In this document: one piece after another, positions 1 through 64,000 of the stretch
Position numbering within the stretch: position 1 is the stretch's first letter
Layout of the letters: the number at the start of each line of letters is the position of its first letter
Source of the DNA: Candidatus Aminicenantes bacterium
GTDB taxonomy: Bacteria; Acidobacteriota; Aminicenantia; Aminicenantales; Aminicenantaceae
DNA length: 64,000 bases
Assembly: GCA_016927475.1 (NCBI GenBank)
Contig: JAFGMO010000012.1
Span: forward strand, 120,875-184,874
Reading direction: 5' to 3'
The notes under the pieces: generated by a model
Database searches by the model: none
What the model was told of the DNA's origin: nothing
The model's input: only the letters and a program-made list of their open reading frames with translations
Made by a program: the position numbers and the translations under genes

Positions 1-97
1 CGTCAAAAAAAAAGAGGCCTTTAGACTTATTCCCCTGGTCAAAAAAATGGGAGCGACCGACATCCTGGAATATGAATTCAGAAAGGTGATCTCATGA
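1..97 (+). CDS. hisG: ATP phosphoribosyltransferase, 3' end (partial, long-form C-terminal regulatory domain)
   Basis: The frame ending at TGA 95-97 translates as ...LIPLVKKMGATDILEYEFRKVIS*. This resembles the HisG long-form C-terminus (E. coli ...LMPKLKALGASSILVLPIEKMM). The stop overlaps the hisC ATG (ATGA) and the gene heads a his operon. Confidence 0.5.
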   Translation, partial: VKKKEAFRLIPLVKKMGATDILEYEFRKVIS

Positions 98-1155
98 ATA
101 CCGTTAAAAAATGTGTGGCAGGACTCAGCGAATATTCGGTTCTTCAAGATATGGGAGTGATAAAACTCAATCAGAATGAATCGCCCCGGGATATTCCACG
201 GGAGGTCAAACAAAAAATATTGTCACGGATGGAAACATTATCCTGGAACAGGTATCCTCCCGCTGTTCCGGATTCTCTTAAGGAAAGGCTTTCGGACTAC
301 ACCGGTTTTCCCTCCTCCGGAATATTAATCGGCAATGGTTCGAACGAGCTGATACAAACCCTGGTTTATGCCTTCTGTGATTCGGGAGACCGGGTGCTTG
401 TTATCCAACCGGGATTTTCAATATATGAACGAATAAGTGAAATCATGAATGTTTCCGTGGTGAAAGTTCCTCTTAAAAAAAATTTTTCCTTCGACGTGGA
501 GAGCTTGATTTGCGGAAGCCGTGATGTCCGGCTGATGATTGTGGCCTCTCCCAACAACCCGACCGGCACCCGGCTGACGGGAAAACAGGCCGAACAGCTT
601 CTGAAAGGCGTCTCATGTCCTGTCGTTATCGATGAGGCTTATTATGAATTTTCGGGTCAATCTTTCACCAAGTTCATCCAAAAGGGATTTCCTCTTTTTG
701 TGCTGCGAACATTTTCCAAAGCTTTTTGCCTGGCTGGGTTACGGCTGGGTTATGTTCTTGGCGCCGGAAAAAATATTCTCCAGTTGGGGAAAGCGAAGCT
801 TCCTTTTTCCGTGGATATTTTTTCCCAGATAGCCGGAGAAGTGCTGATGGAAAACCGTTCCTTTCTGGAGAGCAACCTTCGGGAAATCGTTCAGGAACGG
901 GAACGGGTGTATGCGGAACTCAAAAAATGTCCAGGAATTTCTCCCTATCGGTCCTCAGCCAATTTTATTTTATTCCGCTGTGAAGGAATGAAGGGGACAC
1001 AACTTTTTCGCAGGTTGTATGAACAGGGGATTCTTGTACGTTCCTTCCGTGAGGCCTGTTTGAGCGATATGCTTCGTGTGACGGTGGGGCGGGCCGAGGA
1101 AAACACGCTGTTTTTGGAAAAAATGGCGGATATCATGCAGGGAGGAAAAAAATGA
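94..1155 (+). CDS. hisC: histidinol-phosphate aminotransferase
   Basis: 353 aa with a class II aminotransferase fold and typical HisC N-terminal motifs (LNQNESP, RYP). It lies in his operon context. Confidence 0.9.
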   Translation: MNTVKKCVAGLSEYSVLQDMGVIKLNQNESPRDIPREVKQKILSRMETLSWNRYPPAVPDSLKERLSDYTGFPSSGILIGNGSNELIQTLVYAFCDSGDRVLVIQPGFSIYERISEIMNVSVVKVPLKKNFSFDVESLICGSRDVRLMIVASPNNPTGTRLTGKQAEQLLKGVSCPVVIDEAYYEFSGQSFTKFIQKGFPLFVLRTFSKAFCLAGLRLGYVLGAGKNILQLGKAKLPFSVDIFSQIAGEVLMENRSFLESNLREIVQERERVYAELKKCPGISPYRSSANFILFRCEGMKGTQLFRRLYEQGILVRSFREACLSDMLRVTVGRAEENTLFLEKMADIMQGGKK

Positions 1156-1826
1156 CGGCTGTGTTGTTCGATATGGATGGGGTATTGGTCGATGTGTCCC
1201 GTTCCTACCGGGAAGCTGTTCATCAAACCATTTTTCATTTCAGCGGACGTGATGTTTCGGACGAGGAGATCCAGTCCAACAAAAACAAGGGAGGATATAA
1301 CAATGACTGGGACTTGTCTCTGAAGCTCCTTCAGGACAGGGGGTTTAAACTTTCGAAAGGAGAGGTTGTCGATGCTTTTCAGAAAATATACCTCGGCCGG
1401 GATTTTAACGGCCTGATTCGAAACGAACGCTGGCTCCTGAAAAAAGATCTTTTAATGGCCATATGCCAAAGGTTTCCTACCGGTATTGTCACCGGCCGTC
1501 CCCGGAAAGAGACGGACTATGTCCTGAATAGATTTTCCGTAGATTCTTTTTTTCCCGTGGTAGTGACCATGGATGATGTGCCTCCGGGCAAGGATAAACC
1601 CGATCCTTACGGAATCCTTTTGGCCCTCCGGGCTTTGGAGGAACAACATGGTTTGTATTTCGGGGATACCGTGGACGATATGAAAGCCGCCCGTAAAGCC
1701 TCGTTGACACCGGTTGGGATTGCAAGGGAAGGGAAATCCCGCCGGGAACAAACCCGTATTCTTCGGGAGAGCGGAGCATCGGCGGTTCTTTCGGATATTA
1801 ATGATTTGATGGAGGTTTTACCGTGA
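1152..1826 (+). CDS. HAD-superfamily hydrolase, candidate histidinol-phosphate phosphatase
   Basis: The N-terminal DMDGVL motif is HAD motif I. The gene is translationally coupled (ATGA) between hisC and hisB. HisB here is the monofunctional dehydratase only, so a separate HolPase is expected. Confidence 0.6.
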   Translation: MTAVLFDMDGVLVDVSRSYREAVHQTIFHFSGRDVSDEEIQSNKNKGGYNNDWDLSLKLLQDRGFKLSKGEVVDAFQKIYLGRDFNGLIRNERWLLKKDLLMAICQRFPTGIVTGRPRKETDYVLNRFSVDSFFPVVVTMDDVPPGKDKPDPYGILLALRALEEQHGLYFGDTVDDMKAARKASLTPVGIAREGKSRREQTRILRESGASAVLSDINDLMEVLP

Positions 1827-2431
1827 GAAGGGAAGCGGAGGTAAAAAGAAAATCAAAAGAGACATCCGTTTCCGCCTCGGTCGTTCTTGAAGGATCGGGC
1901 CAGTATGTGATAAGGACTCCTATCGGATTTTTCAATCATATGATTGAATCGTTCGCCAAACACGGGTTATTTGATTTAACCTTGATAGCCGATGGGGATC
2001 TGAAAGTGGACCAACATCATCTCATTGAGGACTGCGGATTGGTTTTAGGCCGTGTTTTCAGCAAGGCGCTTGGGTCGAGAGAAGGAATCAACCGGGCCGG
2101 ATATTTTGTTTATCCCATGGATGAGGCTCTGGCCGTTGTGGCTGTGGATTTGAGCGGGCGTCCTTATCTGCAGTATGAAACCCGGTTTAAAAGAAGATAT
2201 TGCGGTGATCTGGATAACGATCTTTTGGAAGATTTTTTCCAGGCTTTTGCTATCCAATTGCGGGCTAACGTTGTGGTCCGCATGCCTTTCGGCCGAAGCG
2301 ATCATCACAAGATGGAAGCCGTGTTTAAAGCCTTGGGACGTTCGATGCGAATGGCCTGCTCCAAGGATATCCGGGAAGGAAAACAGGTGCCTAGTGTGAA
2401 AGGACTGATTGATGAAAATTGGAATCGTTGA
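1823..2431 (+). CDS. hisB: imidazoleglycerol-phosphate dehydratase
   Basis: 202 aa with IGPD motifs (HHLIED, DQHH-type metal ligands). Confidence 0.9.
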   Translation: MRREAEVKRKSKETSVSASVVLEGSGQYVIRTPIGFFNHMIESFAKHGLFDLTLIADGDLKVDQHHLIEDCGLVLGRVFSKALGSREGINRAGYFVYPMDEALAVVAVDLSGRPYLQYETRFKRRYCGDLDNDLLEDFFQAFAIQLRANVVVRMPFGRSDHHKMEAVFKALGRSMRMACSKDIREGKQVPSVKGLIDENWNR

Positions 2432-3014
2432 TTATGGAGCGGGAAACCTTCGTTCGGTACGGAATGCCTTTGATTATCTGGGTATGAAAAGTTTGATCGT
2501 TGATTCGCCGTCCCAATTGAAAGAATTGGATAAATTGGTCCTGCCGGGAGTCGGTGCTTTCGGGCACGCTGTGGGGAGGATGAGAGATGCCGGATTTTTT
2601 TCCCCCGTATATGACTGGCTGAAAGAGGACCGGCCCTTTTTGGGAATTTGCCTGGGATTTCAGATGTTGTTTGATTTAAGCGATGAGTCCCCGGATGAGA
2701 AGGGATTTGGTTTTTTTGAAGGAAGCTGCCGGCGGTTCCGGGAAAGGAAAGTTCCCCAGATCGGATGGAACGCCGTTCAAACCGGAGGAAACACGCTTCT
2801 TTTTGACGGGATTCCTTCCGGAGAACATTTTTACTTCGTTCACAGTTATTATGTTGCAGCCGGGGATGGCGGGATGGTTCTCGGCCGGACGGAATACGGC
2901 CTTTCTTATGTTTCTGTAGTGGGAAACGGACATGTTTTTGGGGTACAGTTTCATCCTGAAAAAAGCGGCGAGGCCGGTCTAACGCTTCTGGAGAACTGGG
3001 GGAAAAAATGCTGA
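2409..3014 (+). CDS. hisH: imidazole glycerol phosphate synthase, glutamine amidotransferase subunit
   Basis: N-terminal MKIGIVDYGAGNL and a class I GATase catalytic triad region (GICLGFQ). Confidence 0.9.
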   Translation: MMKIGIVDYGAGNLRSVRNAFDYLGMKSLIVDSPSQLKELDKLVLPGVGAFGHAVGRMRDAGFFSPVYDWLKEDRPFLGICLGFQMLFDLSDESPDEKGFGFFEGSCRRFRERKVPQIGWNAVQTGGNTLLFDGIPSGEHFYFVHSYYVAAGDGGMVLGRTEYGLSYVSVVGNGHVFGVQFHPEKSGEAGLTLLENWGKKC

Positions 3015-3760
3015 CTGTAAGGATCATTCCATGTCTCGATGTTGAGGACGGCCGGGTCGTCAAGGGAATACGTTTTACTGATTTACAGGAGGCCGGGGAT
3101 CCCGTGGACCTGGCGGCTGATTATAATGAACAAGGCGCCGATGAAATCGTTTTTCTTGATATAGGAGCTTCCTACCGGCGCCGGAAAACGATGGTTGATG
3201 TTGTCAATCAGGTTTCCCGTCGAGTTTTTGTTCCGTTGACTGCAGGCGGAGGGATTCGTTCCGTTGAGGACATGCGAATTCTTCTTCAGTCGGGAGCCGA
3301 TAAGGTGGCCGTCTGTTCGGCGGCCTTGAAAAGGCCCGGCCTGATTTCTGAAGGGGCTGAGGTCTTTGGATCGCAGTGCCTGGTTCTATCCATCGATGCC
3401 AAGCAGCACGGTGGAAGCTGGCGGGTTTATTCCCATGGAGGCCGTATCGATACGGGCCTGGATGTCTTGGAATGGGCCAGGCAAGGAGAAAAACTGGGGG
3501 CTGGTGAGATTCTGCTGAATTCCATCGACGCCGACGGGACACGGGAAGGATTTGATCTTGAGCTTACGCGCAAGGTGGGCGAAATCCTTTCCATTCCCGT
3601 GATCGCCTCGGGTGGGGCGGGAAGCCTGGCGCAGATTTATGCCGCTTTTTCTCAAGGGAAGGCGGATGCGGCCCTGTTGGCTTCCCTTTTCCATTTCAAG
3701 GAATATACGGTCAGAGATGTTAAAACTTATCTCAAGATGAAAGGAATCAGGGTTAGATGA
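3008..3760 (+). CDS. hisF: imidazole glycerol phosphate synthase, cyclase subunit
   Basis: Begins [14 protein letters not shown] and has a (beta/alpha)8 HisF signature. Confidence 0.9.
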
Positions 3761-5028
3761 TTATCCCTTCGATTGATCTTATGGAAGGACGCGCCGTACA
3801 ACTGGAGCAGGGAAGGAAAAAAGTCCTAGATGTCGAGTCCCCGGTGAGCCTGGCGGAGGATTTTTCCCGTTTTGGTGAGCTGGCCGTGATTGACCTGGAT
3901 GCTGCCCTTGGAAGAGGGACAAACGAGGAAACCATCAAGAAAATTTGCCGTGTGGGGGACTGCCGGGTTGGTGGAGGGATTCGTACTGTTCATGCGGCGG
4001 AAAAAATGTTTTCATTCGGAGCCCGCCGGATTATTGTCGGAACCCAAGCTTTTTGTGAAAAAGGGATAAACCGGCAGTTTCTCGGTCGGCTGCGGACTGC
4101 CGTCGGCAGAGAAAATATTATCGTAGCGCTTGATGCTGAACAGGGGAAGGTTGTCACTCAGGGCTGGCGAAAACGAATGCAGCTTGATGTCCTGGATGTT
4201 GTGCAAAATCTGGAAGAATATGCAGCCGAGGCCCTTTTTACCTGTGTCGAAAGGGAAGGGTTGATGCGGGGAACGGATATCGAAGCTGTGGAAAGGCTCA
4301 GGTCCGCGACAGGATTGAGATTGACGGCGGCCGGGGGAATATGCTCGGCCGGGGAGATAGCGCGTTTATCGCGGATGGAGGTCAACGTTCAACTGGGTAT
4401 GGCCCTCTACAGCGGAAAAATATCCATTGAGAAGGCTTTTATATCTTCTTTGAAATGGAAGGAAGGGCTTCTCCCGACGATCGTTTTGGATTCTTCTTCA
4501 CAGGTATTGATGCTTGCCTACAGCAGCCCGGAGTCTTTGAAAAAAATGTTTTCCACGGCTAAGCTCTGGTTGTATTCCCGTTCCCGAAGTTCTTTGTGGA
4601 TGAAAGGGGAATCTTCTGGAAATATGATGTCTTTTGTGGGCATTCGGACGGATTGCGACGGTGATTCTCTCCTTGTTTCTGTGGATCCGTCAGGTCCGGC
4701 ATGCCATACGAGGCGATATTCTTGTTTTTCTGACAAGCGGTTCAGCCTTAAGGAGCTTGAGTCCGTCATCCGGGAAAGGATGAAATCCTGTCCTTCAGGA
4801 TCGTACACGGCCTCATTAACCCGGGAAAAAGCGAAAGAAAAAATTCTGGAGGAAGCGGATGAGCTGATTGCGGCTGAACAACATGACGATATTATTTGGG
4901 AGGCGGCGGACCTGTTCTATTTCATCCTCGCTTATCTGGTGAAAAGCGGTATTTCCCTGGACTCCGTACTCCGGGAATTGGAGAGGAGAAGACGGATTTC
5001 ATCAAAAGAATATCTTTCCGAGGAGTAA
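3757..5028 (+). CDS. hisA-hisIE: fused ProFAR isomerase (HisA) / phosphoribosyl-AMP cyclohydrolase (HisI) / phosphoribosyl-ATP pyrophosphatase (HisE)
   Basis: The N-terminal ~235 aa are HisA (IIPSIDL..G..V). The middle has the HisI signature WLYSRSRSSLWMKGESSG...DCDGDSLL...GPACHT. The C-terminal part is a HisE-like helical MazG-type domain (DDIIWEAADLFYFIL). Confidence 0.85.
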   Translation: MIIPSIDLMEGRAVQLEQGRKKVLDVESPVSLAEDFSRFGELAVIDLDAALGRGTNEETIKKICRVGDCRVGGGIRTVHAAEKMFSFGARRIIVGTQAFCEKGINRQFLGRLRTAVGRENIIVALDAEQGKVVTQGWRKRMQLDVLDVVQNLEEYAAEALFTCVEREGLMRGTDIEAVERLRSATGLRLTAAGGICSAGEIARLSRMEVNVQLGMALYSGKISIEKAFISSLKWKEGLLPTIVLDSSSQVLMLAYSSPESLKKMFSTAKLWLYSRSRSSLWMKGESSGNMMSFVGIRTDCDGDSLLVSVDPSGPACHTRRYSCFSDKRFSLKELESVIRERMKSCPSGSYTASLTREKAKEKILEEADELIAAEQHDDIIWEAADLFYFILAYLVKSGISLDSVLRELERRRRISSKEYLSEE

Positions 5029-5031
5029 GTC

Positions 5032-6312
5032 ATGAAGCGTATACATCCTGATGAGTTTGATTGTATAAAATATCCTTTACTGAACACCCTTGAAAAGCGC
5101 CGGATTTTAAGGGTTTTAAAAGACGTAAAAAAAAAGGGAGACAAAGCGGTAAGGAAATGGACCCGGCGTTTTGACGGAACTGACACCTCAAACTTACAGG
5201 TGCCGGAAGCCGCGGTCAAAAAAGCTTTTTCCCGGATGGATAAAGAACTGCTGAGAGCTATGGATTTTGCCGCCCGTAATATCCTGTCTTTTGCGCAGAA
5301 GCAGTTGGAGATGTATAAAAGCTTTGACTGGAGTCCTCTTCCCGGTCTTGTGCTTGGGCAGAGAATTATTCCGTTGAAAAGAGTCGGTATTTATGTTCCG
5401 GGAGGGAGATACCCGCTGTTTTCATCTCTTCTTATGGGTGTCCTGCCGGCGGTTGCGGCGGGTGTGGAGGAAGTAACGGTCTGTACACCGCCGAATCATG
5501 ACGGGGATATTCATCCGGCCATTTTAGCCGCGGCTCGAATGGCCGGCGTCAAGGAAATATTTAAAGTGGGAGGAATCCAGGCTGTTGCCGCCCTTGCCTA
5601 TGGAACAGAGTCTATAAAAAGAGTGGACATGATTGTCGGGCCGGGTAATCGTTATGTAACGGCGGCGAAAAAATATGTTTTCGGAAAAGTCGGCATTGAT
5701 TTTATTGCGGGGCCTTCTGAGGTGATGATAGTAGCCGACCGGTCGGCTGACGCCGGATTCATAGCGGCTGATCTGATTGCTCAGGCTGAGCATGATGAAT
5801 ATGCCCGGCCCATCCTTGTGACGGATTCAAGAGAATTGGCTGACCGGGTTGATGAAGAGATAGCAGGCCAGTTGAGCATGATGCAGGAAACCCATGTAGC
5901 CCGGGCGGCCCTAAGGAATAACGGGCAAACCGTGCTCGTTGAAAATCTGAAACAAGCCTTGGATTTGGTCAATAGGGGAGCTCCGGAGCATTTGGAAATA
6001 CACCTTAAGAACGCAACGTCTTTTGCCGGGCGTGTGAGGAATTTCGGCTCTCTTTTTATCGGGAAATATTCGGCTGAAGTCCTTGGGGATTACAGCGCTG
6101 GAATCAACCACATCCTCCCGACAGGTATGTCAGCCCGCTATACAGGCGGCTTAAGTGTCGGACATTTTTTAAAAGTTCAGACCGTTATGCGTGCGAAAAA
6201 AAAAGGATTCCTGTCGGCCGGCCCCCCGGCCTTCAAGATGGCCGAGGCGGAGGGTTTGGAAGGACATACCCGGGCCGTTGCTTTGAGATTGAATCGGACC
6301 CGTTTATCCTAG
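5032..6312 (+). CDS. hisD: histidinol dehydrogenase
   Basis: 426 aa with the QAEHD motif and typical HisD length. It is the last gene of the his cluster. Confidence 0.9.
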   Translation: MKRIHPDEFDCIKYPLLNTLEKRRILRVLKDVKKKGDKAVRKWTRRFDGTDTSNLQVPEAAVKKAFSRMDKELLRAMDFAARNILSFAQKQLEMYKSFDWSPLPGLVLGQRIIPLKRVGIYVPGGRYPLFSSLLMGVLPAVAAGVEEVTVCTPPNHDGDIHPAILAAARMAGVKEIFKVGGIQAVAALAYGTESIKRVDMIVGPGNRYVTAAKKYVFGKVGIDFIAGPSEVMIVADRSADAGFIAADLIAQAEHDEYARPILVTDSRELADRVDEEIAGQLSMMQETHVARAALRNNGQTVLVENLKQALDLVNRGAPEHLEIHLKNATSFAGRVRNFGSLFIGKYSAEVLGDYSAGINHILPTGMSARYTGGLSVGHFLKVQTVMRAKKKGFLSAGPPAFKMAEAEGLEGHTRAVALRLNRTRLS

Positions 6313-6339
6313 ATCCTTCGGTGGAAACGGGAATTCGTG

Positions 6340-7800
6340 TCAGGCTTCAGCTAAAAAATAATCGGCGACATTGATGTCGTATTTATCCGGGTCTAAAGAT
6401 TTGTGTATGAACCGCTGGGGAACTTCTTCGGAGCCTATTTCTGCAAGGTCGATAAGCTCTCCATTTATCTTGTTTCCATCCGCATCGGTAATAAGTTGGA
6501 CTTTCGGGCGGGTGATGTGCTCTTCCTCGGGATTGGTTTCCATGACAATCCCTATCTCTCCGGTGTTTAGGATAATTAATTCCCCTATAGGGAAGATGCC
6601 GATCATTTTAACGAAGACTTTTAGAAGAATGGGATCGAATTCCGAGCCGCTTCGCTCAATCATAAGGCTGAGGGCATTGCTCCTGCTCAGGGCATGATCC
6701 CGGTAGGCCCTTTTGGTGGTTATGGCATCGAAAAAATCACAGATCTTGATGATACGGCTGAAAAGAGATGTGTCTTCAATTTTCCAGCACTGAGGATATC
6801 CGGAAAGATCATTGCAGAGGTGGTGCTCCAGAGCTACGTGGAGAGAGATGATGGGTAAGGAACTGACTTCACTGAGCCTGGCCAGTTTTCCCGCACCAAA
6901 ATAGGGGTGTTTCTCGATGATTTTTTTCTCCTCAGGTGTTAAAGCGGTCGGTTTTTCAAGAATTTCTTTGGGAATATCCAGTTTGCCGATATCGTGAAGA
7001 AAGGCACAGATGCTTAGATCAAGGAGTTCATTCTTTTCAAAACCGAGTCGCCTTCCTATGCAGGCCGCCAGTACGGAAACGTTGACGGAATGATTGAGTT
7101 CATATTCGCTGTAATTTTTGATGTTGGTAAGTCCGATCATAAATGCTTCATCCTGAACGATAAGATCAATGATCGACTGCATGAGCCTTCGGGTTGTTTT
7201 GAATCGAATCCTTTTATTCTGTTGCTCCTTTTCAAAAAGCTCGTTGAGGTAGACAATACATTTGAAAAAAACTTTTTTGGCGTATTTTCTGATCTGAACT
7301 TTTTCTTTTCGGGCGAGTATCCCAAAGGGATGGAGTTTTTCGAGCCAGATATGGTTGATGGGAATTGTTTTCATTTTTTGTACGATCTCATCGAAGGGGT
7401 CTTTTAATTTTTGGGTGTCTTTTGTTATCAGAACGAGAAACTGCTCCATATCCTTTTTTTCCAAACCCGGTTCGAAGCTGATCAAACCGATTGCCTTTTT
7501 CTCGAGTTCATCGGATAGAAATTTTTGGCTATGGTAGCTTGAAAAACTGAGTTTGACCCGAATGGAATTGATGTAAAAGATATTGTCGCGAAGCAGAAGC
7601 ACGGCTTCCCCTTCTTTTTTCAGCAAACCGGTTACAAGATCATAAAGAATGTTTGCCTGCTTGAGAAAAGTGATATTGTTGGGTTCGTAAATCTGTGCTG
7701 TTTTTACACCCGCAGATATCTTGGAGATGATATCCTCGATGGTTTTGGCAAATTCCTTGTCTTCCTGCCTATCTTTTCTAGTCGGTTTTGTTATTTCCAT
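6340..7800 (-). CDS. HD-GYP domain phosphodiesterase (putative c-di-GMP phosphodiesterase)
   Basis: The C-terminal region has HDIGK...HH...SGYPQ (HD-GYP signature). The N-terminal region is an uncharacterised sensory part. Confidence 0.8.
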   Translation of the reverse strand: MEITKPTRKDRQEDKEFAKTIEDIISKISAGVKTAQIYEPNNITFLKQANILYDLVTGLLKKEGEAVLLLRDNIFYINSIRVKLSFSSYHSQKFLSDELEKKAIGLISFEPGLEKKDMEQFLVLITKDTQKLKDPFDEIVQKMKTIPINHIWLEKLHPFGILARKEKVQIRKYAKKVFFKCIVYLNELFEKEQQNKRIRFKTTRRLMQSIIDLIVQDEAFMIGLTNIKNYSEYELNHSVNVSVLAACIGRRLGFEKNELLDLSICAFLHDIGKLDIPKEILEKPTALTPEEKKIIEKHPYFGAGKLARLSEVSSLPIISLHVALEHHLCNDLSGYPQCWKIEDTSLFSRIIKICDFFDAITTKRAYRDHALSRSNALSLMIERSGSEFDPILLKVFVKMIGIFPIGELIILNTGEIGIVMETNPEEEHITRPKVQLITDADGNKINGELIDLAEIGSEEVPQRFIHKSLDPDKYDINVADYFLAEA

Positions 7801-7812
7801 TTCTAACTTTCT

Positions 7813-9615
7813 TTATGGTTTGCCCTTTTGAAAATCTTTGGGAAGTTCTTTTTTATCGGATAATTTTTGTAAGGATTGTTCACAGGCCCGGCTTATCATT
7901 TTATGGCTTTTTATTTTTCCTTCGAGGAGCAGCTCAACGGCTTTCTGCGAGCCGTTGAGTTCAAGTGCTTGAATGACAGCAAGACGAACTTTGTCCTGTT
8001 TTCTTTTTCCGAATAAGCTGGTTTTTTGAAGAAAGGAACGGAACAGCTCAAAGACCTCTTCATTATCCGTTCCGGCCAGGAATTTAAAGATTTCGGTCAT
8101 TTCCTTATCTTGTCTTTTTTTGAACCGCTTTTTTTGAACCAGGTCAACAAGGGCTTCGATGACGGGTTTGTCCGCAGGGAGATTCAGGTTTTTTGCGGCC
8201 TGAAGACGGATTTCCGGGTCCTTGTCATGGAGAAATTTCAGAAGCGTTCTGTTTGCGTATCCATATTCGAATGTTCCCAAAGCATGAATGAGGACTATTT
8301 TTATGTCCGGGTTTTTGCTCTCGGATAAAATGGCCAGAAGCGGAATGATCCCTTTTTCTCCAATGCTGACGATAATAGGAATAAGAGTTTTTATGACATC
8401 ATTGTTATATTTAGGTAAAAACGCGCTCAACTCGTTGATGTTCGTTCTGACAATTGCGTCTGTTATTCCAAATGTTCGATGCCGGATAGGGGAATCTTCA
8501 GATTCGTCCAGTATTTTGCAAAGGAGAGGAAGGCTTCTTTGACCAAGAAATTTAAGATAATCAAAAAAGGCGTCCATGTTTTCGATTTTTCCTTCCTGGT
8601 AATGGTCGGTGATGGTTTTTATGGAAGCCTTGTTCCGGACTTTATCCTTGAATCTTTCAATAATGAGGACTTTTTCGTCGTTGTGTCCGGTTAATATGTT
8701 TTGAAGTTCTTTCAAACGGTGCAATAGGAGAGAAATTTCTTCGTAGTCTTTTTCTTGAACGGCCTCCGGAATACATTTTTCCAGAACATTGAGAAGGGCG
8801 GAAAATTGAAAGTGTCGGTCCTCCAGATAAAGAATCTCGAAAATAAGAACGATGAGCTCGTTGAGGCTGGAAGCGTTACGAATGTCGTTTATTTGCTTCT
8901 GGAGTTTTTCCTCTTCGGCTTCGCTCAGTGCCGCTGAAACGGCTTCTTTAGTAGGGAGAATAGAAGAATAAGGGCCGCCTTCTCCGCGTGTGGTTTTATC
9001 CGCCTCAAAATCTCCACCCTGGCCCCGGGAGCCGGATATGTCCTGGCCGGGATTGTCATCATCATCGAGATGGACGGAACCTTTGCTTAGCTCTTCTTTT
9101 TCCACTTCGAACACAGATTTATCCTCGATATCTCCGATATCTGTATCCAGAAAATTATCAAGGGCGAAATACCCGATATGGGGAAAATTCTTTTCCCAGA
9201 GAGCTGTTACGATATCACATTCCTCTATGGGGAGGTCCGCATTGATCTTGAGTGTCCACATGAAATCGGTAAACTCATCCTGTTCCAATCCTTTATCAAA
9301 TGAAAGCTGCCGTACGCCGTCTTTGAAAAATAAGAAGGGAAGACATTTGGTCTCATTTTCGTAGCGTTCCACGACTTTTTCTTCGAATAGGAAGGCAGAG
9401 TTGTCGACTCCAAGGAAAAGACTATCGTAGGCGTCGAGGAACCGATGCATTTCCAAAAAGAGGACTTCCGTTGTGTTGATAACGGCCGGACTGTCAGCGG
9501 GATAAACTTTCATCACATGAAACGTCTTGTCGAAGGATTTTACGATCTTTTGAACTTCTTTGAATTCCCTTTGTGTGGCTTTCTGAATGCGGTCGCTGGA
9601 AAAATTTTTTGCCAT
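7813..9615 (-). CDS. HEAT/PBS-lyase repeat protein
   Basis: The C-terminal half has repeated ..DP.IR..A..L.. HEAT-like units (DPEIRLQAAKNL). There is an acidic low-complexity linker. It sits 13 bp upstream of the HD-GYP gene on the same strand. Confidence 0.55.
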   Translation of the reverse strand: MAKNFSSDRIQKATQREFKEVQKIVKSFDKTFHVMKVYPADSPAVINTTEVLFLEMHRFLDAYDSLFLGVDNSAFLFEEKVVERYENETKCLPFLFFKDGVRQLSFDKGLEQDEFTDFMWTLKINADLPIEECDIVTALWEKNFPHIGYFALDNFLDTDIGDIEDKSVFEVEKEELSKGSVHLDDDDNPGQDISGSRGQGGDFEADKTTRGEGGPYSSILPTKEAVSAALSEAEEEKLQKQINDIRNASSLNELIVLIFEILYLEDRHFQFSALLNVLEKCIPEAVQEKDYEEISLLLHRLKELQNILTGHNDEKVLIIERFKDKVRNKASIKTITDHYQEGKIENMDAFFDYLKFLGQRSLPLLCKILDESEDSPIRHRTFGITDAIVRTNINELSAFLPKYNNDVIKTLIPIIVSIGEKGIIPLLAILSESKNPDIKIVLIHALGTFEYGYANRTLLKFLHDKDPEIRLQAAKNLNLPADKPVIEALVDLVQKKRFKKRQDKEMTEIFKFLAGTDNEEVFELFRSFLQKTSLFGKRKQDKVRLAVIQALELNGSQKAVELLLEGKIKSHKMISRACEQSLQKLSDKKELPKDFQKGKP

Positions 9616-9823
9616 CTATGCTTTTCCCTTCATTTCTTTTTATGGAGAATGGGAAAATGGCACCACATGATGTTGTCAATAAAAGAAGCCGGAAAACAGG
9701 ACTTCCGGGTTAAAATGTTTACCTTCAAATACACTAATACCCCTCTGAACATTTCCAATTCTAATCAAAATATTGTGAAAGGGCAACCCCCAAATCTTTT
9801 TCCAGGGGAGAATTATATGGAAA

Positions 9824-9886
9824 TGAAATTATCTATGGGTGTTGGCCAGATTTATGAATAGTGCAGGATAGCCTGCTTTATTCAGA
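9824..9886 (-). mobile_element. degenerate fragment of the MITE-like family (left arm plus TIR-like 16-mer)
   Basis: 9826-9867 matches the reverse complement of the left ~45 bp of the copies at 21529 and 25830. An adjacent cctgctttattcagag resembles the element terminus and overlaps the OMP gene stop. Confidence 0.5.
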
Positions 9887-10595
9887 GTCCCAGACGTAAC
9901 CCAACCCCCCAGCTTCTTTCGGTGAAGAAGGAAATTTCCGAGACAAGGGATAAAGACCGGCAGAGGTAGACATTAAATCCCAGGAACATGCTGAACAATC
10001 CCTTGGCTTTGGCTTCCATTTCCAGCCCCCCATCCGGAGAGAAAGATCCGTGCATGGTGCTGAACTTGAAGCCGAGGTTTCCTGAGAACATGAATACTCT
10101 CAATCCGAAATTTATTGCGCTCTGGAACTCGGTCAAGGCGAATGATTTGGTGATGGTGTTTCCCGTTCCTTGAAGCCGGCGGATTTGAAGGTCAATGTCC
10201 ATTCCCCCTTTGACACTGATAGTTTTGCCGTTTTTTTGCTCGATATCCACTTCAGCGACGAGGAGATATTTTAATCCTCCTCCGAAAAGGACAAAATCCC
10301 CTGTAGGCGCATAAGTGTGGGGAAAATCGGAAAAACCGGCAAAACCGTAGAAGGCCCATTGGAAACCGGGCCTGAATAAAACCTGGGCCATGGCTATATC
10401 CCGGGACACTTTTTCCGTTATCCCGTTGATTGTAAATTTGCGGGAGAGATGTGTATAGTTCACTTGAAGCGAAGCATGTCCCTCAGGCGGAATATCCGCT
10501 CCGCTTAGGATTTCCTGCGCGGATAAAACAAGAGAACATGTTGATAAAAGAACAACAACAGCGATTTTTTTCATCGTTCTTAATCCTTCCACCAA
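9882..10595 (-). CDS. putative outer-membrane beta-barrel protein
   Basis: Signal peptide MKKIAVVVLLSTCSLVLSAQE. Alternating hydrophobic pattern and a C-terminal aromatic residue region typical of small OMPs. Confidence 0.5.
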   Translation of the reverse strand: MVEGLRTMKKIAVVVLLSTCSLVLSAQEILSGADIPPEGHASLQVNYTHLSRKFTINGITEKVSRDIAMAQVLFRPGFQWAFYGFAGFSDFPHTYAPTGDFVLFGGGLKYLLVAEVDIEQKNGKTISVKGGMDIDLQIRRLQGTGNTITKSFALTEFQSAINFGLRVFMFSGNLGFKFSTMHGSFSPDGGLEMEAKAKGLFSMFLGFNVYLCRSLSLVSEISFFTERSWGVGLRLGL

Positions 10596-10719
10596 AAAAA
10601 GTCCATTTTTTAGTATGTACGGAGGTGCGGGAAGAAAGGTTCATTTTCGTTACGCGAGATGTTATAGGTTTTTCGGAGAGTAGAAGAGACGATTGACAAC
10701 CTTTTCAGTGGGTGCTATA

Positions 10720-11051
10720 AACTGCTTTATTCACGAGCCAAGCTTGCCGTAGCTGCGAGGCGTCAGCCTGTGAAGCTGAATGTCATTGCGAAGTTCCGAA
10801 GGAACTGTGGCAATCTCATGTTGCGTGGCAGTATTCCAGGAGATTGCCGCGTCGCCTTGCTCCTCGCAACGACAGGCTGCAACAAAGCAGATGCGGTAAG
10901 ATCGGCTCGCCTGAAAGGTAAATTTTGCCAACATTTTCTTAAAATGGTCATGGAAAATGTTTCGTTATCAATGTTGCCAGGAAATATTTTTAAATGACAC
11001 ATTCAATTGAAATTATCTGTTGGTGTTGGCAAAATTTATGAATAATGCAGG
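10720..11051 (-). mobile_element. MITE-like repeat, copy A (reverse orientation, ~332 bp with ~75-95 bp internal insertion)
   Basis: It is the reverse complement of copies C and D. Termini are ctgctttattcacgag...tttatgaataatgcagg, and the conserved core is gcgagccgatcttaccgcatctgctttgttgcagcc. Confidence 0.8.
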
Positions 11052-11083
11052 ATAAGCAACATAGTTTTTTCAAGAGAGGCAAC

Positions 11084-11722
11084 ATGGAAAAACAAATCAT
11101 TCCCGCCGTAATCGCCCAGGACCAGGATGAGCTGATGGCCATCCTGGATAAAATCGGAAACCACGCCCGGCTGATCCAATTGGACGTCATGGACGGGCGG
11201 TTTGTTCCCAACCGCTCTTTGGATTTTGATTTTAATATTCCAGCGGGCAAATACATTTACGAGGCCCATTTGATGATCCAGGATCCTTTGACCTGGCTTG
11301 ATCAATCAGGGGATATGATGCAGACGATCATCGCCCATTTTGAAGTCCTGGACGAGCCGGGAAATTTTATCGAAGCAGCCAAGAAAAAGGGAAAAAAGGC
11401 CGGCTTGGCTATTAACCCTGAGACGGGTTTGGACAGCATCTTACCTTATCTGAAAGATCTTGACCAGGTTCTGATCATGACGGTACATCCCGGAGCTTAC
11501 GGAAGCCGATTTCTTTCAGAGATGCTGGTAAAAATCAGAACGCTGAGAGCCAAAGCTCCCGGCTTGGATATCGAAGTTGACGGGGGCATCAGTCCGGACA
11601 CAATCTGGTTTGTTTGCGAAGCGGGCGCCAACATGTTCGTTTCAGGATCATACCTGATAAAGGCAGATAATCTGGGCAAAAATGTGGAGATTTTGTGGAA
11701 GAGCCTGCGGGACGAACTTTAA
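11084..11722 (+). CDS. rpe: ribulose-phosphate 3-epimerase
   Basis: LDVMDGRFVPN and the rest of the RPE TIM-barrel signature. The start is set at the ATG at 11084, which has an agagagg RBS. The longer 11045 ORF begins inside the repeat. Confidence 0.8.
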   Translation: MEKQIIPAVIAQDQDELMAILDKIGNHARLIQLDVMDGRFVPNRSLDFDFNIPAGKYIYEAHLMIQDPLTWLDQSGDMMQTIIAHFEVLDEPGNFIEAAKKKGKKAGLAINPETGLDSILPYLKDLDQVLIMTVHPGAYGSRFLSEMLVKIRTLRAKAPGLDIEVDGGISPDTIWFVCEAGANMFVSGSYLIKADNLGKNVEILWKSLRDEL

Positions 11723-11928
11723 CCTGCACTGTTCATAAATCCGGCCGAGGGTGATAAAGACAAGAGAAGAATCGGCCGGATTTACCTTTCAGGCGAGCCG
11801 ATCTCCCCGCATCTGCTTTGTTGCAGCGCACTCGCGGTGAACCAGCACCGCTTCGTGCGCCGACGCCTCACAGCTGCGGTAAGCTTGGCTCGTGAACAGC
11901 ACAGGCACCCTGCACTGTTCATGCAGGT
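11723..11928 (+). mobile_element. MITE-like repeat, copy B (forward, ~206 bp, shortened left arm, duplicated terminus)
   Basis: Begins cctgcactgttcataaatccggccga immediately after the rpe stop. The conserved core and right terminus are present, plus an extra ccctgcactgttcatgcagg. Confidence 0.75.
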
Positions 11929-11937
11929 TCGCTGAAT

Positions 11938-12684
11938 TTAAAATAGGCTGAAGAGTTTGGCTGACATGACAACAATGGCTGCGGCCAGAATAATGCGAAT
12001 GACTTTTTCGCCTCCTTTGACCGCCGCCCGGGCTCCCCACCAGCCTCCAAGAGCGTTGCCTGCGGCCAGAATAAGACCCAGTTTCAAATCGATGTTGCCC
12101 GTCCAGGCGAAAATAAACAAGGTTGGCAGCGTATAGATAAGGATGATAAAAACTTTGTGCATGTTGACGGTGACCAGATCGATTCTAAGAAGGTGGTAGA
12201 GGGCCGCCATAAACAGGAATCCAACACCGGCTTGAACAAAGCCACCGTAAAATCCGATTCCAAAGAGGGCGGGATAAATCAACCAACTCTTTGGGTGTCG
12301 GGTTGTTTTATTTCCTTTTTTATATCCCCGTGAGATAAACATGGAAAAAACGACGAATAAAAGCACACCTCCCAGGATTCTTTGAAAGGCCGTATGGCTG
12401 ACCCGGGTCGCCAAAAGAGCACCGGAAACCGCTCCCGGAAGAGTGAAAAGTGAGTAGATCAGACTTTCTTTGAAACCATGAACGTTCGATTTTTTAAAAG
12501 AAGTAACGGCAAAGATATTCTGGATGAAAATGGCCACACGGTTTGTCCCATTGGCTAGGGAACCTTCAAGGCCGAGAAAAATCAAGGCCGGCAAAGTTAA
12601 GGTCGACCCTCCTCCTGCATTGACGTTGATGAATCCGGCGACGGCCCCGATGGCGAATAAAAGGATTAAATGGAGAATACCCAT
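11938..12684 (-). CDS. TSUP/TauE-SafE family sulfite/anion exporter membrane protein
   Basis: 248 aa, about 8 TM segments, and the GxGGG motif repeated in two halves. Confidence 0.75.
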   Translation of the reverse strand: MGILHLILLFAIGAVAGFINVNAGGGSTLTLPALIFLGLEGSLANGTNRVAIFIQNIFAVTSFKKSNVHGFKESLIYSLFTLPGAVSGALLATRVSHTAFQRILGGVLLFVVFSMFISRGYKKGNKTTRHPKSWLIYPALFGIGFYGGFVQAGVGFLFMAALYHLLRIDLVTVNMHKVFIILIYTLPTLFIFAWTGNIDLKLGLILAAGNALGGWWGARAAVKGGEKVIRIILAAAIVVMSAKLFSLF

Positions 12685-12712
12685 CGATCACATGTTTTCC
12701 CTGATTCCCGCC

Positions 12713-14119
12713 TCAGGATATATCCCGGCCGTCCCAGCAGAAGGTACAGAGTTTTTCCTTCGGCAAACCGATGGCCTTGATGAGGTCGTCCAGCCTCTGG
12801 TACCTCAGAGTGGTTAGCTTCAGTTTATTGGAAATGGTCTCCACCATGGCCTTATATTCCGCTGTTTCATTTTGAGTGTAGATGGTCAGTTTGTCCGTAT
12901 CCCTCCCTTCAAGTTCGAAGATAGCTTTGCGTGCCGCCAGATCGAGTTCTGATTTTGACCGGGAAAAATTGAGATACGGACATTTGAAAATCAAAGGCGG
13001 ACAGGCTGGACGCATATGGACTTCTTTTGCGCCGTAATCAAAAATTCTCTGAATGGTATCCTTGAGCTGAGTTCCCCGAACAATGGAATCCTCACAGAAG
13101 AGAAGTTTTTTCCCTTCGATGATTTTACGAATGGGAATAAGCTTCATTTTGGCAACCAGGTCGCGGACCGCCTGATCCTGAGGCATGAAGCTCCGCGGCC
13201 AAGTTGGTGTGTATTTCACGAAAGGGCGTTTGAAAGGGAGGCCGGCTTCGGCGGCGTATCCCAGTCCGTGAGCTGTTCCTGAATCAGGTATTCCGGCTAC
13301 CAGTTCCGGTTGGATATCATCCCTCCGGGCCAGATAAGCGCCGCAGCGGTTTCTCACTTTTTCTACATTGATGCCCTCATAGCTGGAAGCGGGATAACCG
13401 TAATAAACCCAAAGGAACGAGCAGATTTGCATCTTGTTCCGGGGAGGGGATTTTTGTTCGATTCCTTCCGCAGAAAAGAAGACGATCTCCCCTGGCCCCA
13501 GGTACTTGACGATGTCATATTCGAGGTTTGGAAAGGCACAGGTTTCAAGAGTGGCGGCATAGCGGTCTTTTTTTTTGCCGAGGACGACGGGTGTCCGTCC
13601 GAGACGGTCCCGCGCAGCGTATATGCCTTCCCGGGTAAGAAGCAGAAGCGAACATGATCCTTTTACAGATTCCTGTACTCTTTTGATGCCGTCCAAAAAA
13701 GAGGCTTCCTGGTTGATTAGGGAGGCGACCAATTCGGTGGGATTGATGTCTCCTTCGCTCATTTCGGAAAAATGAATCCTGTTTTTTTTCAGGAGCAAAC
13801 GGGACAGTTCTCCAGGATTATGGATGGCCCCGACAGTGACAATAGAATAGTCACCGAGATGGGAACGGATGAGCAACGGTTGATCTTCATAGTCGCTTAT
13901 GCAGCCAATCCCCAGACTCCCCGACATTTGAAAGATATCTCTTTCAAATTTTGACCGGAAGGGTGTGTTTTCGATGTTGTGAATAAAGCGTGAAAATCCG
14001 GTGGCGTTTAGGGAAACCATTCCTCCCCGTCTTGTTCCGAGGTGGGAATGATAATCCGTTCCAAAAAAAAGATCAGTGAGGCAGTCGTCCTTTGCCGCAA
14101 CTCCGAATAAGCCGCCCAT
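12713..14119 (-). CDS. purF-like: amidophosphoribosyltransferase-like protein (class II Ntn amidotransferase + PRTase), catalytic Cys1 replaced by Gly
   Basis: PurF-like domain order with a PRPP-binding motif (LFCEDSIVRGTQLK) at the C-terminus. The N-terminus reads MGGLFGV where canonical PurF has MCG. Confidence 0.7.
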   Translation of the reverse strand: MGGLFGVAAKDDCLTDLFFGTDYHSHLGTRRGGMVSLNATGFSRFIHNIENTPFRSKFERDIFQMSGSLGIGCISDYEDQPLLIRSHLGDYSIVTVGAIHNPGELSRLLLKKNRIHFSEMSEGDINPTELVASLINQEASFLDGIKRVQESVKGSCSLLLLTREGIYAARDRLGRTPVVLGKKKDRYAATLETCAFPNLEYDIVKYLGPGEIVFFSAEGIEQKSPPRNKMQICSFLWVYYGYPASSYEGINVEKVRNRCGAYLARRDDIQPELVAGIPDSGTAHGLGYAAEAGLPFKRPFVKYTPTWPRSFMPQDQAVRDLVAKMKLIPIRKIIEGKKLLFCEDSIVRGTQLKDTIQRIFDYGAKEVHMRPACPPLIFKCPYLNFSRSKSELDLAARKAIFELEGRDTDKLTIYTQNETAEYKAMVETISNKLKLTTLRYQRLDDLIKAIGLPKEKLCTFCWDGRDIS

Positions 14120-14303
14120 ATGAGTTCTCCATTCCGCCTAAATATGACAGATTTTACGGGCCGTTTCAAGAGCGTATGTTTGAAAAGCAGCGGTTTTGAT
14201 TTAAGAATGGGAATAATGAAGGGGCGACCTTGACATTGGTCCATACCGGTTATAGATTAAAAAAGGGGATGAATATAAGTTTTATAAGTGTGAGTGTGTA
14301 AAT

Positions 14304-15107
14304 ATGGAAGAACGAGAAAAAATCATTATGTCGGCAGTTCTGACATTTGTGGTTCTTATTGTTGGTTTTCTTTTGCTGTATTTTCTTATTCTAAAGAAAC
14401 CGGAACCCTCCGATGCTGCTGAGAAAATCTCTTCTGAAGATGTAGCCAAAGCGGAAGTCGAAACAGGCGAAAAAGAAGGGAAACTCGAACCCGTCGAACC
14501 GGTTGATGTGGAACTCGATGAGAGTGACACCTTTATTCGGGGAATGGCGGAAGAACTCAGCAACAAGCCGACTTTCAAAGAATGGCTGGAAACAAAGAAT
14601 GTTATTCGGCGGTTTGTAGCGGCCGTCGACAACATCGCCAACGGCTTGAGTCCCCGGCAGCAAATCGATTTTTTCAAACCCCGGGGAAAATTCAAAGCCG
14701 TCACCCGGAAAGGAACGCTATATCCGGATACCTCTTCCTATAAACGTTATGATGTTGTGGCGGATGTTTTTGTCTCTTTGGATGCCAATGCGGCCGTCCA
14801 GTATTTCCGCCGTTTCAAACCGCTTATCCAGGAGGCATACAAGGAGCTGGGATATCCCAACACGGATTTTCAGGTTACCCTGGCGGCAGCCATCGAGGAG
14901 CTTCTTTCCGTACCCGTTCTCGATGACCCTCTTGCTCTGGAAAGGGAGGTTCTTTCTTATAAGATCGCGGATCAGGACCTTGAGAATCTTTCAGAAGCCC
15001 AAAAGCATCTTCTTCGAATGGGACCGGAAAATGTTCGTAAGATCCAGACTAAATTGAGAGAAATGGCTTATGAACTTCGCATGTTGAGGAAAAAAGAAAT
15101 CCCTTAA
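14304..15107 (+). CDS. membrane-anchored hypothetical protein (DUF3014-like)
   Basis: One N-terminal TM helix followed by a soluble domain. No catalytic motif recognised. Confidence 0.5.
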   Translation: MEEREKIIMSAVLTFVVLIVGFLLLYFLILKKPEPSDAAEKISSEDVAKAEVETGEKEGKLEPVEPVDVELDESDTFIRGMAEELSNKPTFKEWLETKNVIRRFVAAVDNIANGLSPRQQIDFFKPRGKFKAVTRKGTLYPDTSSYKRYDVVADVFVSLDANAAVQYFRRFKPLIQEAYKELGYPNTDFQVTLAAAIEELLSVPVLDDPLALEREVLSYKIADQDLENLSEAQKHLLRMGPENVRKIQTKLREMAYELRMLRKKEIP

Positions 15108-15113
15108 GCCGTT

Positions 15114-16127
15114 TCAGTCTCCATCCCATAAAAAAGGAATTTTTTGGGAAAAATCAGGGATAAGAGGACGGCTTTCTTGTTCGAGATAGGGCTGAATGAA
15201 GAGGTCGGAAAATCCCAGTTCTTGAGCATAGGCTAGAATTTTCCCATATTCTTTGGTATTGAGCCGTCTTTGAAGGTCCGACGGTGCTTTATAACAGGGA
15301 AAATACTGGCTCATGAGGCTCAGCGGGATTTGGTTGGAAAGGTTCTCCGCCGTCCATTCCAGGACCTTTAAGGAATTGTGAATATAACCCGGAAGGACCA
15401 GGTGACGCATGATAACGCCTTTAAGGGCGTTCCCCTCCTTAGTCAGCTCCAAATGCGGCTGCTGGCGGACCATTTCAATAAGAGCTTCTTGAGCGAACTC
15501 GAAATAATCTGATGCCCCGGATAACCGGGCTGAAGCTCCGGAACAGGCATATTTAAAATCCGGAAGATATATATCGATAATTCCGTCAAGAAGTTTCAGG
15601 ATTTCTTTTTTTTCATAGCCGCTGCTGTTATAAACGAGAGGGATGGACAGGCCTTGTTTGTATGCGATTTTCAGGGCCCTGAGCAGAGGAATAAGGATGT
15701 GTGTGGGTGAGACAAGATTTATATTTAAGGCTCCCTCTCCCTGCAACCTCAGCATCTCCCGGGCCAGTTCGTTGTCACTGAGTGCTCTGCCCCGGTGCTC
15801 CCAGCTCAACTGGAAGTTTTGGCAGAAGAGGCACTTGAGAGGGCAGCCCGAAAAAAAGAGGGTTCCGGATCCGGCCTTTTTATCGGAAATGTGCCCGTTC
15901 TTCTCCTTTTGCCGGAAGTCCGGATTACCGCTCAGTACAGGTTCTTCTCCGAAGTGCAGCAAGCCATGTGATAGTGCGGCCCGGGATCCTGTACCGCAGT
16001 ATCCGGTTTGATGCTTTTTTCTGTCTGCAAAGCACTCACGGGGACAGAGGCGGCAATTTTCCTCATGGCCGGCAAGCCGTTCCAGGGCTGATTCGATAAG
16101 CCCGATTTTTTCTTCCAAAGTTTTCAT
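15114..16127 (-). CDS. amrS: AmmeMemoRadiSam-system radical SAM enzyme (AmrS-like)
   Basis: N-terminal Cys cluster (C..C..C), a CPLKCLFCQN radical-SAM motif and ~337 aa length typical of the AmrS family. Confidence 0.7.
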   Translation of the reverse strand: MKTLEEKIGLIESALERLAGHEENCRLCPRECFADRKKHQTGYCGTGSRAALSHGLLHFGEEPVLSGNPDFRQKEKNGHISDKKAGSGTLFFSGCPLKCLFCQNFQLSWEHRGRALSDNELAREMLRLQGEGALNINLVSPTHILIPLLRALKIAYKQGLSIPLVYNSSGYEKKEILKLLDGIIDIYLPDFKYACSGASARLSGASDYFEFAQEALIEMVRQQPHLELTKEGNALKGVIMRHLVLPGYIHNSLKVLEWTAENLSNQIPLSLMSQYFPCYKAPSDLQRRLNTKEYGKILAYAQELGFSDLFIQPYLEQESRPLIPDFSQKIPFLWDGD

Positions 16128-16171
16128 CTATTCTTTGCTGTTTGAATAAAAATTGCATGAACAAAATATTT

Positions 16172-16771
16172 TTAGAAGATGTATTTGATAACGAGAAAAC
16201 CTCCGATGAGAAGAAAAAGAAAGGCAAAAGCGAGAAGGTTGAAATATTTATCGATAAATATTTTGACTCCCGGTCCAAATTTACGGAACAGGGCGGCAAC
16301 GGCGAAAAACCGCATAGAGCGGCTGATAGACGAAGCAACAACAAAAAGGAAAAAATTCATACGGAAAACGCCGGAAGCGATGGTAAAAATTTTGTAGGGA
16401 ATGGGCGTAAAACCGGCGGAGAAGACATACCAGAACCCATATTTGTTGAAGTTGAGCATGACTTTTTCAAAAAGTTCAGGCGTGAAGCCGGGTATGTACT
16501 TGAAGAAAAAAGAATCCACCGTCTCCCAAAGGCCAAAACCTATGAGGTATCCCATCATTCCTCCGAGAATAGAAGCGATGGATGTGATGAGGGCAAACCG
16601 CCAGGATTTTTTTATGGCCCCCAGACAGAGGGCGATAAGCAGGACATCCGGGGGAACCGGGAAAAAAGAGCTTTCCGCAAATGCCAGACAAAATAAAGCC
16701 AGGGGACCGTAGGGCGTTTCTGCCCAGTGGAGAACCCAATCATATAATTTTCTGAGAAATTTCATGTTCAA
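16172..16771 (-). CDS. DedA/YqaA-family membrane protein
   Basis: The SNARE-associated/DedA core (FAESSFFPVPPDVLLIA) and 4-5 TM segments. Confidence 0.7.
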   Translation of the reverse strand: MNMKFLRKLYDWVLHWAETPYGPLALFCLAFAESSFFPVPPDVLLIALCLGAIKKSWRFALITSIASILGGMMGYLIGFGLWETVDSFFFKYIPGFTPELFEKVMLNFNKYGFWYVFSAGFTPIPYKIFTIASGVFRMNFFLFVVASSISRSMRFFAVAALFRKFGPGVKIFIDKYFNLLAFAFLFLLIGGFLVIKYIF

Positions 16772-17534
16772 CCGCCTTGAGGATGTTGTCGTATTCCCGC
16801 CCCTTCAAAGCTTGATGAAAGGTAGTATCGTGATGTAGGGGTGTTACGGTAATGTATCCTTGATGGATGACCTTCACGTCACTTTCTGATGTTCCTTCGG
16901 CCCGAGTGCTTCCCATTCCGATCCAGTAATAGGACCTGTTCCGCGGATCCTTTTTTTCGATGACCTGTGGGTGATAACTTTTCCAGCCCAAGGGTGCCAT
17001 TCGTATTCCCTTAAAGGGAGGGGGAGGAAAATTGATGTTGAATGTGGTCCTGTTTAATCCGGCCGTCTTGAGCATGCGCACTGCTATTTTCCGGACGACT
17101 TCAGCCGCGGGTTCAAAATGGAATATTTTATTCGCATCAGGGACGAGTGAAACAGCTAAAGAGGGAATGTCGAGAAAAGATCCTTGTTTTGCGCCGGCCA
17201 CTGTTCCCGAATAGGAAATATCCTGTTGCCCGACATTCGGACCATGGTTAAAACCGCTGATAAGGAGGTCAGGTTTTCCGCAAAGGACCTTTTCCACAGC
17301 CATGTAGACACAATCCGCGGGCGTGCCTTCGACAGCGTAAATTTTTGGTTGGATTTTTTTCATGCGGAGCGGATGGTGAAGTGTCAGAGCCAGTGATGCG
17401 GCGCTTTTCTCTCTGTCGGGAGCGACAATGGAAACATCATATATTGGGGAAAGAAGCCTGAAAAGACATTGAATGCCTTCTGCGAGATAGCCGTCATCAT
17501 TTGTCAATAAAATCCGTTTTTTTTCTTTTTTCAC
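16740..17534 (-). CDS. surE: 5'/3'-nucleotidase SurE
   Basis: The N-terminal ILLTNDDG motif and typical length of 264 aa. Confidence 0.85.
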   Translation of the reverse strand: MKKEKKRILLTNDDGYLAEGIQCLFRLLSPIYDVSIVAPDREKSAASLALTLHHPLRMKKIQPKIYAVEGTPADCVYMAVEKVLCGKPDLLISGFNHGPNVGQQDISYSGTVAGAKQGSFLDIPSLAVSLVPDANKIFHFEPAAEVVRKIAVRMLKTAGLNRTTFNINFPPPPFKGIRMAPLGWKSYHPQVIEKKDPRNRSYYWIGMGSTRAEGTSESDVKVIHQGYITVTPLHHDTTFHQALKGREYDNILKAVEHEISQKII

Positions 17535-17696
17535 TGAAAAAAATCCTTTATGCTATGAGCTCGCTCAAAAGTTTAACCGGCTCACTCCGTCTAGAGGAGT
17601 CGATCCATTCGCCTATGACTGATAAGTCAGACAGGTAAAGAAAAAGCATTTTAGCATGTGAATAGATATATAGGAAATGGTTTTTATCTCAAAATT

Positions 17697-19778
17697 TTAG
17701 CTGCATTGTTTTTTCATTTCTTCCGGGTCCGTTGTCGGTTTTTGGCAGCTGAAATCCCGGCAGACGTAAAAGGTGGTTTTTCCCTCAATGCTTCTGTACT
17801 TACGGCTGAAATCAGAGAAAAGGGTTGATGGTTCTTTAACCGGGGGAAGACCTATAATGATGTTTCGCGGAAAATATCCTTGACGGAGGAACCGGAGTCC
17901 TTCTTGAGCGGCGGAAGAATCCAACCGGCCGGATATGATGATTTCCTGTGTCGGTCCCAAGTATAAATCAACGGCGCTGAGCATGTGCAGGAAAGCCTCG
18001 GGAAAGGATTGTATCTCGGGGAGAAAAGCATCGAGAGCCTGGCTCGCTTTCCCTTCCCAATCAGGCCGGGACAACAGTCGTCCCAAACGGAGAAGGTTCA
18101 TCACGGCTACAGAGTTTCCTGAAGGATAGACGCCGTCATAAGCCGTTTTCTCACGAAAAATCAATTTTTCTCCGCTGTCCGGGCTGAAATAAAATCCTCC
18201 GTTTTTCTCGTCCCAGAAATGGTCCAGGATATATTGAGTGAGTTCTTCCGCCGTTTGCAAGTATTTTTCCTTGAAGGTGCAGCCGTAAAGCTCCAAAAGT
18301 CCCCAGGTGAAAAAAGCGTAATCATCAAGAAAAGCTTCGATGCCGGCTTCGTTTTCCCTGAACCGATGGAAAAGGCCTCCATGTTTTGAATGCATATTTT
18401 TGAGGATAAACGCCGCAGCGTTCTCAGCCGCTTTTTTATAGTTATGGTCTTCAAAAACAGCCGCAGATTTGGCCAGAGCGGCAATCATCAATCCGTTCCA
18501 GTCGGTCAGGATTTTATCGTCCATCATGGGGTGGATCCTTTTACTTCGGGAAGCTTGGAGTTTTCCTTTGATCTTTTTCAAACGTTTCTCCAGCTCTTGG
18601 AGGCTCATATTAAAATAACGGGACCATTCTTCCAGCGGTCTTTTAAGATGGAGTATATTTTTTCCGGTCAGTAAGCCGGTGGCCTCGTCACTGAAATTTC
18701 CTTTTTCCTCAATGCTGAAAACAGTTACGGCTAACTTCAGTTGTTCCGGAGTGTCTTTGAGGGCGTTCCTGGCTTGTAGAAGGCTCCAAAGATAATATTT
18801 TCCTTCTTCTCCTTCACTGTCCGCATCTTCAGCGGAATAAAAGGCACTCTCGGGAGATGTCATATCGCTTAAAACATAATTGAGAGTTTCCCAGGCCGTT
18901 TTCCTGAAAACGAAGTTTTTGGTGACTTGATATGCTTCCGTATAAGCCATGGCCAACAAAGCCTGGTCGTAAAGCATCTTTTCAAAGTGAGGGACTAGCC
19001 ACCGGGCATCCGTTGCATAACGGTGAAAACCTCCACCTATGTGGTCGAATATACCACCCATCTGCATTTCCTGCAGAGTTTTTTCCACCATGCCGACCGC
19101 AATCCTGTTATTCATTCTTTTGCCGAAACGGAGAAGGAAGAGCAGCTTAGATGCGGAAGGGAATTTAGGCTCTCTCCCGAATCCTCCCCTTTTTTCATCA
19201 AAAACACCGGCCAGGTTTTCATAGGCTTGTTTAAGAAGATGAAGCCCCGGCTTTTTTGAGGCTGATATTTGTTTCTTTTTTTGAAGAGATGAAGTGATGG
19301 AATCCGCGGACTGGACGATTTTCTCCGGCTGTTTTTTCCAGAGGGCTTGGATATGGGGAAGAAGTTCCAGAAGTCCGGGGCGTCCGAAACGGGCCGAACG
19401 GGGAATGTAGGTGCCTGCAAAAAAAGGCTTTTTTTCTGGGGTCAGGATAATCGTTAGGGGCCAGCCCCCGGTTCCGGTCATAAACTGGCAGACCTTTATG
19501 TAGATCTGGTCGATGTCCGGTCTTTCTTCCCGGTCGACTTTGACGGCGATAAAAAATTGATTCAGAAGTCCGGCCACGACCGGGTCTTCAAAGGATTCTT
19601 TTTCCATGACGTGGCACCAGTGACAGGTTGCGTATCCGATGGATAAAAATATCGGTTTGTTTTCCCTCAAGGCTTTTTTAAAGGCTTCTTCCCCCCATGG
19701 GTACCAGTCTACGGGATTTGAAGCGTGCTGGAGAAGATAGGGGCTTTTTTCATGAATAAGCCGGTTGTGTTTTCTCAT
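17697..19778 (-). CDS. thioredoxin-domain protein, DUF255/YyaL family (N-terminal Trx-like + (alpha/alpha)6 barrel)
   Basis: Contains CHWCHVME, the DUF255 signature. The ~690 aa length matches SSP411-like proteins. Confidence 0.8.
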
Positions 19779-19840
19779 GTTTTTCCTTTTGGGTGAATTT
19801 TACCGGCTTTAATTTGTCTATTGCCGGCCGGATAATACTG

Positions 19841-19912
19841 TTTCACAGGCTGACGGCTCGCTCCGACCCAACCTGTCCCTGCGGCAAGCTTGGCTCGTGA
19901 ATAATACAGGTT
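19841..19912 (+). mobile_element. truncated MITE-like repeat (right arm only)
   Basis: tttcacaggctgacgg...ctgcggcaagcttggctcgtgaataatacaggtt matches the right ~70 bp of the element. No left end is present. Confidence 0.6.
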
Positions 19913-19919
19913 TATGGAT

Positions 19920-20594
19920 TCAATAAGGGTTTTCACGTTTTAATCTTCTTGGTTTCAGGGTTGTGCATTCAGCGGGACAGGTCGTAACGCAAAGCCCGCA
20001 CCCGGCGCACAGGGCGGCATTAAATACCAATCGGCTGTTTTTGAAATGACGCGCATCAAAAAGGCATCTTTCCGCACAGGCTCCGCAGTGGATGCAGGCT
20101 TGAATATTTGTTTCCGCTACATAATCAGATTTGACCATCAAATCCCGACGCTGATATTGTTTTACGATTTGAAATTCATGGCAGCAGCAGGCACAACAAC
20201 TGCAGACGGCATAGACTTTTTTGTCGGGCATATAAAGGCAAAGATGAACAAGGCCGTTTTCGTTGGCTTTTCGAAGAACATCATCCGTTTCTTTCTTAGT
20301 TATATGGCGGGCCAGACCTTTTTCAACAAATTTATCTCCGGCTTTATCCAGGAGAAAACACACCTCTAAAGGTTTATCGCAACGCTTGTAATAGGCACGG
20401 CATTCACATTCCGTCAGTGCTATGGATCGTGCTTTCCGGAGTAATTCCTTGACCTGTTCTGAAGGCATAACCCACTGCTTTGAAAAAAAAGCCTCAGCTA
20501 TGGGGACAATTTTCGAGGAATATAAAATTTTTCCTTGGCCAATCCATCGATCATATTGGATAAGCCGTTTTTTTAGGAAAGGGTCATTTTTCAT
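19920..20594 (-). CDS. 4Fe-4S dicluster (ferredoxin-type) domain protein
   Basis: C-terminal CIHCGACAERC and CAGCGLCVTTCP motifs, plus an additional Cys-rich region (CSCCACCCH). Confidence 0.6.
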   Translation of the reverse strand: MKNDPFLKKRLIQYDRWIGQGKILYSSKIVPIAEAFFSKQWVMPSEQVKELLRKARSIALTECECRAYYKRCDKPLEVCFLLDKAGDKFVEKGLARHITKKETDDVLRKANENGLVHLCLYMPDKKVYAVCSCCACCCHEFQIVKQYQRRDLMVKSDYVAETNIQACIHCGACAERCLFDARHFKNSRLVFNAALCAGCGLCVTTCPAECTTLKPRRLKRENPY

Positions 20595-20974
20595 TTGATC
20601 GTTTGTTTGGTCTCAGATTCATGGGTGCTGGTATCTATGAAAAAATCATATGCATCATAGGTGTTCTTAAAACGTTTAAATTTTTTGTGGCTAGGACTCA
20701 GTTTGGCTGCTTTTTTTTTCAATCTTTTCGATACGGCTTCACTTTTGAATTCCCGAAGGGCAAGGGATTGCCACTCCCAGTCTCTTATCTCCCAGCATAC
20801 CGAATTCGGTCATGCTTTCAAGCCGGTCGGAACGGGCTTTGGATTCCAATTGATTTATTATATTGCTTAGTGAAGCCATGACTCTGTTATATTGTAGATG
20901 ATTTTGATCCTCGAAGTCGAAAAAAACATTTCGCTTGGTTTTAAAGACAAGGTTTTATGAAAGAACGGGAGTAA

Positions 20975-21051
20975 TGGTCGGGACGGGCGGATTTGAACCG
21001 CCGACCCCACGCACCCCAAGCGTGTGCGCTACCAGGCTGCGCCACGTCCCG
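20975..21051 (-). tRNA. tRNA-Pro (anticodon GGG)
   Basis: The reverse complement folds as a cloverleaf. The acceptor stem is CGGGACG/CGTCCCG, the D-arm GCGC-AGCCTGGTA-GCGC, the anticodon stem-loop CACGC-TTGGGGT-GCGTG, and the T-arm GGCGG-TTCAAAT-CCGCC, followed by discriminator A and CCA. Confidence 0.85.
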
Positions 21052-21096
21052 ACTGAAAGAAATTCATTATAACAAAAAACATCTCAGGAACGAAAA

Positions 21097-21459
21097 TCAT
21101 TTTTTCTCGTCTTCTCCGATCAAATCCGCGATTTCTTGAAGTCCTTCCCGGATAAGGCCGATGGCTTTCTTCAAGCGGTCGGGATGGATGGATGCAGGAG
21201 TAACAAATCCGAATTCTTCCTCGATGCGGCGCTTTGCTCCGGCTAGGGTGAGGTTCTGATTTTCTAAAAGTTCTTTGAGACGAGTAATAATCTCCAGGTC
21301 TTTTTTGCGGAAGATTCTATCTCCCCCCGCCGTCCGTCCGGCCTGGATGAAATAAAACTCTTTCTCCCAGGCCGAGATAACATCAGGTTTGACTTTTGTG
21401 ATCCGGCTGGCTTCCGCCAGTTTGTAGACAAGCTTGTCTGGAATTTTCGGTTTTTCCAT
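21097..21459 (-). CDS. MerR-family transcriptional regulator
   Basis: N-terminal HTH resembling MerR (KLAEASRITKVKPDVISAWEKEF...GGDRIF) and a C-terminal coiled-coil dimerisation helix. Confidence 0.6.
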   Translation of the reverse strand: MEKPKIPDKLVYKLAEASRITKVKPDVISAWEKEFYFIQAGRTAGGDRIFRKKDLEIITRLKELLENQNLTLAGAKRRIEEEFGFVTPASIHPDRLKKAIGLIREGLQEIADLIGEDEKK

Positions 21460-21528
21460 CTATGTATTTCGTTTTCCCCTTCCGAGGAAGATAAAGTCTT
21501 ACAAAAACGAATCCATAACCATAACTAC

Positions 21529-21784
21529 CCTGCATTATTCATAAACTTGGTCGACACCAACAGATAATTTCAATATTATGTGTCGTTTAAAAGAATTTTC
21601 TGGCAATGCTGATAAAGAATCATTTTCCATGATCGTTTATAAGAAAATGTCAGCCAAGTTTACCTTTCAGGCGAGCCGATCTTACCGCATCTGCTTTGTT
21701 GCAGCCTGTTCGCGGTGCCGAGCACAGCTTCACAGGCTGACGCCTCACAGCTGCGGCAAGCTTGGCTCGTGAATAAAGCAGGTT
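21529..21784 (+). mobile_element. MITE-like repeat, copy C (full length, 256 bp)
   Basis: Termini are cctgcattattcataaa...ctcgtgaataaagcagg (imperfect ~14-bp TIRs). It is ~85% identical to copy D and has no coding capacity beyond spurious ORFs. Confidence 0.8.
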
Positions 21785-21862
21785 AGCATGGAAACAGAGG
21801 AGCGTCAAGATTAACTCCGATAAAAGGGCGGTTGCCGCACTTTAGCCTCTTGATTTTTAAGC

Positions 21863-22204
21863 CTATTTTTTTGGTTTGACCACTGAATCCTTGTCGTTAT
21901 CTTTCTTTTCTTTCTGGTTGTTTTTCCAATTATTGATGTCCCGGCTGATATCGTTTATAAGAGGTTTGACCGATTCGCCCCATTCCTTGATTTTTTTGGC
22001 CAGGTTTTCGAATGGAGGCTTAAGGGTATCCCCCAATTCCTCCAGCTTATCGCCCAGGCGGGCAAGGGACGGTTCGATAGCGTCATTAAATTCCTGTATT
22101 TTTGATTCGGCTTTTTTTAGGTGGGGTTTCATCTCTTCGCCGATCTCTTTCAACCGGTTTCCAATCTCCGAAAAAACATCGTTGTTTTTACCGTTTTTTG
22201 TCAT
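21863..22204 (-). CDS. hypothetical protein with apolipoprotein/LEA-like 11-mer amphipathic repeats
   Basis: Repeating units such as LKEIGEEMKPHL / LEELGDTLKPPF / IKEWGESVKPLI. No signal peptide and a Lys-rich tail. Confidence 0.4.
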   Translation of the reverse strand: MTKNGKNNDVFSEIGNRLKEIGEEMKPHLKKAESKIQEFNDAIEPSLARLGDKLEELGDTLKPPFENLAKKIKEWGESVKPLINDISRDINNWKNNQKEKKDNDKDSVVKPKK

Positions 22205-22300
22205 ATTTATTTCCTTTTATCAGGAATTATAACACACTTATAGGCCGTAGGTTTATAAGCCGGCGCGAAGTCTGGTATAATTCCAGGGCGGTAATCCACT

Positions 22301-23608
22301 TTGCAAGAAAAAAAAGAACGGAAGCACATTCCCCTGGCTGAGAGAATGCGGCCTAAAAATTTGGACCAATTCTACGGCCAGGATCATCTGATCGGGGAAG
22401 GGAAGATTCTATCCCGGCTCGTCGACTCAAAAAGATTGGTTTCTCTTATTTTTTGGGGTCCTCCCGGCTCGGGAAAGACGACCCTGGGTTTTATCCTGGC
22501 TGATCTTTTTGATTTTCCCTGCCTTTTTTTCAGCGCTGTTCTGTCCGGAATCAAGGAGATTAAGGAAGTTATGGCCAATGCCGAGGAGCACCGGAAATTG
22601 TATGGAGTTCCCAGTGTCATTTTTATTGATGAAATCCACCGTTTCAACAAAGCCCAGCAGGCGGCCTTTCTTCCCTACGTCGAAAAAGGAGATATTATTC
22701 TCTTCGGATCCACCACTGAGAATCCTTCCTTTGAAGTCATCGCCCCCCTTCTTTCCAGAACCCGTGTTTTAACACTTAATCCTCTTTCCCATGAAGTGCT
22801 TGCCAGAATTATCAATGAGGCCTTGAACGATCAAAAAAACGGATTGGGACAGTTGCGCCTGAAACTTGATAAAAAAGCCCTGGAGATAATGATCGATTAT
22901 GCCAACGGCGATGCCCGGCGGGCGCTGAATACATTGGAAATCGCTTCCCACTTGGCTTCACAGGGAAAAATATTGCCGGACACGGTAAAGGAGGCGCTGC
23001 AGCAGCGGGTGCTGCTGTACGACAAAGGGGGAGAGGAACACTTTAATCTTATTTCCGCCCTGCACAAGAGTATCCGCAACAGCGATGTGGATGCTTCGCT
23101 TTACTGGCTGGCCCGAATGATTAAGGGAGGGGAGGACCCGCTTTATATCGCCCGGCGGCTGGTTCGTATGGCCTCCGAGGATATCGGATTGGCTGATCCT
23201 CAGGCCCTGACCCTTTGCCTAAGTGCCAAAGAAGCCTATGAGTTTTTGGGAGCACCTGAAGGGGAGCTGGCCCTGGCCGAAGCCGTCATATATCTGGCGG
23301 CGGCGCCCAAAAGCAACCGTGTTTATGCCGCTGTTGAAAAGGTGATGAAGGATGTTGAGGCTTCGCCCTTTGAGCCGGTTCCCCTGCAGCTGAGGAATCC
23401 GACAACCCGTTTGATGAAAGACAAGGGTTATGGAAAAGGTTATGCCTACGCTCATGACTTCGAGGAAGTGACCACGGACATGGAGACTCTTCCGGAAAAG
23501 CTCAGGGGAAGAACTTATTATACGCCCGGCAGGTTGGGATTTGAAAAAGAGATGCAGAAACGTTTGGATTGGTGGAAAAGCCTTAAAGACAAATTGAAAA
23601 AGTTTTAA
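22301..23608 (+). CDS. rarA: replication-associated recombination protein A (AAA+ ATPase)
   Basis: Walker A GPPGSGKTT, the RarA/MgsA AAA+ domain and the C-terminal MgsA domain. Confidence 0.9.
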   Translation: MQEKKERKHIPLAERMRPKNLDQFYGQDHLIGEGKILSRLVDSKRLVSLIFWGPPGSGKTTLGFILADLFDFPCLFFSAVLSGIKEIKEVMANAEEHRKLYGVPSVIFIDEIHRFNKAQQAAFLPYVEKGDIILFGSTTENPSFEVIAPLLSRTRVLTLNPLSHEVLARIINEALNDQKNGLGQLRLKLDKKALEIMIDYANGDARRALNTLEIASHLASQGKILPDTVKEALQQRVLLYDKGGEEHFNLISALHKSIRNSDVDASLYWLARMIKGGEDPLYIARRLVRMASEDIGLADPQALTLCLSAKEAYEFLGAPEGELALAEAVIYLAAAPKSNRVYAAVEKVMKDVEASPFEPVPLQLRNPTTRLMKDKGYGKGYAYAHDFEEVTTDMETLPEKLRGRTYYTPGRLGFEKEMQKRLDWWKSLKDKLKKF

Positions 23609-23619
23609 TACAAACGCCG

Positions 23620-23796
23620 TTATTTTTTCTTTTCGTCCCTCTCCTTGAGAAGGTAGTAGATTTCCCAACTGAGGTCATCCACAACGCATCCCACGCAGGA
23701 ATGTTCCGTCGTAGCCAGTTCTCCTTCATCGATTTTTTCTTTGATAATGCTTTTAATGCATTTGCGGATCTTATAAAGAAGAATATAATTAACCAT
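23620..23796 (-). CDS. small hypothetical protein (58 aa)
   Basis: An unannotated minus-strand ORF (MVNYILLYKIRKCIKSIIKEKIDEGELATTEHSCVGCVVDDLSWEIYYLLKERDEKKK) between rarA and the PQQ gene. It has only a weak RBS. Confidence 0.25.
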   Translation of the reverse strand: MVNYILLYKIRKCIKSIIKEKIDEGELATTEHSCVGCVVDDLSWEIYYLLKERDEKKK

Positions 23797-23889
23797 TGTT
23801 CTTATCCTATGGATGGTAGCAGTTTAACTTGGGGATGTAAAGATTGAGGAGGGGGGGCAATTTTGCTATGATAACCCCTGCTTGTCGTC

Positions 23890-25797
23890 ATGAAAAAAAT
23901 TATTTTTGTCTGGTTTTTCGCAGGATTGATGGTTTGCTGTGCCCTGATCAAGCCATCTCCAGCTCCTTATCCGACGGGGATTATTTTTCCGCTGGAGACG
24001 GAGGGAAAAATCGATTTTCAAGGAGAGATCGACCGTTCCCTTCTTAGAGTGGGGGACAGGCTCTTTTTCACAACGTGGGACGGCTTCCTCTATTGTGCGG
24101 ACGGCCGAAACCGGACCATATTTTGGAAGAAAAAACCACCCGACACCTTATCCCGGCCCGCTTACGCTTCACAAGCGAGGGTCTATGTGTGTGGTGATAA
24201 GTTTCTTTATGTCTTTGATCTAGCAGGGAAGCGTCTCTGGCATTTGAGGCTTCCTGCACCGTTGTCCTCCGGAATCCGGGAAAACGACGGAAAAGTATTT
24301 TTTGGTACGGAAAACGGAGAAATGATCGCCTGTGATGCAGGTGAAGGTACGCTTGTTTGGCGGTTTCAGGCCGGGCGGGCTTGCCGGTCGAATCCTGTTC
24401 CCATGTCTAATATGATTGTCTTTGGATGTGAAGACCATAGGCTGTATTTCCTCGATTCGACAAATGGCCGCTTGGTTGACACTTACCTTGCTGGGGGAGC
24501 CATCGAGGCCGAACCTTGTGTCTCCGGGGACAATATATATTTTGGATCGGATGACGGCCTGTTTACCTGTGTGAATATGAAAAAAAAGCAAAAAATATGG
24601 GAGGTGAAGACCGGAAGTTCAGTTATCGTTCCACCGGTTGTTTGGGGAAAGAGACTTCTTTTCCTCTCCTGGAGCAGTATTCTTTTTTGTGTCAATAAAA
24701 ACAGTGGGATTATTCTCTGGTGGCGGAATATCCCTGCCCGCAGCCCCTACCGTATGGAGATCATAAAAGACCGTATCGTCCTTTCCTCGATTTCCAACCA
24801 GATTATTGCTTTCGATATAAAATCGGGAGTGCAGGTGGGAACCTATGAAGCTGAATACAACGTTAAAGCCAATCCTCTCTGGATGGATCCCTTTCTGCTC
24901 TTGGGTTTTTATGATGAGCAGAATGAAAGAGGCAAAATTCTTTATTTGAAAAAAGAAGTTAAAGCCTTTCTGGCGGCATCAAAAATATCTCCTCAAAATA
25001 AAGATACGGAAATTATCTTTACGGCTTCAACCCACGGTTTTTTTAAACCCGAGTTTGAATTTTACCTGACCTTCGAAGGTCATAAGGAGATAGTCCTGGA
25101 ACGGTCGGAGGAAAGAACGTGGACATGGTATCCTTCCCAAGAGGGAAAATTTTTAGTTTCCGTTAAGGTTTTCGATCAGAAACAAACAGCGGATGCTGAA
25201 GTTCCTTTCGTTATCGGCGTGGCCAAAAAGAGTGAAAAAAAGGAGGTAATAATGCAAAGGGATGAAGCGTTAGCCTTGGTGAAAGAACACCTGAAAAATA
25301 AAAATCTTATCAAACACTGTCTTGCCGTGGAAGCCTGCATGAGGGCTGTGGCTGAGCGGTTGGGAGAAGACAAGGAAAAGTGGGGATTGGCCGGTATCCT
25401 TCACGATCTGGATTATGAGGTAACAGAAAAAAGCCCGGAGCTGCATACGAAGGAAACGGTAAAAATTTTGGAAGATAAAGGAATTTCTTCTGATATAATC
25501 CACGCCATTCAGGCCCATGCCGGACAGGTTCCCTGCGAAAATCCCATGGATTGGGCTATTTATTCTATTGATCCGCTTACGGGTCTCATTATAGCCGCCA
25601 CCTTGATGCATCCCAGCAAAAAGCTTGCTGAAATGGACCTTGGGTTCATCAAAAGGCGCTATAAAGAGAAAAGTTTTGCCCGGGGAGCGGACAGGAGTAT
25701 TATCGAAGAATGCAGGAACCTGGGAATAGAGCTGGATGATTTTATCTCCATCTGTCTAAAGGCAATGCAGGACATTCATGAAGATCTGGGATTGTAA
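23890..25797 (+). CDS. lipoprotein with PQQ-like beta-propeller repeats fused to a C-terminal HD/HDIG phosphohydrolase domain
   Basis: Signal/lipobox (GLMVCCA). BamB-like repeated motifs (FGS.DG.LY..D..TG...W) cover ~450 aa. The last ~180 aa read HCLAVEACMRAVAERLG...GILHDLDY (HD domain). It is a single uninterrupted frame. Confidence 0.6.
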   Translation: MKKIIFVWFFAGLMVCCALIKPSPAPYPTGIIFPLETEGKIDFQGEIDRSLLRVGDRLFFTTWDGFLYCADGRNRTIFWKKKPPDTLSRPAYASQARVYVCGDKFLYVFDLAGKRLWHLRLPAPLSSGIRENDGKVFFGTENGEMIACDAGEGTLVWRFQAGRACRSNPVPMSNMIVFGCEDHRLYFLDSTNGRLVDTYLAGGAIEAEPCVSGDNIYFGSDDGLFTCVNMKKKQKIWEVKTGSSVIVPPVVWGKRLLFLSWSSILFCVNKNSGIILWWRNIPARSPYRMEIIKDRIVLSSISNQIIAFDIKSGVQVGTYEAEYNVKANPLWMDPFLLLGFYDEQNERGKILYLKKEVKAFLAASKISPQNKDTEIIFTASTHGFFKPEFEFYLTFEGHKEIVLERSEERTWTWYPSQEGKFLVSVKVFDQKQTADAEVPFVIGVAKKSEKKEVIMQRDEALALVKEHLKNKNLIKHCLAVEACMRAVAERLGEDKEKWGLAGILHDLDYEVTEKSPELHTKETVKILEDKGISSDIIHAIQAHAGQVPCENPMDWAIYSIDPLTGLIIAATLMHPSKKLAEMDLGFIKRRYKEKSFARGADRSIIEECRNLGIELDDFISICLKAMQDIHEDLGL

Positions 25798-25829
25798 GAA
25801 ACGGGGGGAAACTTCGGTTACTCTATTTC

Positions 25830-26085
25830 CCTGCATTATTCATAAATTTGGCCGACACCAACAGATAATCCCAATATTATGTATCATTTAATGATGATTT
25901 TCGGTAAAATTGATAATGAAACATTTTCCATGGCCGTTTTCAGTAAAATGTCGGCCAAATTTACCCTTTGGGCGAGCCGATCTTACCGCTTCTGTTTTGT
26001 TGCAGCCTGTTCGCGGTGCCGAACATAGCTTCACAGGCTGACGCCTCACATCTGCGGCAAGATTGGCTCGTGAATAATACAGGTT
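25830..26085 (+). mobile_element. MITE-like repeat, copy D (full length, 256 bp)
   Basis: Same termini and core as copy C. It lies upstream of the P5C dehydrogenase gene. Confidence 0.8.
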
Positions 26086-26160
26086 TCTTAACTGTGACGG
26101 CAGTTTTATGTATAATAGCTTTCACAATTATTCTTAATTTAAAATCGAGGAGGCGTAATA

Positions 26161-27789
26161 ATGAACGGAAGTATCAATGTCCCGAAGCCAAAAAACGAAC
26201 CTGTCCGCGGTTATTTTCCGGGCAGTCCTGAAAAGGAAACGTTAAAAAAACAGTTGAATAAAATGCTTGGCGAAGAGATTGAAATTCCCCTCATTATTGG
26301 AGGGAAAGAAATCAAAACCGGCCAGATGGCTGACTGCCGATGTCCGCATGATCACGGGCATCTCCTGGCGAAATACCATAAAGCCGGTCCAGAAGAGATC
26401 GACTTGGCCGTTAAGGAAGCTAGAAAAGCCTGGAAAGACTGGTCGGAGATGGATTGGATTTCCCGGTCCGCTATTTTTCTTCGCGCAGCTGAGCTTTTAG
26501 CATCCAAATACAGAGATGTGTTGAATGCGGCCACCATGCTGGGGCAGTCCAAGACCGTCCATCAGGCGGAGATCGATTCCGCCTGTGAATTGATCGATTT
26601 TTACAGATTTAATGTTTATTATATGCGGCAGATTTATAACGAACAGCCCGACTCGGCTCCCGGTATTTGGGATTATTTGGAATACCGCCCCCTGGAGGGA
26701 TTTGTTTTTGCTGTCACGCCCTTTAACTTTACCTCCATCGCCGGAAACCTGCCGACATCCCCGGTCATTATGGGGAATGTTTCTCTCTGGAAACCTGCTT
26801 CTTCAGCCGTTTATTCGGCTTATTTTTTGACTCAGCTCTGGAAAGAAGCCGGTTTGCCTGACGGTGTCATCAACTTTATTCCCGGGCCCGGCCGGTATGT
26901 CGGTGACCCCGTTCTCAAACAGCCTGAATTGGCGGGAGTTCATTTTACGGGAAGCACGGCCGTCTTTCAAAATATGTGGAAGACGATCGGCGGCAGTATC
27001 ATGAATTACCGCAGCTACCCGCGCATTGTCGGTGAAACGGGAGGAAAAGACTTTATCTTTGTTCATGCTTCGGCTGATGCGGAAGCCGTCGCCACGGCCT
27101 TATTAAGAGGAGCCTTTGAATATCAGGGACAAAAATGTTCGGCAGCCAGCCGGGCTTATATTCCCGACAGTCTCTGGCCGGCCGTTAAGGAAAAACTCAT
27201 TGATGATATCAAAACCGTCAAGATGGGTGATATCAACGACTTCACAAATTTCATGGGCGCCGTTATCGATAAAGCCGCTTTTACGGATATAACCAGTTAT
27301 ATTGATTATGCCAAGCAGGAAAACGATGCGGAGATTATTCAGGGGGGCAAATATGATGATTCCAAGGGTTACTTCATCGAACCCACTGTCGTCCTGACGG
27401 AGAATCCCCATTTTAAGCTTTTGGAGGAAGAAATTTTCGGGCCTGTCCTGACACTGTATATTTATCCTGAGGCGGAGTATGCCAAAACTCTGGAGCTTTG
27501 TGATGCAACATCTCCTTATGCCTTAACAGGAGCCATCATGGCCAATGACCGCACGGCAATCATTCAGGCTTATAAAGCCCTCCGTCATGCAGCCGGAAAT
27601 TTTTACATCAACGACAAGCCGACCGGAGCCGTCGTCAGCCAGCAGCCATTTGGAGGAGCACGTGGTTCCGGGACCAACGATAAGGCCGGTTCGTTCATGA
27701 ACCTTATGCGCTGGGTCAGCGCCAGGGCTGTTAAGGAAACCCTTAATCCGCCTACGGATTACCGGTACCCTTTTATGAACGAGAAATAG
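26161..27789 (+). CDS. pruA: L-glutamate gamma-semialdehyde (1-pyrroline-5-carboxylate) dehydrogenase
   Basis: ALDH superfamily with EYQGQKCSA around the catalytic Cys, typical of P5CDH/RocA. 542 aa. Confidence 0.8.
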   Translation: MNGSINVPKPKNEPVRGYFPGSPEKETLKKQLNKMLGEEIEIPLIIGGKEIKTGQMADCRCPHDHGHLLAKYHKAGPEEIDLAVKEARKAWKDWSEMDWISRSAIFLRAAELLASKYRDVLNAATMLGQSKTVHQAEIDSACELIDFYRFNVYYMRQIYNEQPDSAPGIWDYLEYRPLEGFVFAVTPFNFTSIAGNLPTSPVIMGNVSLWKPASSAVYSAYFLTQLWKEAGLPDGVINFIPGPGRYVGDPVLKQPELAGVHFTGSTAVFQNMWKTIGGSIMNYRSYPRIVGETGGKDFIFVHASADAEAVATALLRGAFEYQGQKCSAASRAYIPDSLWPAVKEKLIDDIKTVKMGDINDFTNFMGAVIDKAAFTDITSYIDYAKQENDAEIIQGGKYDDSKGYFIEPTVVLTENPHFKLLEEEIFGPVLTLYIYPEAEYAKTLELCDATSPYALTGAIMANDRTAIIQAYKALRHAAGNFYINDKPTGAVVSQQPFGGARGSGTNDKAGSFMNLMRWVSARAVKETLNPPTDYRYPFMNEK

Positions 27790-27814
27790 CATTCAGAGAA
27801 GGAGGAGGGATTTT

Positions 27815-29338
27815 ATGAAGGCCATACTGGATAAGCTTGGAATCAAGGAGATAAACGGTGGTTCCTGCGCCGGCTCGGATTTATGGTTTGATGATCCGGA
27901 AGGGCAGGAACTCGTTTCCATCAATCCCGCCTCGGGCGAACCGATTGCCAAGGTCGTTCAGGCTACGGAAAAAACCTATGAGCAGGTTGTCGACCGGGCC
28001 GTTAAAGGTTTCAAATCCTGGAGAAAATTGCCGGCCCCAAAACGGGGACTTGTCGTTCGGGATTTGGGTTTGGCCTTGAGGGAAAAGAAAGAACCTCTGG
28101 GGGAACTGGTTACCCTGGAGATGGGAAAAATCCGCGACGAGGGAGTGGGTGAAGTCCAGGAAATGATCGATATCTGTGATTTTGCCGTGGGACTGTCGCG
28201 TCAGCTATACGGTCTATCCATGCATTCCGAAAGGCCGTCGCACAGGATGTACGAACAATGGCATCCTTTAGGGATTGTGGGTGTTATTACCGCCTTTAAT
28301 TTTCCGGTAGCCGTCTGGTCTTGGAATGCCGCCATTGCCGCCGTATGCGGTGACTCGGTTATCTGGAAACCCTCGTCTGATACACCACTGACCGCAGTCG
28401 CTGTTCAGAATATTGCCAACCGTGTTATGGCCGACCATGGCCTGGAAGGTGTTTTTAATCTTCTTATCGGAAGAGGTTCTGTTGTTGGAGAGAGAATGAT
28501 CAATGATGATAAGATTCCTCTCATCTCTTTTACGGGATCGACCAGGATGGGAAGGAGGGTGTCCGAGGCCGTCGCGCGGCGTTTCGGCCGGACGATTCTT
28601 GAGTTGGGCGGCAACAACGCCGTTATTGTTACCGGCAATGCCGACCTTGATATGGCCGCCAGGACGATCCTTTTCGGAGCCGTTGGAACAGCCGGTCAGC
28701 GTTGTACATCAACCCGGCGGATTATCATGCACAAATCCATCGCCGAAAATCTAACTCAAAAAATATTGAATGCCTACAAGCAGGTCCGGATCGGGGATCC
28801 CATGGAAGATGGAATCCTCATGGGGCCTTTGGTCAACAAAAGTGCCCTTGAGGATATGATGGCCGCTCTGGAAAAGGTAAAAGAACAAGGCGGCGACATC
28901 ATATACGGAGGCAACCGTATTGCCGACAAGGGGGAGAGGTTCGTAGAGCCGACCATCGTCAAGATGCCGGCTCAAACGGCCATCGTTCATGATGAAACAT
29001 TTGCTCCCATCCTTTACCTCATAGAATATGAAAACTTGGAGGAAGCGGTTGCCCTTCACAATGAAGTTCCACAGGGATTGTCGAGTGCCATGTTTACCCA
29101 AAATCTGCTGGAAGCGGAAACATTTCTTTCCTGCGAAGGATCGGACTGCGGTATTGCCAACATAAACATTGGAACATCAGGAGCGGAGATCGGCGGAGCT
29201 TTCGGCGGAGAGAAAGAGACCGGCGGGGGACGGGAGTCCGGATCGGACGCCTGGAAAAGCTATATGCGCCGGCAAACCAACACCATAAACTGGTCTAGGG
29301 AACTTCCGCTTGCTCAGGGCATCAAATTCGGAGATTAA
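27815..29338 (+). CDS. aldehyde dehydrogenase, ALDH7/antiquitin family (putative piperideine-6-carboxylate / alpha-aminoadipic semialdehyde dehydrogenase)
   Basis: N-terminal MKAILDKLGI...NGG signature of the ALDH7 family, ELGGNN and a catalytic Cys (GQRCTS). Confidence 0.75.
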   Translation: MKAILDKLGIKEINGGSCAGSDLWFDDPEGQELVSINPASGEPIAKVVQATEKTYEQVVDRAVKGFKSWRKLPAPKRGLVVRDLGLALREKKEPLGELVTLEMGKIRDEGVGEVQEMIDICDFAVGLSRQLYGLSMHSERPSHRMYEQWHPLGIVGVITAFNFPVAVWSWNAAIAAVCGDSVIWKPSSDTPLTAVAVQNIANRVMADHGLEGVFNLLIGRGSVVGERMINDDKIPLISFTGSTRMGRRVSEAVARRFGRTILELGGNNAVIVTGNADLDMAARTILFGAVGTAGQRCTSTRRIIMHKSIAENLTQKILNAYKQVRIGDPMEDGILMGPLVNKSALEDMMAALEKVKEQGGDIIYGGNRIADKGERFVEPTIVKMPAQTAIVHDETFAPILYLIEYENLEEAVALHNEVPQGLSSAMFTQNLLEAETFLSCEGSDCGIANINIGTSGAEIGGAFGGEKETGGGRESGSDAWKSYMRRQTNTINWSRELPLAQGIKFGD

Positions 29339-29553
29339 TGGCTGATCCCATTTCACTGACCACGCCGATAGAAGAGATCGTTCTGCATTTCCCTGAAGCG
29401 GTTGGATTTTTATCTCGTCATGGAGTGAGATGCATTCGCTGCGGTGAGCCTTTATGGTGTACGCTGGGAGAACTTCTTGAAGAAGACAAAATAGAGAATC
29501 CCCAAAAGCTCGTGGAAAAGTTGAACGATTTTATAACTTCCGGAAACAAATAA
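29338..29553 (+). CDS. DUF1858-like small disulfide/redox protein
   Basis: 71 aa with CIRCGEPLWCTLGE. The start overlaps the ALDH7 stop (ATGG...). Confidence 0.5.
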   Translation: MADPISLTTPIEEIVLHFPEAVGFLSRHGVRCIRCGEPLWCTLGELLEEDKIENPQKLVEKLNDFITSGNK

Positions 29554-29724
29554 AACCTTTTGCTGTTTTTAAGGGCCATAAATGCTGTTTTATTTTAGCA
29601 GGGTGAGAAAACAAGAAAGGGAATTTTTACTGAGAGAAACAGTGTTTTGTTTGACTAATTTTAATGAATTCGATAAGGTTGGCCTTGATATTTCCCCTTT
29701 GAATGCAAAAAAAACGGATAGGAT

Positions 29725-30384
29725 GTGATGGCCCAAACGAAGGTAATTTATAAGCATATTGCCGTTGAAGGTGTGATGAAATCAGGAAAGACAAAACTGA
29801 CCAAGGCTCTGGCAAACAAAATCGGTGGAAAAATCATCCTCGACCGAAAGGAAAATCCCTATCTGTATGATTTTTATAATGAAAAAGAGGGAGCAGCCTT
29901 GTTGACTCAGCTCGTTTTTCTGGTCAATCGCTATCACCAGCAATCCAGGTTGCTGCAGAGGGATCTGTTCGAAGAAAGGTTGATTTGTAACTATCTCTTC
30001 GAAAAAGATAAGATTTATGCTTACCAGACTCTGACGGATGATGAACTTGTCGTTTATGATAAGATTTTCAGTATTTTTTCAGAAAGAATAGCCCGGCCCG
30101 ACCTGGCCGTGTATCTTCAGATATCCCTTCCTACTTTGTTGAAAAGGATTAAAAAAGAGGGAAATTCTTTGGAGAAGAATATTTCCGAGAAGTATCTTGA
30201 GGATATACTGGAGGCCTTCGATTATTTTTTCTTTTCGTATCAGGCATCCCCCCTCCTTGTCATCAAGGCCGATGACTTGGATTTCGATAAGGAGGAAGAC
30301 ATTTTAGACTTAGTGGAAAAGATTTCGGAAATGAAAAAAAGCCCTCTCTTTTATGTCCCTCTCGGAAAAGGGAAGACAGGATGA
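29725..30384 (+). CDS. deoxynucleoside kinase family protein
   Basis: A P-loop (IAVEGVMKSGKTKL) and the dNK/dCK-dGK family architecture. About 219 aa. Confidence 0.7.
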   Translation: MMAQTKVIYKHIAVEGVMKSGKTKLTKALANKIGGKIILDRKENPYLYDFYNEKEGAALLTQLVFLVNRYHQQSRLLQRDLFEERLICNYLFEKDKIYAYQTLTDDELVVYDKIFSIFSERIARPDLAVYLQISLPTLLKRIKKEGNSLEKNISEKYLEDILEAFDYFFFSYQASPLLVIKADDLDFDKEEDILDLVEKISEMKKSPLFYVPLGKGKTG

Positions 30385-30418
30385 GGGCGAAGGAATCCAC
30401 GGATTTTTTTGTTATAAT

Positions 30419-30466
30419 AAACCTGTATTATTCATGAGATGTGTGAAAAATTGTGAATAATGCGGA
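30419..30466 (-). mobile_element. minimal (~47 bp) MITE derivative: both terminal inverted repeats with 12-bp spacer
   Basis: aacctgtattattcatgag-N12-ttgtgaataatgcgg. These match the reverse complements of the right and left termini of the 256-bp element. Confidence 0.55.
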
Positions 30467-30526
30467 ATAATGACTTTACCTCAATCCCGATAATGTGAAA
30501 GGCGGGATGGGGAGAAAGGATTCATC

Positions 30527-31381
30527 ATGTCTGAGCTTAAAATTCCCAAAGTCACGATTCCCTCTTTGAGGGAGAAAAAAGCGAAGGGTGAAAAGATCGT
30601 CGCTCTGACAGCTTATGATTATCCGACGGCCAGGCTTCTGGATGAAGCCGGGGTTGATTTGATTCTTGTCGGAGACTCGTTGGGAATGGTTGTCCTCGGT
30701 TATGAAGATACCATTTCCGTAACTATGGAAGACATGCTCCACCACACCAAGCCGGTCGTCCGTGCGGCCAAAAGGGCTTTGGTGGTAGGAGATATGCCTT
30801 ATTTTTCCTTCCATCTCTCTGTCGAAGAATCTGTTTATAATGCCTCGAGGTTTTTGAAAGAAGCCGGTGCCAGGGCGGTCAAAATTGAAGGGGCTTCGAA
30901 GCGCAGGTTAAAGCTTGTAGAAGCTCTTGTTGAGGCGGAAATACCGGTTATGGGTCATGTCGGCCTGACACCACAGTCGATAAGCCACCTGGGGCAATTT
31001 CGTGTTGAAGGAAAGGTTCCCTCGGATGCACAAAAGATCCGTGAAGGAGCAAAAAATCTGGAAAAGGCCGGTGCGTTTTCCGTCATCTTGGAGAGCATTC
31101 CCATGGAATTGGCCCGGCTTATTACCGAAGACTTGACGATTCCCACCATAGGGATCGGTGCGGGCTCCTGTTGCAGCGGCCAGATCCTTGTTTTCCATGA
31201 TTTGGTGGGGTTTTCCAACGGATACCTGCCCAAGTTCGTCAAAAAGTATACCGACCTTCATAGTATCATTATCGAGGCCGTCAAGGCTTATGGTGATGAG
31301 GTCCGGTTGGGGAGCTTTCCGGGAGATGCCCATTCCTACCATCTTAAGGAAGAAACCCTAAAAAAAATAACCGGGTCTTGA
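30527..31381 (+). CDS. panB: 3-methyl-2-oxobutanoate hydroxymethyltransferase
   Basis: ALTAYDYPTARLLDEAGVDLILVGDSLGMV, the KPHMT signature. Confidence 0.9.
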   Translation: MSELKIPKVTIPSLREKKAKGEKIVALTAYDYPTARLLDEAGVDLILVGDSLGMVVLGYEDTISVTMEDMLHHTKPVVRAAKRALVVGDMPYFSFHLSVEESVYNASRFLKEAGARAVKIEGASKRRLKLVEALVEAEIPVMGHVGLTPQSISHLGQFRVEGKVPSDAQKIREGAKNLEKAGAFSVILESIPMELARLITEDLTIPTIGIGAGSCCSGQILVFHDLVGFSNGYLPKFVKKYTDLHSIIIEAVKAYGDEVRLGSFPGDAHSYHLKEETLKKITGS

Positions 31382-31436
31382 AATAATCCCGGAAATTGAA
31401 AAAGGGTAAAATCTTATTGGAGAGAATGAGAAAAAA

Positions 31437-32282
31437 ATGAAGATGATTACCAGCATTCAAGAAATGATGCGGGAGTCGGAGCGTTTGCGGGAGGAAAAGA
31501 AAAAAATCGGTTTTGTTCCGACCATGGGATTTCTCCATGATGGCCATCTCAGCCTTGTTGAAAGAAGTGTACACCACACAGATGTAACCGTTGTCAGTGT
31601 CTTCGTCAATCCAGCCCAGTTTGCTCCCCACGAGGATTTCAAGGAATATCCCCGTGATATCCAGAAAGACAAGCGGCTTCTGGAAAAAATGGGAGTCGAT
31701 ATCCTCTTTTGCCCGGATCAAGAGGAGATGTATCCGGAGGATTACAAAACGTTTGTCGAGGTTCATGGCTTTCAGGAAAAACTCTGCGGCCGCTCGCGTC
31801 CGATTTTTTTTCGCGGCGTGTGTACGGTTGTGCTAAAACTTTTTAACATCATTAGACCGGATACGGCATTTTTCGGACAAAAGGACGCCCAGCAGGCCGT
31901 CATTATTCAGAAGATGGTAAAAGACGTGAATTTTCCGGTTCATATCGAGGTGTTGCCCATCGTCAGGGAAAAAGACGGGCTGGCAAAAAGTTCCCGCAAT
32001 GCCTATTTGAACTCAAGGGAAAGGAAGGCCGCTCTTGTCCTTTTCCTTAGCCTGAAAGCGGCGGAAAGATGCCTGAAAAACGGCGAAAAAAATTCTTCAA
32101 TCATCTTGGCTGAGATAAAAAGAATTCTTGATTCTGAGCCCCTGGCGGAAGTGGAATACGTGGAAGTCGTCGATCCACGGAACCTGGAGCCCTTAAAAAG
32201 AATTAAGGACAGGGCATTGATTGCCTTAGCCGTCAAGGTAGGAAAGACGAGGCTCATAGATAATCTAACCATAGGAGTGTAA
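31437..32282 (+). CDS. panC: pantoate--beta-alanine ligase
   Basis: VPTMGFLHDGHLSL, the HIGH-type motif of PanC. Confidence 0.9.
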   Translation: MKMITSIQEMMRESERLREEKKKIGFVPTMGFLHDGHLSLVERSVHHTDVTVVSVFVNPAQFAPHEDFKEYPRDIQKDKRLLEKMGVDILFCPDQEEMYPEDYKTFVEVHGFQEKLCGRSRPIFFRGVCTVVLKLFNIIRPDTAFFGQKDAQQAVIIQKMVKDVNFPVHIEVLPIVREKDGLAKSSRNAYLNSRERKAALVLFLSLKAAERCLKNGEKNSSIILAEIKRILDSEPLAEVEYVEVVDPRNLEPLKRIKDRALIALAVKVGKTRLIDNLTIGV

Positions 32283-32286
32283 TGCT

Positions 32287-32643
32287 ATGAAAAGAACCAT
32301 GCTCAAATCTAAAATCCATAATATTGAAGTGACGGAAACAAACCTTGAATATGAAGGAAGCCTGACTCTCGATGAGAGTTTAATGCAAGAGGCCGACATG
32401 GTACCCTTTGAGCAGATAAACGTCTACAACATCACCAATGGTGAACGGTTTGCTACATACTTGATAAAAGGAAAGAAAGATTCAGGTGTTGTGGGTGTCA
32501 ATGGAGCCGCGGCCCACAAGGTCAAAAAGGGCGACCGGCTGATCCTGGCCACTTATGCCCAAATGGAGGATAAAGATATTGATTTTTTCAGGCCCCGTAT
32601 TCTTGTCTGCGGTCCGGGCAATAAGATAAAATCCTCCGGTTGA
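32287..32643 (+). CDS. panD: aspartate 1-decarboxylase
   Basis: MKRTMLKSKIHNIEVTETNLEYEGSLT includes the self-cleavage G-S site and the pyruvoyl-enzyme fold. 118 aa. Confidence 0.9.
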   Translation: MKRTMLKSKIHNIEVTETNLEYEGSLTLDESLMQEADMVPFEQINVYNITNGERFATYLIKGKKDSGVVGVNGAAAHKVKKGDRLILATYAQMEDKDIDFFRPRILVCGPGNKIKSSG

Positions 32644-32781
32644 ATGAATAAGGCCCGGCATCTTAATCATACACAGGGCGAAACGGGCTGTTCGAGTGCC
32701 GATGATAATGCGGTGTTGGAAAGAAAAAGCGGAAGGGGAAGATCTGCCGGCGGGAAATAGGGGATTGTATGGGCTTCCGGA

Positions 32782-33060
32782 TTATCCCGATGCCCACTCC
32801 TTGAGTTTTTCGTATTCCATTTCACCGCAGATGACGTCCTGGTTTTCCGTGTTGAAAAACGTGGGTGTTCGAAGCTGGCCGCCGCATTTCGGTTCGATAA
32901 TATCCCGGTAGGACCTCATCAAGTCGGCGTTTTTTTCATTATGCCAGACTTCCAGCTTTTCGATGGATAACCCTGTTTCTTTTTCAAGTTTATCCACGAG
33001 GGGCATCATCACCTTGCAGTGGGGACATTCCCTGCCGTGGAACATAATCAGCTTAGCCAT
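32782..33060 (-). CDS. glutaredoxin/thioredoxin-like small redox protein
   Basis: A CPHC active site within a thioredoxin fold. 92 aa. It overlaps the upstream FTR-like gene by 8 bp. Confidence 0.65.
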   Translation of the reverse strand: MAKLIMFHGRECPHCKVMMPLVDKLEKETGLSIEKLEVWHNEKNADLMRSYRDIIEPKCGGQLRTPTFFNTENQDVICGEMEYEKLKEWASG

Positions 33061-33487
33061 TTTCTTTTCTCCTTATAAAAAGACCGCACCAACATTCCCC
33101 GTCGGGTTTGTTTTTGTAAGTCTCATGGATAAAAAAGCGGCACGGACAAACGAGCATCAGGTCTTTTTTTGGGTCCTTGCTGGATAAACGGCAGGGGCAG
33201 TATTTCAAACCGTGGTTCTTTTCGTTTTGAAATATTCCCTCAATCAGCATGCTGACCTTTTCCTTGTCCGGATTAACTTGAAACTCTTTATTTTCCGATA
33301 AGGCTTCAATCGCCTTCAGAAATTCTTGTTTGTTTATAGACTTGGTTGTGTAACTGCAGATTTTAATGGCTTCATCCGAGTTCGTTTCCACATAAGCGTT
33401 TTTTGCCGAGCACGTCGGGCAGATTTCTGGTGGTTTGACGCCATAATGAATATCGTTGCAGACATGACAACGGTAAAATTTTTTCAT
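33053..33487 (-). CDS. ferredoxin:thioredoxin reductase catalytic-subunit-like protein with N-terminal rubredoxin-like zinc ribbon
   Basis: N-terminal CHVC..(17)..CPTC rubredoxin-type knuckles. The C-terminal CPCR...CPCR...CWCGLF matches FTR catalytic beta-chain Cys motifs. Confidence 0.6.
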   Translation of the reverse strand: MKKFYRCHVCNDIHYGVKPPEICPTCSAKNAYVETNSDEAIKICSYTTKSINKQEFLKAIEALSENKEFQVNPDKEKVSMLIEGIFQNEKNHGLKYCPCRLSSKDPKKDLMLVCPCRFFIHETYKNKPDGECWCGLFIRRKENG

Positions 33488-33591
33488 CGTGTTTTCCTTT
33501 GCGAATTTTAGCCTGGATTATTCAGGTTGATAATCGTAAATATTCAGGGTTGAGTTCTCACTCTTCATTGTTTTGTTTCAAAAACAAGGAA

Positions 33592-35055
33592 TTATTCCAG
33601 ATGGTAATTGGGGGGCTCTTTGGTGATGATAACGTCATGAACATGGCTTTCCCGGATACCCGCGTTGGAAATTTTTATAAAACGGGCCTTGGTCTGGAGG
33701 TCTTCGATTTTTGGGCAGCCTGCATAACCCATTCCGGATTTTAAACCCCCGACCATCATCTGGATGATTCGAGCGGCACTTCCTTTATAGGGAACGCGGC
33801 CTTCAATGCCTTCGGGGACCAGTTTTGCATCGTCCGAACCAGGTTCCTGAAAATAGCGGTCACGGCTGCCCTGACGCATAGCTTCGATGGAACCCATGCC
33901 ACGGTAGGTTTTGTATGACCGCCCCTGGTAGATGATAACGTCTCCGGGCGACTCATCGGTGCCGGCCAGAATGTTTCCCACCATGACCGTATCAGCTCCG
34001 GCGGCGATAGCCTTGGTTATGTCGCCTGAATATTTTATGCCGCCATCAGCGATGACGGGGACATTTTTTTTGGAGCTTATCCGGTAGACATCAGCGATGG
34101 CTGTTATCTGAGGAATGCCGGCTCCGGAAATTACTCTGGTGGTACAGATGGAACCCGGTCCGACACCAACTTTAACAGCGTCGACTCCCAAGTCGATAAG
34201 CTCTTCCGCAGCTTCGGAGGTTCCGATATTTCCGGCGATAAGTTCCTGACTGGGAAATTTATCTTTGATTAAGGTAATCGTTTCCAGAACTTTCTTGGAA
34301 TGCCCGTGAGCCGTATCGATGACGAGAACATCGATATTGGCGTCGACCAGAGCTTTGGCTCTTTTCAGGCTGTCTTCGCCTACGCCGATGGCCGCACCGA
34401 CCCGAAGCCTGCCGAATTCGTCTTTGGAAGCAAAGGGGTATTGGCGTTTTTTGAGAATATCTTTATAGGTGATCAGACCTTTTAGATGAAATGTCTCATC
34501 CACCATCATGATTTTTTCGATTTTATGCTTATGAAAAAGTTTTTCCGCTTCTTCCAGGGAAGTGCCCAGAGGGACCGTGATCAGGTCTTTGGTCATAACT
34601 TCACTGATTGTCAGGTTAAGCCGGGTTTCGAAACGGATATCCCTGTTAGTCAGGATTCCCAAAAGTTTGTTGTCTTTGTCGGTAATGGGTAGTCCGGAAA
34701 TCCTGTATTTTTTCATGACCTCGATAGCTTCGTATATTCGGTTGTCCGGTCTCATGGTGATGGGATCGACGATCATTCCGCTTTCGTATCTCTTGACCTT
34801 ATCTGCTTCCTCAGCCTGCTTTTCAACAGCCAGATTTTTGTGGATGATCCCCATGCCTCCTTGTTGGGCCAGGGCGATGGCCATCTTCGATTCCGTTACC
34901 GTATCCATGGCTGCGCTGACAAGAGGAATTTTCAGGGTGATGTTCCGGCTCAGACGGGATGAAACATCTACATGGGCGGGTATAACCAAAGATTTGGCGG
35001 GAAGAATAAGGATGTCTTCAAAGGTTAAACCTTCCTTTATTTTGCCTTCGAGCAT
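33592..35055 (-). CDS. guaB: IMP dehydrogenase
   Basis: TIM barrel with a CBS pair insertion, and catalytic loop GSICTT / GGIKYSGD. Confidence 0.9.
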
Positions 35056-35068
35056 AATTGCCCCCCCA

Positions 35069-37681
35069 TCATCTTTTTCTTTTCTTCTTTTTCCTTTTTT
35101 TGGGAATCATGGCGCGTGCCTTTTTTACCCTGACCGATCCCGATGGAGATCCCTGGGCCCGCTGGTAATAAACCGGCTGTTCTTTTCTTTCCGGAAGTTC
35201 TTCCTGGGGAATCGGCTGAAAAAAGTAAAGATAGCGAATCTGTTCTTCTTCGACATGGTCCATCATGGCCTGGAACATGTCATAGCTTTCTTTTTTGTAT
35301 TCGACGAGCGGATCCCTCTGGCCGTATCCTCGCAAGCCGATTCCTTCCTTGAGGTAGTCCATGGCCAGAAGATGATCCTTCCACCGGGAATCGATAGTTT
35401 GAAGCATGACCACTCTTTCGAATTCCCGCATGTTTTCCTCGCCGATAAGATTTTCCTTTTCTTGATAAATGTCTTTCAGGGTGCTCAATATTTTTTCTCT
35501 GAGTTCGTCATAGTTCACGGAATCCCATTCGATCTTGATATCGTCCAGGTTGAGATTAAATTGAGAAGTGATGGCGTTTTTAAAGCCTTCGATTTCCCAT
35601 TCCTCGGGATCCGTTTCCTTGTTGGTGTGGGTATCCATAAACCAGTCGACCAGCGATTCGGCCAGCTCCAGGACGTATGCTTTCTTATCTTTGCCGGACA
35701 GGATTTCGCGTCTCAACTTATAAATGCTCTCCCGCTGTTTGTTCATTACATCGTCGTATTCAAGAAGGTGCTTTCGAATCGAGAAATTCTGTCCCTCTAC
35801 TTGTTTTTGGGCCCTTTCGATGGCCCGGCTGACCATGTTATGTTCGATGGGGACGCCTTCTCCCATCCCGATACGCGACATCAATCCTGAAATCCTCTCG
35901 GATCCGAAAATACGCATGAGGTCATCTTCGAGAGAGAGGTAAAATCGCGAGGATCCCGGGTCGCCCTGCCGTCCGGCCCTGCCGCGGAGCTGGTTATCGA
36001 TTCTTCGTGCTTCATGCCGTTCGGTACCGATGACATGGAGGCCGCCCAGGCTTACGACTTCGTCGTGGCCTTTGTCCGTTTCTTTTTTTGTTTCCGCTAC
36101 CGCCCTTTGCCATTCCTGTTCGGGTACGGTGGAGAGGTCCTTTCCCGAATGTCTGATGTTTTCTTCAGCCATATGTTCAGGATTTCCGCCGAGAAGGATG
36201 TCAACTCCGCGGCCGGCCATGTTGGTGGCGATGGTCACCGCCCCTATTCTTCCGGCCTGGGCGACAATCTTGGCTTCCATTTCATGGTACTTGGCATTGA
36301 GGACGACATGCTTGACGCTTTTTTTTCTCAGTAGGGAGCTGAGGTGCTCCGAATTTTCGATAGAGGTCGTACCGACGAGAAGGGGACGCCCCTTGGTGTT
36401 GTTCTCCAGGATCTCCTCGACGACAGCAGTCCATTTCTCTTCACCCGTTCTGTAGATGACATCGGGGTATTCATGCCGGATGAGGGGCTTATTCGTTGGA
36501 ATCTCAACGACATCCAGTTTATAGATGGTATGAAATTCCGTGGCTTCCGTCGCGGCCGTTCCTGTCATGCCGGCCAACTTGTCGTACATTCTGAAATAAT
36601 TCTGAAAGGTTATGGAAGCGAGGGTTTGGTATTCTTCCTCAATGCGTACTTTTTCTTTGGCTTCCAGAGCCTGGTGAAGTCCGTCGCTGTACCTCCTTCC
36701 CGGCATAAGGCGGCCGGTGAATTCATCAACGATGATTACTTTTCCGTCTTTGAGCATGTAGTCCTTATCTTTTCTAAAAAGGTGATGGGCTTTGAGTGAT
36801 TGGTTGATGTGATGAACAAGTTCCATATGGGATGGAACGTAGAGATTATCCACTTTAAGGTATTTTTCCGATTCAGCTACTCCATCTTCCAAAAGGGCTA
36901 CGGTCCGGGTCTTCTCATCCACTTGAAAATGGGTGTCTTTATGAAGACGGCGGACGAGACCGTCAATCTTGTAATAGACGGATGTCGATTCTTCGGTCGG
37001 ACCGGAAATGATAAGCGGGGTCCGTGCTTCGTCGATAAGGATGCTGTCCACTTCGTCCACGATGGCGAAATGATGATTTTTTTGGACGATGTCGGCGTAG
37101 CGGAACTTCATATTGTCTCGCAGGTAATCGAATCCGAATTCGTTATTGGTTCCGTAGGTGATGTCGCTTTCGTAGGACGACATCCGTTCGGCGTCACCCA
37201 TATCATGCTGGATGGTACCTACTTCGAAGCCCAGAAAATTGTAGATGGGACCCATCCATTCTGTGTCCCTTTTTGCCAGATAGTCATTGACGGTGACGAT
37301 ATGGACACCTTTCCCTATCAGAGCATTGAGGTAAGCGGGAAGAGTAGCCGCCAGGGTTTTTCCTTCACCGGTTTTCATCTCCGCGATCTTTCCTTCGTGG
37401 AGTACGATGCCTCCGATGAGCTGAACATCAAAATGGCGCATATTAAGCAGACGTTTTCCAGTTTCCCTAACAACGGCAAAAGCTTCATCACGAATGTCTT
37501 CGAGGGTTGCTCCCTGACTGAGTTTTTCCTTGAAAAAAGCTGTTTTTGCCTTGAGCTGCTCGTTGCTCAGTTTCTGGATTTCAGGCTCCAGTTCGTTGAT
37601 GTGGACGATCTGGGCGCGTAGTTTTTTGAGGATGCGGTCGTTGGCCGTACCGAAAATTTTTCGAATGAGGAATTTTACCAT
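35069..37681 (-). CDS. secA: preprotein translocase ATPase SecA
   Basis: 870 aa with DEAD-like motor motifs ([28 protein letters not shown]) and a C-terminal basic tail. Confidence 0.95.
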
Positions 37682-37846
37682 TTACGTATTATTAGCAGAA
37701 AGCCCATTGATTTGTCAATTGAGTATCGAAACGGCGATAACAGGATATGAAATGCCCACTCAAGATGTAATGCCTTCGATCTTTTTAAAAAATTCAAAGA
37801 ATGGAGGGAACTTCAGACAAATTTTCATTGATTTTTTTTGTTGGAT

Positions 37847-37865
37847 GCATTATTATCATTCGATT
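37847..37865 (+). promoter_or_regulatory. candidate Fur box upstream of feoA
   Basis: gcattattatcattcgatt resembles the Fur consensus (GATAATGATAATCATTATC) about 35-50 bp upstream of the feoA start. It lies in an AT-rich divergent promoter region between secA and feoAB. Confidence 0.3.
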
Positions 37866-37899
37866 TTAAGCATTTTTGCGACATGGGTCCGATATAACG

Positions 37900-38145
37900 A
37901 TGATAAGTTTGATAGATGCACCGTCTGATACGCCCCTGCGTATTGTCGATATTCATGGGGGACATGGTTTCCGCCGACGGTTTTTTGCCTTGGGTTTTCA
38001 TAAGAATAACCTCATTGAGCTTGATTCCAAAAGCATCATGCGGGGACCGGTCCTTGTCCGGAATATTTCGAACGGAACTTCTCTTGCCATCGGTCGGGGG
38101 GTCGCTCAAAAGATATGGGTAGAAATCGTTGGCGAACAAAAATAA
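37900..38145 (+). CDS. feoA: ferrous iron transport protein A (FeoA, SH3-like)
   Basis: LRIVDIHGGHGFRRRFFALGF...G..I, a FeoA-domain signature. It overlaps the feoB start. Confidence 0.6.
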   Translation: MISLIDAPSDTPLRIVDIHGGHGFRRRFFALGFHKNNLIELDSKSIMRGPVLVRNISNGTSLAIGRGVAQKIWVEIVGEQK

Positions 38146-40063
38146 ATATCCCGTTGTTGTTTTCATCGGGCAGCCTAATTGTGGGAAAAGCACCCTTTTT
38201 AATGCCGTTGCCGGCTTGAAAGCGGAAACGTCCAACTTTCCCGGAACTTCGGTTAAGCACACACACAGTAAAGTCAATTATGGGGGCCGGATTTTCAACA
38301 TCATCGATCTTCCGGGGACATATTCCCTCAATCCGTCTGATCCTGCTGAGAAGGTTGCCCTGACCCATCTTTTCTCGGAAAAACCGGACCTGGTTATCAA
38401 TGTTGTGGATGCTTCCATTTTGGGAAGGAGCCTGGAATTCACACTGGAGCTAATCGAACTGGGCTACCCGATGGTTATCGCTCTGAACATGACCGACCTT
38501 GCCGAAAAAAAAGGAATCGAAACGGATATCAAAAAACTGGAGAGATTATTAGGTGTGGCTGTTGTTCCCACCGTTGCTTATCATGGCCGGGGAATAAAAG
38601 AGCTTCTTGAAGCCGCTTTCCATTGTCTGGATGAGGGAGGGTGTGCCGCCCATAAAAGGTGGTCGCGGGATGTAGAGAATAAAATTCAGGAAATGATGCA
38701 CAATCTCCCCCGCGATTTTCCTGTTGTCGGCAATCCTCGCTTCACCGCTATTAAAATGATTGAGGCGGAAAACCTGCTGTTCAATGAATTTCTCCAGGAA
38801 CTCAGACCGGATCTTAAAAAAAGATTGGATAAAGTACGGAAAGACCTGGAAGATATGCACAATGCTCCTGCTTATGAGGTCATAGCTGCGGAACGGCATC
38901 ATTTGGCCATGAAAATTTTCGAAGAAAGCAGTACGGTTAAGAGAGGAGCGAAGAGAGCCTTACTGGAACGTATGGATGATCTCATTATGCATCCTATCCT
39001 GGGATATTTTATTCTTCTTGGTGTTCTGGTTGGTTTCTTTCTCGTCATTTTTAAGATCGGAAGCCCTTTGGAGGAAATTCTCCTCGAACCGGTCGGGCAG
39101 CTGAGGGAATTTTTGTCTTCTACGCTGGGCAGTGGTTTCCTTTTTTATGTGGTCGACGGCCTTATCCAGGGCGTAGGAGGAGGAATCGCTATCGTCCTCC
39201 CTTTTTTTGTTCCCCTCATTTTTATCATGTCCTTTCTGGAGGATGTGGGCTATCTCGCCAGAGCCGGATTTCTCATGGACAATTTTATGCATGGGATAGG
39301 ACTCCACGGTAAATCCGTTTCACCTTTTATCCTGGGCTTTGGCTGTAATGTTCCGGCCATTGTATCTACGCGGATTCTTGAGTCGAGGCGAGACCGGGTC
39401 ATCACGTCGCTGCTTATTCCTTTTATTCCCTGTTCGGCCCGGACAACGATCATCCTGGCTCTGGTTGCCTTTTATTTGGGGCCTATGTGGGCCTTTGGCT
39501 TTTATGTCTTCAACATGCTGCTCATCGGCTTATTGGGTAGGGTGATGAGTTTTTTTTACAAAGAACCTTCTCCGGGCCTTATCCTGGAAATTCCTTCTTT
39601 GAAACTCCCTTCGCTGAAAAACATGATACAGAAGACCTATTTCCAGTTAAAATCATTCATGTTATTTGCCTGGCCCATCCTGATTGTTGGAAGTATCGTC
39701 CTGGGGCTTTTACAGTTTTTTCAAATCGATGGCGTTATCAATACGGTCCTGGCGCCTTTGGTTGAAAAGGGACTGGGACTTCCGCGGGAAACGGGAGTGA
39801 CGTTGATCTTCGGATTTTTGCGAAAAGAGCTGTCGCTGGTTATGATGCTTCAAGCCCTGGGCGTGAGCTATCATGATTTGATGACGGTCGTCAGCCGGGA
39901 GCAGATATTGGTTTTCACCGTTTTTGTCAGTTTTTTTATTCCCTGTTTGTCGACGGTGGCCATCATATGGAAAGAGCTTGGGGCCAGGATTGCTTTTTTA
40001 TCCATAGCTCTGAATGTGACGGTGGCTGTAACTCTTAGTATGCTGGTCAGGTTGGTCATATAA
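38129..40063 (+). CDS. feoB: ferrous iron transport protein B
   Basis: An N-terminal G-domain (GQPNCGKSTLFN, DLPG) followed by a polytopic membrane domain. 644 aa. Confidence 0.9.
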   Translation: MANKNKYPVVVFIGQPNCGKSTLFNAVAGLKAETSNFPGTSVKHTHSKVNYGGRIFNIIDLPGTYSLNPSDPAEKVALTHLFSEKPDLVINVVDASILGRSLEFTLELIELGYPMVIALNMTDLAEKKGIETDIKKLERLLGVAVVPTVAYHGRGIKELLEAAFHCLDEGGCAAHKRWSRDVENKIQEMMHNLPRDFPVVGNPRFTAIKMIEAENLLFNEFLQELRPDLKKRLDKVRKDLEDMHNAPAYEVIAAERHHLAMKIFEESSTVKRGAKRALLERMDDLIMHPILGYFILLGVLVGFFLVIFKIGSPLEEILLEPVGQLREFLSSTLGSGFLFYVVDGLIQGVGGGIAIVLPFFVPLIFIMSFLEDVGYLARAGFLMDNFMHGIGLHGKSVSPFILGFGCNVPAIVSTRILESRRDRVITSLLIPFIPCSARTTIILALVAFYLGPMWAFGFYVFNMLLIGLLGRVMSFFYKEPSPGLILEIPSLKLPSLKNMIQKTYFQLKSFMLFAWPILIVGSIVLGLLQFFQIDGVINTVLAPLVEKGLGLPRETGVTLIFGFLRKELSLVMMLQALGVSYHDLMTVVSREQILVFTVFVSFFIPCLSTVAIIWKELGARIAFLSIALNVTVAVTLSMLVRLVI

Positions 40064-40084
40064 ACCGTATTTCAGGAGCTGTTT

Positions 40085-41929
40085 TCACGCGCCTGTTTTG
40101 CTGTTCCCGGAAACCAGTCTCTCCCGCAATTTTATGGCTGCTTTTTTTCCCACAATTTTCTCCAATTGTCCGGGCAGGGCGTTCTGGATGGCGCTGATGT
40201 TTTTAAAGCGCTCCAAAAGCGTTTTTTTCCGTACTGGCCCGATACCTGGAATTCCGTCCAGCATTGAAGAGAAGCTTTTCTTTTCCCTTCTTATACGGTG
40301 GAAAGTTATGGCGAAGCGGTGAGCCTCGTCCCTCATATGCTGGAAAAGCTTCAGAGCGAGGGATGTGGGATCCAGGTTTGTGCCGGTCTTTTTTCCCGGT
40401 TGGAAAATGGTTTCTTCTCTTTTGGCCAAAGATAAAACGGGTATATGTTTCAGGGCCGGATCTTGGAGAGCGGTGAGGGCGGCGTTTAGCTGTCCTTTTC
40501 CTCCGTCGACTAAAATAAGATCCGGCAGGGGCTGCTTTTCCCTTAGGACCCTGGAATATCGTCTCTGGATAACTTCTTCCAGGCTGGCCGTATCATTGGG
40601 CCCATCGATGGTTTTGATCTTGAATTTTCTGTATTCGTTTCTCGATGGTTTGCCGTTTTGGAAAACAACCATCGAACCGACCGATTCATCGCCTCCCGTA
40701 TTGGAAATATCAAAAGCCTCAATCCGTATGGGAATCCGTTTCAGATCAAAAAGACCCTTTATTTCCTCAAGCGGAGCGATGTCCTGTTGCGCTTTTTCGA
40801 GTAAAACCGCAGCGTTGGATGAGGCTATTCCCACGAGTTTTTTGTATATTCCCCGGGCGGGAACAGCGAGCATTTTTTGCCGGTTTGTTGCTGTTTGTCT
40901 GGAGCCGCCTTTGCTTTGCGCCGGAGAAAAGGGGAGAAGAACCTTCCGGGCATCGTTTGTTCCCTTTGCCAAAAATTCTTCTAGAAAATATTTGAGGATA
41001 TCCGGGTCGGAGTTGCCGGCTTCAACAAAACGAAAAAATTCTTTGGATTCGATGACTTTACCGCCTCTCATATTAAAAACGTAAAAGGCGGCGCCCGTCT
41101 TGGACCGGGCGTATCCGATGATATCCAGATTTTCTTTTTTTGCGGAAATAAGCTTTGGTTTTGTCCTGATTTCTTCAATGGTGGTGATGGCATCGCGCCA
41201 TAGTGCCGCTTTTTCAAATTCCATTCTTTCTGAAGCCTCTTTCATCTTCTTTTTCAAATTTTCAAGGAGTTTGTCCGTTTTACCTTCCAGAAAAAGGAGG
41301 GCGTTTTTTACGCTTTCTCCGTATTCTTTTTGGGAAATGGCTCCAATGCATGGAGCTGAGCAGAGCTGAAGGTCGTATTCCAGGCAGGGCCGTTTTCTCC
41401 GTCCGGGAATGGATTCACGGCAGGTCCGCAATTTGAAAGTTTTGGTCACCAGCCGGATGCTTTTTCGAGCCTGAAGTGCGGGAGAGAAGGGTCCGAAATA
41501 TCTTGCCCCGTCTTTTTTCACTTTTCGTGTGAAATAGATGCCGGGGTAATCTTCCCGAAGAGTCAATTTTACGAAGGGAAAGCTTTTATCATCCTTTAGC
41601 TTGAGGTTGAATTTAGGCAGGTGGCGGCGGATGAAATTATTCTCCAGAAAGGAAGCCTCTTTTTCGGAATCGGTCAGGATATAATCCATGTCTCTGGTTT
41701 CGCTGAGGATGTTCTTGATTTTTGGATCAGGAGTGGTCTGGAAATACGTTTTGACTCGGTCTCTAATAGACCGGGCTTTGCCGATATAAACAACACCGCC
41801 TTCGTTATTTTTGAAAAAGTAGATACCCGGTTTGCGCGGCAGAGAAGAGATCTTTTTCTTTAATGCATGGGCCGTCGTTTTTGGATTTCCTGAAGAGAGA
41901 TTTGTTTTTCCTGAATTGTTATCTTTCAT
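40085..41929 (-). CDS. uvrC: excinuclease ABC subunit C
   Basis: An N-terminal GIY-YIG motif (GIYFFKN...VVYIGKA), the UvrBC-interaction region and a C-terminal RNaseH-like/HhH region. Confidence 0.9.
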   Translation of the reverse strand: MKDNNSGKTNLSSGNPKTTAHALKKKISSLPRKPGIYFFKNNEGGVVYIGKARSIRDRVKTYFQTTPDPKIKNILSETRDMDYILTDSEKEASFLENNFIRRHLPKFNLKLKDDKSFPFVKLTLREDYPGIYFTRKVKKDGARYFGPFSPALQARKSIRLVTKTFKLRTCRESIPGRRKRPCLEYDLQLCSAPCIGAISQKEYGESVKNALLFLEGKTDKLLENLKKKMKEASERMEFEKAALWRDAITTIEEIRTKPKLISAKKENLDIIGYARSKTGAAFYVFNMRGGKVIESKEFFRFVEAGNSDPDILKYFLEEFLAKGTNDARKVLLPFSPAQSKGGSRQTATNRQKMLAVPARGIYKKLVGIASSNAAVLLEKAQQDIAPLEEIKGLFDLKRIPIRIEAFDISNTGGDESVGSMVVFQNGKPSRNEYRKFKIKTIDGPNDTASLEEVIQRRYSRVLREKQPLPDLILVDGGKGQLNAALTALQDPALKHIPVLSLAKREETIFQPGKKTGTNLDPTSLALKLFQHMRDEAHRFAITFHRIRREKKSFSSMLDGIPGIGPVRKKTLLERFKNISAIQNALPGQLEKIVGKKAAIKLRERLVSGNSKTGA

Positions 41930-42009
41930 TGATCTTTATTATACAGGAAAAAGTTTTACGGGAAACATTCTTCAAGAAGAGACGGCGATGGATGGAGGAA
42001 AAAAACAGA

Positions 42010-44025
42010 TTAAGAACGGCTTATTCCAAGCTCGTTTTTCTTCAATTTTTCGAGCTCATCCCGAAAGCGGGCTGCTTTTTCAAACTCAAGATTAGCGGCG
42101 GCTTCTTTCATCAAACGCTCCAGTTTTATCATGCGTTCTTGTCTTTTTTTAGGGGAAAGGGGAAAGTCTTTTTCTTCGGGAAGCCGGTCAATGTCAAAAT
42201 AATCCCGTTCATAAATACTATTGAGGACGGCGTCGATTTTTTTATTGATCGACTGCGGGGTTATGTTATGACGCCGGTTGTATTCCTGCTGGATTTTACG
42301 GCGGCGATTGGACTCATCGATGGCGGACCGCATCGAATCCGTAGCGGTGTCGGCATAAAGAACGGCTTTTCCCTCCGTATTCCGGGCGGCCCTTCCAAAC
42401 GTTTGGATAAGAGATGTCGCCGAACGGAGGAAACCTTCCTTGTCTGCATCCAGGATGGAAACGAGGGATACTTCGGGTAGGTCCAAACCCTCACGAAGCA
42501 GGTTGATTCCGATGAGAGCGTCAAATTTGCCTCTTCTTAGGTCTTTCAGTATTTTTACCCTTTCCAAGGTTTCAATATCGGAATGAAGATAGCGTACTCT
42601 GAGGCCCAGTTCATGGTAGTGACGGCTCAAATTTTCGGCCATTCTTTTGGTCAGCGTCGTTACAAGAACACGCTGATTGTTTTTTGCCCGCTCTTGGATT
42701 TCCGCCATCAGGTCATCTATTTGGCCTTTAACGGGCCGGACCTCCACGACCGGATCGGTCAAACCGGTCGGTCGTATGATCTGTTCTACGACATGACTAT
42801 CCACTTTATCAAGTTCATACCGTCCCGGTGTGGCTGAAACGTAGAGAACCTGACCAACATGGTTTTCAAATTCTTCAAAGTTGAGGGGCCGGTTATCCAG
42901 GGCGGAGGGGAGACGGAAACCGTGTTCGATCAAGCTTAGCTTTCGTGAGCGGTCTCCGTGATACATGCCGCCGATTTGGGGAACGGTGACATGGGATTCG
43001 TCGATAATGGTGATGAAATCTTCGGGAAAATAATCGAGAAGGGTATAGGGGGGTTCTCCCGGTTTGCGTCCGCTGAGGTAAAGGGAGTAATTTTCGATAC
43101 CGGGACAATAATTAAATTCCCGAATCATATCCAGATCAAAAAGCGTTCTCTCTTCGATACGCTGCGCTTCAATAAATTTCCCCTGCTTGTTGAATTCCGC
43201 GATCCTCTGTTTGAGCTCTGATTTTATGGCTTGAATCGTATTATCCAGTACTTTTTGCGGTGTAGAGAAAAACGTTCTGGGATAGATAATGGTGCGGTCG
43301 AAGGTCTCTATGGATTTTCCAAGGAGGGGATCGATGGACGATAAAGCACAGATACCTTCGTCATCCAATTCGATACGGTAGGCAAATTCTGTATAGGCGG
43401 GGAAAACTTCGATGATGTCTCCGCGGACACGAAAAGACCCCCGCTTGAAATCCGCTTCATCCCTTGTATATTGAATTTCAACAAGTTTCCTAAGTATGTC
43501 TTTTCGGGAGATTGTTTGTCCTTTCTCCAGCAGGAAGCTCATCGAATAATAAGTATCCGGTGCTCCGATGCCGTAAATACAGGAGACCGAGGCAACGATA
43601 ATTACATCCTTTCGTTGTAAGAGGGAGTTGGTGGCGCTGAGCCTGAGCCGGTCGATATCATCATTAATGGTAGCTTCTTTGGCGATGTACAGGTTTTGGG
43701 CGGAAAGGTAAGCTTCGGGTTGGTAATAATCGTAGTAACTGACAAAATATTCCACGGCGTTTTCCGGAAAAAACATGCGGAATTCCTGATAAAGCTGGGC
43801 GGCTAGTGTTTTGTTATGGGAGATCACCAGAATGGGCCGGTTGGCCGCGGCGATGATATTAGCCATGGTGAACGTTTTTCCTGAACCGGTCACCCCCATC
43901 AAAACCTGATGTTTTTTTCCGGCCGATAGGCCGTCTTCAAGTTCTTGTATGGCCCGTGGTTGATCGCCCTTTGGTGTGAATTCTGAGTGAAGGACGAATT
44001 TTTTCATGGGGATGTCTATTCCCAT
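42010..44025 (-). CDS. uvrB: excinuclease ABC subunit B
   Basis: Helicase motifs ([12 protein letters not shown]), a beta-hairpin region and a C-terminal UVR domain. 671 aa. Confidence 0.95.
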
Positions 44026-44101
44026 AGCCCAAACCTCATTATTTTTTGGTTCGTCGGGATTCCAGGATATGGTTTGGGATTTTGTTTTTCAGAAAAAGGC
44101 T

Positions 44102-44554
44102 TCAGTCTGTTTTGTCCTTTTTCTCCTGGGGGGGCGGTTCGGGTTTTGCTTTCAAAGGGGCGGGTTTTTCCGTCTCTTTTCCCATTTTTATGCTTCCCAT
44201 AAACTGAGAACCTTCCATGATGGATATTCTTGGCGAGATGATGTCGCCTTTCATCCGCCCCCTTTCGGTGATACAAACCTTATCCGAAGCATAAATATTG
44301 CCTTCAACGGAGCCGCTGACGATGATGTTTTTTACATGGATATCTGCTGTGACCTTGCCGCTTTCCCGAATGGTTAAGTTGTTATCGAGCAACTTGATTT
44401 TTCCGTTGACACGTCCATCGATGAAAAGGTCTTCGCTTCCGGAAATTTCACCCTTGACCCGGAGAGATGAACCGAGGCGGGAATTTATATCACCCGATGG
44501 GCTTTCCCTGTAATCTTTTTTTTCTTTATCTCTTGCGTCATATTTGAGCATCAT
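44102..44554 (-). CDS. bactofilin-family cytoskeletal protein
   Basis: A beta-helical repeat pattern (I..G.V.G.I...........G) typical of DUF583, with a Pro/Lys-rich tail. Confidence 0.65.
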   Translation of the reverse strand: MMLKYDARDKEKKDYRESPSGDINSRLGSSLRVKGEISGSEDLFIDGRVNGKIKLLDNNLTIRESGKVTADIHVKNIIVSGSVEGNIYASDKVCITERGRMKGDIISPRISIMEGSQFMGSIKMGKETEKPAPLKAKPEPPPQEKKDKTD

Positions 44555-44801
44555 TCCTCCATCTTTTTCCCCGGGAGAAGGTACTTTCGATTATAGAAAT
44601 CCATCTAAGCGATGTCAACCTAATCTTATGTGTTCCCCAATATTACCCTTTGTCATGCACGGAATTTTTACCGCAGAAGAAGGATTTATTTTCTTCCACA
44701 CATCGATGGTTGAATATTCCTGGAACAAAAACTTGGAACGGCAAAAAAAATGAAATATAATCGGGAATGCGGGGAAAGAAATTTAAAGGAAGGCAATCAG
44801 T

Positions 44802-46133
44802 ATGAATAAAATACTCAGGGCGGCTGTCATTTTGATGCTCATGGTGATTCCCCTTCGTGCCCAGTGGGTTCGGGCTTACGGTGGTACGGAGAAAGACATC
44901 GCGCACTGTATTTTTCCGACGGATGACGGGGGATTTATTATGGCTGTCGAATCCCTTGGTGTCGTTGTTCTGAAACTTTTTCACGATGGAACGTTGGAAT
45001 GGCAAAAATATTTTAACGTGGTGATAAATTCTGAGATTCAGGACATGGTTTCGCGGCCCGGTGGCGGATATATCGCTGCGGGCCGGTTACGGAATACGTT
45101 TGCCATAATCGGTCTAACCGCTGCCGGTGAAATTGAGTGGTGTAGAAGTTTTGTTCCCCGGAACGGGTCCAGCCAAAGCAGGGCATTTGCCGTTCATCAA
45201 CTTGACGGGGGCGGGTATATTGTTGCCGGCCAGACACATTCATTTGGTGAGGGAAATGGTGATGCCTGGGTGATGAAAATTGATGAGTCAGGTAAGGCGA
45301 TCTGGCAGAAATCCTATGGAGGCTCTGAAATCGACCTGTTCTATGATATTCGCCCAACCGGGGACTCGGGTTTCATTGCGGCCGGGCATACTTTTTCCTA
45401 TTCTCTGGGAAAAAATGACCTTTGGCTTCTTAAGCTGGATGAGAACGGAAACATTATTTGGCAGAAAACCTTGGGAGGAAGCGAGGAGGAATGGGCCCGC
45501 AGTGTTCAAGTAAATGAGGATGGAGGTTGTGTGGTTGCCGGGACGACCGCTTCTTTTGGGGCCGGTTCTTTAGACCTCTGGGTTGTCCGTTTATCGCAGC
45601 TGGGAGAAGTGATCTGGCAGAAAACATATGGTGATGTTGGCTATGACCGGGGGGAGAGCCTTCGTCTGATGTCGGGAGGGGACCTTGTTCTAGCGGGGTA
45701 CATCACCATTGAGGAAAATTCGGATGTTGTTGTCATACGTCTTAATCCTCAAGGCGACATCGTCTGGCAGCGTCGGTTTGGAGGAGGAGTTGAGGAGATC
45801 GATTATGAGAAGGTCTATTTTTTTGAAATGGCCTATGCCCTATGCGTCAATGATAATGATGATATTTTCGCCGCCGGAGAGACAAACAGTCTCGGAGATA
45901 ATCCTATGGATGCCCTGGTTATGAAATTGCCTCCGGACGGGGCCATGGGGAAATGTGAGTTGATGAAGGAAGCATCTCTGGTGTGTTTGAACAGCGGGGC
46001 GGTCATCCATCTTTCCGGAGCCGTCCCCCTGTCAACGAATGCCATTATTAAGGATCTGGAGATCGATGCACGCTCCGGTCTTTTTCGCCAAAGACTTATC
46101 TGCCCCACAAAAAAAGGAAAACACAAGCGGTAG
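44802..46133 (+). CDS. secreted beta-propeller-like repeat protein
   Basis: A signal peptide followed by about 7 repeats of ~45 aa with the motif W.K(T/S)YGG...D.G.S......G(G/Y).V.AG.T.S.G.G..D.W..KL. Confidence 0.5.
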   Translation: MNKILRAAVILMLMVIPLRAQWVRAYGGTEKDIAHCIFPTDDGGFIMAVESLGVVVLKLFHDGTLEWQKYFNVVINSEIQDMVSRPGGGYIAAGRLRNTFAIIGLTAAGEIEWCRSFVPRNGSSQSRAFAVHQLDGGGYIVAGQTHSFGEGNGDAWVMKIDESGKAIWQKSYGGSEIDLFYDIRPTGDSGFIAAGHTFSYSLGKNDLWLLKLDENGNIIWQKTLGGSEEEWARSVQVNEDGGCVVAGTTASFGAGSLDLWVVRLSQLGEVIWQKTYGDVGYDRGESLRLMSGGDLVLAGYITIEENSDVVVIRLNPQGDIVWQRRFGGGVEEIDYEKVYFFEMAYALCVNDNDDIFAAGETNSLGDNPMDALVMKLPPDGAMGKCELMKEASLVCLNSGAVIHLSGAVPLSTNAIIKDLEIDARSGLFRQRLICPTKKGKHKR

Positions 46134-46139
46134 AGGGCT

Positions 46140-47321
46140 TCAAGGCTGATCCGCTTTTTTTCGCATACGCTTGAATTCTTTTATACAAAAAAACAAGGCT
46201 CTTGGAAGACGGCAGCACCCTTTTCCCATCCCCCCCTTCAAATCCAGATGAACCTCTCCTGCCCGGTTGAGGTAACCGAACCATTCCCCGTATTCGGGGT
46301 CCGGAAAATGGTCCCACGTATAATTGTGGATTTTTTCAAACCAGCTTTTCTGTGATTTGCCACCCGTTATAGAAAAGCTTGTCAGAATTGCGACAAGGGC
46401 TTCTGCGTGAACCCACCAAAGCTTCAGGTCCCAGTCGAGACGGTCGATAGGTTTCTGCTGAATGTCCAGAAAGGAATGAAGACCTCCGTTTTTTTTATCC
46501 CAGGAATAATCAAGGGTGCTGAGGATAATGCGGGAGGTCCTGTCAATGAGCGAAACATCGTCCCTTCTCCTGGCGATATCAAGAAGCGTCCAGGCGGCTT
46601 CAAGGCTGCGGCCTGGACAAAGAAGTCTTCCTTCAAAACAGTCGGGGTGGGTGCCGTCCGGAGCGGCATATTCATGAAAAATATTAAAATCGGTATTGTG
46701 AAAAGCACCCAAAATCCTGTCGGTACATATATCCAGGATGGAGCTGATCTCGTTTTTTTTCAGGAGCCACTCCATCTCCATCGTCAATTGGGCCAAGCCG
46801 ATAGTGTCTTTTAGAGAGATCAGCCGGCGTGAAGTCCCTGTTTCCTCTGAAACATCGTCCTCGGGGTGTTCCATGCTGTGACACAGGCTGCGGAATGTTT
46901 CCAAAGCGATTTCTTGGGGCTGTTCTTCACCTGATGCCAGCCCGTATTGACTGAAAGCCATTGCAGCCTGGCAGGCACAAGCATATCCTCCACCGGCTTT
47001 CAGGACGCGGCCGGTCCTGTCAACAGAAAAAGACCAATTTCCTGTGTCGTCGCGGCCGAATGAAGACAGAAAACCTGACCCGATGGAAGCCATATCCAAC
47101 CAGTCGCTTTTTTGTTCCCAACGGTTATACAGTTTTGAAAAAATCCAGACTTGTCTGGCCAGGAGCTCGACAAATTTATCCGTATCGTAGATGTTTCCCT
47201 CACGGTCGAGACAGGAAAAGGTGCCGCCGTAATCCCTGTCCGGAGAAAATTGGAACCAGAATGGAAGGACATCTTCAAACAAGGCGTGTTCATAAAGAGA
47301 TATATACTGAGTTATTTCCAT
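46140..47321 (-). CDS. N-acylglucosamine 2-epimerase (AGE) superfamily protein
   Basis: An (alpha/alpha)6 barrel with AGE-family N-terminal motifs (LPFW...D.DYGGTF). 393 aa. Confidence 0.7.
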   Translation of the reverse strand: MEITQYISLYEHALFEDVLPFWFQFSPDRDYGGTFSCLDREGNIYDTDKFVELLARQVWIFSKLYNRWEQKSDWLDMASIGSGFLSSFGRDDTGNWSFSVDRTGRVLKAGGGYACACQAAMAFSQYGLASGEEQPQEIALETFRSLCHSMEHPEDDVSEETGTSRRLISLKDTIGLAQLTMEMEWLLKKNEISSILDICTDRILGAFHNTDFNIFHEYAAPDGTHPDCFEGRLLCPGRSLEAAWTLLDIARRRDDVSLIDRTSRIILSTLDYSWDKKNGGLHSFLDIQQKPIDRLDWDLKLWWVHAEALVAILTSFSITGGKSQKSWFEKIHNYTWDHFPDPEYGEWFGYLNRAGEVHLDLKGGMGKGCCRLPRALFFCIKEFKRMRKKADQP

Positions 47322-47392
47322 TTGGCTTACAAAAGCATTTTAGCAGACCTTTCCACCCAATAAAAATGCTGAAATTTTTACGGAATGGGATT

Positions 47393-48763
47393 TTAAGGTT
47401 TTAACAGAGACATGATCTCTGTCTTGAATGTATCCAAAAGGGTATGGCTCTGTTCCTCGGTTGCTGCCTCGGCGATAAGGCGAATGATGGGTTCGGTATT
47501 GGACGGGCGAATATGAAGCCAGGCGTCATTAAAGGATATTTTGAGGCCGTCCAGCTCTGATATCCGTCCTTTGCTTTCATAACGTTTTCTAAGTTTTTTG
47601 ATAACCCGATGAGTTTGTTCAGGAGTTCCCGGAAGGCGGTCCTTGATCATGAAAAATTTCGGGATATTGTTTCGGAGTTCGGATAATGTCTTTCCTGATG
47701 TGGCCATGAATTCCAGGATTAATCCTGTTGCTGAAAAGCTGTCCCGGCAGGTATGGACCGCCGGGAAGATGACACCTCCGTTTCCTTCTCCGCCGATGAC
47801 GGCCTTGTGTTTTAAGACACCTTCAACGACGTAGATCTCGCCGATTTTTGTCCGGAAAACAGGAGACCGGTTTTCAAAGGCAATCTTATCAACGGCTATG
47901 GATGTCGAAAGGTTAACGACAACAGGCCCAGGATTCTTTTCAAGGATATGCTTGATGCACAGGGCCAGAGTAAGTTCCTCGCCGACGGCTTCTCCTTTTT
48001 CATTGACTATGGCCAGGCGGTCTGCGTCGGCATCTAAAGCCAGACCGATGTCCGCTTTCCACTGTTTCACTTCCCGGCAGAGAGGGCCGAGATTTTCCGG
48101 TGAGGGTTCATAGCTTCTGGCTCCTTTGAACCCGCTTCCGCGGTCGAAAATCCGGTATCGGCAGCCCAGTTCTTCCAAAAGACGGGGCATAAGAACGGTA
48201 CCTGCCCCTCCGCAGCAATCAGCTACAACCTTGAATTGTTTTTTCCGGATGGAATTTTTTTCAACAACATCCAACAGCCTTTGAATATGAGCCTCAAGAC
48301 GATGTTCTTTTTGGACCACCCGCAGGTCATGGCTGCGGACCAGGCTGAATTCTCCTTGATGGTAGATATCCAGAAATTCTTCGCTTTGGGCATGGTTCAG
48401 AAAAAGCCCTTTGTGATTAATGAATTTTAATCCATTCCAGTTTTCAGGATTATGGCTGGCGGTCACGGCCAATCCCCCGATATAGCGGCTTTCCCTGGCC
48501 AGGAATTGAAGAGTGGGAATGGGGCATATTCCTGCATCCACAGGGCGGCAGCCGACCGAAAGGAGACCTGAGATAACCGACTGGGTCAGCATGAATCCGG
48601 AAGAACGGGTATCGCGTCCGATAATCACTTCCCCCCGGCCGAGGAAAGTCCCGAAAGCCTGGGCGAATCTGGAAACGAGTTGCGGGGTAAGGCTTTCCCC
48701 GATGGTTCCGCGGACTCCGGAAATGCCTATTTTAAGCGGTAATTTATGTTTCATGATTCCCAC
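47393..48763 (-). CDS. phosphoglucomutase/phosphomannomutase family protein (catalytically competent)
   Basis: Active-site VTASHNP, metal loop DADADR and a sugar-binding loop. Confidence 0.8.
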   Translation of the reverse strand: MGIMKHKLPLKIGISGVRGTIGESLTPQLVSRFAQAFGTFLGRGEVIIGRDTRSSGFMLTQSVISGLLSVGCRPVDAGICPIPTLQFLARESRYIGGLAVTASHNPENWNGLKFINHKGLFLNHAQSEEFLDIYHQGEFSLVRSHDLRVVQKEHRLEAHIQRLLDVVEKNSIRKKQFKVVADCCGGAGTVLMPRLLEELGCRYRIFDRGSGFKGARSYEPSPENLGPLCREVKQWKADIGLALDADADRLAIVNEKGEAVGEELTLALCIKHILEKNPGPVVVNLSTSIAVDKIAFENRSPVFRTKIGEIYVVEGVLKHKAVIGGEGNGGVIFPAVHTCRDSFSATGLILEFMATSGKTLSELRNNIPKFFMIKDRLPGTPEQTHRVIKKLRKRYESKGRISELDGLKISFNDAWLHIRPSNTEPIIRLIAEAATEEQSHTLLDTFKTEIMSLLKP

Positions 48764-48796
48764 GATAAGTTGTGTTCCATTCCGTATTCAAAAAGT

Positions 48797-50143
48797 TCAT
48801 GTCATTTGTCTTACGTAATAGGCGGCTTTTTCCAAATATTCGGCGGCTTTGGCCTTTGTCCGGCTTTCGGCGATAATCCGGATCATCGGCTCCGTGGCCG
48901 AAGCCCGGATATGAAGCCAGCCGTCGCTTTTATAAATTTTTAATCCGTCGTCGGTATTGACCTTGTTTCTCGGATAATGCCGCTTCATTTCATTGATGAT
49001 GGAATGAACCTTGGCCGTTGGACAGGCGATTTTCTCCTTGATGATATGGCAGCGGGGAAGACGACGGATCAGATCGGAAAGTTTCTTTTTTTTCACGGCT
49101 AAAATTTCCAGGATTTTTCCCATAGCCAGGAATCCGTCAAAAGCGGGAAAAAAATCACGAAGGGCCAGACTTCCGCTTCCTTCCCCGGCTAAAACGGCGT
49201 CTTCATCCAGCATCGTCTGGATACCGTGTGATTGGCCCACTTTGGCTCTGACCAAAGGGCATTTGTGACGGGCGGCGACGGCCGTTATCATACTTGAAGT
49301 GGAATGGTTGGTGACGACAGGCCCGGGATTTTTTTCGAGATAATAATCCGCGATAAGGGGAAGAGTGTATTCCTCGGAAAGCGTTTCTCCGTCTTCAGCC
49401 ACGAGTGAGATGCGGCTTACGTCGCTGTTCAGGAGGAAACCGATGTCGGCTTTGGTGATACGAAGTATGGAGGCCACTTCCGTGGCATTGCGCGGACGCG
49501 GTTCAGGGTCATGGGGAAAATACCCCGATGGAGTATTGTTTATGGGGATAAGCTCACAGTTAAGAATCCGGCTGAAATGATTGATAAATCCCGCTCCCGC
49601 TCCGTTGCAGGGATCGATGACTATCTTGAACCCCCTGGCTGCGATGACGGAACGGTTGAGAAATGAGCCTAGTGCCTTGAAATAGGTCTCTGAATAGCCC
49701 TCTCTTTTTGACCGGGTTCCGAGCCGGTCAAAGGAGGCTTTTTTAAAACGTTCCAGGTGGTAGATGTCCAGGAGTTCTTCTCCCTGGTATTCATTAAGAG
49801 TGGTCCCTTCATGGTTGATGAAGGCCAGAGCGTTCCAATCTCCGCTGTTATGGCCGGCCGAAACGGAAACACCCCCCGCTGCTCCAGACTTTTTTACCGT
49901 ATACTGCAGAATGGGAGCGGGACAGACTCCCAGGTCTTCGACATCGCTTCCCGATGCCATAAGAGCGGCGCAAACCGAGGAAGCGATCATAGGGCTCGAC
50001 AGCCGTGTATCCCGTCCTATCAGGATTTTCCGGCTGGAGACGAGTGTGGCGAAAGCGCTGGCAAAGTCCATGGCTAAACAAGGCGTCAAAGCATCCCCGA
50101 TTATTCCTCGAACACCGGAGATGCTGATCTTTAAGAGTTTCAC
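48797..50143 (-). CDS. phosphohexomutase-family paralog with degenerate active site (SAGHN; metal loop NSDVSR)
   Basis: It aligns along its whole length with the neighbouring mutase. The phosphoserine (TASHN becomes SAGHN) and two of three metal-binding Asp residues (DADADR becomes NSDVSR) are replaced. Confidence 0.75.
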   Translation of the reverse strand: MKLLKISISGVRGIIGDALTPCLAMDFASAFATLVSSRKILIGRDTRLSSPMIASSVCAALMASGSDVEDLGVCPAPILQYTVKKSGAAGGVSVSAGHNSGDWNALAFINHEGTTLNEYQGEELLDIYHLERFKKASFDRLGTRSKREGYSETYFKALGSFLNRSVIAARGFKIVIDPCNGAGAGFINHFSRILNCELIPINNTPSGYFPHDPEPRPRNATEVASILRITKADIGFLLNSDVSRISLVAEDGETLSEEYTLPLIADYYLEKNPGPVVTNHSTSSMITAVAARHKCPLVRAKVGQSHGIQTMLDEDAVLAGEGSGSLALRDFFPAFDGFLAMGKILEILAVKKKKLSDLIRRLPRCHIIKEKIACPTAKVHSIINEMKRHYPRNKVNTDDGLKIYKSDGWLHIRASATEPMIRIIAESRTKAKAAEYLEKAAYYVRQMT

Positions 50144-50321
50144 AAAGGCTCCTATCGCTGCAAATCAGCGGCGCGGTTTACCGCCTGCGCTGGATTTAGC
50201 TTGTTTGCTCTTGCCATTATACACCACCCCGGCGTTTTGCATAAATCTTTGTTCTGGATTGGAGATCTGCAATATTTCCGTGAAAATGGCATAAAAGGGG
50301 AAAGATGAAGAGAGGTATTTT

Positions 50322-51623
50322 CTAGGGGGTCTTTAACGCTCTCAGGGCCTCGATTTCGGCCAAACGAGCGAAATCTATAGCCTCGGCAAGAATACGGGCC
50401 GCCTCTTGAGGGCTGTGAAATCCGGTGCTGTTTTCCGAGACGATAAAGTCCCATCTCAACTGGCCTTTTCTTTGGGCTTTAAGGGCTTTGGCCAACTGTT
50501 CGTCAGATAGGCCCGCTGCTTTGGCTTCCTTGATGGCGTCTACGGCTGAAAGCAGAGCCTCTTCGCTTTTTCGAAGAAGGGCGGCCGTCTTGTGCTGTAT
50601 ATTGAGAATACGTTCCTTCAGTTCTTCTTCGGGCCAGTTATGACAGGTCTGGCAGGAGCTGTTTAGTTGAACGAGGGGACTCCTTATCCAATGGTCGCTT
50701 ATTTTGACCCCGCCCTCGCGGATATAGGGCATATGGCAGTCGGCGCAGGCAAGTCCCGAACGGGCGTGAATGCCCGTTTCCCAGAGTTCGAAATCCGGGT
50801 GTTGCACTTTTATCAGAGGTGCTCCCGTTTCTTGATGATTCCAGTCGGAAAATGCGTAAGCGTCGTAATGTTCTTCGATCGCCTCAATGGTCCGGCCCAT
50901 GCTCCAAGGAAAAGTTAAAACCTTGTTTTTCCCCTTGAAATAATATTCGGAGTGGCATTGGGCACAGACATAAGTGCGCATTTCCTGGCGGGTGGCCCGG
51001 GAAAGGTTCCGCCCGTTTTGAGCAAAAGCCCGAATAAAAGCCGGGCGGGTGATGCGCAGATCCATAGTGCGGGGGTCATGACAGTCGGCACAGGAGCTCC
51101 CTGTTTTTAAGTTCGGTTTTAGCTGGTTGTAGGGCGTTCTGTTGAAATTTTCCCATCCCATTTTTTTAATGAGTCCCGGGGCTTCGGCCGCGTGGCAGTT
51201 GACACAGGCACCGGGCTGGGAAACCACCATAACACGTTTGGACGTCATCTGGTCCAGTGAGGCGTAGATATGCCCCCGTTCTTCGTCATAGTCAATGCCG
51301 AAGGAATATCCGGCCCAAAGACGCTTCATGGCCGGATAGCGTTCCAGCTTGCTGTAGGGAGTTGACCCGCCGTATGGTGTTTCTCCGTAATCGGTCCGGG
51401 TTTTCATGAAGGAATCGAACTCAAAGGGGAAATTTTTCCCCCAAATACGGGGGTCGATCTCATCAGCGGAAATCTCGACGACCTGGAGTGGATATTGAAG
51501 TGCTTCTTGTTTGTGCTGCTTGATGTTGATGAGGAGGAGCAAAACGGCTGCCGTGGCTGTTGCGGCCGCCAGAAAAACGATGATGAAGATTCCCTTTGTT
51601 TTCAAAAAATGTTTCAGGCTCAT
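50322..51623 (-). CDS. nrfA: pentaheme cytochrome c nitrite reductase catalytic subunit (NrfA-like; CXXCH at active-site heme)
   Basis: Five heme motifs (CVNCH, CADCH, CAQCH, CADCH, CQTCH). Conserved YVCAQCHSEYYF, a signal anchor, and ~430 aa. Confidence 0.75.
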   Translation of the reverse strand: MSLKHFLKTKGIFIIVFLAAATATAAVLLLLINIKQHKQEALQYPLQVVEISADEIDPRIWGKNFPFEFDSFMKTRTDYGETPYGGSTPYSKLERYPAMKRLWAGYSFGIDYDEERGHIYASLDQMTSKRVMVVSQPGACVNCHAAEAPGLIKKMGWENFNRTPYNQLKPNLKTGSSCADCHDPRTMDLRITRPAFIRAFAQNGRNLSRATRQEMRTYVCAQCHSEYYFKGKNKVLTFPWSMGRTIEAIEEHYDAYAFSDWNHQETGAPLIKVQHPDFELWETGIHARSGLACADCHMPYIREGGVKISDHWIRSPLVQLNSSCQTCHNWPEEELKERILNIQHKTAALLRKSEEALLSAVDAIKEAKAAGLSDEQLAKALKAQRKGQLRWDFIVSENSTGFHSPQEAARILAEAIDFARLAEIEALRALKTP

Positions 51624-51637
51624 GATGATTCCTTTCC

Positions 51638-52117
51638 TTATCGGCGATTGCGGTGGCCGACGTTTCCGTGGCAGTGAATGCAGTCACCTTTGGTTTCCCC
51701 TGGTTTATTTATGGGAGTACGGCTGACGAATTTTCCGTGGCAGCGTAAACAGTTTTTCAAAACAATATTCCGGTTGGATGGTTGAATGATGATGGGTTCA
51801 TTGAAATCTCCGGTGGTGAAGGCGGAGCCGTGATTCCAGCCACTGATGGCTTTGACGGCGTATTTTTTCACAATGTTTTTCGGTGTGTGGCAGTCGTTGC
51901 AGCTTGCGGCTTGATGATGGCTGGACCGGTTCCAGGCATCGAACTGGGAGCGCATGACATGGCAATTGAGGCAGGCTTGGGGGTCATCACGGAGATAAGA
52001 GTGTCCACCGGCATAAAAAAAGGTGAAGAGTGAGAATCCAAAAAATATTCCGAAAATGATAACAAGCAAAAGAGCATATGAATGCTTTTTTTTCTTTGTC
52101 ACGGAAGTGTCTTTCAT
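51638..52117 (-). CDS. nrfH: cytochrome c nitrite reductase small subunit (NapC/NirT-type tetraheme quinol dehydrogenase)
   Basis: An N-terminal TM anchor and four CXXCH motifs (CLNCH, CNDCH, CLRCH, CIHCH). It is immediately upstream of nrfA. Confidence 0.8.
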   Translation of the reverse strand: MKDTSVTKKKKHSYALLLVIIFGIFFGFSLFTFFYAGGHSYLRDDPQACLNCHVMRSQFDAWNRSSHHQAASCNDCHTPKNIVKKYAVKAISGWNHGSAFTTGDFNEPIIIQPSNRNIVLKNCLRCHGKFVSRTPINKPGETKGDCIHCHGNVGHRNRR

Positions 52118-52289
52118 GAAAAAATATCTTCGTATGTTTCAAGTTTGATGATAAACGGGATAAATAAGCAGGTCAATGTATTAGAACAAAATTTTTCATT
52201 TTGTTTGCCTTTTCCAAAATATGTATTGAGTTGGATTATTTTGAGGCATACAATGAAAAAGTCATTGTATACAAAAAGAAGGAAACGTC

Positions 52290-53870
52290 ATGAGCGCCGG
52301 TAAAAACATATTTTTTTATGGAAAAGACAGTTTGACTGTTGGGGCGGCCTTGCGGATTGTTCAAGGAGAAAGCAAGGCTGTCCTGGATGGAGATACCAAG
52401 CAGCGGGTGAAAAGAAGCAGAAAGTACGTTCGGAAGATGGTCGAAAACAAGGATACGGTCTATGGAATCACGACCGGATTCGGTCCGTTGTGCACGACCA
52501 ACATATCACCGGAAGAGACACAAAAACTCCAGCACAATATTCTCAAGAGCCATAGTGTCGGGGTGGGAGAATCTATCCCCGATAGCATTGTCCGTTTGAT
52601 GCTCATCTTAAAAATCCATGCCCTTTCAAAGGGATTTTCAGGTATTTCGCCTTCCACACTGGAACGTATGATTCATCTGTTTGAACAGAATATCGTCCCT
52701 GTCGTCCCCGCCCAAGGTTCGGTGGGGGCTTCGGGCGATTTGGCGCCGCTGGCCCATCTTTTTCTTCCGCTCATTGGATTGGGCCGGGTGCGGTTTCAAG
52801 GAAAAGAAAAATCCGCAGGTGATGTGCTTCGAAAACTCAACCTCAAACCGCTGGAATTGGGACCAAAGGAGGGGTTGGCCTTGATCAACGGAACCCAGTT
52901 TATGACCGCCTTCGCGGCCTCCGGTCTGGCCCGGTTTCTCAACTGCCTGGACAACGCCGATATCGTCGGAGCCATGAGCCTGGATGCCCTGATGGGATCG
53001 GTCCAACCCTTTAACGCAGCCCTTCAAAACCTTCGGCCTTATACCGGCGGCAGGCATGCGGCCCATCGCATCCGTTCTCTTTTGACGGGTTCCGAGATCA
53101 ATGTTTCGCACCGGGACTGCGGCCGGGTCCAGGATCCCTATTCGTTGAGGTGTATGTCCCACGTGCATGGGGCATCCAGGAATGCCTGGCTTCATCTCAA
53201 GGAAACATTGCATGTTGAGATGAATGCCGTCACGGACAATCCGGTCATTCTGGAGGACGGGTCAGCCGTAAGCGGCGGTAACTTTCACGGGCAGCCCCTG
53301 GCCTTGCCCCTGGATTATGCTTCTTTAGCTTCCAGCGAACTGGGAAACATTTCCGACCGAAGGACATATCTTATGCTTAAAGGAGATTCATGTGGCTTGC
53401 CCCGTCTTCTTGTGGATCATTCGGGCATCAACTCGGGCTTTATGATTCTTCAGTATACGTCGGCAGCCTTGGCCAGTGAAAACAAAAGCCTCTGTTTTCC
53501 CCCCAGTGCGGACAGCATTCCTACCTCTCTCGGGCAGGAGGATCATGTCAGTATGGGTGCTGTCAGCGGAAGAAGACTCCACGATATTCTTCAGAACCTG
53601 GAAAACATCTTGGCCGTTGAGCTTCTTGCAGCCACTCAAGCCCTTGATTTCAGAAAACCTTTAAAAACGGGAAAAATCTTGAATGATTGTTATAAGCGGG
53701 TGAGGGAAAAGATTGACCACCTTGATGAAGACCGGCTTTTGGAACGGGACCTTAAGGAAGCCCGCAAACTCATCACAAGCGGAGAATTGGTAAGAATTTC
53801 AGCGGACACCGCAAAAAAGCATGGGTTGAACTTAGCGGGGGACGATGGGCCGCTGTTTATCCTCGACTGA
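52290..53870 (+). CDS. hutH: histidine ammonia-lyase (MIO-dependent aromatic amino acid ammonia-lyase family)
   Basis: An ASG triad (GSVGASGDLAPLAHL) that forms the MIO cofactor. 526 aa. Confidence 0.8.
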   Translation: MSAGKNIFFYGKDSLTVGAALRIVQGESKAVLDGDTKQRVKRSRKYVRKMVENKDTVYGITTGFGPLCTTNISPEETQKLQHNILKSHSVGVGESIPDSIVRLMLILKIHALSKGFSGISPSTLERMIHLFEQNIVPVVPAQGSVGASGDLAPLAHLFLPLIGLGRVRFQGKEKSAGDVLRKLNLKPLELGPKEGLALINGTQFMTAFAASGLARFLNCLDNADIVGAMSLDALMGSVQPFNAALQNLRPYTGGRHAAHRIRSLLTGSEINVSHRDCGRVQDPYSLRCMSHVHGASRNAWLHLKETLHVEMNAVTDNPVILEDGSAVSGGNFHGQPLALPLDYASLASSELGNISDRRTYLMLKGDSCGLPRLLVDHSGINSGFMILQYTSAALASENKSLCFPPSADSIPTSLGQEDHVSMGAVSGRRLHDILQNLENILAVELLAATQALDFRKPLKTGKILNDCYKRVREKIDHLDEDRLLERDLKEARKLITSGELVRISADTAKKHGLNLAGDDGPLFILD

Positions 53871-54017
53871 ATAATACCCACCTGGCATAGATATTGCTGA
53901 AGTATAAAACTTCCGTAACATTTTTATTGTTTTTTATTTTTAGTCTGGAAAAAGGTTGTCGTTTTTGAATGGATTGCTTAACACCGGAAAATTATTTTAC
54001 ATTTTAAGGAGGATTCG

Positions 54018-55043
54018 GTGAAAAAATTTTGTGTTCTTGCCGTTTTGTTTTGTGTTGTTTGTGCCCTTAACAGCCGTCCGCAGGAGAATGAATATCAATA
54101 CAGCGATTATGCCGCCATGCGATCCCATGTCGGAAAACTTTTCGCGGAACAGAAATACATGGAAGCGGCCAGAATTCTGGAATGGGCTCTTGAGGAATAT
54201 CCGGATCACGTTCTGGCGAATTCCTATAACCTGGCTCTTATGTGGGTACATCTTAAGGAGTATGAAAAGAGTGCGGCTGCGCTGCAGGCCGGGATCGACA
54301 GGGGAATATGGTACGGAAAATATTCTTTTTTTCAGGATTTTTGGGAGCCCATGAAAAAAATGGAATCTTTTCAGACGGTCTTAACCGTCTGCCAGGAAAA
54401 GATGAAGGAAAAACAGGTGCAGAGCAAACCGGAAGTCCTGGTGCTTACCCCGGAAAATTATCAAAAGGATAAAAAATATCCTCTTTTTATCGCTCTTCAC
54501 GGCGGAGGGGGGAACATAGAAGGTTTCAAAGAAAACTGGACATCGGAAAAACTCAACAAAAAATTTATCGTTCTTTTTGTCCAATCCTCTATGGCCGTGA
54601 GTATGGACGGATACAACTGGACAGAAGATATTGAAAAATCCAAAAACGAAATAAAAGCGGCTTATGAAAAAATTCTTCCCGAATATCCCATCGATACCGA
54701 CAAAGTCATCATCGGGGGCTTTTCTTCAGGGGGAGTGGCTTCCCTGGCCGTCGTTCTGGACAATACTCTTCCGGTTGCTGGTTTTGTCGTCCTCTGCCCG
54801 GCTAAACCCGAATCCTTCAGCCGCGAGCGTGTCGAAAGCATGAAAAACAGGGGCCTTCGGGGAACCATCCTGACCACGGAGATGGATGGCCGCCTTAATG
54901 ACCAGAAAGAGATGGCGGCTGTTCTGAAAGAGACCGGTTTCGACCACCGGTTTATCGTCACACCGAATATCGGCCACTGGTTTCCGGAAGACATGAATGT
55001 TAAGATTGATGAAGCCATTGAGCATATCTTAAATGATGAATAA
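54018..55043 (+). CDS. secreted alpha/beta-hydrolase (esterase/lipase-like) with N-terminal TPR-like region
   Basis: A signal peptide and the nucleophile elbow GFSSGG. LHGGGG is present, and downstream Asp/His residues are compatible with a Ser-Asp-His triad. Confidence 0.6.
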   Translation: MKKFCVLAVLFCVVCALNSRPQENEYQYSDYAAMRSHVGKLFAEQKYMEAARILEWALEEYPDHVLANSYNLALMWVHLKEYEKSAAALQAGIDRGIWYGKYSFFQDFWEPMKKMESFQTVLTVCQEKMKEKQVQSKPEVLVLTPENYQKDKKYPLFIALHGGGGNIEGFKENWTSEKLNKKFIVLFVQSSMAVSMDGYNWTEDIEKSKNEIKAAYEKILPEYPIDTDKVIIGGFSSGGVASLAVVLDNTLPVAGFVVLCPAKPESFSRERVESMKNRGLRGTILTTEMDGRLNDQKEMAAVLKETGFDHRFIVTPNIGHWFPEDMNVKIDEAIEHILNDE

Positions 55044-55049
55044 GATTGA

Positions 55050-56813
55050 ATGTTAAACAAGGAGGATGTTATGAAGGGCAAGCGGACTTTTATCCTATGT
55101 TTGGTTTTTTTGCTTGTGGCCGCCGGTATCTGTCAGGACCAGGATATTTTTGAAGCCATTGTCAAAGGCGACCTGACCACGGTTAAATCTCTTTTAGAAA
55201 AAGATCCCGGACTTTTGATGGCCAAAGGCAGAAACGGAGTCACACCCCTCCATATTGCTGCATTTGAGGGGCAACTGGAGATCGTCAAGATGCTTTGTGA
55301 AAAGGGGGCCGATGTTCGGGCCGGAGACACTCAGCTAGGAACTCCCCTTCATTATGCCGCTTATAATGGCCAGGACGCGGTGGTCGGTTTTTTGATCGAC
55401 CGGGGTGTTGATGTCGACATCAAAAACGAAAGCGGAGCAACACCTCTTTTTTTGGCTGTTAACCGGGGGAAGAAGAGCACGGCCGACCTGCTCATTTCCC
55501 GCGGGTCGGACATCAATGCCATGGATTCCATTGGCTACAGTGCACTGCGCATCGCCTGCATACGGAATAATGGAGAAATGGTCCAGTTTCTTGCTGACAA
55601 AGGGGCCAGAATCAACCAGCGTTTAGATGCCGGGAATACGCTTCTTCATGAGTCCGCTGCCGAAGGGCGGAAAGAGATCATGGAGATTTTTATCGCCCGG
55701 GGATTGGATGTTGAGGTTAAAAATAAAGCTGGACAAACGCCGCTTCATTTGGCGGCTTTTTACGGACAAAAAGACTGTGCGGCTTTTCTCATCGAGAAAG
55801 GTGCGGACATCAGCCTTCAGGATGGAGCCGGAGATACCCCTCTTCACGGGGCTGCATGGGGAGGGCATAAAGCCGTCGTTGAGCTTTTGGTATCCGGGGG
55901 AGCCGATCTCGTGGTTCAAAATGCGGAGGGACGAACAGCTCTTGATTGTGCTTCGGCCAATGGGAAAAAAGAGACGGCAGATTTCATGCGGGCAGCCGGA
56001 GCCCAGGGGGCGGCCGGTTTGTGGGAGGAAAAGGCATTCGCCAAAGTCAAGCAAGCACAGGGCAAGGGATTAAAAAGTCCCCTGAAATTCACCATACTCT
56101 ATGACAATTATGTTTCCCGGGAAGGGACAAAGTCCGATTGGGGTTTTTCCTGTCTTATCGAGGGCGCAGAAAAAACCATCCTCTTCGATACGGGAACTCG
56201 AAGCGATATACTCTGGCACAACATCAAGGAGGTGGATGTTGATGCGAGCAGGGTGGATCAGATCGTTATCTCCCATATCCACCTCGATCACACGGGCGGC
56301 TTGTTCTCCGTGCTGGAAAAACATCACGATGTTGAGGTTTATCTGCCCCATACTTTTCCTTATGATTTTTTCCGCAGGGTTGATAAAAGCGGAGCTCGAA
56401 GCCAACCGGTCAACCAACCCGTGCAGATCTGTGAAAATGTCTATTCAACCGGAGAGATGGGAGACCGGATCAAAGAGCAGTCTTTGATCATCAACACGCA
56501 GAAAGGCTTGATCATTGTCACCGGCTGTTCCCATCAGGGAATCGTCAACATTCTCGACAGGGCCCGGGAGATGTTCGACAGTCCCATTTACCTTGTGTTC
56601 GGCGGATTCCATCTCGGAGGAACGCCCAGGGCCGAACTGGAAAAAATCGTTCAAAGCTTCAAGGATAAAGGGGTTGTGAAATGCGGAGCCACTCACTGTA
56701 CTGGGGATGAAGCCATCGGTATGTTCAAGGAAGCCTATGGAGAAAATTATGTTTCCTTGGGAACGGGAAGGGTTCTGGAAATCGAGACGGCCGAAGAAAA
56801 AAGCGAAAAATAA
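55050..56813 (+). CDS. secreted ankyrin-repeat protein fused to a metallo-beta-lactamase-fold (COG1237-type) domain
   Basis: A signal peptide and about 8 ankyrin repeats (G.TPLH.AA..G). The C-terminal part has HIHLDHTGG (HxHxDH) plus downstream His/Asp ligands. Confidence 0.7.
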   Translation: MLNKEDVMKGKRTFILCLVFLLVAAGICQDQDIFEAIVKGDLTTVKSLLEKDPGLLMAKGRNGVTPLHIAAFEGQLEIVKMLCEKGADVRAGDTQLGTPLHYAAYNGQDAVVGFLIDRGVDVDIKNESGATPLFLAVNRGKKSTADLLISRGSDINAMDSIGYSALRIACIRNNGEMVQFLADKGARINQRLDAGNTLLHESAAEGRKEIMEIFIARGLDVEVKNKAGQTPLHLAAFYGQKDCAAFLIEKGADISLQDGAGDTPLHGAAWGGHKAVVELLVSGGADLVVQNAEGRTALDCASANGKKETADFMRAAGAQGAAGLWEEKAFAKVKQAQGKGLKSPLKFTILYDNYVSREGTKSDWGFSCLIEGAEKTILFDTGTRSDILWHNIKEVDVDASRVDQIVISHIHLDHTGGLFSVLEKHHDVEVYLPHTFPYDFFRRVDKSGARSQPVNQPVQICENVYSTGEMGDRIKEQSLIINTQKGLIIVTGCSHQGIVNILDRAREMFDSPIYLVFGGFHLGGTPRAELEKIVQSFKDKGVVKCGATHCTGDEAIGMFKEAYGENYVSLGTGRVLEIETAEEKSEK

Positions 56814-56847
56814 CGTTCCCGCTTAATGGTGTCCTGGAAAAACTCAG

Positions 56848-56895
56848 GTTTTTTCAAGGATCTGCCGTCACATCGGCGGAGAATATAACCCTGAG
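56848..56895. terminator. candidate bidirectional terminator between convergent ankyrin-MBL gene and cydB
   Basis: An inverted repeat actcagg...cctgagt with an adjacent T-run (ggttttttc). It lies in the 88-bp gap between convergent stops. Confidence 0.25.
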
Positions 56896-56901
56896 TTCGA
56901 A

Positions 56902-57915
56902 TCAGTAAGATTCTTTTTCCTCTTCGATTTTTCCTCTAAAAACTCGGTAAAGATAGACCGTAATACCGATAACCACCGGCATGCCTAGGATGGCGATGAT
57001 AAGCATCACCTTGAGGGTCAGTTCGCTGGAACTGGCGTTGGTGGCCATCAGGCTGAGGGAAAGGTCGTTGGAAGCGCGCACGAGATAGGGGTAATGGACG
57101 GAACCGGCGATACCCCAAAGCCCCAAAAAGGCCGTTGACGAGGCACCGAAAACCCATCCTTCCCGGCTTTTTTTCAAACCGGCAAGCAGGAATCCCAAAG
57201 AAACGAGAATAAGAACGGTGAAAATCCAGGCCGTTGGTTTGGATGCGGCTCCCGGCAGATAAACCAGGCCTAGAAGGAAACAAAGGATAAGCAGGGCGGT
57301 ATATATCCAAAGGAGAGTGACGGAGAACCGGCCGGCCCTTATTTTGAGGGGGCCCTCGTTTTTTAAAAAGGCAAAGGTTGTTCCTTGAAGAAGAATGGCG
57401 GCACATCCCAGCAGGCCTACGGCAAGGGGAAACGGGCGAATCAGGGTTAAGAAGTTTCCGATGAAATCCATGTTTTCGTTGAGAGGTATGCCGACTAAGA
57501 CATTGCCCAGGGCGACACCGAAAAACAGAGCCGGCAGAAAGCTCCCCAGGGTGAAGGCCCATTCCCAGATTTTTTTTCTCCTGGGGTCATGGGCCCTGAA
57601 TTCGAGGGAAACGGCCCTGAAAATAAGGGAAAAAAGAACGAGCATCAGGGCCAGATAAAATCCGCTGAAAACCGTAGCGTACGCCTGGGGAAATGCGGCG
57701 AAAAGGGCTCCGCCTGCGGTTAATAGCCAGACTTCGTTGCCGTCCCAGAATGGCCCGATGGTTGAAACGAGCTTCTCTTTTTCTTCTTCGTTCCCGGCCA
57801 AAAAAGGAAAAAGCGTTCCGATGCCCAGGTCAAACCCGTCAAGGATGGAATATCCCGCCAGGAGAACACCGATAAGAACAAACCAGATATTTTGTAGAAG
57901 GTTCCAGGTATTCAT
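56902..57915 (-). CDS. cydB: cytochrome bd ubiquinol oxidase subunit II
   Basis: Begins MNTWNLLQNIWFVLIGVLLAGYSILDGFDLGIG and has 8-9 TM helices. The start is set at the internal ATG at 57915, overlapping the cydA stop (ATGA). The longer ORF-track N-terminus is out-of-frame overlap with cydA. Confidence 0.85.
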   Translation of the reverse strand: MNTWNLLQNIWFVLIGVLLAGYSILDGFDLGIGTLFPFLAGNEEEKEKLVSTIGPFWDGNEVWLLTAGGALFAAFPQAYATVFSGFYLALMLVLFSLIFRAVSLEFRAHDPRRKKIWEWAFTLGSFLPALFFGVALGNVLVGIPLNENMDFIGNFLTLIRPFPLAVGLLGCAAILLQGTTFAFLKNEGPLKIRAGRFSVTLLWIYTALLILCFLLGLVYLPGAASKPTAWIFTVLILVSLGFLLAGLKKSREGWVFGASSTAFLGLWGIAGSVHYPYLVRASNDLSLSLMATNASSSELTLKVMLIIAILGMPVVIGITVYLYRVFRGKIEEEKESY

Positions 57916-59249
57916 GGTCTGCCTCCTTCTTGGTTTTTTTCCAGTTCCTGCAGACCTTTTCTGATGAGTTTTAAAATGACCATCAGACCCACGGCGCCGA
58001 TGAGAGCGTAAACGAGAATAAACAATATTAGGGTGAGAAGAATATTTCCTGAAGGCACCACGGGTGAGACGGCATCCGCCGTGCGCAGAATCCTGTAGAC
58101 GGCCCAAGGCTGCCGTCCGACCTCGGCCGCGATCCAGCCCCATTCGTTGGCCAGGTAGGGCAGAGGAAGGGCCAGGAGGAGGGATCGAAGAAACCATTTG
58201 GTTTGGTGAGTTTTTTTGCGGACCAGAAGATAAATACCAACCAGGGAAAGACCGATGAACACCATTCCGAAGAGAATCATGAGGTGATAGGAGACAAAGG
58301 GAAGAAAGACCGGCGGCTGTTCGTCGGCGGGAAAGACGTCGAGTCCTGTAACCTCGGCCTCGGGATCAAAGTGAATGAGCAGGCTGAGAAGTTTGGGGAC
58401 CTCGACGAGGAGATGGGTTTTTTGGTTCTGTTTGTCGGGAAAGCCGAAGAGTGCCATGGGCGCGCCTTTTTGGGTTTCCCAGAGGGCTTCGAAAGCAGCC
58501 ATTTTTTCCGGTTGTGTTTCGGCGACCTTAACCGAATGGGCGTGCCCCGAACCGAGCTGAAGAAGGGAGGCGGCGATGAACACAATAAGCGATAAGCGCA
58601 GGATGATTCGGGCCGGGATCAGATGCCTTTTTTTGAGAATATACCAAGCGGAGATGGCGGCGGCGAAAAGGGAGCCGGTAATCCAACCGGCCAGAACGAC
58701 GTGAAGATAACGGACCATGGTGGAAGGATTCAAGGCGGCCTGAAAAAAATTCGTCAGGACGGCCTTGGTTCCTTCCATGCGAAAGCCGGCCGGAGTCTGC
58801 ATCCATGAATTGGCGATGATGATCCACAATCCGGATAGGTGCGAGGCGAAAAAGACCAGGAAAGCGGAAAACCAGTACATTTTTTGGGAGACCTTTTTTC
58901 GCCCGAAGATCAGAATACCCAGGAATACGGATTCCAGGAAAAAGGAAAAAATGCCTTCCGCTGCCAACGGGGCGCCGAAAATGTCGCCGACGGTCCGGGA
59001 ATATTCCGACCAGTTATTGCCGAAGGCGAACTCCAGGACGATTCCCGTGGCCACTCCCAAGACAAAAACAATGCCGAGAAGTTTGATTAGAAAGGATGAT
59101 ATTCTTCGGTAGAGGTCGTCCTTTGTCTTCAGGTAGAGCGATTCGACCAAAAGGATGATGAACGTCAGCCCAAAGGTCGTCGGAGGAAAAAGAAAATGGA
59201 ATCCTGCTGTGAAGCCGAATTGGATTCTGGCGAGAAGAACGGCATCCAT
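57912..59249 (-). CDS. cydA: cytochrome bd ubiquinol oxidase subunit I
   Basis: Begins MDAVLLARIQFGFTAGFHFLFPPTTFGL and has a Q-loop region. 445 aa. Confidence 0.9.
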   Translation of the reverse strand: MDAVLLARIQFGFTAGFHFLFPPTTFGLTFIILLVESLYLKTKDDLYRRISSFLIKLLGIVFVLGVATGIVLEFAFGNNWSEYSRTVGDIFGAPLAAEGIFSFFLESVFLGILIFGRKKVSQKMYWFSAFLVFFASHLSGLWIIIANSWMQTPAGFRMEGTKAVLTNFFQAALNPSTMVRYLHVVLAGWITGSLFAAAISAWYILKKRHLIPARIILRLSLIVFIAASLLQLGSGHAHSVKVAETQPEKMAAFEALWETQKGAPMALFGFPDKQNQKTHLLVEVPKLLSLLIHFDPEAEVTGLDVFPADEQPPVFLPFVSYHLMILFGMVFIGLSLVGIYLLVRKKTHQTKWFLRSLLLALPLPYLANEWGWIAAEVGRQPWAVYRILRTADAVSPVVPSGNILLTLILFILVYALIGAVGLMVILKLIRKGLQELEKNQEGGRP

Positions 59250-59660
59250 ACCCAGCCTCCCTTTTTTTTAAAATCAATATTTCGTTCGTTAAAATCTGCT
59301 TTTATTTTACCAAGTTCTCTCTTGCCAAATTCTTTTGTAATAAAAGCAAATAAAAAAAATATAAAAATACCAGTAATAATTATAAATATAATACAAAAAA
59401 TATTTTTTGTATTTTTTTGTTATTTTCAGGGGGCATTTTTGCTCCTTTTTGCCGGATACCATATCAGACTCGACAGTTTTTGCTTTTCAAACAAAAAATA
59501 ATAATGTTTTGAAATGTTGTCAATAATGTTGCAAAAAATGTTGTTGAGACTGAATTTGTTAGTATGAATTATCTTAATTTTGGGATGCAAATTTCATTAA
59601 ATTTAGGTAAAATAATAAAATAAGCATTATCCAAAAGTCATTAAAGGGAGGAGTATGGTT

Positions 59661-60644
59661 ATGAAAAAGAAAAAAAATGTCTTTAAGTCTGTCGTTTGGT
59701 GGTTAACAAAACCTGCTAAATGGAGGGAAACAATAGAGACGCTTGCTGAAAAAGAAATCAAATTAGGGGTCGTTATATTTGTATTTGTCTGTCTTGTTGT
59801 ATTCTCGTCTACATTTTTGATGGGGAGAACATATGACAGATCTCACCTGTATAATATCCTTGTAGAAGCTCATGGATTAGTTTTTGATATCTTTGTTTTT
59901 GGCATAATCGTAATGATTTTTAATAAATTTGCGGAGAGAAGACGGAATATTCTGAGGTGGATAGAAGAAATTGATGATTACAAAGGTTGGGATGAAAAAG
60001 AAGCTATGTACAGGATTGTTGGAAATATTAAAAGATTGAACAGAGAAAAAGTTACGAGGATTAATTTACATGATTGTTTTTTAGAAAAAGCCAACCTCAG
60101 TGGACTCAATCTCCAAAAAACCCATTTTGAGAATGCACATCTCGATTTTGCCAATCTCAGGTTTGCCAGTCTGATGAAAGCCAATCTCGAAGGAGCCCAT
60201 CTCAAGGGAGCTCATCTTGTAGGAGCCAATCTTGAGAAAGCAAATCTCTGGGAAGTCGATTTCATGGGAGCCGAACTATTCGCAGCAAACCTCGTTGGAG
60301 CCCATCTTAGTGGAGCTCGTCTCAAGGGGGCATGTTTAGCAGTGACCAATCTTGCGGGTACTGTTTTCTGGAGAGCAGATCTTGAGGGTGTCGATCTCGG
60401 GTCTGCCCATCTCGTGGGAGCCGACCTATTCGAAGCAAATCTCGGTCGAGTAAATTTCGATCGAGCAAATCTCGATCGAGTAAATCTCGAGGGAGCTAAT
60501 CTCACTGGAGCAAAAAATCTTACACTTAATCAACTATCAAAGGTTGAAACATTATATAAAGCAAAACTCGATCCAGAGCTTTTAGCTGAAGTGAAGCAAA
60601 AGTATCCGCATCTTTTGGAAAATCATAAACCTGAGAAGAAATGA
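59661..60644 (+). CDS. membrane-anchored pentapeptide-repeat protein (copy 1)
   Basis: Two N-terminal TM helices and a conserved ~60-aa juxtamembrane domain (EAHGLVFDIFVFG...WDEKEAMYRIVGNIKRLN). About 45 pentapeptide units (A(N/D)L.G) follow. RBS agggaggag. The gene lies in a ~30% GC region. Confidence 0.7.
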   Translation: MKKKKNVFKSVVWWLTKPAKWRETIETLAEKEIKLGVVIFVFVCLVVFSSTFLMGRTYDRSHLYNILVEAHGLVFDIFVFGIIVMIFNKFAERRRNILRWIEEIDDYKGWDEKEAMYRIVGNIKRLNREKVTRINLHDCFLEKANLSGLNLQKTHFENAHLDFANLRFASLMKANLEGAHLKGAHLVGANLEKANLWEVDFMGAELFAANLVGAHLSGARLKGACLAVTNLAGTVFWRADLEGVDLGSAHLVGADLFEANLGRVNFDRANLDRVNLEGANLTGAKNLTLNQLSKVETLYKAKLDPELLAEVKQKYPHLLENHKPEKK

Positions 60645-60791
60645 GGTAGTTATTTCAATATTCCTGCTTTTCTTTTCAACAGATCCTCTCCCCTAAATTC
60701 TAACTTCCTATGATGTAAATCCCGCCTAATTCAGTTAAAATAACAAATTCAGCATTATCCAAAATTCATTAAAGGGAGGAGTATTGTTGTG

Positions 60792-61643
60792 ATGAATAAA
60801 ATCTCAAAAATTATTAAATCTATCGGCCAGGGGATAATTAAGTTTTTAAAGTTGTTGTGGGGAATGATAGAGAGACTGGCAGAAAAAGAAGTTTTTTTGG
60901 GACTCATACTTCTGATAATTATTGGGTTTTTTGTTATATATCTAACTTTACATGCTGGAAACAAATACAAAGATACTTTCTTGAATAACATTTTTATTGA
61001 AGCTCACGGACTTGTGTTTGACATCTTCGTTTTTGGTGTGATTGTCATAATTTTTGATAAGATCGCAGAAAGACGACGGAATATTAAAAGATGGAAAGAA
61101 GGAATTGACGACTTTAGAGGTTGGGATGAAAAAGAAGCTATGTACAGGATTGTTGGAAATATTAAAAGATTGAACAAAGAAAAAGTAACCGAGATTGATT
61201 TAAATCTTTGTTTTTTAGAAAAGGCCGATCTAAGTTGGACTGATCTTAGGGGGGGGGATCTCGAGAGGGCCAATCTCATTGGAGCTAATCTCATTGGAGC
61301 CGATCTTAGGGGAGCCATTCTAATTGGAGCCGATCTCAGTTGGACTGATCTTAGGGGGGGGAATCTCGAGGGAGCCGTTCTCATTGGAGCTAATCTCATT
61401 GGAGCTAATCTTAAGGAGGCTAATCTCGAGGAGGCTAATCTCATTGGAGCCGATCTTAGGGGAGTAAAGAAGCTAACAATTGATCAACTATCAAGAGTTA
61501 AGACTTTATTTAGGGTAGAAAACCTTGATCCTGGATTTAGAGCTGAAGTGAAGGAGAAGTATCCGCAGCTTTTTAGAGAGGCCTATGTGGATATATTAGA
61601 TAAAAGGCGATTGAGGGCCAGGGATCCCGCCCCCCGAGATTGA
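60792..61643 (+). CDS. membrane-anchored pentapeptide-repeat protein (copy 2, tandem paralog)
   Basis: Same N-terminal architecture and a duplicated leader/RBS. The repeat region is more regular (LIGANLIGADLRGA...) and carries an internal ~100-bp duplication and two in-frame poly-G tracts. Confidence 0.7.
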   Translation: MNKISKIIKSIGQGIIKFLKLLWGMIERLAEKEVFLGLILLIIIGFFVIYLTLHAGNKYKDTFLNNIFIEAHGLVFDIFVFGVIVIIFDKIAERRRNIKRWKEGIDDFRGWDEKEAMYRIVGNIKRLNKEKVTEIDLNLCFLEKADLSWTDLRGGDLERANLIGANLIGADLRGAILIGADLSWTDLRGGNLEGAVLIGANLIGANLKEANLEEANLIGADLRGVKKLTIDQLSRVKTLFRVENLDPGFRAEVKEKYPQLFREAYVDILDKRRLRARDPAPRD

Positions 61644-61737
61644 AATGATCGCTGTGCGGTTATGCGCCTCATTTGGTAGACGTGGGGATGGTGGGAATAT
61701 TCTCATTTTAAATTCTATCTGGCACATAGCTAAATTA

Positions 61738-62754
61738 TTAAAAATTGGCAACTGGTATAGAAGTTGAATTGATAATTCTATTAATTTTTTCTTCCAAATA
61801 TTGTGGCTCTGTATAGGGAGGTTTTACTACCTTTTGAAAAAGATTTAAGAATTGCCTGTCAGCAATTCCCCTAAATAGTTCATTTCTCTTTGCTGAATAG
61901 TCAATTAAAGAGTTTTTTATATCCATAAATTCAGAATAACAAATAGTTATTGCTTCCTCCTCGATGTTTTTTGCAAACTCTCTTACCTTGTTTTCTATAT
62001 TTTCATTAATAGGGGGCTTAATATCTTTTATCTTTTCAAGAATTGTTTTGATATTTTCTAGTTTTTTTTTGTCTTCGTCGTAGGCGTTAATTAGATTGGT
62101 TATTTTTCTGTCGAGCTCTTTTTTGATTATTTGCCTTTTCTTAAGGGCTTTTGTTTCTTTGAAAATATACCTTCGATTAATACAATCAACTTTTATAATT
62201 GATAAAAAATTTTGCTTTCTTAAGTTGCTGTATCTGATTTTCAGCAAATAACTAGATATTTTTTCAGCTGTCTCGCGTCTAAGAAATGGAAGATCAAGTT
62301 TTATTTTTTCAGTAATAGTTGCAACAGATTTTGCATCTCTGTTTTTAAATAAGATATGGAGATCTTGTTTAAAAAATTGTATAAAATCCCCGGACTTTAG
62401 TGGAACATAAGAATTAAATTGAAGATAGTAAAGATTGCTTTCAACTGTTTCTATTTCAATATTCAATGCAGCACTCTCACCAATATTTTTTAAAATCATT
62501 GAAAGAGGTTCTACACCGATTATTACACAAGGCCTCAACATCAAATCTGTTTGTGTTGCAGTGGCTTTTTTAAGTCTATTGGTTTCCCATGCATACCACC
62601 AAATCGCAAGGAACGTTAAAAATAAAATAAAAGTTGAAACAATTTGGAGCTGAATAGGAATTTTTGCTCCAGAAAATATACAACTTAGTTTATATAAAAA
62701 AACATCAAATATCATAACCCCTCCATTAGATTCTTGTTGAAAAGCATTAACCAA
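61738..62754 (-). CDS. hypothetical membrane-anchored protein (unknown function)
   Basis: 338-aa ORF with one N-terminal TM helix (IQLQIVSTFILFLTFLAIWWYAW) and a Lys/Glu-rich helical C-terminal region. AT-rich. No recognisable motif. Confidence 0.45.
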   Translation of the reverse strand: MVNAFQQESNGGVMIFDVFLYKLSCIFSGAKIPIQLQIVSTFILFLTFLAIWWYAWETNRLKKATATQTDLMLRPCVIIGVEPLSMILKNIGESAALNIEIETVESNLYYLQFNSYVPLKSGDFIQFFKQDLHILFKNRDAKSVATITEKIKLDLPFLRRETAEKISSYLLKIRYSNLRKQNFLSIIKVDCINRRYIFKETKALKKRQIIKKELDRKITNLINAYDEDKKKLENIKTILEKIKDIKPPINENIENKVREFAKNIEEEAITICYSEFMDIKNSLIDYSAKRNELFRGIADRQFLNLFQKVVKPPYTEPQYLEEKINRIINSTSIPVANF

Positions 62755-62868
62755 GCCTCCTGCCGGAATTATTCTACCAAAACCAGGCTATTTCAGGAAG
62801 GGATTGTCTTTACTAGGGGAGGGGAGGCTGGTAAAATGTTTGTATCAGCATATAAGGAGATTTTATAT

Positions 62869-63444
62869 ATGTCAAAAGGAAAGGTAAAAATAATCTTTTG
62901 GTGGCTAAGTCCATTTGTTGCCATAATTTCTCTAATCAATTTCCTTTTTTTTGATAATAGAATATTTAAGTTTATCTGGGAAAAAATTATTGTGTATTTA
63001 TGTAATTTAGATTTACCAGATTTAGTTTTTATAATTGCAATTCTAGTAATATTCTTTTTTTTGTGTGTGTTAAATAGAAAAATAAAAAGTGAAATGATTT
63101 CATTTAAAAAAGATTTCAATGAAATCAAACGACATCCTACTGAAGAAATGAAAGTCATCTTGGAAAGAATCATGAAAGCAAAAAATTGTAAAGCTAATGA
63201 AACATATTTACAAAGAGAATTTATAAAAAAATTTAATTTAGAAAATAAAGATAAACATGTTTTTTGGCAAAGATATAATGAAAATATAAGAAAATTAAAA
63301 AATATCCAAGCAATAGAAGAAACAGGAAGTCTTGACACTGAAATTTATTTGACAATTAGAAGCCCCTTTGGAGATATCCTTTATAATGAATGGGGATTAA
63401 ATATATCCTTGAAAGAAAATATTGAGAAGGGGAGGCGAGAATGA
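62869..63444 (+). CDS. hypothetical small membrane protein (unknown function)
   Basis: The start is set at ATG 62869, which has an aaggag RBS. There are two TM helices and then a soluble Lys-rich domain. It is divergent from the preceding gene. Confidence 0.4.
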   Translation: MSKGKVKIIFWWLSPFVAIISLINFLFFDNRIFKFIWEKIIVYLCNLDLPDLVFIIAILVIFFFLCVLNRKIKSEMISFKKDFNEIKRHPTEEMKVILERIMKAKNCKANETYLQREFIKKFNLENKDKHVFWQRYNENIRKLKNIQAIEETGSLDTEIYLTIRSPFGDILYNEWGLNISLKENIEKGRRE

Positions 63445-64000
63445 AAGATAATAAAATAGAAATTACTATACTCGAGAAGGATAAAAATGAAAAAATCCAG
63501 GAGATGAAAAGAATAATAGACGAAATTGAAAAAGTACCGATTGATGAGTTAATTCAAGAAAAAGAATTGGGAACATATAATTTTAAGGAGCAAAAACCTG
63601 TTTTTGAATACATCAAAAATATATTTGAGGATATTAAAAACCTTAGTTACAAAGATATTCCTCTGAAAAAATTGGAAGAGCTTTCAACTGCAGCAAATGA
63701 TTGCAGGAAACTGTTCAAAACAGTAACTGATTTCAGAATTAATTATACTGAAGAACAAAGGAGAATAAAGGGCGATGAGATTCTTTCTTTTGAAAAACGA
63801 TTGTTTGACCTTGTAATACCAATACTTGTCCATTTGTCGGGGGCAGAGGTGTTAAGGAGGGTAAATCTAGCATATAAGAGAATCCAATCACGATATGATG
63901 AAGCTAGAGAATGTGTTGTAGAAATAAAAAAAATAAAAGAATCTTCACAAATAGCTGCAAGAGAGATGGGGGTAACAACTCAGGCAAATTATTTTGAAAG
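63441..64000 (+). CDS. hypothetical coiled-coil protein (partial, continues past window end)
   Basis: The ATG overlaps the upstream stop (ATGA). The open frame runs to the window edge and is Lys/Glu-rich and helical. It is not in the ORF track because it is incomplete. Confidence 0.4.
   Translation, partial: MKDNKIEITILEKDKNEKIQEMKRIIDEIEKVPIDELIQEKELGTYNFKEQKPVFEYIKNIFEDIKNLSYKDIPLKKLEELSTAANDCRKLFKTVTDFRINYTEEQRRIKGDEILSFEKRLFDLVIPILVHLSGAEVLRRVNLAYKRIQSRYDEARECVVEIKKIKESSQIAAREMGVTTQANYFE

Follow-up and report, generated by a model that had tools for sequence, protein, structure and literature searches.

Short non-coding repeats with the hallmarks of MITEs and a conserved interior fold in the chromosomes of Candidatus Aminicenantes

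Prokaryotic MITEs such as the Correia element (CREE) of Neisseria, ERIC, Chunjie of Geobacter, and QMITE1 and QMITE2 of Coxiella are shorter than 500 bp, carry terminal inverted repeats and direct repeats that decay with age, have no coding capacity, lie between genes and occur as many full, truncated and mini derivatives, and their transcripts or strands form stable stem-loops (PMC10969869). The repeat family described here shares all of these features. Among transposons with related target preferences, piggyBac makes 4-bp duplications of TTAA, with TTAG and CTAA variants, and has ends starting with CCC, and IS1380 was used as its prokaryotic outgroup (PMC10813416). The IS5 duplication motif is YTAR (PMC10359306). 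The REP/BIME and REPIN sequences resemble the present element as well: they lie between genes, often at gene 3' ends, are highly repeated and form hairpins whose structure is conserved. Unlike it, REPs depend on RAYT tyrosine transposases for their mobility and lack both target-site duplications and distinct terminal inverted repeats. To our knowledge, almost nothing is known about the transposons of Aminicenantes, and literature searches gave no earlier description of MITEs or insertion sequences in this group.

The element was analysed in a 64-kb stretch of Candidatus Aminicenantes DNA (hereafter the window, meaning the whole stretch) and in loci from public genomes and metagenomes (numbered with the prefix L). 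By its size, termini, duplications, derivatives and foldability it is a textbook prokaryotic MITE. What is new is the Aminicenantes family itself, unrelated in sequence to the known prokaryotic MITEs and hosted by a different, uncultured phylum, and an interior that is constrained more strongly and deeply than usual. The termini, the 4-bp duplications and the presence/absence differences, together with the lack of coding capacity, of an Rfam match and of a transposase, point to a genuine MITE. It is thus very probable that the repeats are non-coding, non-autonomous DNA transposons of ~254 bp (short form, ~200 bp) in Candidatus Aminicenantes chromosomes. The initial annotation of the window had proposed a MITE-like family, and this interpretation was supported, the checks that were run being mostly positive. 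The strong structural constraint on the interior and the span of the family over the whole candidate phylum are the features that it had missed.

BLASTN with the two full copies and an nhmmer profile of 71 family members recovered every copy and derivative previously assigned to the ~256-bp family, and the profile returned the same copy set in the window and nothing further. Degenerate patterns for the core and the terminus matched 5 and 7 times in the window, where the chance levels obtained from shuffles were 0.01 and 0.05, respectively. The window copies are confirmed as a real repeat family, with a chance expectation of about zero. Table 1 lists the features of the window. Several boundaries were revised. 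Both full copies are in the forward orientation as annotated, and each ends two bases before the former limits (21784 and 26085) because the element ends in ...CAGG and the TT that follows is part of the duplicated target. The short copy assigned to 11723-11928 exists and resolves into a short form plus a solo terminus, and the mini-element has both termini as described and begins at 30422 instead of 30419, with 45 bp rather than 47. The right-arm fragment had been placed at 19841-19912, and the left-arm fragment with its nested terminus proved to be abutted by a separate right-terminus fragment. The reverse copy does contain an internal insertion, and it matches element positions 1-181 and 197-256 in BLASTN.

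Table 1 Copies and derivatives of the element in the 64-kb window.
Feature	Position	Strand	Length	Remarks
Full copy C1	21529..21782	+	254 bp	BLASTN, profile search, folding
C1, left terminus/P1 5' arm	21529-21541			
C1, P2 hairpin	21542-21662			
C1, P2.5	21663-21671			3-bp mini-hairpin
C1, P3	21672-21769			Conserved hairpin
C1, right terminus/P1 3' arm	21770-21782			
Full copy C2	25830..26083	+	254 bp	86% identical to C1 over full length
Full copy C3	10721..11051	-		Apex of P3 interrupted by nested 93-bp element
Nested insertion within C3	10779..10871	-	93 bp	
Short-form copy C4	11723..11905	+	183 bp	P2 cut to ~55 nt
Solo terminus	11909..11927	+		CCTGCACTGTTCAT + GCAGG; 3 nt past C4 right end; tail-to-head junction
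Right-arm fragment C5	19841..19910	+		P3 3' half and right terminus
Left-arm fragment C6	9824..9867	-		Left terminus and P2 start
Right-terminus fragment	9872..9885	-	14 nt	CTGAATAAAGCAGG; 4 nt (CTAT) upstream of C6; tail-to-head junction
Mini-element C7	30422..30466	+	45 bp	Both termini and 17-nt interior
Palindrome	33512..33526	.	15 bp	Perfect-type, CCTGGATTATTCAGG = outer ~7 nt of each terminus; newly added derivative

As previously stated, the copies sit between unrelated genes in either orientation. C2, for example, has a PQQ/HDIG gene on one side and an L-glutamate semialdehyde dehydrogenase gene on the other. It is bordered by an exact 4-bp target-site duplication, TTTC (25826-25829 and 26084-26087), and C3 by another exact one, which reads TTAT along the element and ATAA on the + strand (10717-10720 and 11052-11055). 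The flanks of C1, CTAC and TTAG, represent a decayed duplication with 2 of 4 bases matching. The newly recognised 15-bp palindrome is flanked by TTAG and TTGA, has the same form in L026, L027, L056 and L066, and is a deletion or footprint derivative; such palindromic derivatives look REP-like. A full copy lies downstream of IMPDH in L006; that it occupies the site of the palindrome is not supported, as the two spacers do not align. A 237-aa ORF without family match (9882-10595, - strand) terminates at the TGA of the right-terminus fragment at 9872-9885, and the insertion of the element at this position may have reshaped the 3' end of the ORF.

The hallmarks of transposition were examined in 101 complete copies with both termini. 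In agreement with the imperfect inverted repeats of ~14 bp described earlier, the family termini are 14-bp inverted repeats, CCTGAATTATTCAT ... GTGAATAATCCAGG, which are paired in 93-97% of the cells of a 71-copy alignment, and the copies fall into two size classes of 250-258 bp and 192-210 bp. The search for target-site duplications that had been proposed was positive: the outer 4 nt are identical at both ends in 32 of the 101 copies, where 0.4 is expected by chance. Among 68 non-tandem copies, 27 have exact duplications and 17 are off by one base (44/68 with at most one mismatch). Both flanks read T/C-T-A-A/G, giving the target consensus YTAR, and the commonest duplications are TTAA (9), TTAG (6) and CTAA (3). 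Since non-palindromic duplications such as TTTC, TTAT, TGAA and TTGT occur, four bases are duplicated and a model with a 2-bp TA target is excluded. In this respect the element differs from the known prokaryotic MITEs, which duplicate TA.

These data bear on an origin from a single-strand-DNA system, either REP/REPIN with RAYT or a PATE of the IS200/IS605 type, in which the hairpins would be recognition signals. Such an origin would suit an element that folds equally well under DNA and RNA parameters, keeps its structure without strand bias, and receives other elements in its hairpin apices. We consider it very improbable, because varied exact 4-bp duplications on 32 copies and inverted-repeat termini are features that such systems do not have, and no Y1/HUH transposase was found in the window.

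YTAR includes TAA or TAG, and copies are therefore often located on stop codons. Nine co-directional upstream ORFs terminate inside the duplication, and in the window the left flank of C4 is TTAA (11719-11722), whose TAA is the stop codon of the ribulose-phosphate 3-epimerase (rpe) ORF. Gene 3' ends are favoured, with 15 copies in convergent spacers vs 3 in divergent ones.

The comparison of filled and empty sites suggested earlier revealed presence/absence differences between related contigs. L021 and L047 are orthologous at 69-77% identity, and a copy lies between two genes in L021 where L047 has an 80-nt spacer. Similarly, the dNK-panB spacer interrupted by C7 in the window is continuous in the Aminicenantes MAG contigs L012 and L015, which lack C7 and thus show the empty site. 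Identity reaches 95% between non-orthologous copies, whereas copies sharing one contig are 61-91% identical, which indicates that several subfamilies coexist and that some were active fairly recently.

The panB leader near this site (GACTTTACCTCAATCCYGATA..AAGGCRGGATGGGGAGAAAGGATT; window 30471-30526, L012 5806-5857, L015 5678-5729) was observed to be conserved between lineages that share only ~70% identity in their coding genes. With its hairpin, ATCCYG/CRGGAT, and no Rfam match at the gathering threshold, this leader may be a cis-regulatory element.

In 24 of the 101 copies another copy follows, always tail-to-head, with a spacer of 4 nt in 15 cases and 3 nt in 5, and no inverted arrangement of abutting copies was found among the 101. 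This strict pairing with a 3-4-nt spacer distinguishes the element from the known prokaryotic MITEs, and it is not predicted by simple random cut-and-paste into YTAR, which counts against the MITE account. The two members of a pair mostly come from different subfamilies and hence do not represent simple duplications, and re-insertion into a regenerated YTAR would give both orientations. The pairs suggest some form of end-directed, oriented insertion. End-targeted insertion is shown by IS911.

The interior structure was investigated with an alignment of 71 full-size copies, a consensus structure from RNAalifold, and explicit counting of pairs. The paired termini (P1) enclose three helices, P2, P2.5 and P3, in a four-way fold. 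The base of P2 is conserved (AAAAATGCCGAYA / TRTCGGCATTTTT) and consists of an A-run and a T-run forming 13-15 bp, P2.5 is a mini-hairpin with a 3-nt loop (CCY NNN RGG), and P3 is a GC-rich hairpin of ~100 nt. The long hairpin predicted in the initial annotation was borne out, with folding z-scores of -6.5 (+ strand) and -7.1 (- strand) for RNA and -7.0 for DNA, and under DNA parameters the same fold is the minimum-energy structure. Over the 71 copies, the 58 pairs of the consensus are paired in 94.6% of cells, compared with 32-40% in slid controls. Changes on both sides were found in 35 of the 58 pairs, and none of 500 shuffles reached any of these measures. At single pairs, as many as three Watson-Crick types occur (for example, C-G 37 / U-A 17 / G-C 10), and P2.5 is split between C-G (31) and U-A (30).

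Conservation is distributed unevenly. The mean pairwise identity is 86-88% in the termini, 81% in P3 and 43% in the P2 interior. The P2 region keeps a length of 117-124 nt across 14 subfamilies with interiors that share less than 55% identity with one another, and only the base stem is common to the P2 folds. A hypervariable P2 interior of fixed length sets the element apart from the known prokaryotic MITEs, as do the four-way junction, the ~100-nt hairpin nearly as conserved as the termini, and its extent as a phylum-level group. The interior is under structural constraint and unusually well conserved, with P3 nearly as conserved as the termini, and internal conservation near that of the termini exceeds the needs of a plain deletion-derivative MITE.

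One explanation of the covariation is that the compensatory changes are unselected and reflect mutational correction of one arm by the other, through intrastrand template switching or gene conversion in quasi-palindromes, in a plain MITE. Template switching in long palindromes is an established mechanism, the long palindromes of P1 and P3 are good substrates for it, and the G.T and A.C intermediates are symmetric. This explanation is nevertheless quite unlikely, since it does not account for the covarying P2.5, a helix of 3 bp closed by a 3-nt loop, the invariant unpaired stretches GATCT and CATCTGC, the fixed length of P2 around its hypervariable interior in 14 subfamilies, or the difference in identity between P3 and the P2 interior.

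Another is that the conserved core (P2.5 and P3) is a small or cis-regulatory RNA (an sRNA, a transcript stabiliser or a terminator) kept by the host and carried on transposon ends. In its favour are the strong covariation, which extends to a 3-bp hairpin for which arm correction at the DNA level hardly accounts, and the identity of P3, at 78-81% (78-80% between the window and the MAGs) compared with 65-72% nt identity for housekeeping genes of the same lineages. Both full copies in the window carry a sigma-70-like -35/-10 pair in the 5' arm of P2, the A-run/stem/T-run of the P2 base resembles a bidirectional terminator, the copies prefer gene 3' ends, and MITE-borne sRNAs and terminators have been documented elsewhere (PMC10969869). 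The wobble cells argue otherwise: an RNA encoded on one strand would tolerate G.U and purge A.C, but 125 G.T and 118 A.C cells were counted with no strand asymmetry, which leaves a strand-specific RNA without support. The orientation of copies between co-directional genes is likewise unbiased (13 antisense vs 8 sense), no T-run follows P3, and no Rfam family matches. The -10-like box is specific to a subfamily rather than family-wide, and the promoter reading was therefore not adopted; promoter-like hits were also enriched throughout the scanned region. We regard a host-kept RNA as unlikely, and an RNA role of the fold is unproven. The constraint that we favour would act at the DNA or element level, on transposition competence.

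The element was described as lacking coding capacity, and the analysis supports this. Column variability at the three phases is 0.45, 0.49 and 0.53 bits, without a 3-base period, and 15 of the 71 copies contain frame-shifting 1-nt indels. A 63-codon ORF across C1 was rejected as coding because C2 and the family consensus have stops in its frame, in addition to the lack of periodicity and the indels. A refuting possibility raised at the outset, namely that the copies were parts of some longer conserved gene or of rRNA/tRNA-related sequence, was looked at and is not the case. One P3 frame is stop-free in 61 of the 71 copies, as a gene piece might be, but neither the variability profile nor the indels fit a gene, and the copies lie in both orientations with unrelated genes on either side. 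In the Rfam 15 scan of the whole window at the gathering threshold, only tRNA-Pro was detected (20975-21051, the sole RNA gene and outside all copies), and a permissive scan of C1 gave no match, with a best E of 1.6. We give a gene- or RNA-derived origin almost no credence.

The hairpins of the element are landing sites for other small elements and for a group II intron. The insertion nested in C3, GTCGTTGCGAGGAGCAAGGCGACGCGGCAATCTC ... GAGATTGCC..TTCGCAATGAC, is made of two ~34-nt units in inverted arrangement and represents a second family of small repeats built from such units (GTCRTTGCGAGGAGCRAAGCGACGYGGCAATCTC). Members of this family were also observed in the P3 of L021, L025, L053, L075 and L129; they land repeatedly in or near the P3 apex, and in some cases the 3' arm has been lost. 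Another non-coding repeat, the third, is ~270 bp long, has inverted ends of its own (~20 bp, ATGAAATTCAGGTGTGGCT...) and a conserved core (...ATCAGAAGGCTAAATCTTCAATGTCGC), and gave no Rfam match. It sits in P2 or P3 of copies in either orientation, at ~495-760 in L010, at ~1900-2165 in L012, and in L013, L027, L029, L042, L052, L077, L083, L084 and L094. In L036 (76-2465), a copy is split by a complete group II intron on the - strand, with Rfam domains D1-D4 at 2151-2268 and D5/6 at 299-447 and a reverse-transcriptase ORF with YADD at 459-1889. An additional ~18-nt motif, TCCGACCCAACCTGTCCC, is held by C5 (window 19862-19879). In the form CCGACCCAACCT(G/A)(T/C)CCC it occupies the same place in the P3 3' arm of L035, L128 and L026, which are unrelated copies, and it represents either a very small insertion element or a variant that arose repeatedly.

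A further repeat of ~180 bp, 91-95% identical between loci, was observed at 5870-6046 of L083 and in L012, L027, L084, L015, L092 and L002. It begins with the same terminus as the present element (CGTGAATTATTCAC / CCTGGATTATTCAT) and has a different interior (...CATGGACACTGGTAAGTCCCTGCGAAAGACAGGGATTTCCCC...), and could represent a sister family of MITEs mobilised by the same transposase.

In the window, none of the 52 non-overlapping ORFs with a length of 110 aa or more gave a match to a transposase domain, consistent with the earlier statement that the window contains no cognate transposase. The parent IS with the same termini that was to be sought was found neither in the window nor in the 878 kb of loci, and the missing autonomous partner counts against the MITE account. 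Terminus pairs 0.5-4 kb apart in these 878 kb enclosed nested elements or genes of the host and nothing else. The enclosed genes, among them a beta-lactamase-fold hydrolase (L094), sulfatases and pilins, were false leads, and a TPR gene adjoining the solo terminus of L111 was another. When 865 ORFs were clustered all against all, no protein was seen repeatedly beside copies, tblastn with IS5 InsH gave no match in the loci, and tblastn and phmmer with the ISEcp1 transposase gave none in any locus or the window.

The ends were compared with reference ends read from annotated plasmids. Both the element and IS1380 (ISEcp1)/piggyBac have ends starting with CC(T). Each of the two ISEcp1 ends, CCTAGATTCTACGT and CCTAAATTCCACGT (pC15-1a, L147), is identical to the 14-bp family terminus at 9 positions, a modest similarity that is suggestive rather than diagnostic and could be coincidental. 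The 4-bp duplication falls within the 4-5 bp of IS1380, and TTAA is favoured, with TTAG and CTAA variants as in piggyBac; on the other hand, the duplications of ISEcp1 and IS1247 are 5 bp, the latter reported as a 5-bp direct repeat (PMC3281130). IS5 shares the 4-bp duplication with the motif YTAR. Its ends, GGAAGGTGCGAACAAG (plasmid Rts1, L148), are unrelated to CCTGAATTATTCAT, IS5-type ends (GGAAGGTGCGAA...) are not present on the element, and neither the window nor the loci contain an IS5-like ORF. From these sequence comparisons, an IS1380/piggyBac-like enzyme would fit best, although only tentatively, and an IS5-like enzyme would be the second-best fit, with a probability only slightly lower. 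With the ISEcp1 match limited to 9/14 and the IS5 ends unlike those of the element, the enzyme family is a guess.

In the mechanism that we propose for these MITEs, a DDE-type transposase encoded elsewhere in the genome would act in trans, binding the termini and making 4-nt staggered cuts, and the copies would spread by cut-and-paste or by copying. An enzyme of the IS1380/piggyBac superfamily would best match termini that start with CC, a duplication of 4 bp and a TTAA-type target; one of the IS5 group would fit YTAR but not the ends. The four-way fold may have been selected because it is needed for propagation of the element, either in the form of folded or cruciform DNA or by offering the transposition complex subterminal sites for protein binding. 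A stronger version, which we consider rather unlikely, is that the four-way junction is an obligatory part of the transposition substrate and that an IS1380/piggyBac-like enzyme docks new copies tail-to-head onto old ones, or else that the element is a phylum-wide RNA/DNA device. If the former were true, the P1-P2-P2.5-P3 junction would be recognised as folded or cruciform DNA and the element would be a mobile, self-contained nucleic-acid module beyond a decayed remnant; if the latter, the device would be exploited by the host at gene 3' ends.

The earlier proposal to search for copies elsewhere was followed. A 21-nt core pattern found 16 loci in four MAGs in a scan of one genome per species, with several hits at contig ends, as expected if assemblies break at a repeat. 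A metagenome scan gave at least 120 loci, mostly from sediment metagenomes. The density of copies in the window would predict hundreds per closed genome. In total, more than 130 further loci in public genomes and metagenomes were found, all traceable to Candidatus Aminicenantes or sediment metagenomes. The profile gave 226 matches in 136 loci (878 kb) and the window. A right-end scan of viral contigs gave 10 chance matches and no true copy. The element is widespread in uncultured Aminicenantes sediment bacteria. Three of the four MAGs are labelled Candidatus Aminicenantes and one 'uncultured Eubacteriales'. The latter (L001, L003, L004, L013, L014 and L016, contigs CAZYMU01...) carries the same element family, and its label is probably wrong or the bin mixed. 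In L077, a 16S-tRNA-tRNA-23S operon (10943-14947) lies ~240 bp from a left-terminus fragment (10669-10702), and its 16S gene could place one host firmly in taxonomy.

The window itself has ordinary chromosomal gene content (his genes, rpe, surE, pantothenate genes, IMPDH, SecA, UvrB/C and NrfA/H) and is syntenic with two Aminicenantes MAGs at 65-72% nt identity in the blocks dNK-panB-panC and IMPDH-SecA, which marks its host as a relative of Aminicenantes. At 60000-64000 the G+C content falls from ~47% to 29-38%, and this region, with two pentapeptide-repeat proteins and three ORFs without Pfam hits, may be foreign DNA.

These results describe a family of mobile elements that is abundant in one of the major uncultured lineages of sediments. 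The element explains the frequent breaks of Aminicenantes MAG contigs at its sequences, and the family model lets annotators mask ~250-bp repeats in which spurious small ORFs would otherwise be called. Handles on how transposases recognise non-autonomous elements are provided by the deep conservation of structure, the constant P2 length and the strict tail-to-head pairing, and the TTAA-type target together with the CC ends raises the testable idea of a bacterial piggyBac-like (IS1380) MITE system.

Follow-up and report, generated by a model that had tools for sequence, protein, structure and literature searches.

A low-GC region of probable foreign origin beside cydAB in a Candidatus Aminicenantes genome, best read as a mosaic of unrelated accessory genes

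The window analyzed here, a stretch of 64,000 nucleotides from a metagenome-assembled genome (MAG) of a Candidatus Aminicenantes bacterium (JXB26_03005-03015), ends in a markedly AT-rich region that carries five genes, named here A to E. The original prediction had taken these five genes for one compact, membrane-associated system of defence, abortive infection or contact dependence, lying on horizontally acquired DNA. The question raised by this locus is therefore whether the region is foreign and, if so, whether its genes form one system or a patchwork. Its features are the following:

59250..59654, no strand: AT-rich intergenic spacer, GC about 0.27, that separates gene A from the divergent cydA
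59584..59673, plus strand: leader and promoter copy 1, a tandem-duplication repeat (family D4), 80% identical to 60712-60801
59655..60644, plus strand: gene A, 329 aa, Pfam PF00805 (E-value 2.2e-34, 117.1 bits)
60712..60801, plus strand: leader and promoter copy 2, preceding gene B, tandem-duplication repeat
60789..61643, plus strand: gene B, 284 aa, Pfam PF00805 (E-value 1.3e-29, 101.8 bits)
61738..62715, minus strand: gene C, 325 aa, single-pass membrane protein with its TM segment at aa 21-39
62836..63444, plus strand: gene D, 202 aa, two TM segments (TM scan) and a Lys-rich tail
63441..64000, plus strand: gene E, truncated by the end of the window after 186 of its 336 codons (full protein P0015 / MBN1271218.1)

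The sharp drop in GC predicted after cydA was recovered at 59250, with values of 0.474 over positions 1-59249 and 0.331 over 59250-64000. Windowed GC and tetranucleotide usage were also recomputed, as the prediction had proposed, and the profile was not uniform: the five 1-kb windows of the island lay 3.1-6.8 SD under the mean of 59 host windows (z -3.1 to -6.8), the tetranucleotide L1 distance between island and host reference was 0.538 (host maximum, 0.176), and the GC-corrected tetranucleotide correlation was 0.44 (host minimum, 0.89). The change to a codon style rich in Lys, Ile and Asn was likewise observed, since GC3 was 0.20-0.35 in the island genes and 0.51-0.62 in nine neighboring genes, and the K+I+N content 0.20-0.33 and 0.13-0.19, respectively. 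The dip was uneven, the pentapeptide-repeat arrays standing at 0.42-0.46 GC. With GC, GC3 and tetranucleotides all deviating from the host, the foreign origin of 59250-64000 is well supported. The left edge of the shift lies within 59250..59654, which contains the cydA ribosome-binding site and probably the promoters of both cydA and gene A, and the left flank consists of core metabolism (nrfHA, histidine ammonia-lyase, PGM/PMM and cydAB). An Rfam scan of the island gave no family above the gathering score, and a promoter and terminator scan of it returned nothing meaningful.

Genes A and B were, as predicted, two tandem TM-anchored pentapeptide-repeat protein (PRP) genes, according to their PF00805 scores (gathering cut-off, 20.2 bits), the TM scan and a tandem unit of about 1130 bp; 15-nt periodic repeats in the DNA agreed with the family assignment. 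Protein A has TM segments at aa 37-55 and 68-86, a conserved juxtamembrane motif after the second of them (RWxEEIDDY[KR]GWDEKEAMYRIVGNIKRLN), about 33 pentapeptide repeats and then a conserved C-terminal cap, while B has two hydrophobic segments at its N-terminus (TM scan) and about 21 repeats. The two genes are diverged copies with 45% amino acid identity, and their DNA identity reaches 73-92% over the part from TM2 to the linker. Inside gene B, a tandem duplication of 105 nt was found at 61224-61462, together with two poly-G tracts (G9 at 61249-61257 and G8 at 61354-61361) that showed no excess over the shuffled expectation. The two leader copies contain a 31-nt core, AGCATTATCCAAAA[G/T]TCATTAAAGGGAGGAG, a pattern with two matches and none expected by chance; this leader was not conserved upstream of the PRP homologue in locus L001.

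The first 135 aa of protein A had 11 metagenome homologues (41-59% identity) and matched phrog_12514 (E-value 2.8e-7), the only PHROG match among the island proteins. No Pfam match, and no PDB match by sequence search, was obtained for this N-terminal domain, and a viral scan with its profile found nothing. These proteins form a small metagenomic family with a two-TM anchor and the invariant N-terminal motif GWDEKEAxxRIVGNI[KR]RLN, and their genes are 4-9 GC points under their flanks. Neighbors varied between loci: in one case a homologue was found in a block with AIPR and TIR genes, and some others adjoined the non-defence genes MscS and RecX. Pentapeptide arrays fold as a right-handed quadrilateral beta-helix able to mimic DNA, and cyanobacterial HglK is an existing membrane-anchored protein of this type. 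The basic residues that follow TM2 suggest that the repeat beta-helix of A and B would face the cytoplasm.

Gene C was confirmed on the opposite strand with a single TM segment. Its predicted length of 338 aa requires the TTG start at 62754 and did not hold, because the paralogue P0002 aligns from the methionine encoded at 62715 and this ATG is likely the true start, giving 325 aa. The C-terminal third of the protein is helical, and the AF2 model was unusable (pLDDT 45). Only one homologue of C was detected in 5.8 billion proteins, a 51% identical paralogue (JXB26_18530) on another contig of the same MAG, and searches of Pfam, NCBIfam, PADLOC, PHROG and PDB gave no match. Gene D, whose product would shorten to 191 aa should the start annotated by NCBI at 62869 be correct, is an ORFan matching only itself in the same set of proteins, and neither family models (Pfam, NCBIfam, PADLOC and PHROG) nor PDB matched it. 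The description of D as a two-TM protein to which E is translationally coupled agreed with the TM scan and with the overlap of the D stop and the E start (ATGA at 63441-63444). Both genes were present, together and identical, in the independent Logan assembly L008 (SRR13394437), which confirmed the D/E junction. Profile comparisons showed no relation of E to C or to D.

Protein E had been described as a coiled-coil protein coupled to D. The coupling stood, but the protein is more than a coiled coil, since the full-length product of 336 aa (whose stop would fall at about 64451) carries a TM hairpin at aa 201-219 and 235-253 and a conserved C-terminal motif, HNxxxNxHRxNAL...TKNAVLL.AT..IF. The hairpin is preceded by a helical N-terminal domain of about 190 aa with a predicted cytoplasmic location, and the AF2 model reached a pLDDT of 79.7. 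No Pfam, NCBIfam, PADLOC or PHROG model describes this family, a sequence search of PDB returned nothing, and neither did a scan of genome contigs with E. The family comprised 20 representatives (HMMER E-value <= 1e-3), at least 108 metagenome loci and six viral (IMG/VR) loci, and a Siphoviridae protein matched the structural model of E (Foldseek E-value 3.7e-10). In all 25 long loci, from hosts whose GC ranges over 28-65%, the family gene was under its flanks in GC, with a mean difference of 6.6 points.

Additionally, the neighborhoods of the E homologues were analyzed in the 39 informative loci, which are those having 3 kb or more of flank. Within 5 kb of the homologue, 9 of them had a type I restriction-modification (R-M) or DNA-methylase gene, a raw count without a formal background control, and this gene was often adjacent to the homologue or overlapping it. 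In at least six loci the E homologue lay between or beside hsdM, hsdS and hsdR on the same strand, which is the classic site of defence add-ons linked to R-M. The order in L108 was an AbiEii-HsdS fusion, E and HsdR; hsdM was directly upstream in L136, L156 and L158, hsdS overlapped the homologue downstream in L105, and GmrSD and Mrr adjoined it in L146 and L164, respectively. Many other homologues had non-defence neighbors, such as NRPS-like genes, NuoD and PurQ. No conserved upstream partner was detected, the upstream neighbors varying in strand, size and distance. The defence-type character proposed for the module thus found support for E alone, whose family behaves like a defence-island gene, and not for the five genes as a system. 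On this sequence-based evidence, E is best read as a candidate single-gene membrane defence effector.

Whether the five genes travel together was examined in other genomes, and no co-occurrence of the set was found. None of 88 E-family loci contained a homologue of A, B, C or D, and none of six PRP-family loci contained a homologue of C, D or E. Moreover, C and D are essentially ORFans, so that no conserved five-gene module is possible in current data. The prediction of one compact system was therefore not sustained, and the island is best read as a mosaic of unrelated accessory genes. In its complete form, this reading, which we consider probable without being assured, holds that positions 59250 to the window end are the visible part of a horizontally acquired, low-GC mosaic accessory island beside the core cydAB operon. 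The mosaic would be made of at least three independent pieces, namely A with B, C, and D with E. The likeliest role of A and B, by their likeness to other pentapeptide-repeat proteins, would be to present, from the inner membrane to which they are tethered, a rigid DNA-like surface on which a DNA-handling enzyme is bound and held. C would be a lineage-specific single-pass membrane protein. D and E would form a translationally coupled pair, in which E comes from a widespread, unnamed family of mobile accessory genes and D may be its locus-specific partner or regulator. For E, our best guess is an effector that perturbs the membrane in the manner of abortive infection: its helical domain in the cytoplasm would detect a trigger, upon which the TM hairpin, together with the conserved cytoplasmic tail, would breach or depolarise the membrane.

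A bolder version of these roles is unlikely when taken as a whole. In it, the E family would be a new membrane effector, widespread and encoded by a single gene, with an anti-phage or abortive-infection role, and carried from genome to genome within type I R-M operons and on phages. D would be a private two-TM partner acquired by E in this Aminicenantes island, and A and B would be DNA-mimic decoys that trap the DNA-processing enzymes of an invader at the membrane.

Next in order of probability, and distinctly unlikely, the island could be the edge of a prophage or integrative element that carries A to E as cargo ("moron") genes, for example for superinfection exclusion, and that has its integrase and structural genes beyond the window. 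The presence of the E family on six IMG/VR contigs and in a Siphoviridae protein, the match of the PRP N-terminal domain to phrog_12514 and an integrase within 3 kb of E homologues in four loci are all consistent with such an origin. The AT-rich sequence also continues to the right, as assembly L008 reaches 184 bp past the E stop and the region is still AT-rich there. Against it, the visible 4.75 kb contain no phage structural, replication or integrase gene and no further PHROG match, and the contigs of most E homologues have cellular neighbors. At the left edge, neither an integrase nor a flanking direct repeat of the att type was found in the window, whose sole tRNA is distant (20975-21051); the right edge lies past the window end.

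That the five are native, lineage-specific envelope genes, with a low GC caused by relaxed or different selection on fast-evolving membrane proteins, is quite improbable. The island genes have GGAGG ribosome-binding sites like those of the host genes, which indicates that they are well adapted to the Aminicenantes lineage; a paralogue of C exists at another place in the genome, and no mobility gene is visible. However, amino acid bias alone is insufficient to explain the shift, because the deviation is too large, GC3 being lower by 0.25-0.35 and the tetranucleotide correlation standing at 0.44. The homologues of E and of the PRPs are also patchy and fall under their flanks in GC in very different hosts. 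Finally, no homologue of A to E was found upstream of cydA in other Aminicenantes or elsewhere beside cydAB among 17 cydAB loci, although these come from genomes too distant to show an insertion by comparison, with CydA at most 70% identical and cydAB as the only shared synteny.

One novel, compact system, as originally predicted, is very doubtful. In its favor, all five genes encode membrane proteins and are packed into 4.8 kb of DNA with a foreign look, the translation of E is coupled to that of D, and defence-type neighborhoods were found for E homologues and for one PRP homologue. By contrast, the set does not recur in the 88 E and six PRP loci, C and D have next to no relatives, and C lies on the opposite strand. 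The proposed PADLOC check was run, and no model was matched by any of the five proteins (PADLOC-DB v2; no match with an E-value < 0.03 for A-E and none for full-length E); scanning seven E homologues gave scattered chance-level matches only. Contact-dependent inhibition or a polymorphic toxin locus was rejected, since Pfam and NCBIfam detected no CdiA/CdiB, Rhs, secretion-system or toxin domain in the five proteins. The related claim that none of the five has a housekeeping function was borne out, with no such match in Pfam, NCBIfam or PADLOC. Lastly, an assembly or binning chimera joining two organisms near 59250 is highly improbable: the source is a MAG, the change is abrupt and inside an intergenic region and no independent contig was found across the junction, but cydA is intact with its ribosome-binding site within the AT-rich part, GGAGG sites occur on both sides, the contig measures 185.6 kb and D and E are identical in the independent Logan assembly of SRR13394437.

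The region as a whole, read as a mosaic, is an accessory island of low GC and of an ordinary kind, from a phylum that has been little studied, and the patchwork result spares effort on a five-gene system that does not exist. The E family is a useful by-product, being a widespread membrane protein family without a model in Pfam, NCBIfam, PADLOC or PHROG; its AT-shifted composition relative to its hosts and its repeated location inside type I R-M operons make it a concrete candidate for a defence gene that can be tested at low cost. A second family, small and undescribed, is that of the two-TM pentapeptide-repeat proteins, which share the invariant motif GWDEKEA..RIVGNI.RLN.

Among known systems, A and B resemble the pentapeptide-repeat proteins (the gyrase protectors Qnr, MfpA, AlbG and McbG, and HglK) in their long arrays of the A(D/N)LXX type, which score far over the Pfam threshold. 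They were rejected as gyrase protectors of the Qnr/MfpA kind: their scores were far under the cut-off of every Qnr, MfpA, HetL and PipB model (46.7 bits for the NCBIfam Qnr equivalog, with a cut-off of 240, and 39.9 for MfpA, with a cut-off of 360), and those protectors are soluble proteins of about 180-220 aa, whereas A and B are membrane-anchored and have 284-329 aa. Their N-terminal part, with two TM helices and the invariant motif, is distinct; apart from one PHROG, no more than 11 metagenome proteins showed it.

Protein E recalls SLATT, the SMODS and SLOG-associating 2TM effector of CBASS-like conflict systems, in having a TM hairpin of two helices with a conserved, helical segment of the cytoplasmic side after it, and in its accessory, defence-linked genomic habit. 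The NCBIfam SLATT_1 alignment covered positions 7-127 of 132, and several SLATT proteins were among the weak Foldseek matches of E (E-value > 1). E was not assigned to this family: its score of 12.9 bits is below every threshold (26.3 for Pfam and 41 for NCBIfam), no SMODS, SLOG or cyclase partner occurs in the window and no SMODS or SLOG in the E loci examined, and E is set apart by a 190-aa helical domain at its N-terminus and by the HNxxxNxHRxNAL motif. Pfam DUF6161, a possible antiphage family according to a language model and of a mechanism not known (bioRxiv 10.1101/2025.01.08.631966), weakly matched E and one homologue over their TM hairpin and tail (E-values 0.006 and 0.003). By Pfam's rule E is outside it, its 16.6 bits falling short of the 27 required; of 13 members of the E family, just two gave any match. 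From the accessory genes of type I R-M operons, such as PrrC, RloC and those of the Abi type, E differs in being a membrane protein with no nuclease, ATPase or anticodon-nuclease domain, and in this window it is coupled to the ORFan D with no hsd gene present; what its homologues share with these genes is their place beside or between the hsd genes.

The sharply AT-rich stretch after cydA was confirmed by recomputing GC content, third-position GC (GC3) and tetranucleotide usage. GC was 0.331 in 59250–64000 (hereafter the island) and 0.474 in 1–59249 (the host reference), and the five 1-kb island windows lay 3.1 to 6.8 standard deviations under the 59 host windows. GC3 was 0.20–0.35 in the five island genes (A to E, left to right) against 0.51–0.62 in nine neighboring genes, and GC-corrected tetranucleotide usage of the island correlated with the host reference at 0.44, every host segment reaching at least 0.89. 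The fall in GC3 and this low correlation indicate a shift beyond an amino-acid effect. The GC drop was patchy, with the pentapeptide-repeat arrays at 0.42–0.46.

The change set in directly before the start codon of cydA. A search for an independent contig across 59250 found none, but cydA and its ribosome-binding site, which sits within the AT-rich part, are intact across the boundary, making a chimeric join very improbable. No integrase, tRNA or repeat was seen at the left edge; the right edge lies beyond the window, and the related genomes compared were too distant to reveal an empty site.

The left flank consisted of ordinary metabolism (nrfHA, a histidine ammonia-lyase gene, two PGM/PMM genes, an ankyrin–metallo-beta-lactamase (MBL) fusion and cydAB), and core metabolism reached right to the island border. 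The features considered on this side were:

6340–7800, minus strand: HD-domain (HD_5) protein
7813–9615, minus strand: 600-aa ORF
47393–50143, minus strand: two adjacent phosphoglucomutase/phosphomannomutase paralogues
50322–52117, minus strand: nrfA/nrfH-type cytochrome c nitrite reductase genes
52290–53870, plus strand: histidine/aromatic ammonia-lyase
55050–56813, plus strand: many ankyrin repeats fused to an MBL-fold domain, 587 aa, directly adjoining cydB
56902–58197, minus strand: mechanical cydB ORF, 431 aa, with a long Arg/Gly-rich N-terminal extension overlapping cydA

Since other CydB proteins align only from the Met of MNTWNLLQNIWF (about 57900), the real cydB product has about 332 aa. 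A second, milder GC dip (0.41 vs. 0.47) was observed at 7001–9000, over the first two genes listed, and another at 51750–52500 matched nrfH and an intergenic gap.

The island features were:

59623–59653 and 60751–60781: 31-nt leader AGCATTATCCAAAA(G/T)TCATTAAAGGGAGGAG, immediately upstream of both pentapeptide-repeat protein (PRP) genes
59655–60644: A, PRP gene (PF00805, E 2e-34)
60789–61643: B, PRP gene (PF00805, E 1e-29)
likely start ATG at 62715, minus strand: C, 325 aa, one transmembrane (TM) segment
62836 or 62869 to 63444: D, two TM segments
from the end of D past the window end: E

Genes A and B, each with two N-terminal hydrophobic segments, are by sequence comparison tandem copies that have diverged, the duplicated unit measuring about 1130 bp. 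Their proteins share 45% amino-acid identity, their 90-nt leaders are 80% identical, with the 31-nt core differing at the one G/T position alone, and TM2 plus the juxtamembrane linker retain 73–92% DNA identity, while the repeat arrays are unequal in length. The leader core may serve both genes in regulation or translation initiation; no further copy was found in the window or upstream of the PRP homologue of locus L001. Gene B also contains a recent internal 105-nt tandem duplication (61224–61462, copies matching at 90%). Each copy holds one poly-G tract, G9 (61249–61257) and G8 (61354–61361), the sole runs of at least 8 G in the 64-kb window. These tracts could form a slipped-strand on/off switch; their frequency was not above shuffled expectation (three overlapping pattern matches, equal to two tracts, vs. 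a shuffled mean of 6.5).

The N-terminal 135 residues define a small family of 11 metagenome proteins (41–59% identity). All share a pair of TM helices, an EAHG...FD motif within the second of them (TM2), a run of basic residues and, ahead of the repeats, an invariant GWDEKEA..RIVGNI[KR]RLN motif. This part had no Pfam or PDB match and matched phrog_12514 (E 2.8e-7). The basic residues after TM2 suggest, by the positive-inside rule, a cytoplasmic repeat domain. Scores for Qnr, MfpA, HetL and PipB were far under the model cut-offs. A role as DNA-mimic binders would be carried over from Qnr/MfpA-type proteins, and the sole grounded statement is that A and B are membrane-tethered pentapeptide-repeat proteins. 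The neighborhoods of PRP homologues differed from locus to locus: AIPR, TIR and TPR genes preceded that of L001, a second adjoined a UvrD helicase gene and further PRP genes, and MscS, RecX and Band_7 genes surrounded a third. L001 also carries a separate MBL-fold gene (680 aa) two genes upstream of its PRP homologue; the presence of MBL-fold genes here and near cydB is probably a coincidence.

C (JXB26_03005), D (JXB26_03010) and E (JXB26_03015) are annotated on a source contig of 185,581 bp. The opposite strand and single-pass topology originally predicted for C were retained, but its length is probably 325 rather than 338 aa, because its paralogue aligns from the Met at 62715. Among 5.8 billion clustered proteins, C had exactly two matches, itself and this paralogue (JXB26_18530, 51% identical), which lies elsewhere in the same assembly, on a contig of 118 kb. 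The protein search with D returned itself alone. Neither C nor D matched Pfam, NCBIfam, PADLOC, PHROGs or PDB sequences, and the AlphaFold model of C was unusable (pLDDT 45).

The stop codon of D overlaps the start of E in ATGA. The complete E protein, recovered by the representative search, has 336 aa. An independent Logan contig (L008) carried identical D and E and 184 further bases, still AT-rich; past the E stop (contig positions 1697–1880, about 64452–64635 in window terms) these include a short GC-rich direct repeat, CCGGCTCCGGAGTCCCGGAGTCCC, and then C7. When 1.84 billion representatives were scanned in full with HMMER, 20 family proteins were detected at E ≤ 1e-3, mostly of 326–344 aa. 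In their alignment, a helical N-terminal domain (about 190 residues) is followed by an invariant GV.Q/F/W segment, a pair of TM helices and a highly conserved tail (HNxxxNxHRxNALxTFxxF...D..TKNAVLL.AT..IF). AlphaFold modeled E as all-helical (pLDDT 79.7), with two very long helices traversing a membrane hairpin.

Type I restriction-modification (R-M) was the one dominant theme among the clustered neighbors of E homologues, with family genes lying inside such operons at L108, L136, L156, L158, L162, L105 and L133. At L108 (7650–14619), an AbiEii-HsdS fusion overlaps the start of the E homologue by 4 bp, and an HsdR that ends in a Schlafen/AlbA_2 domain follows 44 bp downstream. HsdM lies directly upstream at L136, HsdS overlaps the end of the homologue at L105, and an N6_N4 methylase is a neighbor at L130; all these assignments were Pfam-confirmed. 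GmrSD (L146) and Mrr (L164) were also found, as was a tyrosine-integrase cluster at four loci; other neighbors were plainly housekeeping or had no assigned function. Thirty-nine loci had a flank of 3 kb or more, and at 9 of these an R-M or methylase gene from the clusters found lay within 5 kb, a raw count rather than an enrichment over random accessory genes. The E-family gene was lower in GC than its surroundings at all 25 long-flank loci (mean difference 6.6 points; hosts of 28 to 65% GC).

The original prediction of a single novel five-gene system did not hold. By tblastn, homologues of A, B, C or D were present at none of 88 E loci (80 metagenome, 6 IMG/VR and 2 further), and homologues of C, D or E at none of six PRP-family loci; this lack of co-occurrence disfavors a single machine. 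The gene upstream of E homologues varied in strand, distance and size (61 to 1166 aa), so a conserved D-like partner is absent from these loci. The other half of that prediction, foreign accessory DNA, stood: composition, the patchy AT-shifted E and PRP families and the ORFans C and D fit an already known kind of region, a horizontally acquired low-GC accessory island.

Within it, the E family is the one component deserving a defense-gene test. Its position inside hsd operons and its architecture make a membrane-acting abortive-infection effector the most defensible functional suggestion for the region, offered as a guess. E scored below threshold for every Pfam, NCBIfam, PADLOC and PHROG model; its matches to DUF6161, SLATT_1 and 8xMP were weak and inconsistent, and E was not assigned to the SLATT family. 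The resemblance to known membrane-acting abortive-infection effectors, SLATT proteins among them, lies in the hsd-operon habit and in a predicted layout with a TM hairpin and, both on the cytoplasmic side, the helical domain and the conserved tail.

Follow-up and report, generated by a model that had tools for sequence, protein, structure and literature searches.

The question raised by this locus is how two neighbouring genes come to share a leader and a membrane anchor while bearing different pentapeptide-repeat arrays, and what such an anchored array would do. Both lie on the plus strand of the 64-kb stretch of Candidatus Aminicenantes DNA analysed here (the window), as reading frames 59655/59661-60644 (329/327 aa) and 60789/60792-61643 (284/283 aa), in a tract with a GC content of 28-39% against ~47% elsewhere. 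Copy 1 (CDS 59661..60644, +; 327 aa from ATG 59661, with another ATG at 59655) encodes a 2-TM-anchored protein of ~30 pentapeptide repeats, identical to NCBI MBN1271214.1, a 'pentapeptide repeat-containing protein' from Candidatus Aminicenantes. Copy 2 (CDS 60789..61643, +; 284 aa from GTG 60789, 283 aa from ATG 60792) encodes a 2-TM-anchored protein of ~18 repeats whose exact product, from either start, is absent from the protein collection searched; the same collection gave no exact match for the products of cydA, of a 325-aa ORF or of a 191-aa ORF. Pfam Pentapeptide (PF00805) scores 117.1 bits for copy 1 and 101.8 bits for copy 2 against a cut-off of 20.2, and with their repeats in register both belong to the pentapeptide-repeat superfamily (PF00805 / Rfr fold), defined here by at least eight contiguous A(D/N)LXX pentapeptides scoring above the Pfam gathering threshold. 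The objection that the original prediction had raised against itself, an artefact of assembly collapse or duplication, is rejected: the copies are far too divergent, and window positions 58785-61065, from cydA through copy 1 into the beginning of copy 2, are matched at 100% by a contig of an independent Logan assembly (L072).

Leader, two-helix N-terminal membrane module, pentapeptide-repeat array and C-terminal tail are common to both copies, whose proteins are 45% identical (BLASTP, E 8e-73). As read from the alignments, identity is ~31% in the TM1 region (aa 31-65) and ~81% across TM2, stalk and cap (aa 66-133); at the nucleotide level a 254-nt block (59848-60101 vs 60982-61235) is 81% identical and the C-tails (60560-60616 vs 61517-61573) are 79% identical. 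The common leader claimed for the adjacent genes is readily seen, with 59584-59673 and 60712-60801 80% identical and a 33-nt core, AGCATTATCCAAAA[G/T]TCATTAAAGGGAGGAGTAT, in which the copies differ at a single base; this near-identity may reflect gene conversion or constraint. The copy 1 leader (59584..59654, +) holds a conserved 5′ stretch, AGCATTATCCAAAAGTCATTAAAGGGAGGAGTAT, a -10-like TAAAAT at 59608-59613 and a Shine-Dalgarno sequence, GGGAGGAG, at 59646-59653. The intergenic region with the copy 2 leader (60645..60788, +) holds an anti-SD-like CCTCTCCCCT at 60685-60694, a -10-like TAAAAT at 60736-60741 and a Shine-Dalgarno sequence at 60774-60781; the promoter reading of the copy 1 leader is one of visual inspection, its element not being listed by a consensus promoter scan. 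A scan for intrinsic terminators found none between the copies. A regulatory RNA in the shared leader was considered and rejected, with no relevant Rfam match at permissive thresholds and folds indistinguishable from shuffled sequence (z -0.2 for the copy 2 leader and z -1.3 for copy 1). The 60685-60694 element does pair with the Shine-Dalgarno sequence in both single-sequence and alignment folds, the fold being no better than shuffles, and this possible anti-SD pairing is all that is left of the regulatory RNA idea. The same two-gene arrangement recurs on another contig (L068), as a 5′-truncated copy-1 counterpart, an intergenic region and a copy-2 counterpart; the intergenic region with the copy 2 leader, at 90% nucleotide identity, is the best conserved segment in that comparison. 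L068 and the window genome derive from one sequencing run, SRR13394437, and L068 may be a second locus of that genome, not an orthologue.

The arrays of the two copies differ in the manner originally predicted, that of copy 1 being heterogeneous and that of copy 2 very regular. The copy 1 array (60060..60515, +) is His-rich (7 H) with a pI of 5.75, carries at 60434-60503 a tandem with a 30-nt unit (TRF, 2.3 copies, 87%), and is modelled by AF2 as a beta-helix with two low-confidence stretches. The copy 2 array (61194..61465, +) is built of ANLIG/ADLRG units, is acidic (pI 4.24) and lacks His; AF2 gives it 19 regular rungs at pLDDT 97-98. In these predicted folds, one beta rung is formed per five residues. 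The internal duplication of ~100 bp claimed for copy 2 is a tandem at 61224..61413 (+) with a period of 105 nt, or 7 pentapeptides, present in 1.8 copies at 90% matches (TRF score 324); without gaps, 61224-61328 and 61329-61433 are 82% identical in a repeat search. We regard this duplication as recent and consistent with slippage or unequal crossing-over inside the array. Against the array of its positional counterpart on L068, the copy 2 array retains 56% nucleotide identity, with flanks at 77-90%; unstable repeats under little constraint, and not diversifying selection, may account for such fast divergence. Foldseek matched the beta-helix to QnrB1, MfpA, HetL, AlbG and synthetic solenoids, with solved pentapeptide-repeat structures down to E 1e-6. 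Beyond the array, the copy 1 C-terminal tail (60516..60644, +; NLTLNQLSKVETLYKAKLDPELLAEVKQKYPHLLENHKPEKK) is 84% identical at the nucleotide level to that of the L068 copy-1 remnant, and its motif occurs in ~10-16% of family members and in an unrelated multi-TM pentapeptide protein in L007.

Ahead of the arrays, protein alignment and hydropathy bear out a shared N-terminal part in which a conserved juxtamembrane domain comes after two hydrophobic helices. The AF2 models of the two copies agree in architecture (copy 1: pLDDT 81.8, pTM 0.74; copy 2: pLDDT 89.5, pTM 0.78), and together with the sequence they give each small inner-membrane protein the order N-terminal amphipathic helix, TM1, outer loop of ~12 aa, TM2-stalk, cap helix, right-handed beta-helix and short helical tail. 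TM1 of copy 1 (59757..59825, +; ~aa 35-57) is hydrophobic, with a Kyte-Doolittle 19-residue peak of 2.74 and an AF2 helix at 32-54 (59661 numbering), and is poorly conserved across the family, as its low column conservation attests. TM2 of copy 1 (59853..59921, +; ~aa 67-89; hydropathy peak 2.19) carries the family motif E71-A-H73-G74-x-x-F77-D78-x4-G83 and belongs to a single continuous AF2 helix, 60-106, that extends into the stalk; TM2 of copy 2 (60987..61055, +; hydropathy peak 2.36; AF2 helix 61-107) has E-A-H-G-L-V-F-D-x4-G as in copy 1, and EAHGLVFDIFVFG, which contains the motif E-x-H-G-x-x-F-D-x4-G, is present in both copies. Across 229 unique domains, the motif residues are conserved at 98% (E), 76% (H), 99% (G), 80% (F), 97% (D) and 98% (G). 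The stalk and cap helix of copy 1 (59922..60056, +; KFAERRRNILRWIEEIDDYKGWDEKEAMYRIVGNIKRLNREKVT) contain R101, E105, I106, D108, W112, E116, A117, R120, G123, R127 and L128, each 90-100% conserved; in AF2 the cap is a helix at 113-128, after which the first beta rung begins. In both copies the stalk/cap motif R..EEIDD..GW..EA..RIVG.I.RLN stands directly before the pentapeptide array. The residues nearly invariant in the family are E71, G74, D78, G83, R101, EEIDD, W112, EA, R120, G123 and R127-L128-N129.

As defined by profile matches to the N-terminal module (alignment A2, including the TM2 motif), this two-TM pentapeptide-repeat family is a large one with an unmodelled N-terminal module: it comprises 1,246 representative clusters at 50% identity (E<=1e-3), or 985 at <=1e-10, and both copies are members (hmmsearch, E 8e-50 and 5e-49). 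The architecture had been called uncharacterised, and indeed Pfam, NCBIfam, PADLOC and the PDB sequences hold no model of the module (Pfam 2025 copy; NCBIfam release 20.0, June 2026; PADLOC-DB 2.0). For 12 members searched against Pfam at E<=10 the module gave scattered chance matches and the remaining matches were only to Pentapeptide families, every NCBIfam match fell under its cut-off, a PDB sequence profile search returned none below E 1 (best E 1.2), and Foldseek matched the beta-helix only. Source names for members are only 'pentapeptide repeat-containing' or 'hypothetical'. In all 215 members checked, those whose C-region measures 80 aa or more, a pentapeptide array follows the module, and none showed the module fused to other domains, for which reason the module as a promiscuous effector was rejected. 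The arrays range from ~90 to >210 aa and are hypervariable in sequence; 66% of the C-terminal regions are net acidic, with a median pI of 5.6. Members occur in at least six phyla in a patchy manner, many of them in Bacteroidota. Cultured carriers include Flexithrix dorotheae DSM 6795 and Roseibium marinum DSM 17023. Sequenced plasmids bearing members include a conjugative one of Sinorhizobium and one of Chondrinema, the named members being WP_037433987.1 of S. fredii pSF83666d and WP_284688359.1 of Chondrinema litorale; others lie on an integrase/PrimPol/ParA element. Tandem sets exist elsewhere, with three copies on L064/L065 and two on L019. An all-against-all BLAST of neighbours yielded no conserved neighbour gene, only paralogue-rich families, integrases and PrimPol/DnaB, and a Pfam and PADLOC scan of 148 flanking proteins from ~50 loci gave no enrichment and sparse defence matches, the commonest flanking families being the ordinary, paralogue-rich FtsX/MacB and histidine kinases. 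Members adjoin AIPR and TIR genes, and also a D12 methyltransferase. PADLOC assigned no defence model at E<=0.01 to either copy or to the two downstream ORFs. A phage origin was rejected, the family being absent from isolate phage genomes, with no match in 50,697 phage records, and carried by only 3 IMG/VR contigs.

The age of the pair and the side of the membrane on which the arrays lie are taken up here together. The original prediction held that the tandem arose recently by unequal crossing-over and that only the arrays have diverged since, a reading encouraged by the single difference among the 33 bases of the leader, by the 105-nt duplication at 90% in the copy 2 array, and by a 59-nt stretch, 59984..60042 (+), that equals 61118-61176 of copy 2 exactly and is the longest exact block shared by the copies. 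For the copy 2 array, unequal crossing-over stands, with slippage fitting as well; for the gene duplication it does not, since synonymous differences between the copies are saturated over aa 31-108, where pS is 0.72 and 0.78 compared with 0.15 for the core tract, and the TM1 region is only ~31% identical in protein. Furthermore, copy 2 is 75% identical to its L068 counterpart (P0015) and 61% to copy 1, P0015 is sister to copy 2 in 99% of 300 NJ bootstraps and the two copies are sisters in 0%, and the same pair is present on L068; bootstrap support for grouping both copies with P0015 in one clade is itself just 46-53%. The L068 copies differ within the 59-nt stretch, which therefore carries no absolute nucleotide constraint, and its identity in the window is best explained by a putative gene-conversion tract homogenised between the copies after duplication. 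Recent duplication is thus already contradicted by these comparisons and is the least probable of the readings weighed here; the pair is, on the sequence divergence, the product of an old tandem duplication, leader included, with the recent events lying inside the arrays. The age argument holds even if L068 and the window pair are two loci of one genome, in which case the dating falls; a metagenome search for close relatives that could date the duplication gave a best match of 54% identity, and L068 itself came from the representative search. As to topology, 205 members carry on average 4.7 K+R residues in the N-tail and 5.3 over the 16 columns that follow TM2, but 1.2 in the ~12-aa loop; on this distribution of charge around the helices, prediction assigns the beta-helix to the cytoplasm, the protein being N-in/C-in and the rod held at a fixed distance under the membrane. 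The original prediction had set these proteins apart from the cytoplasmic Qnr/MfpA type; membrane-anchored they are, but on the charge distribution the cytoplasm is where their beta-helix would lie. If the second hydrophobic segment, with a Glu and an Asp inside it, did not span the membrane, the protein would be single-pass, N-in/C-out, with a periplasmic rod, and two conserved acidic residues and a His are indeed unusual in a membrane span. We consider this very improbable, however, given hydropathy peaks of 2.2-2.4 over 19 residues (both helices exceed 2.1), a helical hairpin in the AF2 models of both copies, the excess of K+R after TM2 over that of the loop, and the absence of a signal peptidase site or lipobox.

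Several pentapeptide-repeat proteins are immunity factors against gyrase poisons (review PMC8145042) and MfpA acts as a T-segment mimic (PMC7980463), so that the window proteins might be membrane-tethered DNA mimics of the Qnr/MfpA/AlbG/McbG type, in which the beta-helix binds gyrase or topoisomerase IV and the hairpin serves localisation only. The Foldseek matches to QnrB1, MfpA and AlbG (E 1e-4 to 1e-2, same fold), the acidity of the arrays (pI 4.2 and 5.8) and the predicted cytoplasmic position of the beta-helix all speak for it, yet we find it unlikely: NCBIfam scores lie 5-10 times below the family cut-offs, at 46.7 and 26.6 bits for copies 1 and 2 with Qnr (NF033086, cut-off 240) and 39.9 and 31.3 bits with MfpA (NF000349, cut-off 360), the latter being a soluble protein of ~183 aa where the window proteins have the 2-TM module. 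Moreover, hypervariable arrays of ~90 to >210 aa are a poor match to one conserved target geometry, an anchor alone leaves the invariant intramembrane E, H and D unexplained, and no gyrase or toxin genes were found nearby in the neighbour scans. Somewhat less likely again is a structural envelope or scaffold role of the kind served by HglK, the only characterised bacterial membrane pentapeptide-repeat protein, which needs its repeat domain at the septal membrane (PMC8145042); here the array would be a rigid spacer, not a recognition surface, at a membrane or septal complex organised by the protein, and the variable length of the array could be a ruler. Such a role sits poorly with a family that is patchy, often on mobile elements and multi-copy, unlike a housekeeping scaffold, that lacks conserved partner genes, and that has 2 TM and a short stalk in place of the 4 TM and ~500 aa that precede the repeats in HglK.

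We propose, as on balance the probable explanation, that the locus is an old paralogue pair in which a variable binding rod is mounted on a conserved, possibly ion-binding membrane hairpin, with an accessory role in the cell. After the duplication, repeat slippage or unequal crossing-over reshaped the arrays, as the 105-nt and 30-nt tandems show, and homogenisation between the copies has affected at least the short tract of 59 nt. The beta-helix would serve as a variable recognition surface that binds a protein, possibly as a DNA mimic because the arrays are mostly acidic. The hairpin would be more than an anchor: the Asp (97%) near mid-membrane and the Glu (98%) would lie on one helical face, which suggests, with low confidence, that the hairpins oligomerise through an interface able to bind or conduct a cation or proton, an ion-site or pore idea founded solely on helical periodicity and the pattern of conservation. 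In MotB/ExbD/TolR-like logic, a mid-membrane carboxylate is essential for ion coupling in an oligomeric assembly; Pfam at E<=10 gave no sequence relationship to families of that type. Binding by the rod would either be coupled to a membrane event or hold the bound partner at the membrane, and two copies would supply two specificities. A stand-alone, patchy, partly plasmid- or element-borne distribution with recurrent tandem paralogues would fit an accessory role of the conflict or immunity type. A bolder extension, to which we give only a small chance, takes the invariant hairpin, with its intramembrane Glu/His/Asp stripe, as an oligomerising ion- or proton-conducting output device and the rod as its sensor, forming a single-gene membrane immune/immunity class; if true, this class against phage, mobile elements or toxins would be previously unrecognised and widespread, with tandem paralogues widening the target range. 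The pairing of an invariant intramembrane acidic motif with a freely varying rod makes the hypothesis testable by mutation. Only a handful of pentapeptide-repeat proteins have an established biochemical role (PMC8145042), and here more than 1,000 clusters have no module model. The pair also illustrates how such paralogues evolve, with a conserved leader, at least one gene-conversion patch, and arrays whose turnover outpaces that of the non-coding DNA beside them.

The closest known systems resemble the window proteins in some features and differ in others. [quoted passage not shown] The cyanobacterial HetL and Alr5209 have a similar repeat type and give the best-scoring curated models, at 86.7 and 65.6 bits for HetL (NF047416, cut-off 260) and 86.6 and 76.3 bits for Alr5209 (NF052603, cut-off 125), all below the cut-offs, and they are soluble and without the N-terminal module. 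Eukaryotic SV2A/B/C are 12-TM MFS proteins with a luminal pentapeptide domain that provides a protein-binding surface; they are likewise membrane proteins bearing a pentapeptide beta-helix, but theirs lies on the non-cytoplasmic side, and the Foldseek match is not significant (E 4). The Min-Wnt-operonic protein of Bacteroidota, compared by description only, likewise combines a TM segment with pentapeptide repeats in a conflict/immunity context, but its operon also encodes two secreted glycosyl hydrolases, whereas the window family has no conserved neighbours. Finally, HglK of Anabaena/Nostoc PCC 7120 is also an integral membrane protein with a C-terminal pentapeptide array (PMC8145042). As described, HglK has four predicted N-terminal TM segments and a long linker in a protein of 727 aa, with 36 repeats from residue 501, and this description sets it apart from the window proteins, in which two hydrophobic helices lead, by way of the cap, directly into repeats that begin at ~residue 135-136.

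The two adjacent plus-strand genes are a real and intact pair whose duplicated unit took in the leader, and the original prediction described them accurately. The copy 1 ORF lies at 59655-60644 (329 aa) and the copy 2 ORF at 60789-61643 (284 aa), and the strong Shine-Dalgarno sequence GGGAGGAG is found twice, at 59646-59653 for copy 1 and at 60774-60781 for copy 2, its position favouring ATG 59661 as the start of the former and GTG 60789 or ATG 60792 as that of the latter. The 327-aa product from ATG 59661 is exactly NCBI MBN1271214.1. Tandem paralogy with a shared leader and N-terminus, as predicted, is borne out by protein identity of 45% (BLASTP, E 8e-73), by leaders that are 80% identical in nucleotides (59584-59673 against 60712-60801, with a 33-nt core differing at one base) and by a 254-nt block at 81% identity (59848-60101 against 60982-61235); the DNA of the C-terminal tails is 79% identical, and Pfam matches in both copies are to pentapeptide families only. 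The predicted internal duplication of the copy 2 array was recovered by Tandem Repeats Finder with a period of 105 nt at 61224-61413 (1.8 copies, 90% matches), together with a shorter tandem of copy 1 that has a 30-nt period (60434-60503). That the second copy might be an assembly artefact is ruled out by the divergence of the copies and by the independent Logan contig L072, a 100% match to window 58785-61065 that extends from cydA across copy 1 into the start of copy 2.

The gene pair is old. Recent unequal crossing-over, to which the duplication had been attributed, agrees with the internal duplications of the array but not with the pair itself, in which pS between the copies is saturated (Nei-Gojobori counts: 0.72 at aa 31-65 and 0.78 at aa 66-108) and the copies are sisters in 0% of neighbour-joining (NJ) bootstraps. 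Copy 2 is instead sister to P0015, its counterpart encoded on another contig, L068, in 99%, with 75% identity between their N-terminal domains vs 61% to copy 1; the three proteins form a clade in 46-53%. From the tail of copy 1 to the downstream gene, the window and L068 are collinear, L068 having the order copy-1 counterpart, intergenic region with leader, copy-2 counterpart, and the tandem pair is therefore older than the separation of these loci. The copy-1 counterpart is 5'-truncated and frameshifted and has lost the membrane module, and has the same ...KPEKK* end as copy 1. Directly upstream of it, where cydA stands in the window, L068 1-3650 encodes a D12-class DNA methyltransferase and has an ORF of 757 aa that Pfam does not match. 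The arrangement resembles a rearrangement breakpoint or a restriction-modification-like insertion. As L068 and L072 both derive from sequencing run SRR13394437, L068 may belong to a related population, or else be a second locus of the same genome. A segment around GWDEKEAMYRIVGNIKRLN has a pS between the copies of only 0.15 and includes a 59-nt exact match (59984-60042 = 61118-61176); later gene conversion is the best reading of this match, since in L068 the copies show differences inside the tract.

Comparison of the window with L068 also shows that the arrays are unstable. Nucleotide identity is 84% in the copy 1 C-tail, 90% in the intergenic region and leader, 77% in the copy 2 N-terminal domain, 56% in the copy 2 array, 63% in the copy 2 C-tail and 67% in the downstream gene, so the array, which carries fresh internal duplications in copy 2, diverges faster than adjacent non-coding DNA. 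The window copy 2 array (61194-61465) matches the copy-1-type array of L068 (3762-4090) at 70% over 267 nt (107 bits), vs 34 bits for its positional counterpart (4777-5040). This may point to array exchange between paralogues, which we take as a lead only; it is equally possible that both arrays simply lie near the repeat consensus. No segment of the locus is as well conserved as the intergenic region (60645-60788 vs L068 4226-4371), which has 90% identity vs 77% for the adjacent coding N-terminus; this is not accounted for by an Rfam family or by a stable RNA fold. Within this region, CCTCTCCCCT (60685-60694) complements the Shine-Dalgarno of copy 2, AGGGAGGAG (60773-60781); the two are paired in predicted folds and both are kept in L068. 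Because the putative copy 2 promoter stands downstream of CCTCTCCCCT, only read-through transcripts from copy 1 would contain this element, which could silence translation of copy 2 on them. There is no equivalent element upstream of copy 1.

The region of the window carries secA, uvrB, uvrC and similar chromosomal genes, its UvrB matching a Candidatus Aminicenantes MAG protein at 100% identity, and the pair directly adjoins cydAB (- strand, 56902-59249). It lies within a low-GC tract (59250-64000, 28-39% G+C vs ~47% elsewhere) that begins at the cydA start codon and continues past the window end. Three further ORFs of this tract, at 61738-62754 (-), 62869-63444 (+, MBN1271217.1) and from 63441 onward (+), have no match in Pfam, NCBIfam or PADLOC; the first two begin with a hydrophobic stretch. 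The mechanical cydB ORF (56902-58197) has a ~96-aa N-terminal extension overlapping the cydA end, and since the TIGR00203 match starts at residue 98, the true start is probably near 57909, at the methionine of MNTWNLL. Beyond it, at 55050-56813, is an ankyrin-repeat protein whose residues 198-279 weakly resemble MzaA, the sigma-70-type factor of the MZA anti-phage system (122 bits vs a cut-off of 800).

Members of the family are mostly monocistronic genes whose neighbours vary; among 148 flanking proteins FtsX/MacB and histidine kinases are the commonest families and PADLOC matches are sparse. The surroundings of some members are mobile or defence-like: some sit on an integrase/PrimPol-DnaB/ParA element, some adjoin AIPR and TIR genes, and the L068 locus adjoins its D12 methyltransferase. 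A conjugative S. fredii plasmid carries one member, next to repABC and a DUF4238 gene, and a Chondrinema plasmid carries another, next to a DnaB-like helicase; the family was not found in isolate phages. Tandem sets recur, with two copies in contig L019 and three, with different arrays, in the metagenomic contigs L064 (3947-6553) and L065. The L064 genes have a different C-terminal tail (GWF.KLE.WN...EKY.IDENG), and their copies 2 and 3 have a similar ~120-nt leader, an independent parallel of the window pair.

AlphaFold2 (AF2) models of the two copies are alike (copy 1 pLDDT 81.8, pTM 0.74; copy 2 pLDDT 89.5, pTM 0.78), with an N-terminal helix, TM1, a single long helix forming TM2 and stalk (60-106), a cap helix (113-128), the beta-helix and C-terminal helices. 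Foldseek matches are to pentapeptide-repeat structures only. Among 229 unique domains TM1 is unconserved and TM2 conserved (E71 98%, H73 76%, G74 99%, F77 80%, D78 97%, G83 98%), as are the stalk and cap (R101 90%, E105 95%, I106 96%, D108 99%, W112 99%, E116 96%, A117 99%, R120 94%, G123 97%, R127 100%, L128 99%). At 100 degrees per residue, one face of the TM2 helix carries E71, G74 and D78, the last of them near mid-span. Pentapeptide repeats are present in 215/215 members with a long enough C-region. The length of this region runs from 93 aa (10th percentile) to 210 aa (90th percentile), and 66% of C-regions are net acidic. The tail LTxxQLSxVxTLYxAKLDPEL...KYPHLL marks a subfamily of ~10-16% of members. 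It also ends (LTIEQLSKV..LDP..KYPHLL) a 597-aa protein directly upstream of a family member on contig L007 (2450-4243), in which multiple TM helices lie between two pentapeptide arrays, and is thus a separable module.

We propose, with low confidence, a model in which the beta-helical rod would provide a variable binding surface and the acidic stripe of TM2 would be functional, either forming an oligomer interface or serving as a site for an ion or a proton, and would be no passive anchor. The role would be accessory and probably conflict-related, with paralogues of different specificity. The model places the rod in the cytoplasm: over 205 members, K+R counts are low in the 12-aa loop (1.2) and higher in the N-tail (4.7) and in the 16 columns that follow TM2 (5.3), which supports an N-in/C-in topology. 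On rival readings the rod could instead be periplasmic, or the protein could be a membrane-tethered DNA mimic of the gyrase type or an HglK-like scaffold.

Finally, by sequence comparison the family is large, without an existing model and invariant in its membrane and stalk module. With the N-terminal 140 aa as query a word-indexed search found 14 proteins only, and an exhaustive search with a profile built from 12 N-terminal domains extended the proposed search for homologues to 1,246 representative clusters at E<=1e-3 (985 at <=1e-10). Genome matches include Bacteroidota (Saprospiraceae, Flexithrix, Rhodothermales, Salinibacter), Anaerolineae, Roseibium, Thalassovita, Brocadia, Eubacteriales and Acidobacteriota, labelled at source only as 'pentapeptide repeat-containing' or 'hypothetical'. 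For the N-terminal module, Pfam gave only scattered chance matches and no model (12 members, E<=10), NCBIfam no model and only repeat-based matches under cut-offs, PADLOC no match and PDB sequences a best E of 1.2; a literature search returned no account of a 2-TM module joined to a pentapeptide array. The reference membrane pentapeptide-repeat protein is HglK (PMC8145042). By every test copy 1 and copy 2 are pentapeptide-repeat proteins, a kind already known, set apart by their distinct, conserved N-terminal membrane module.
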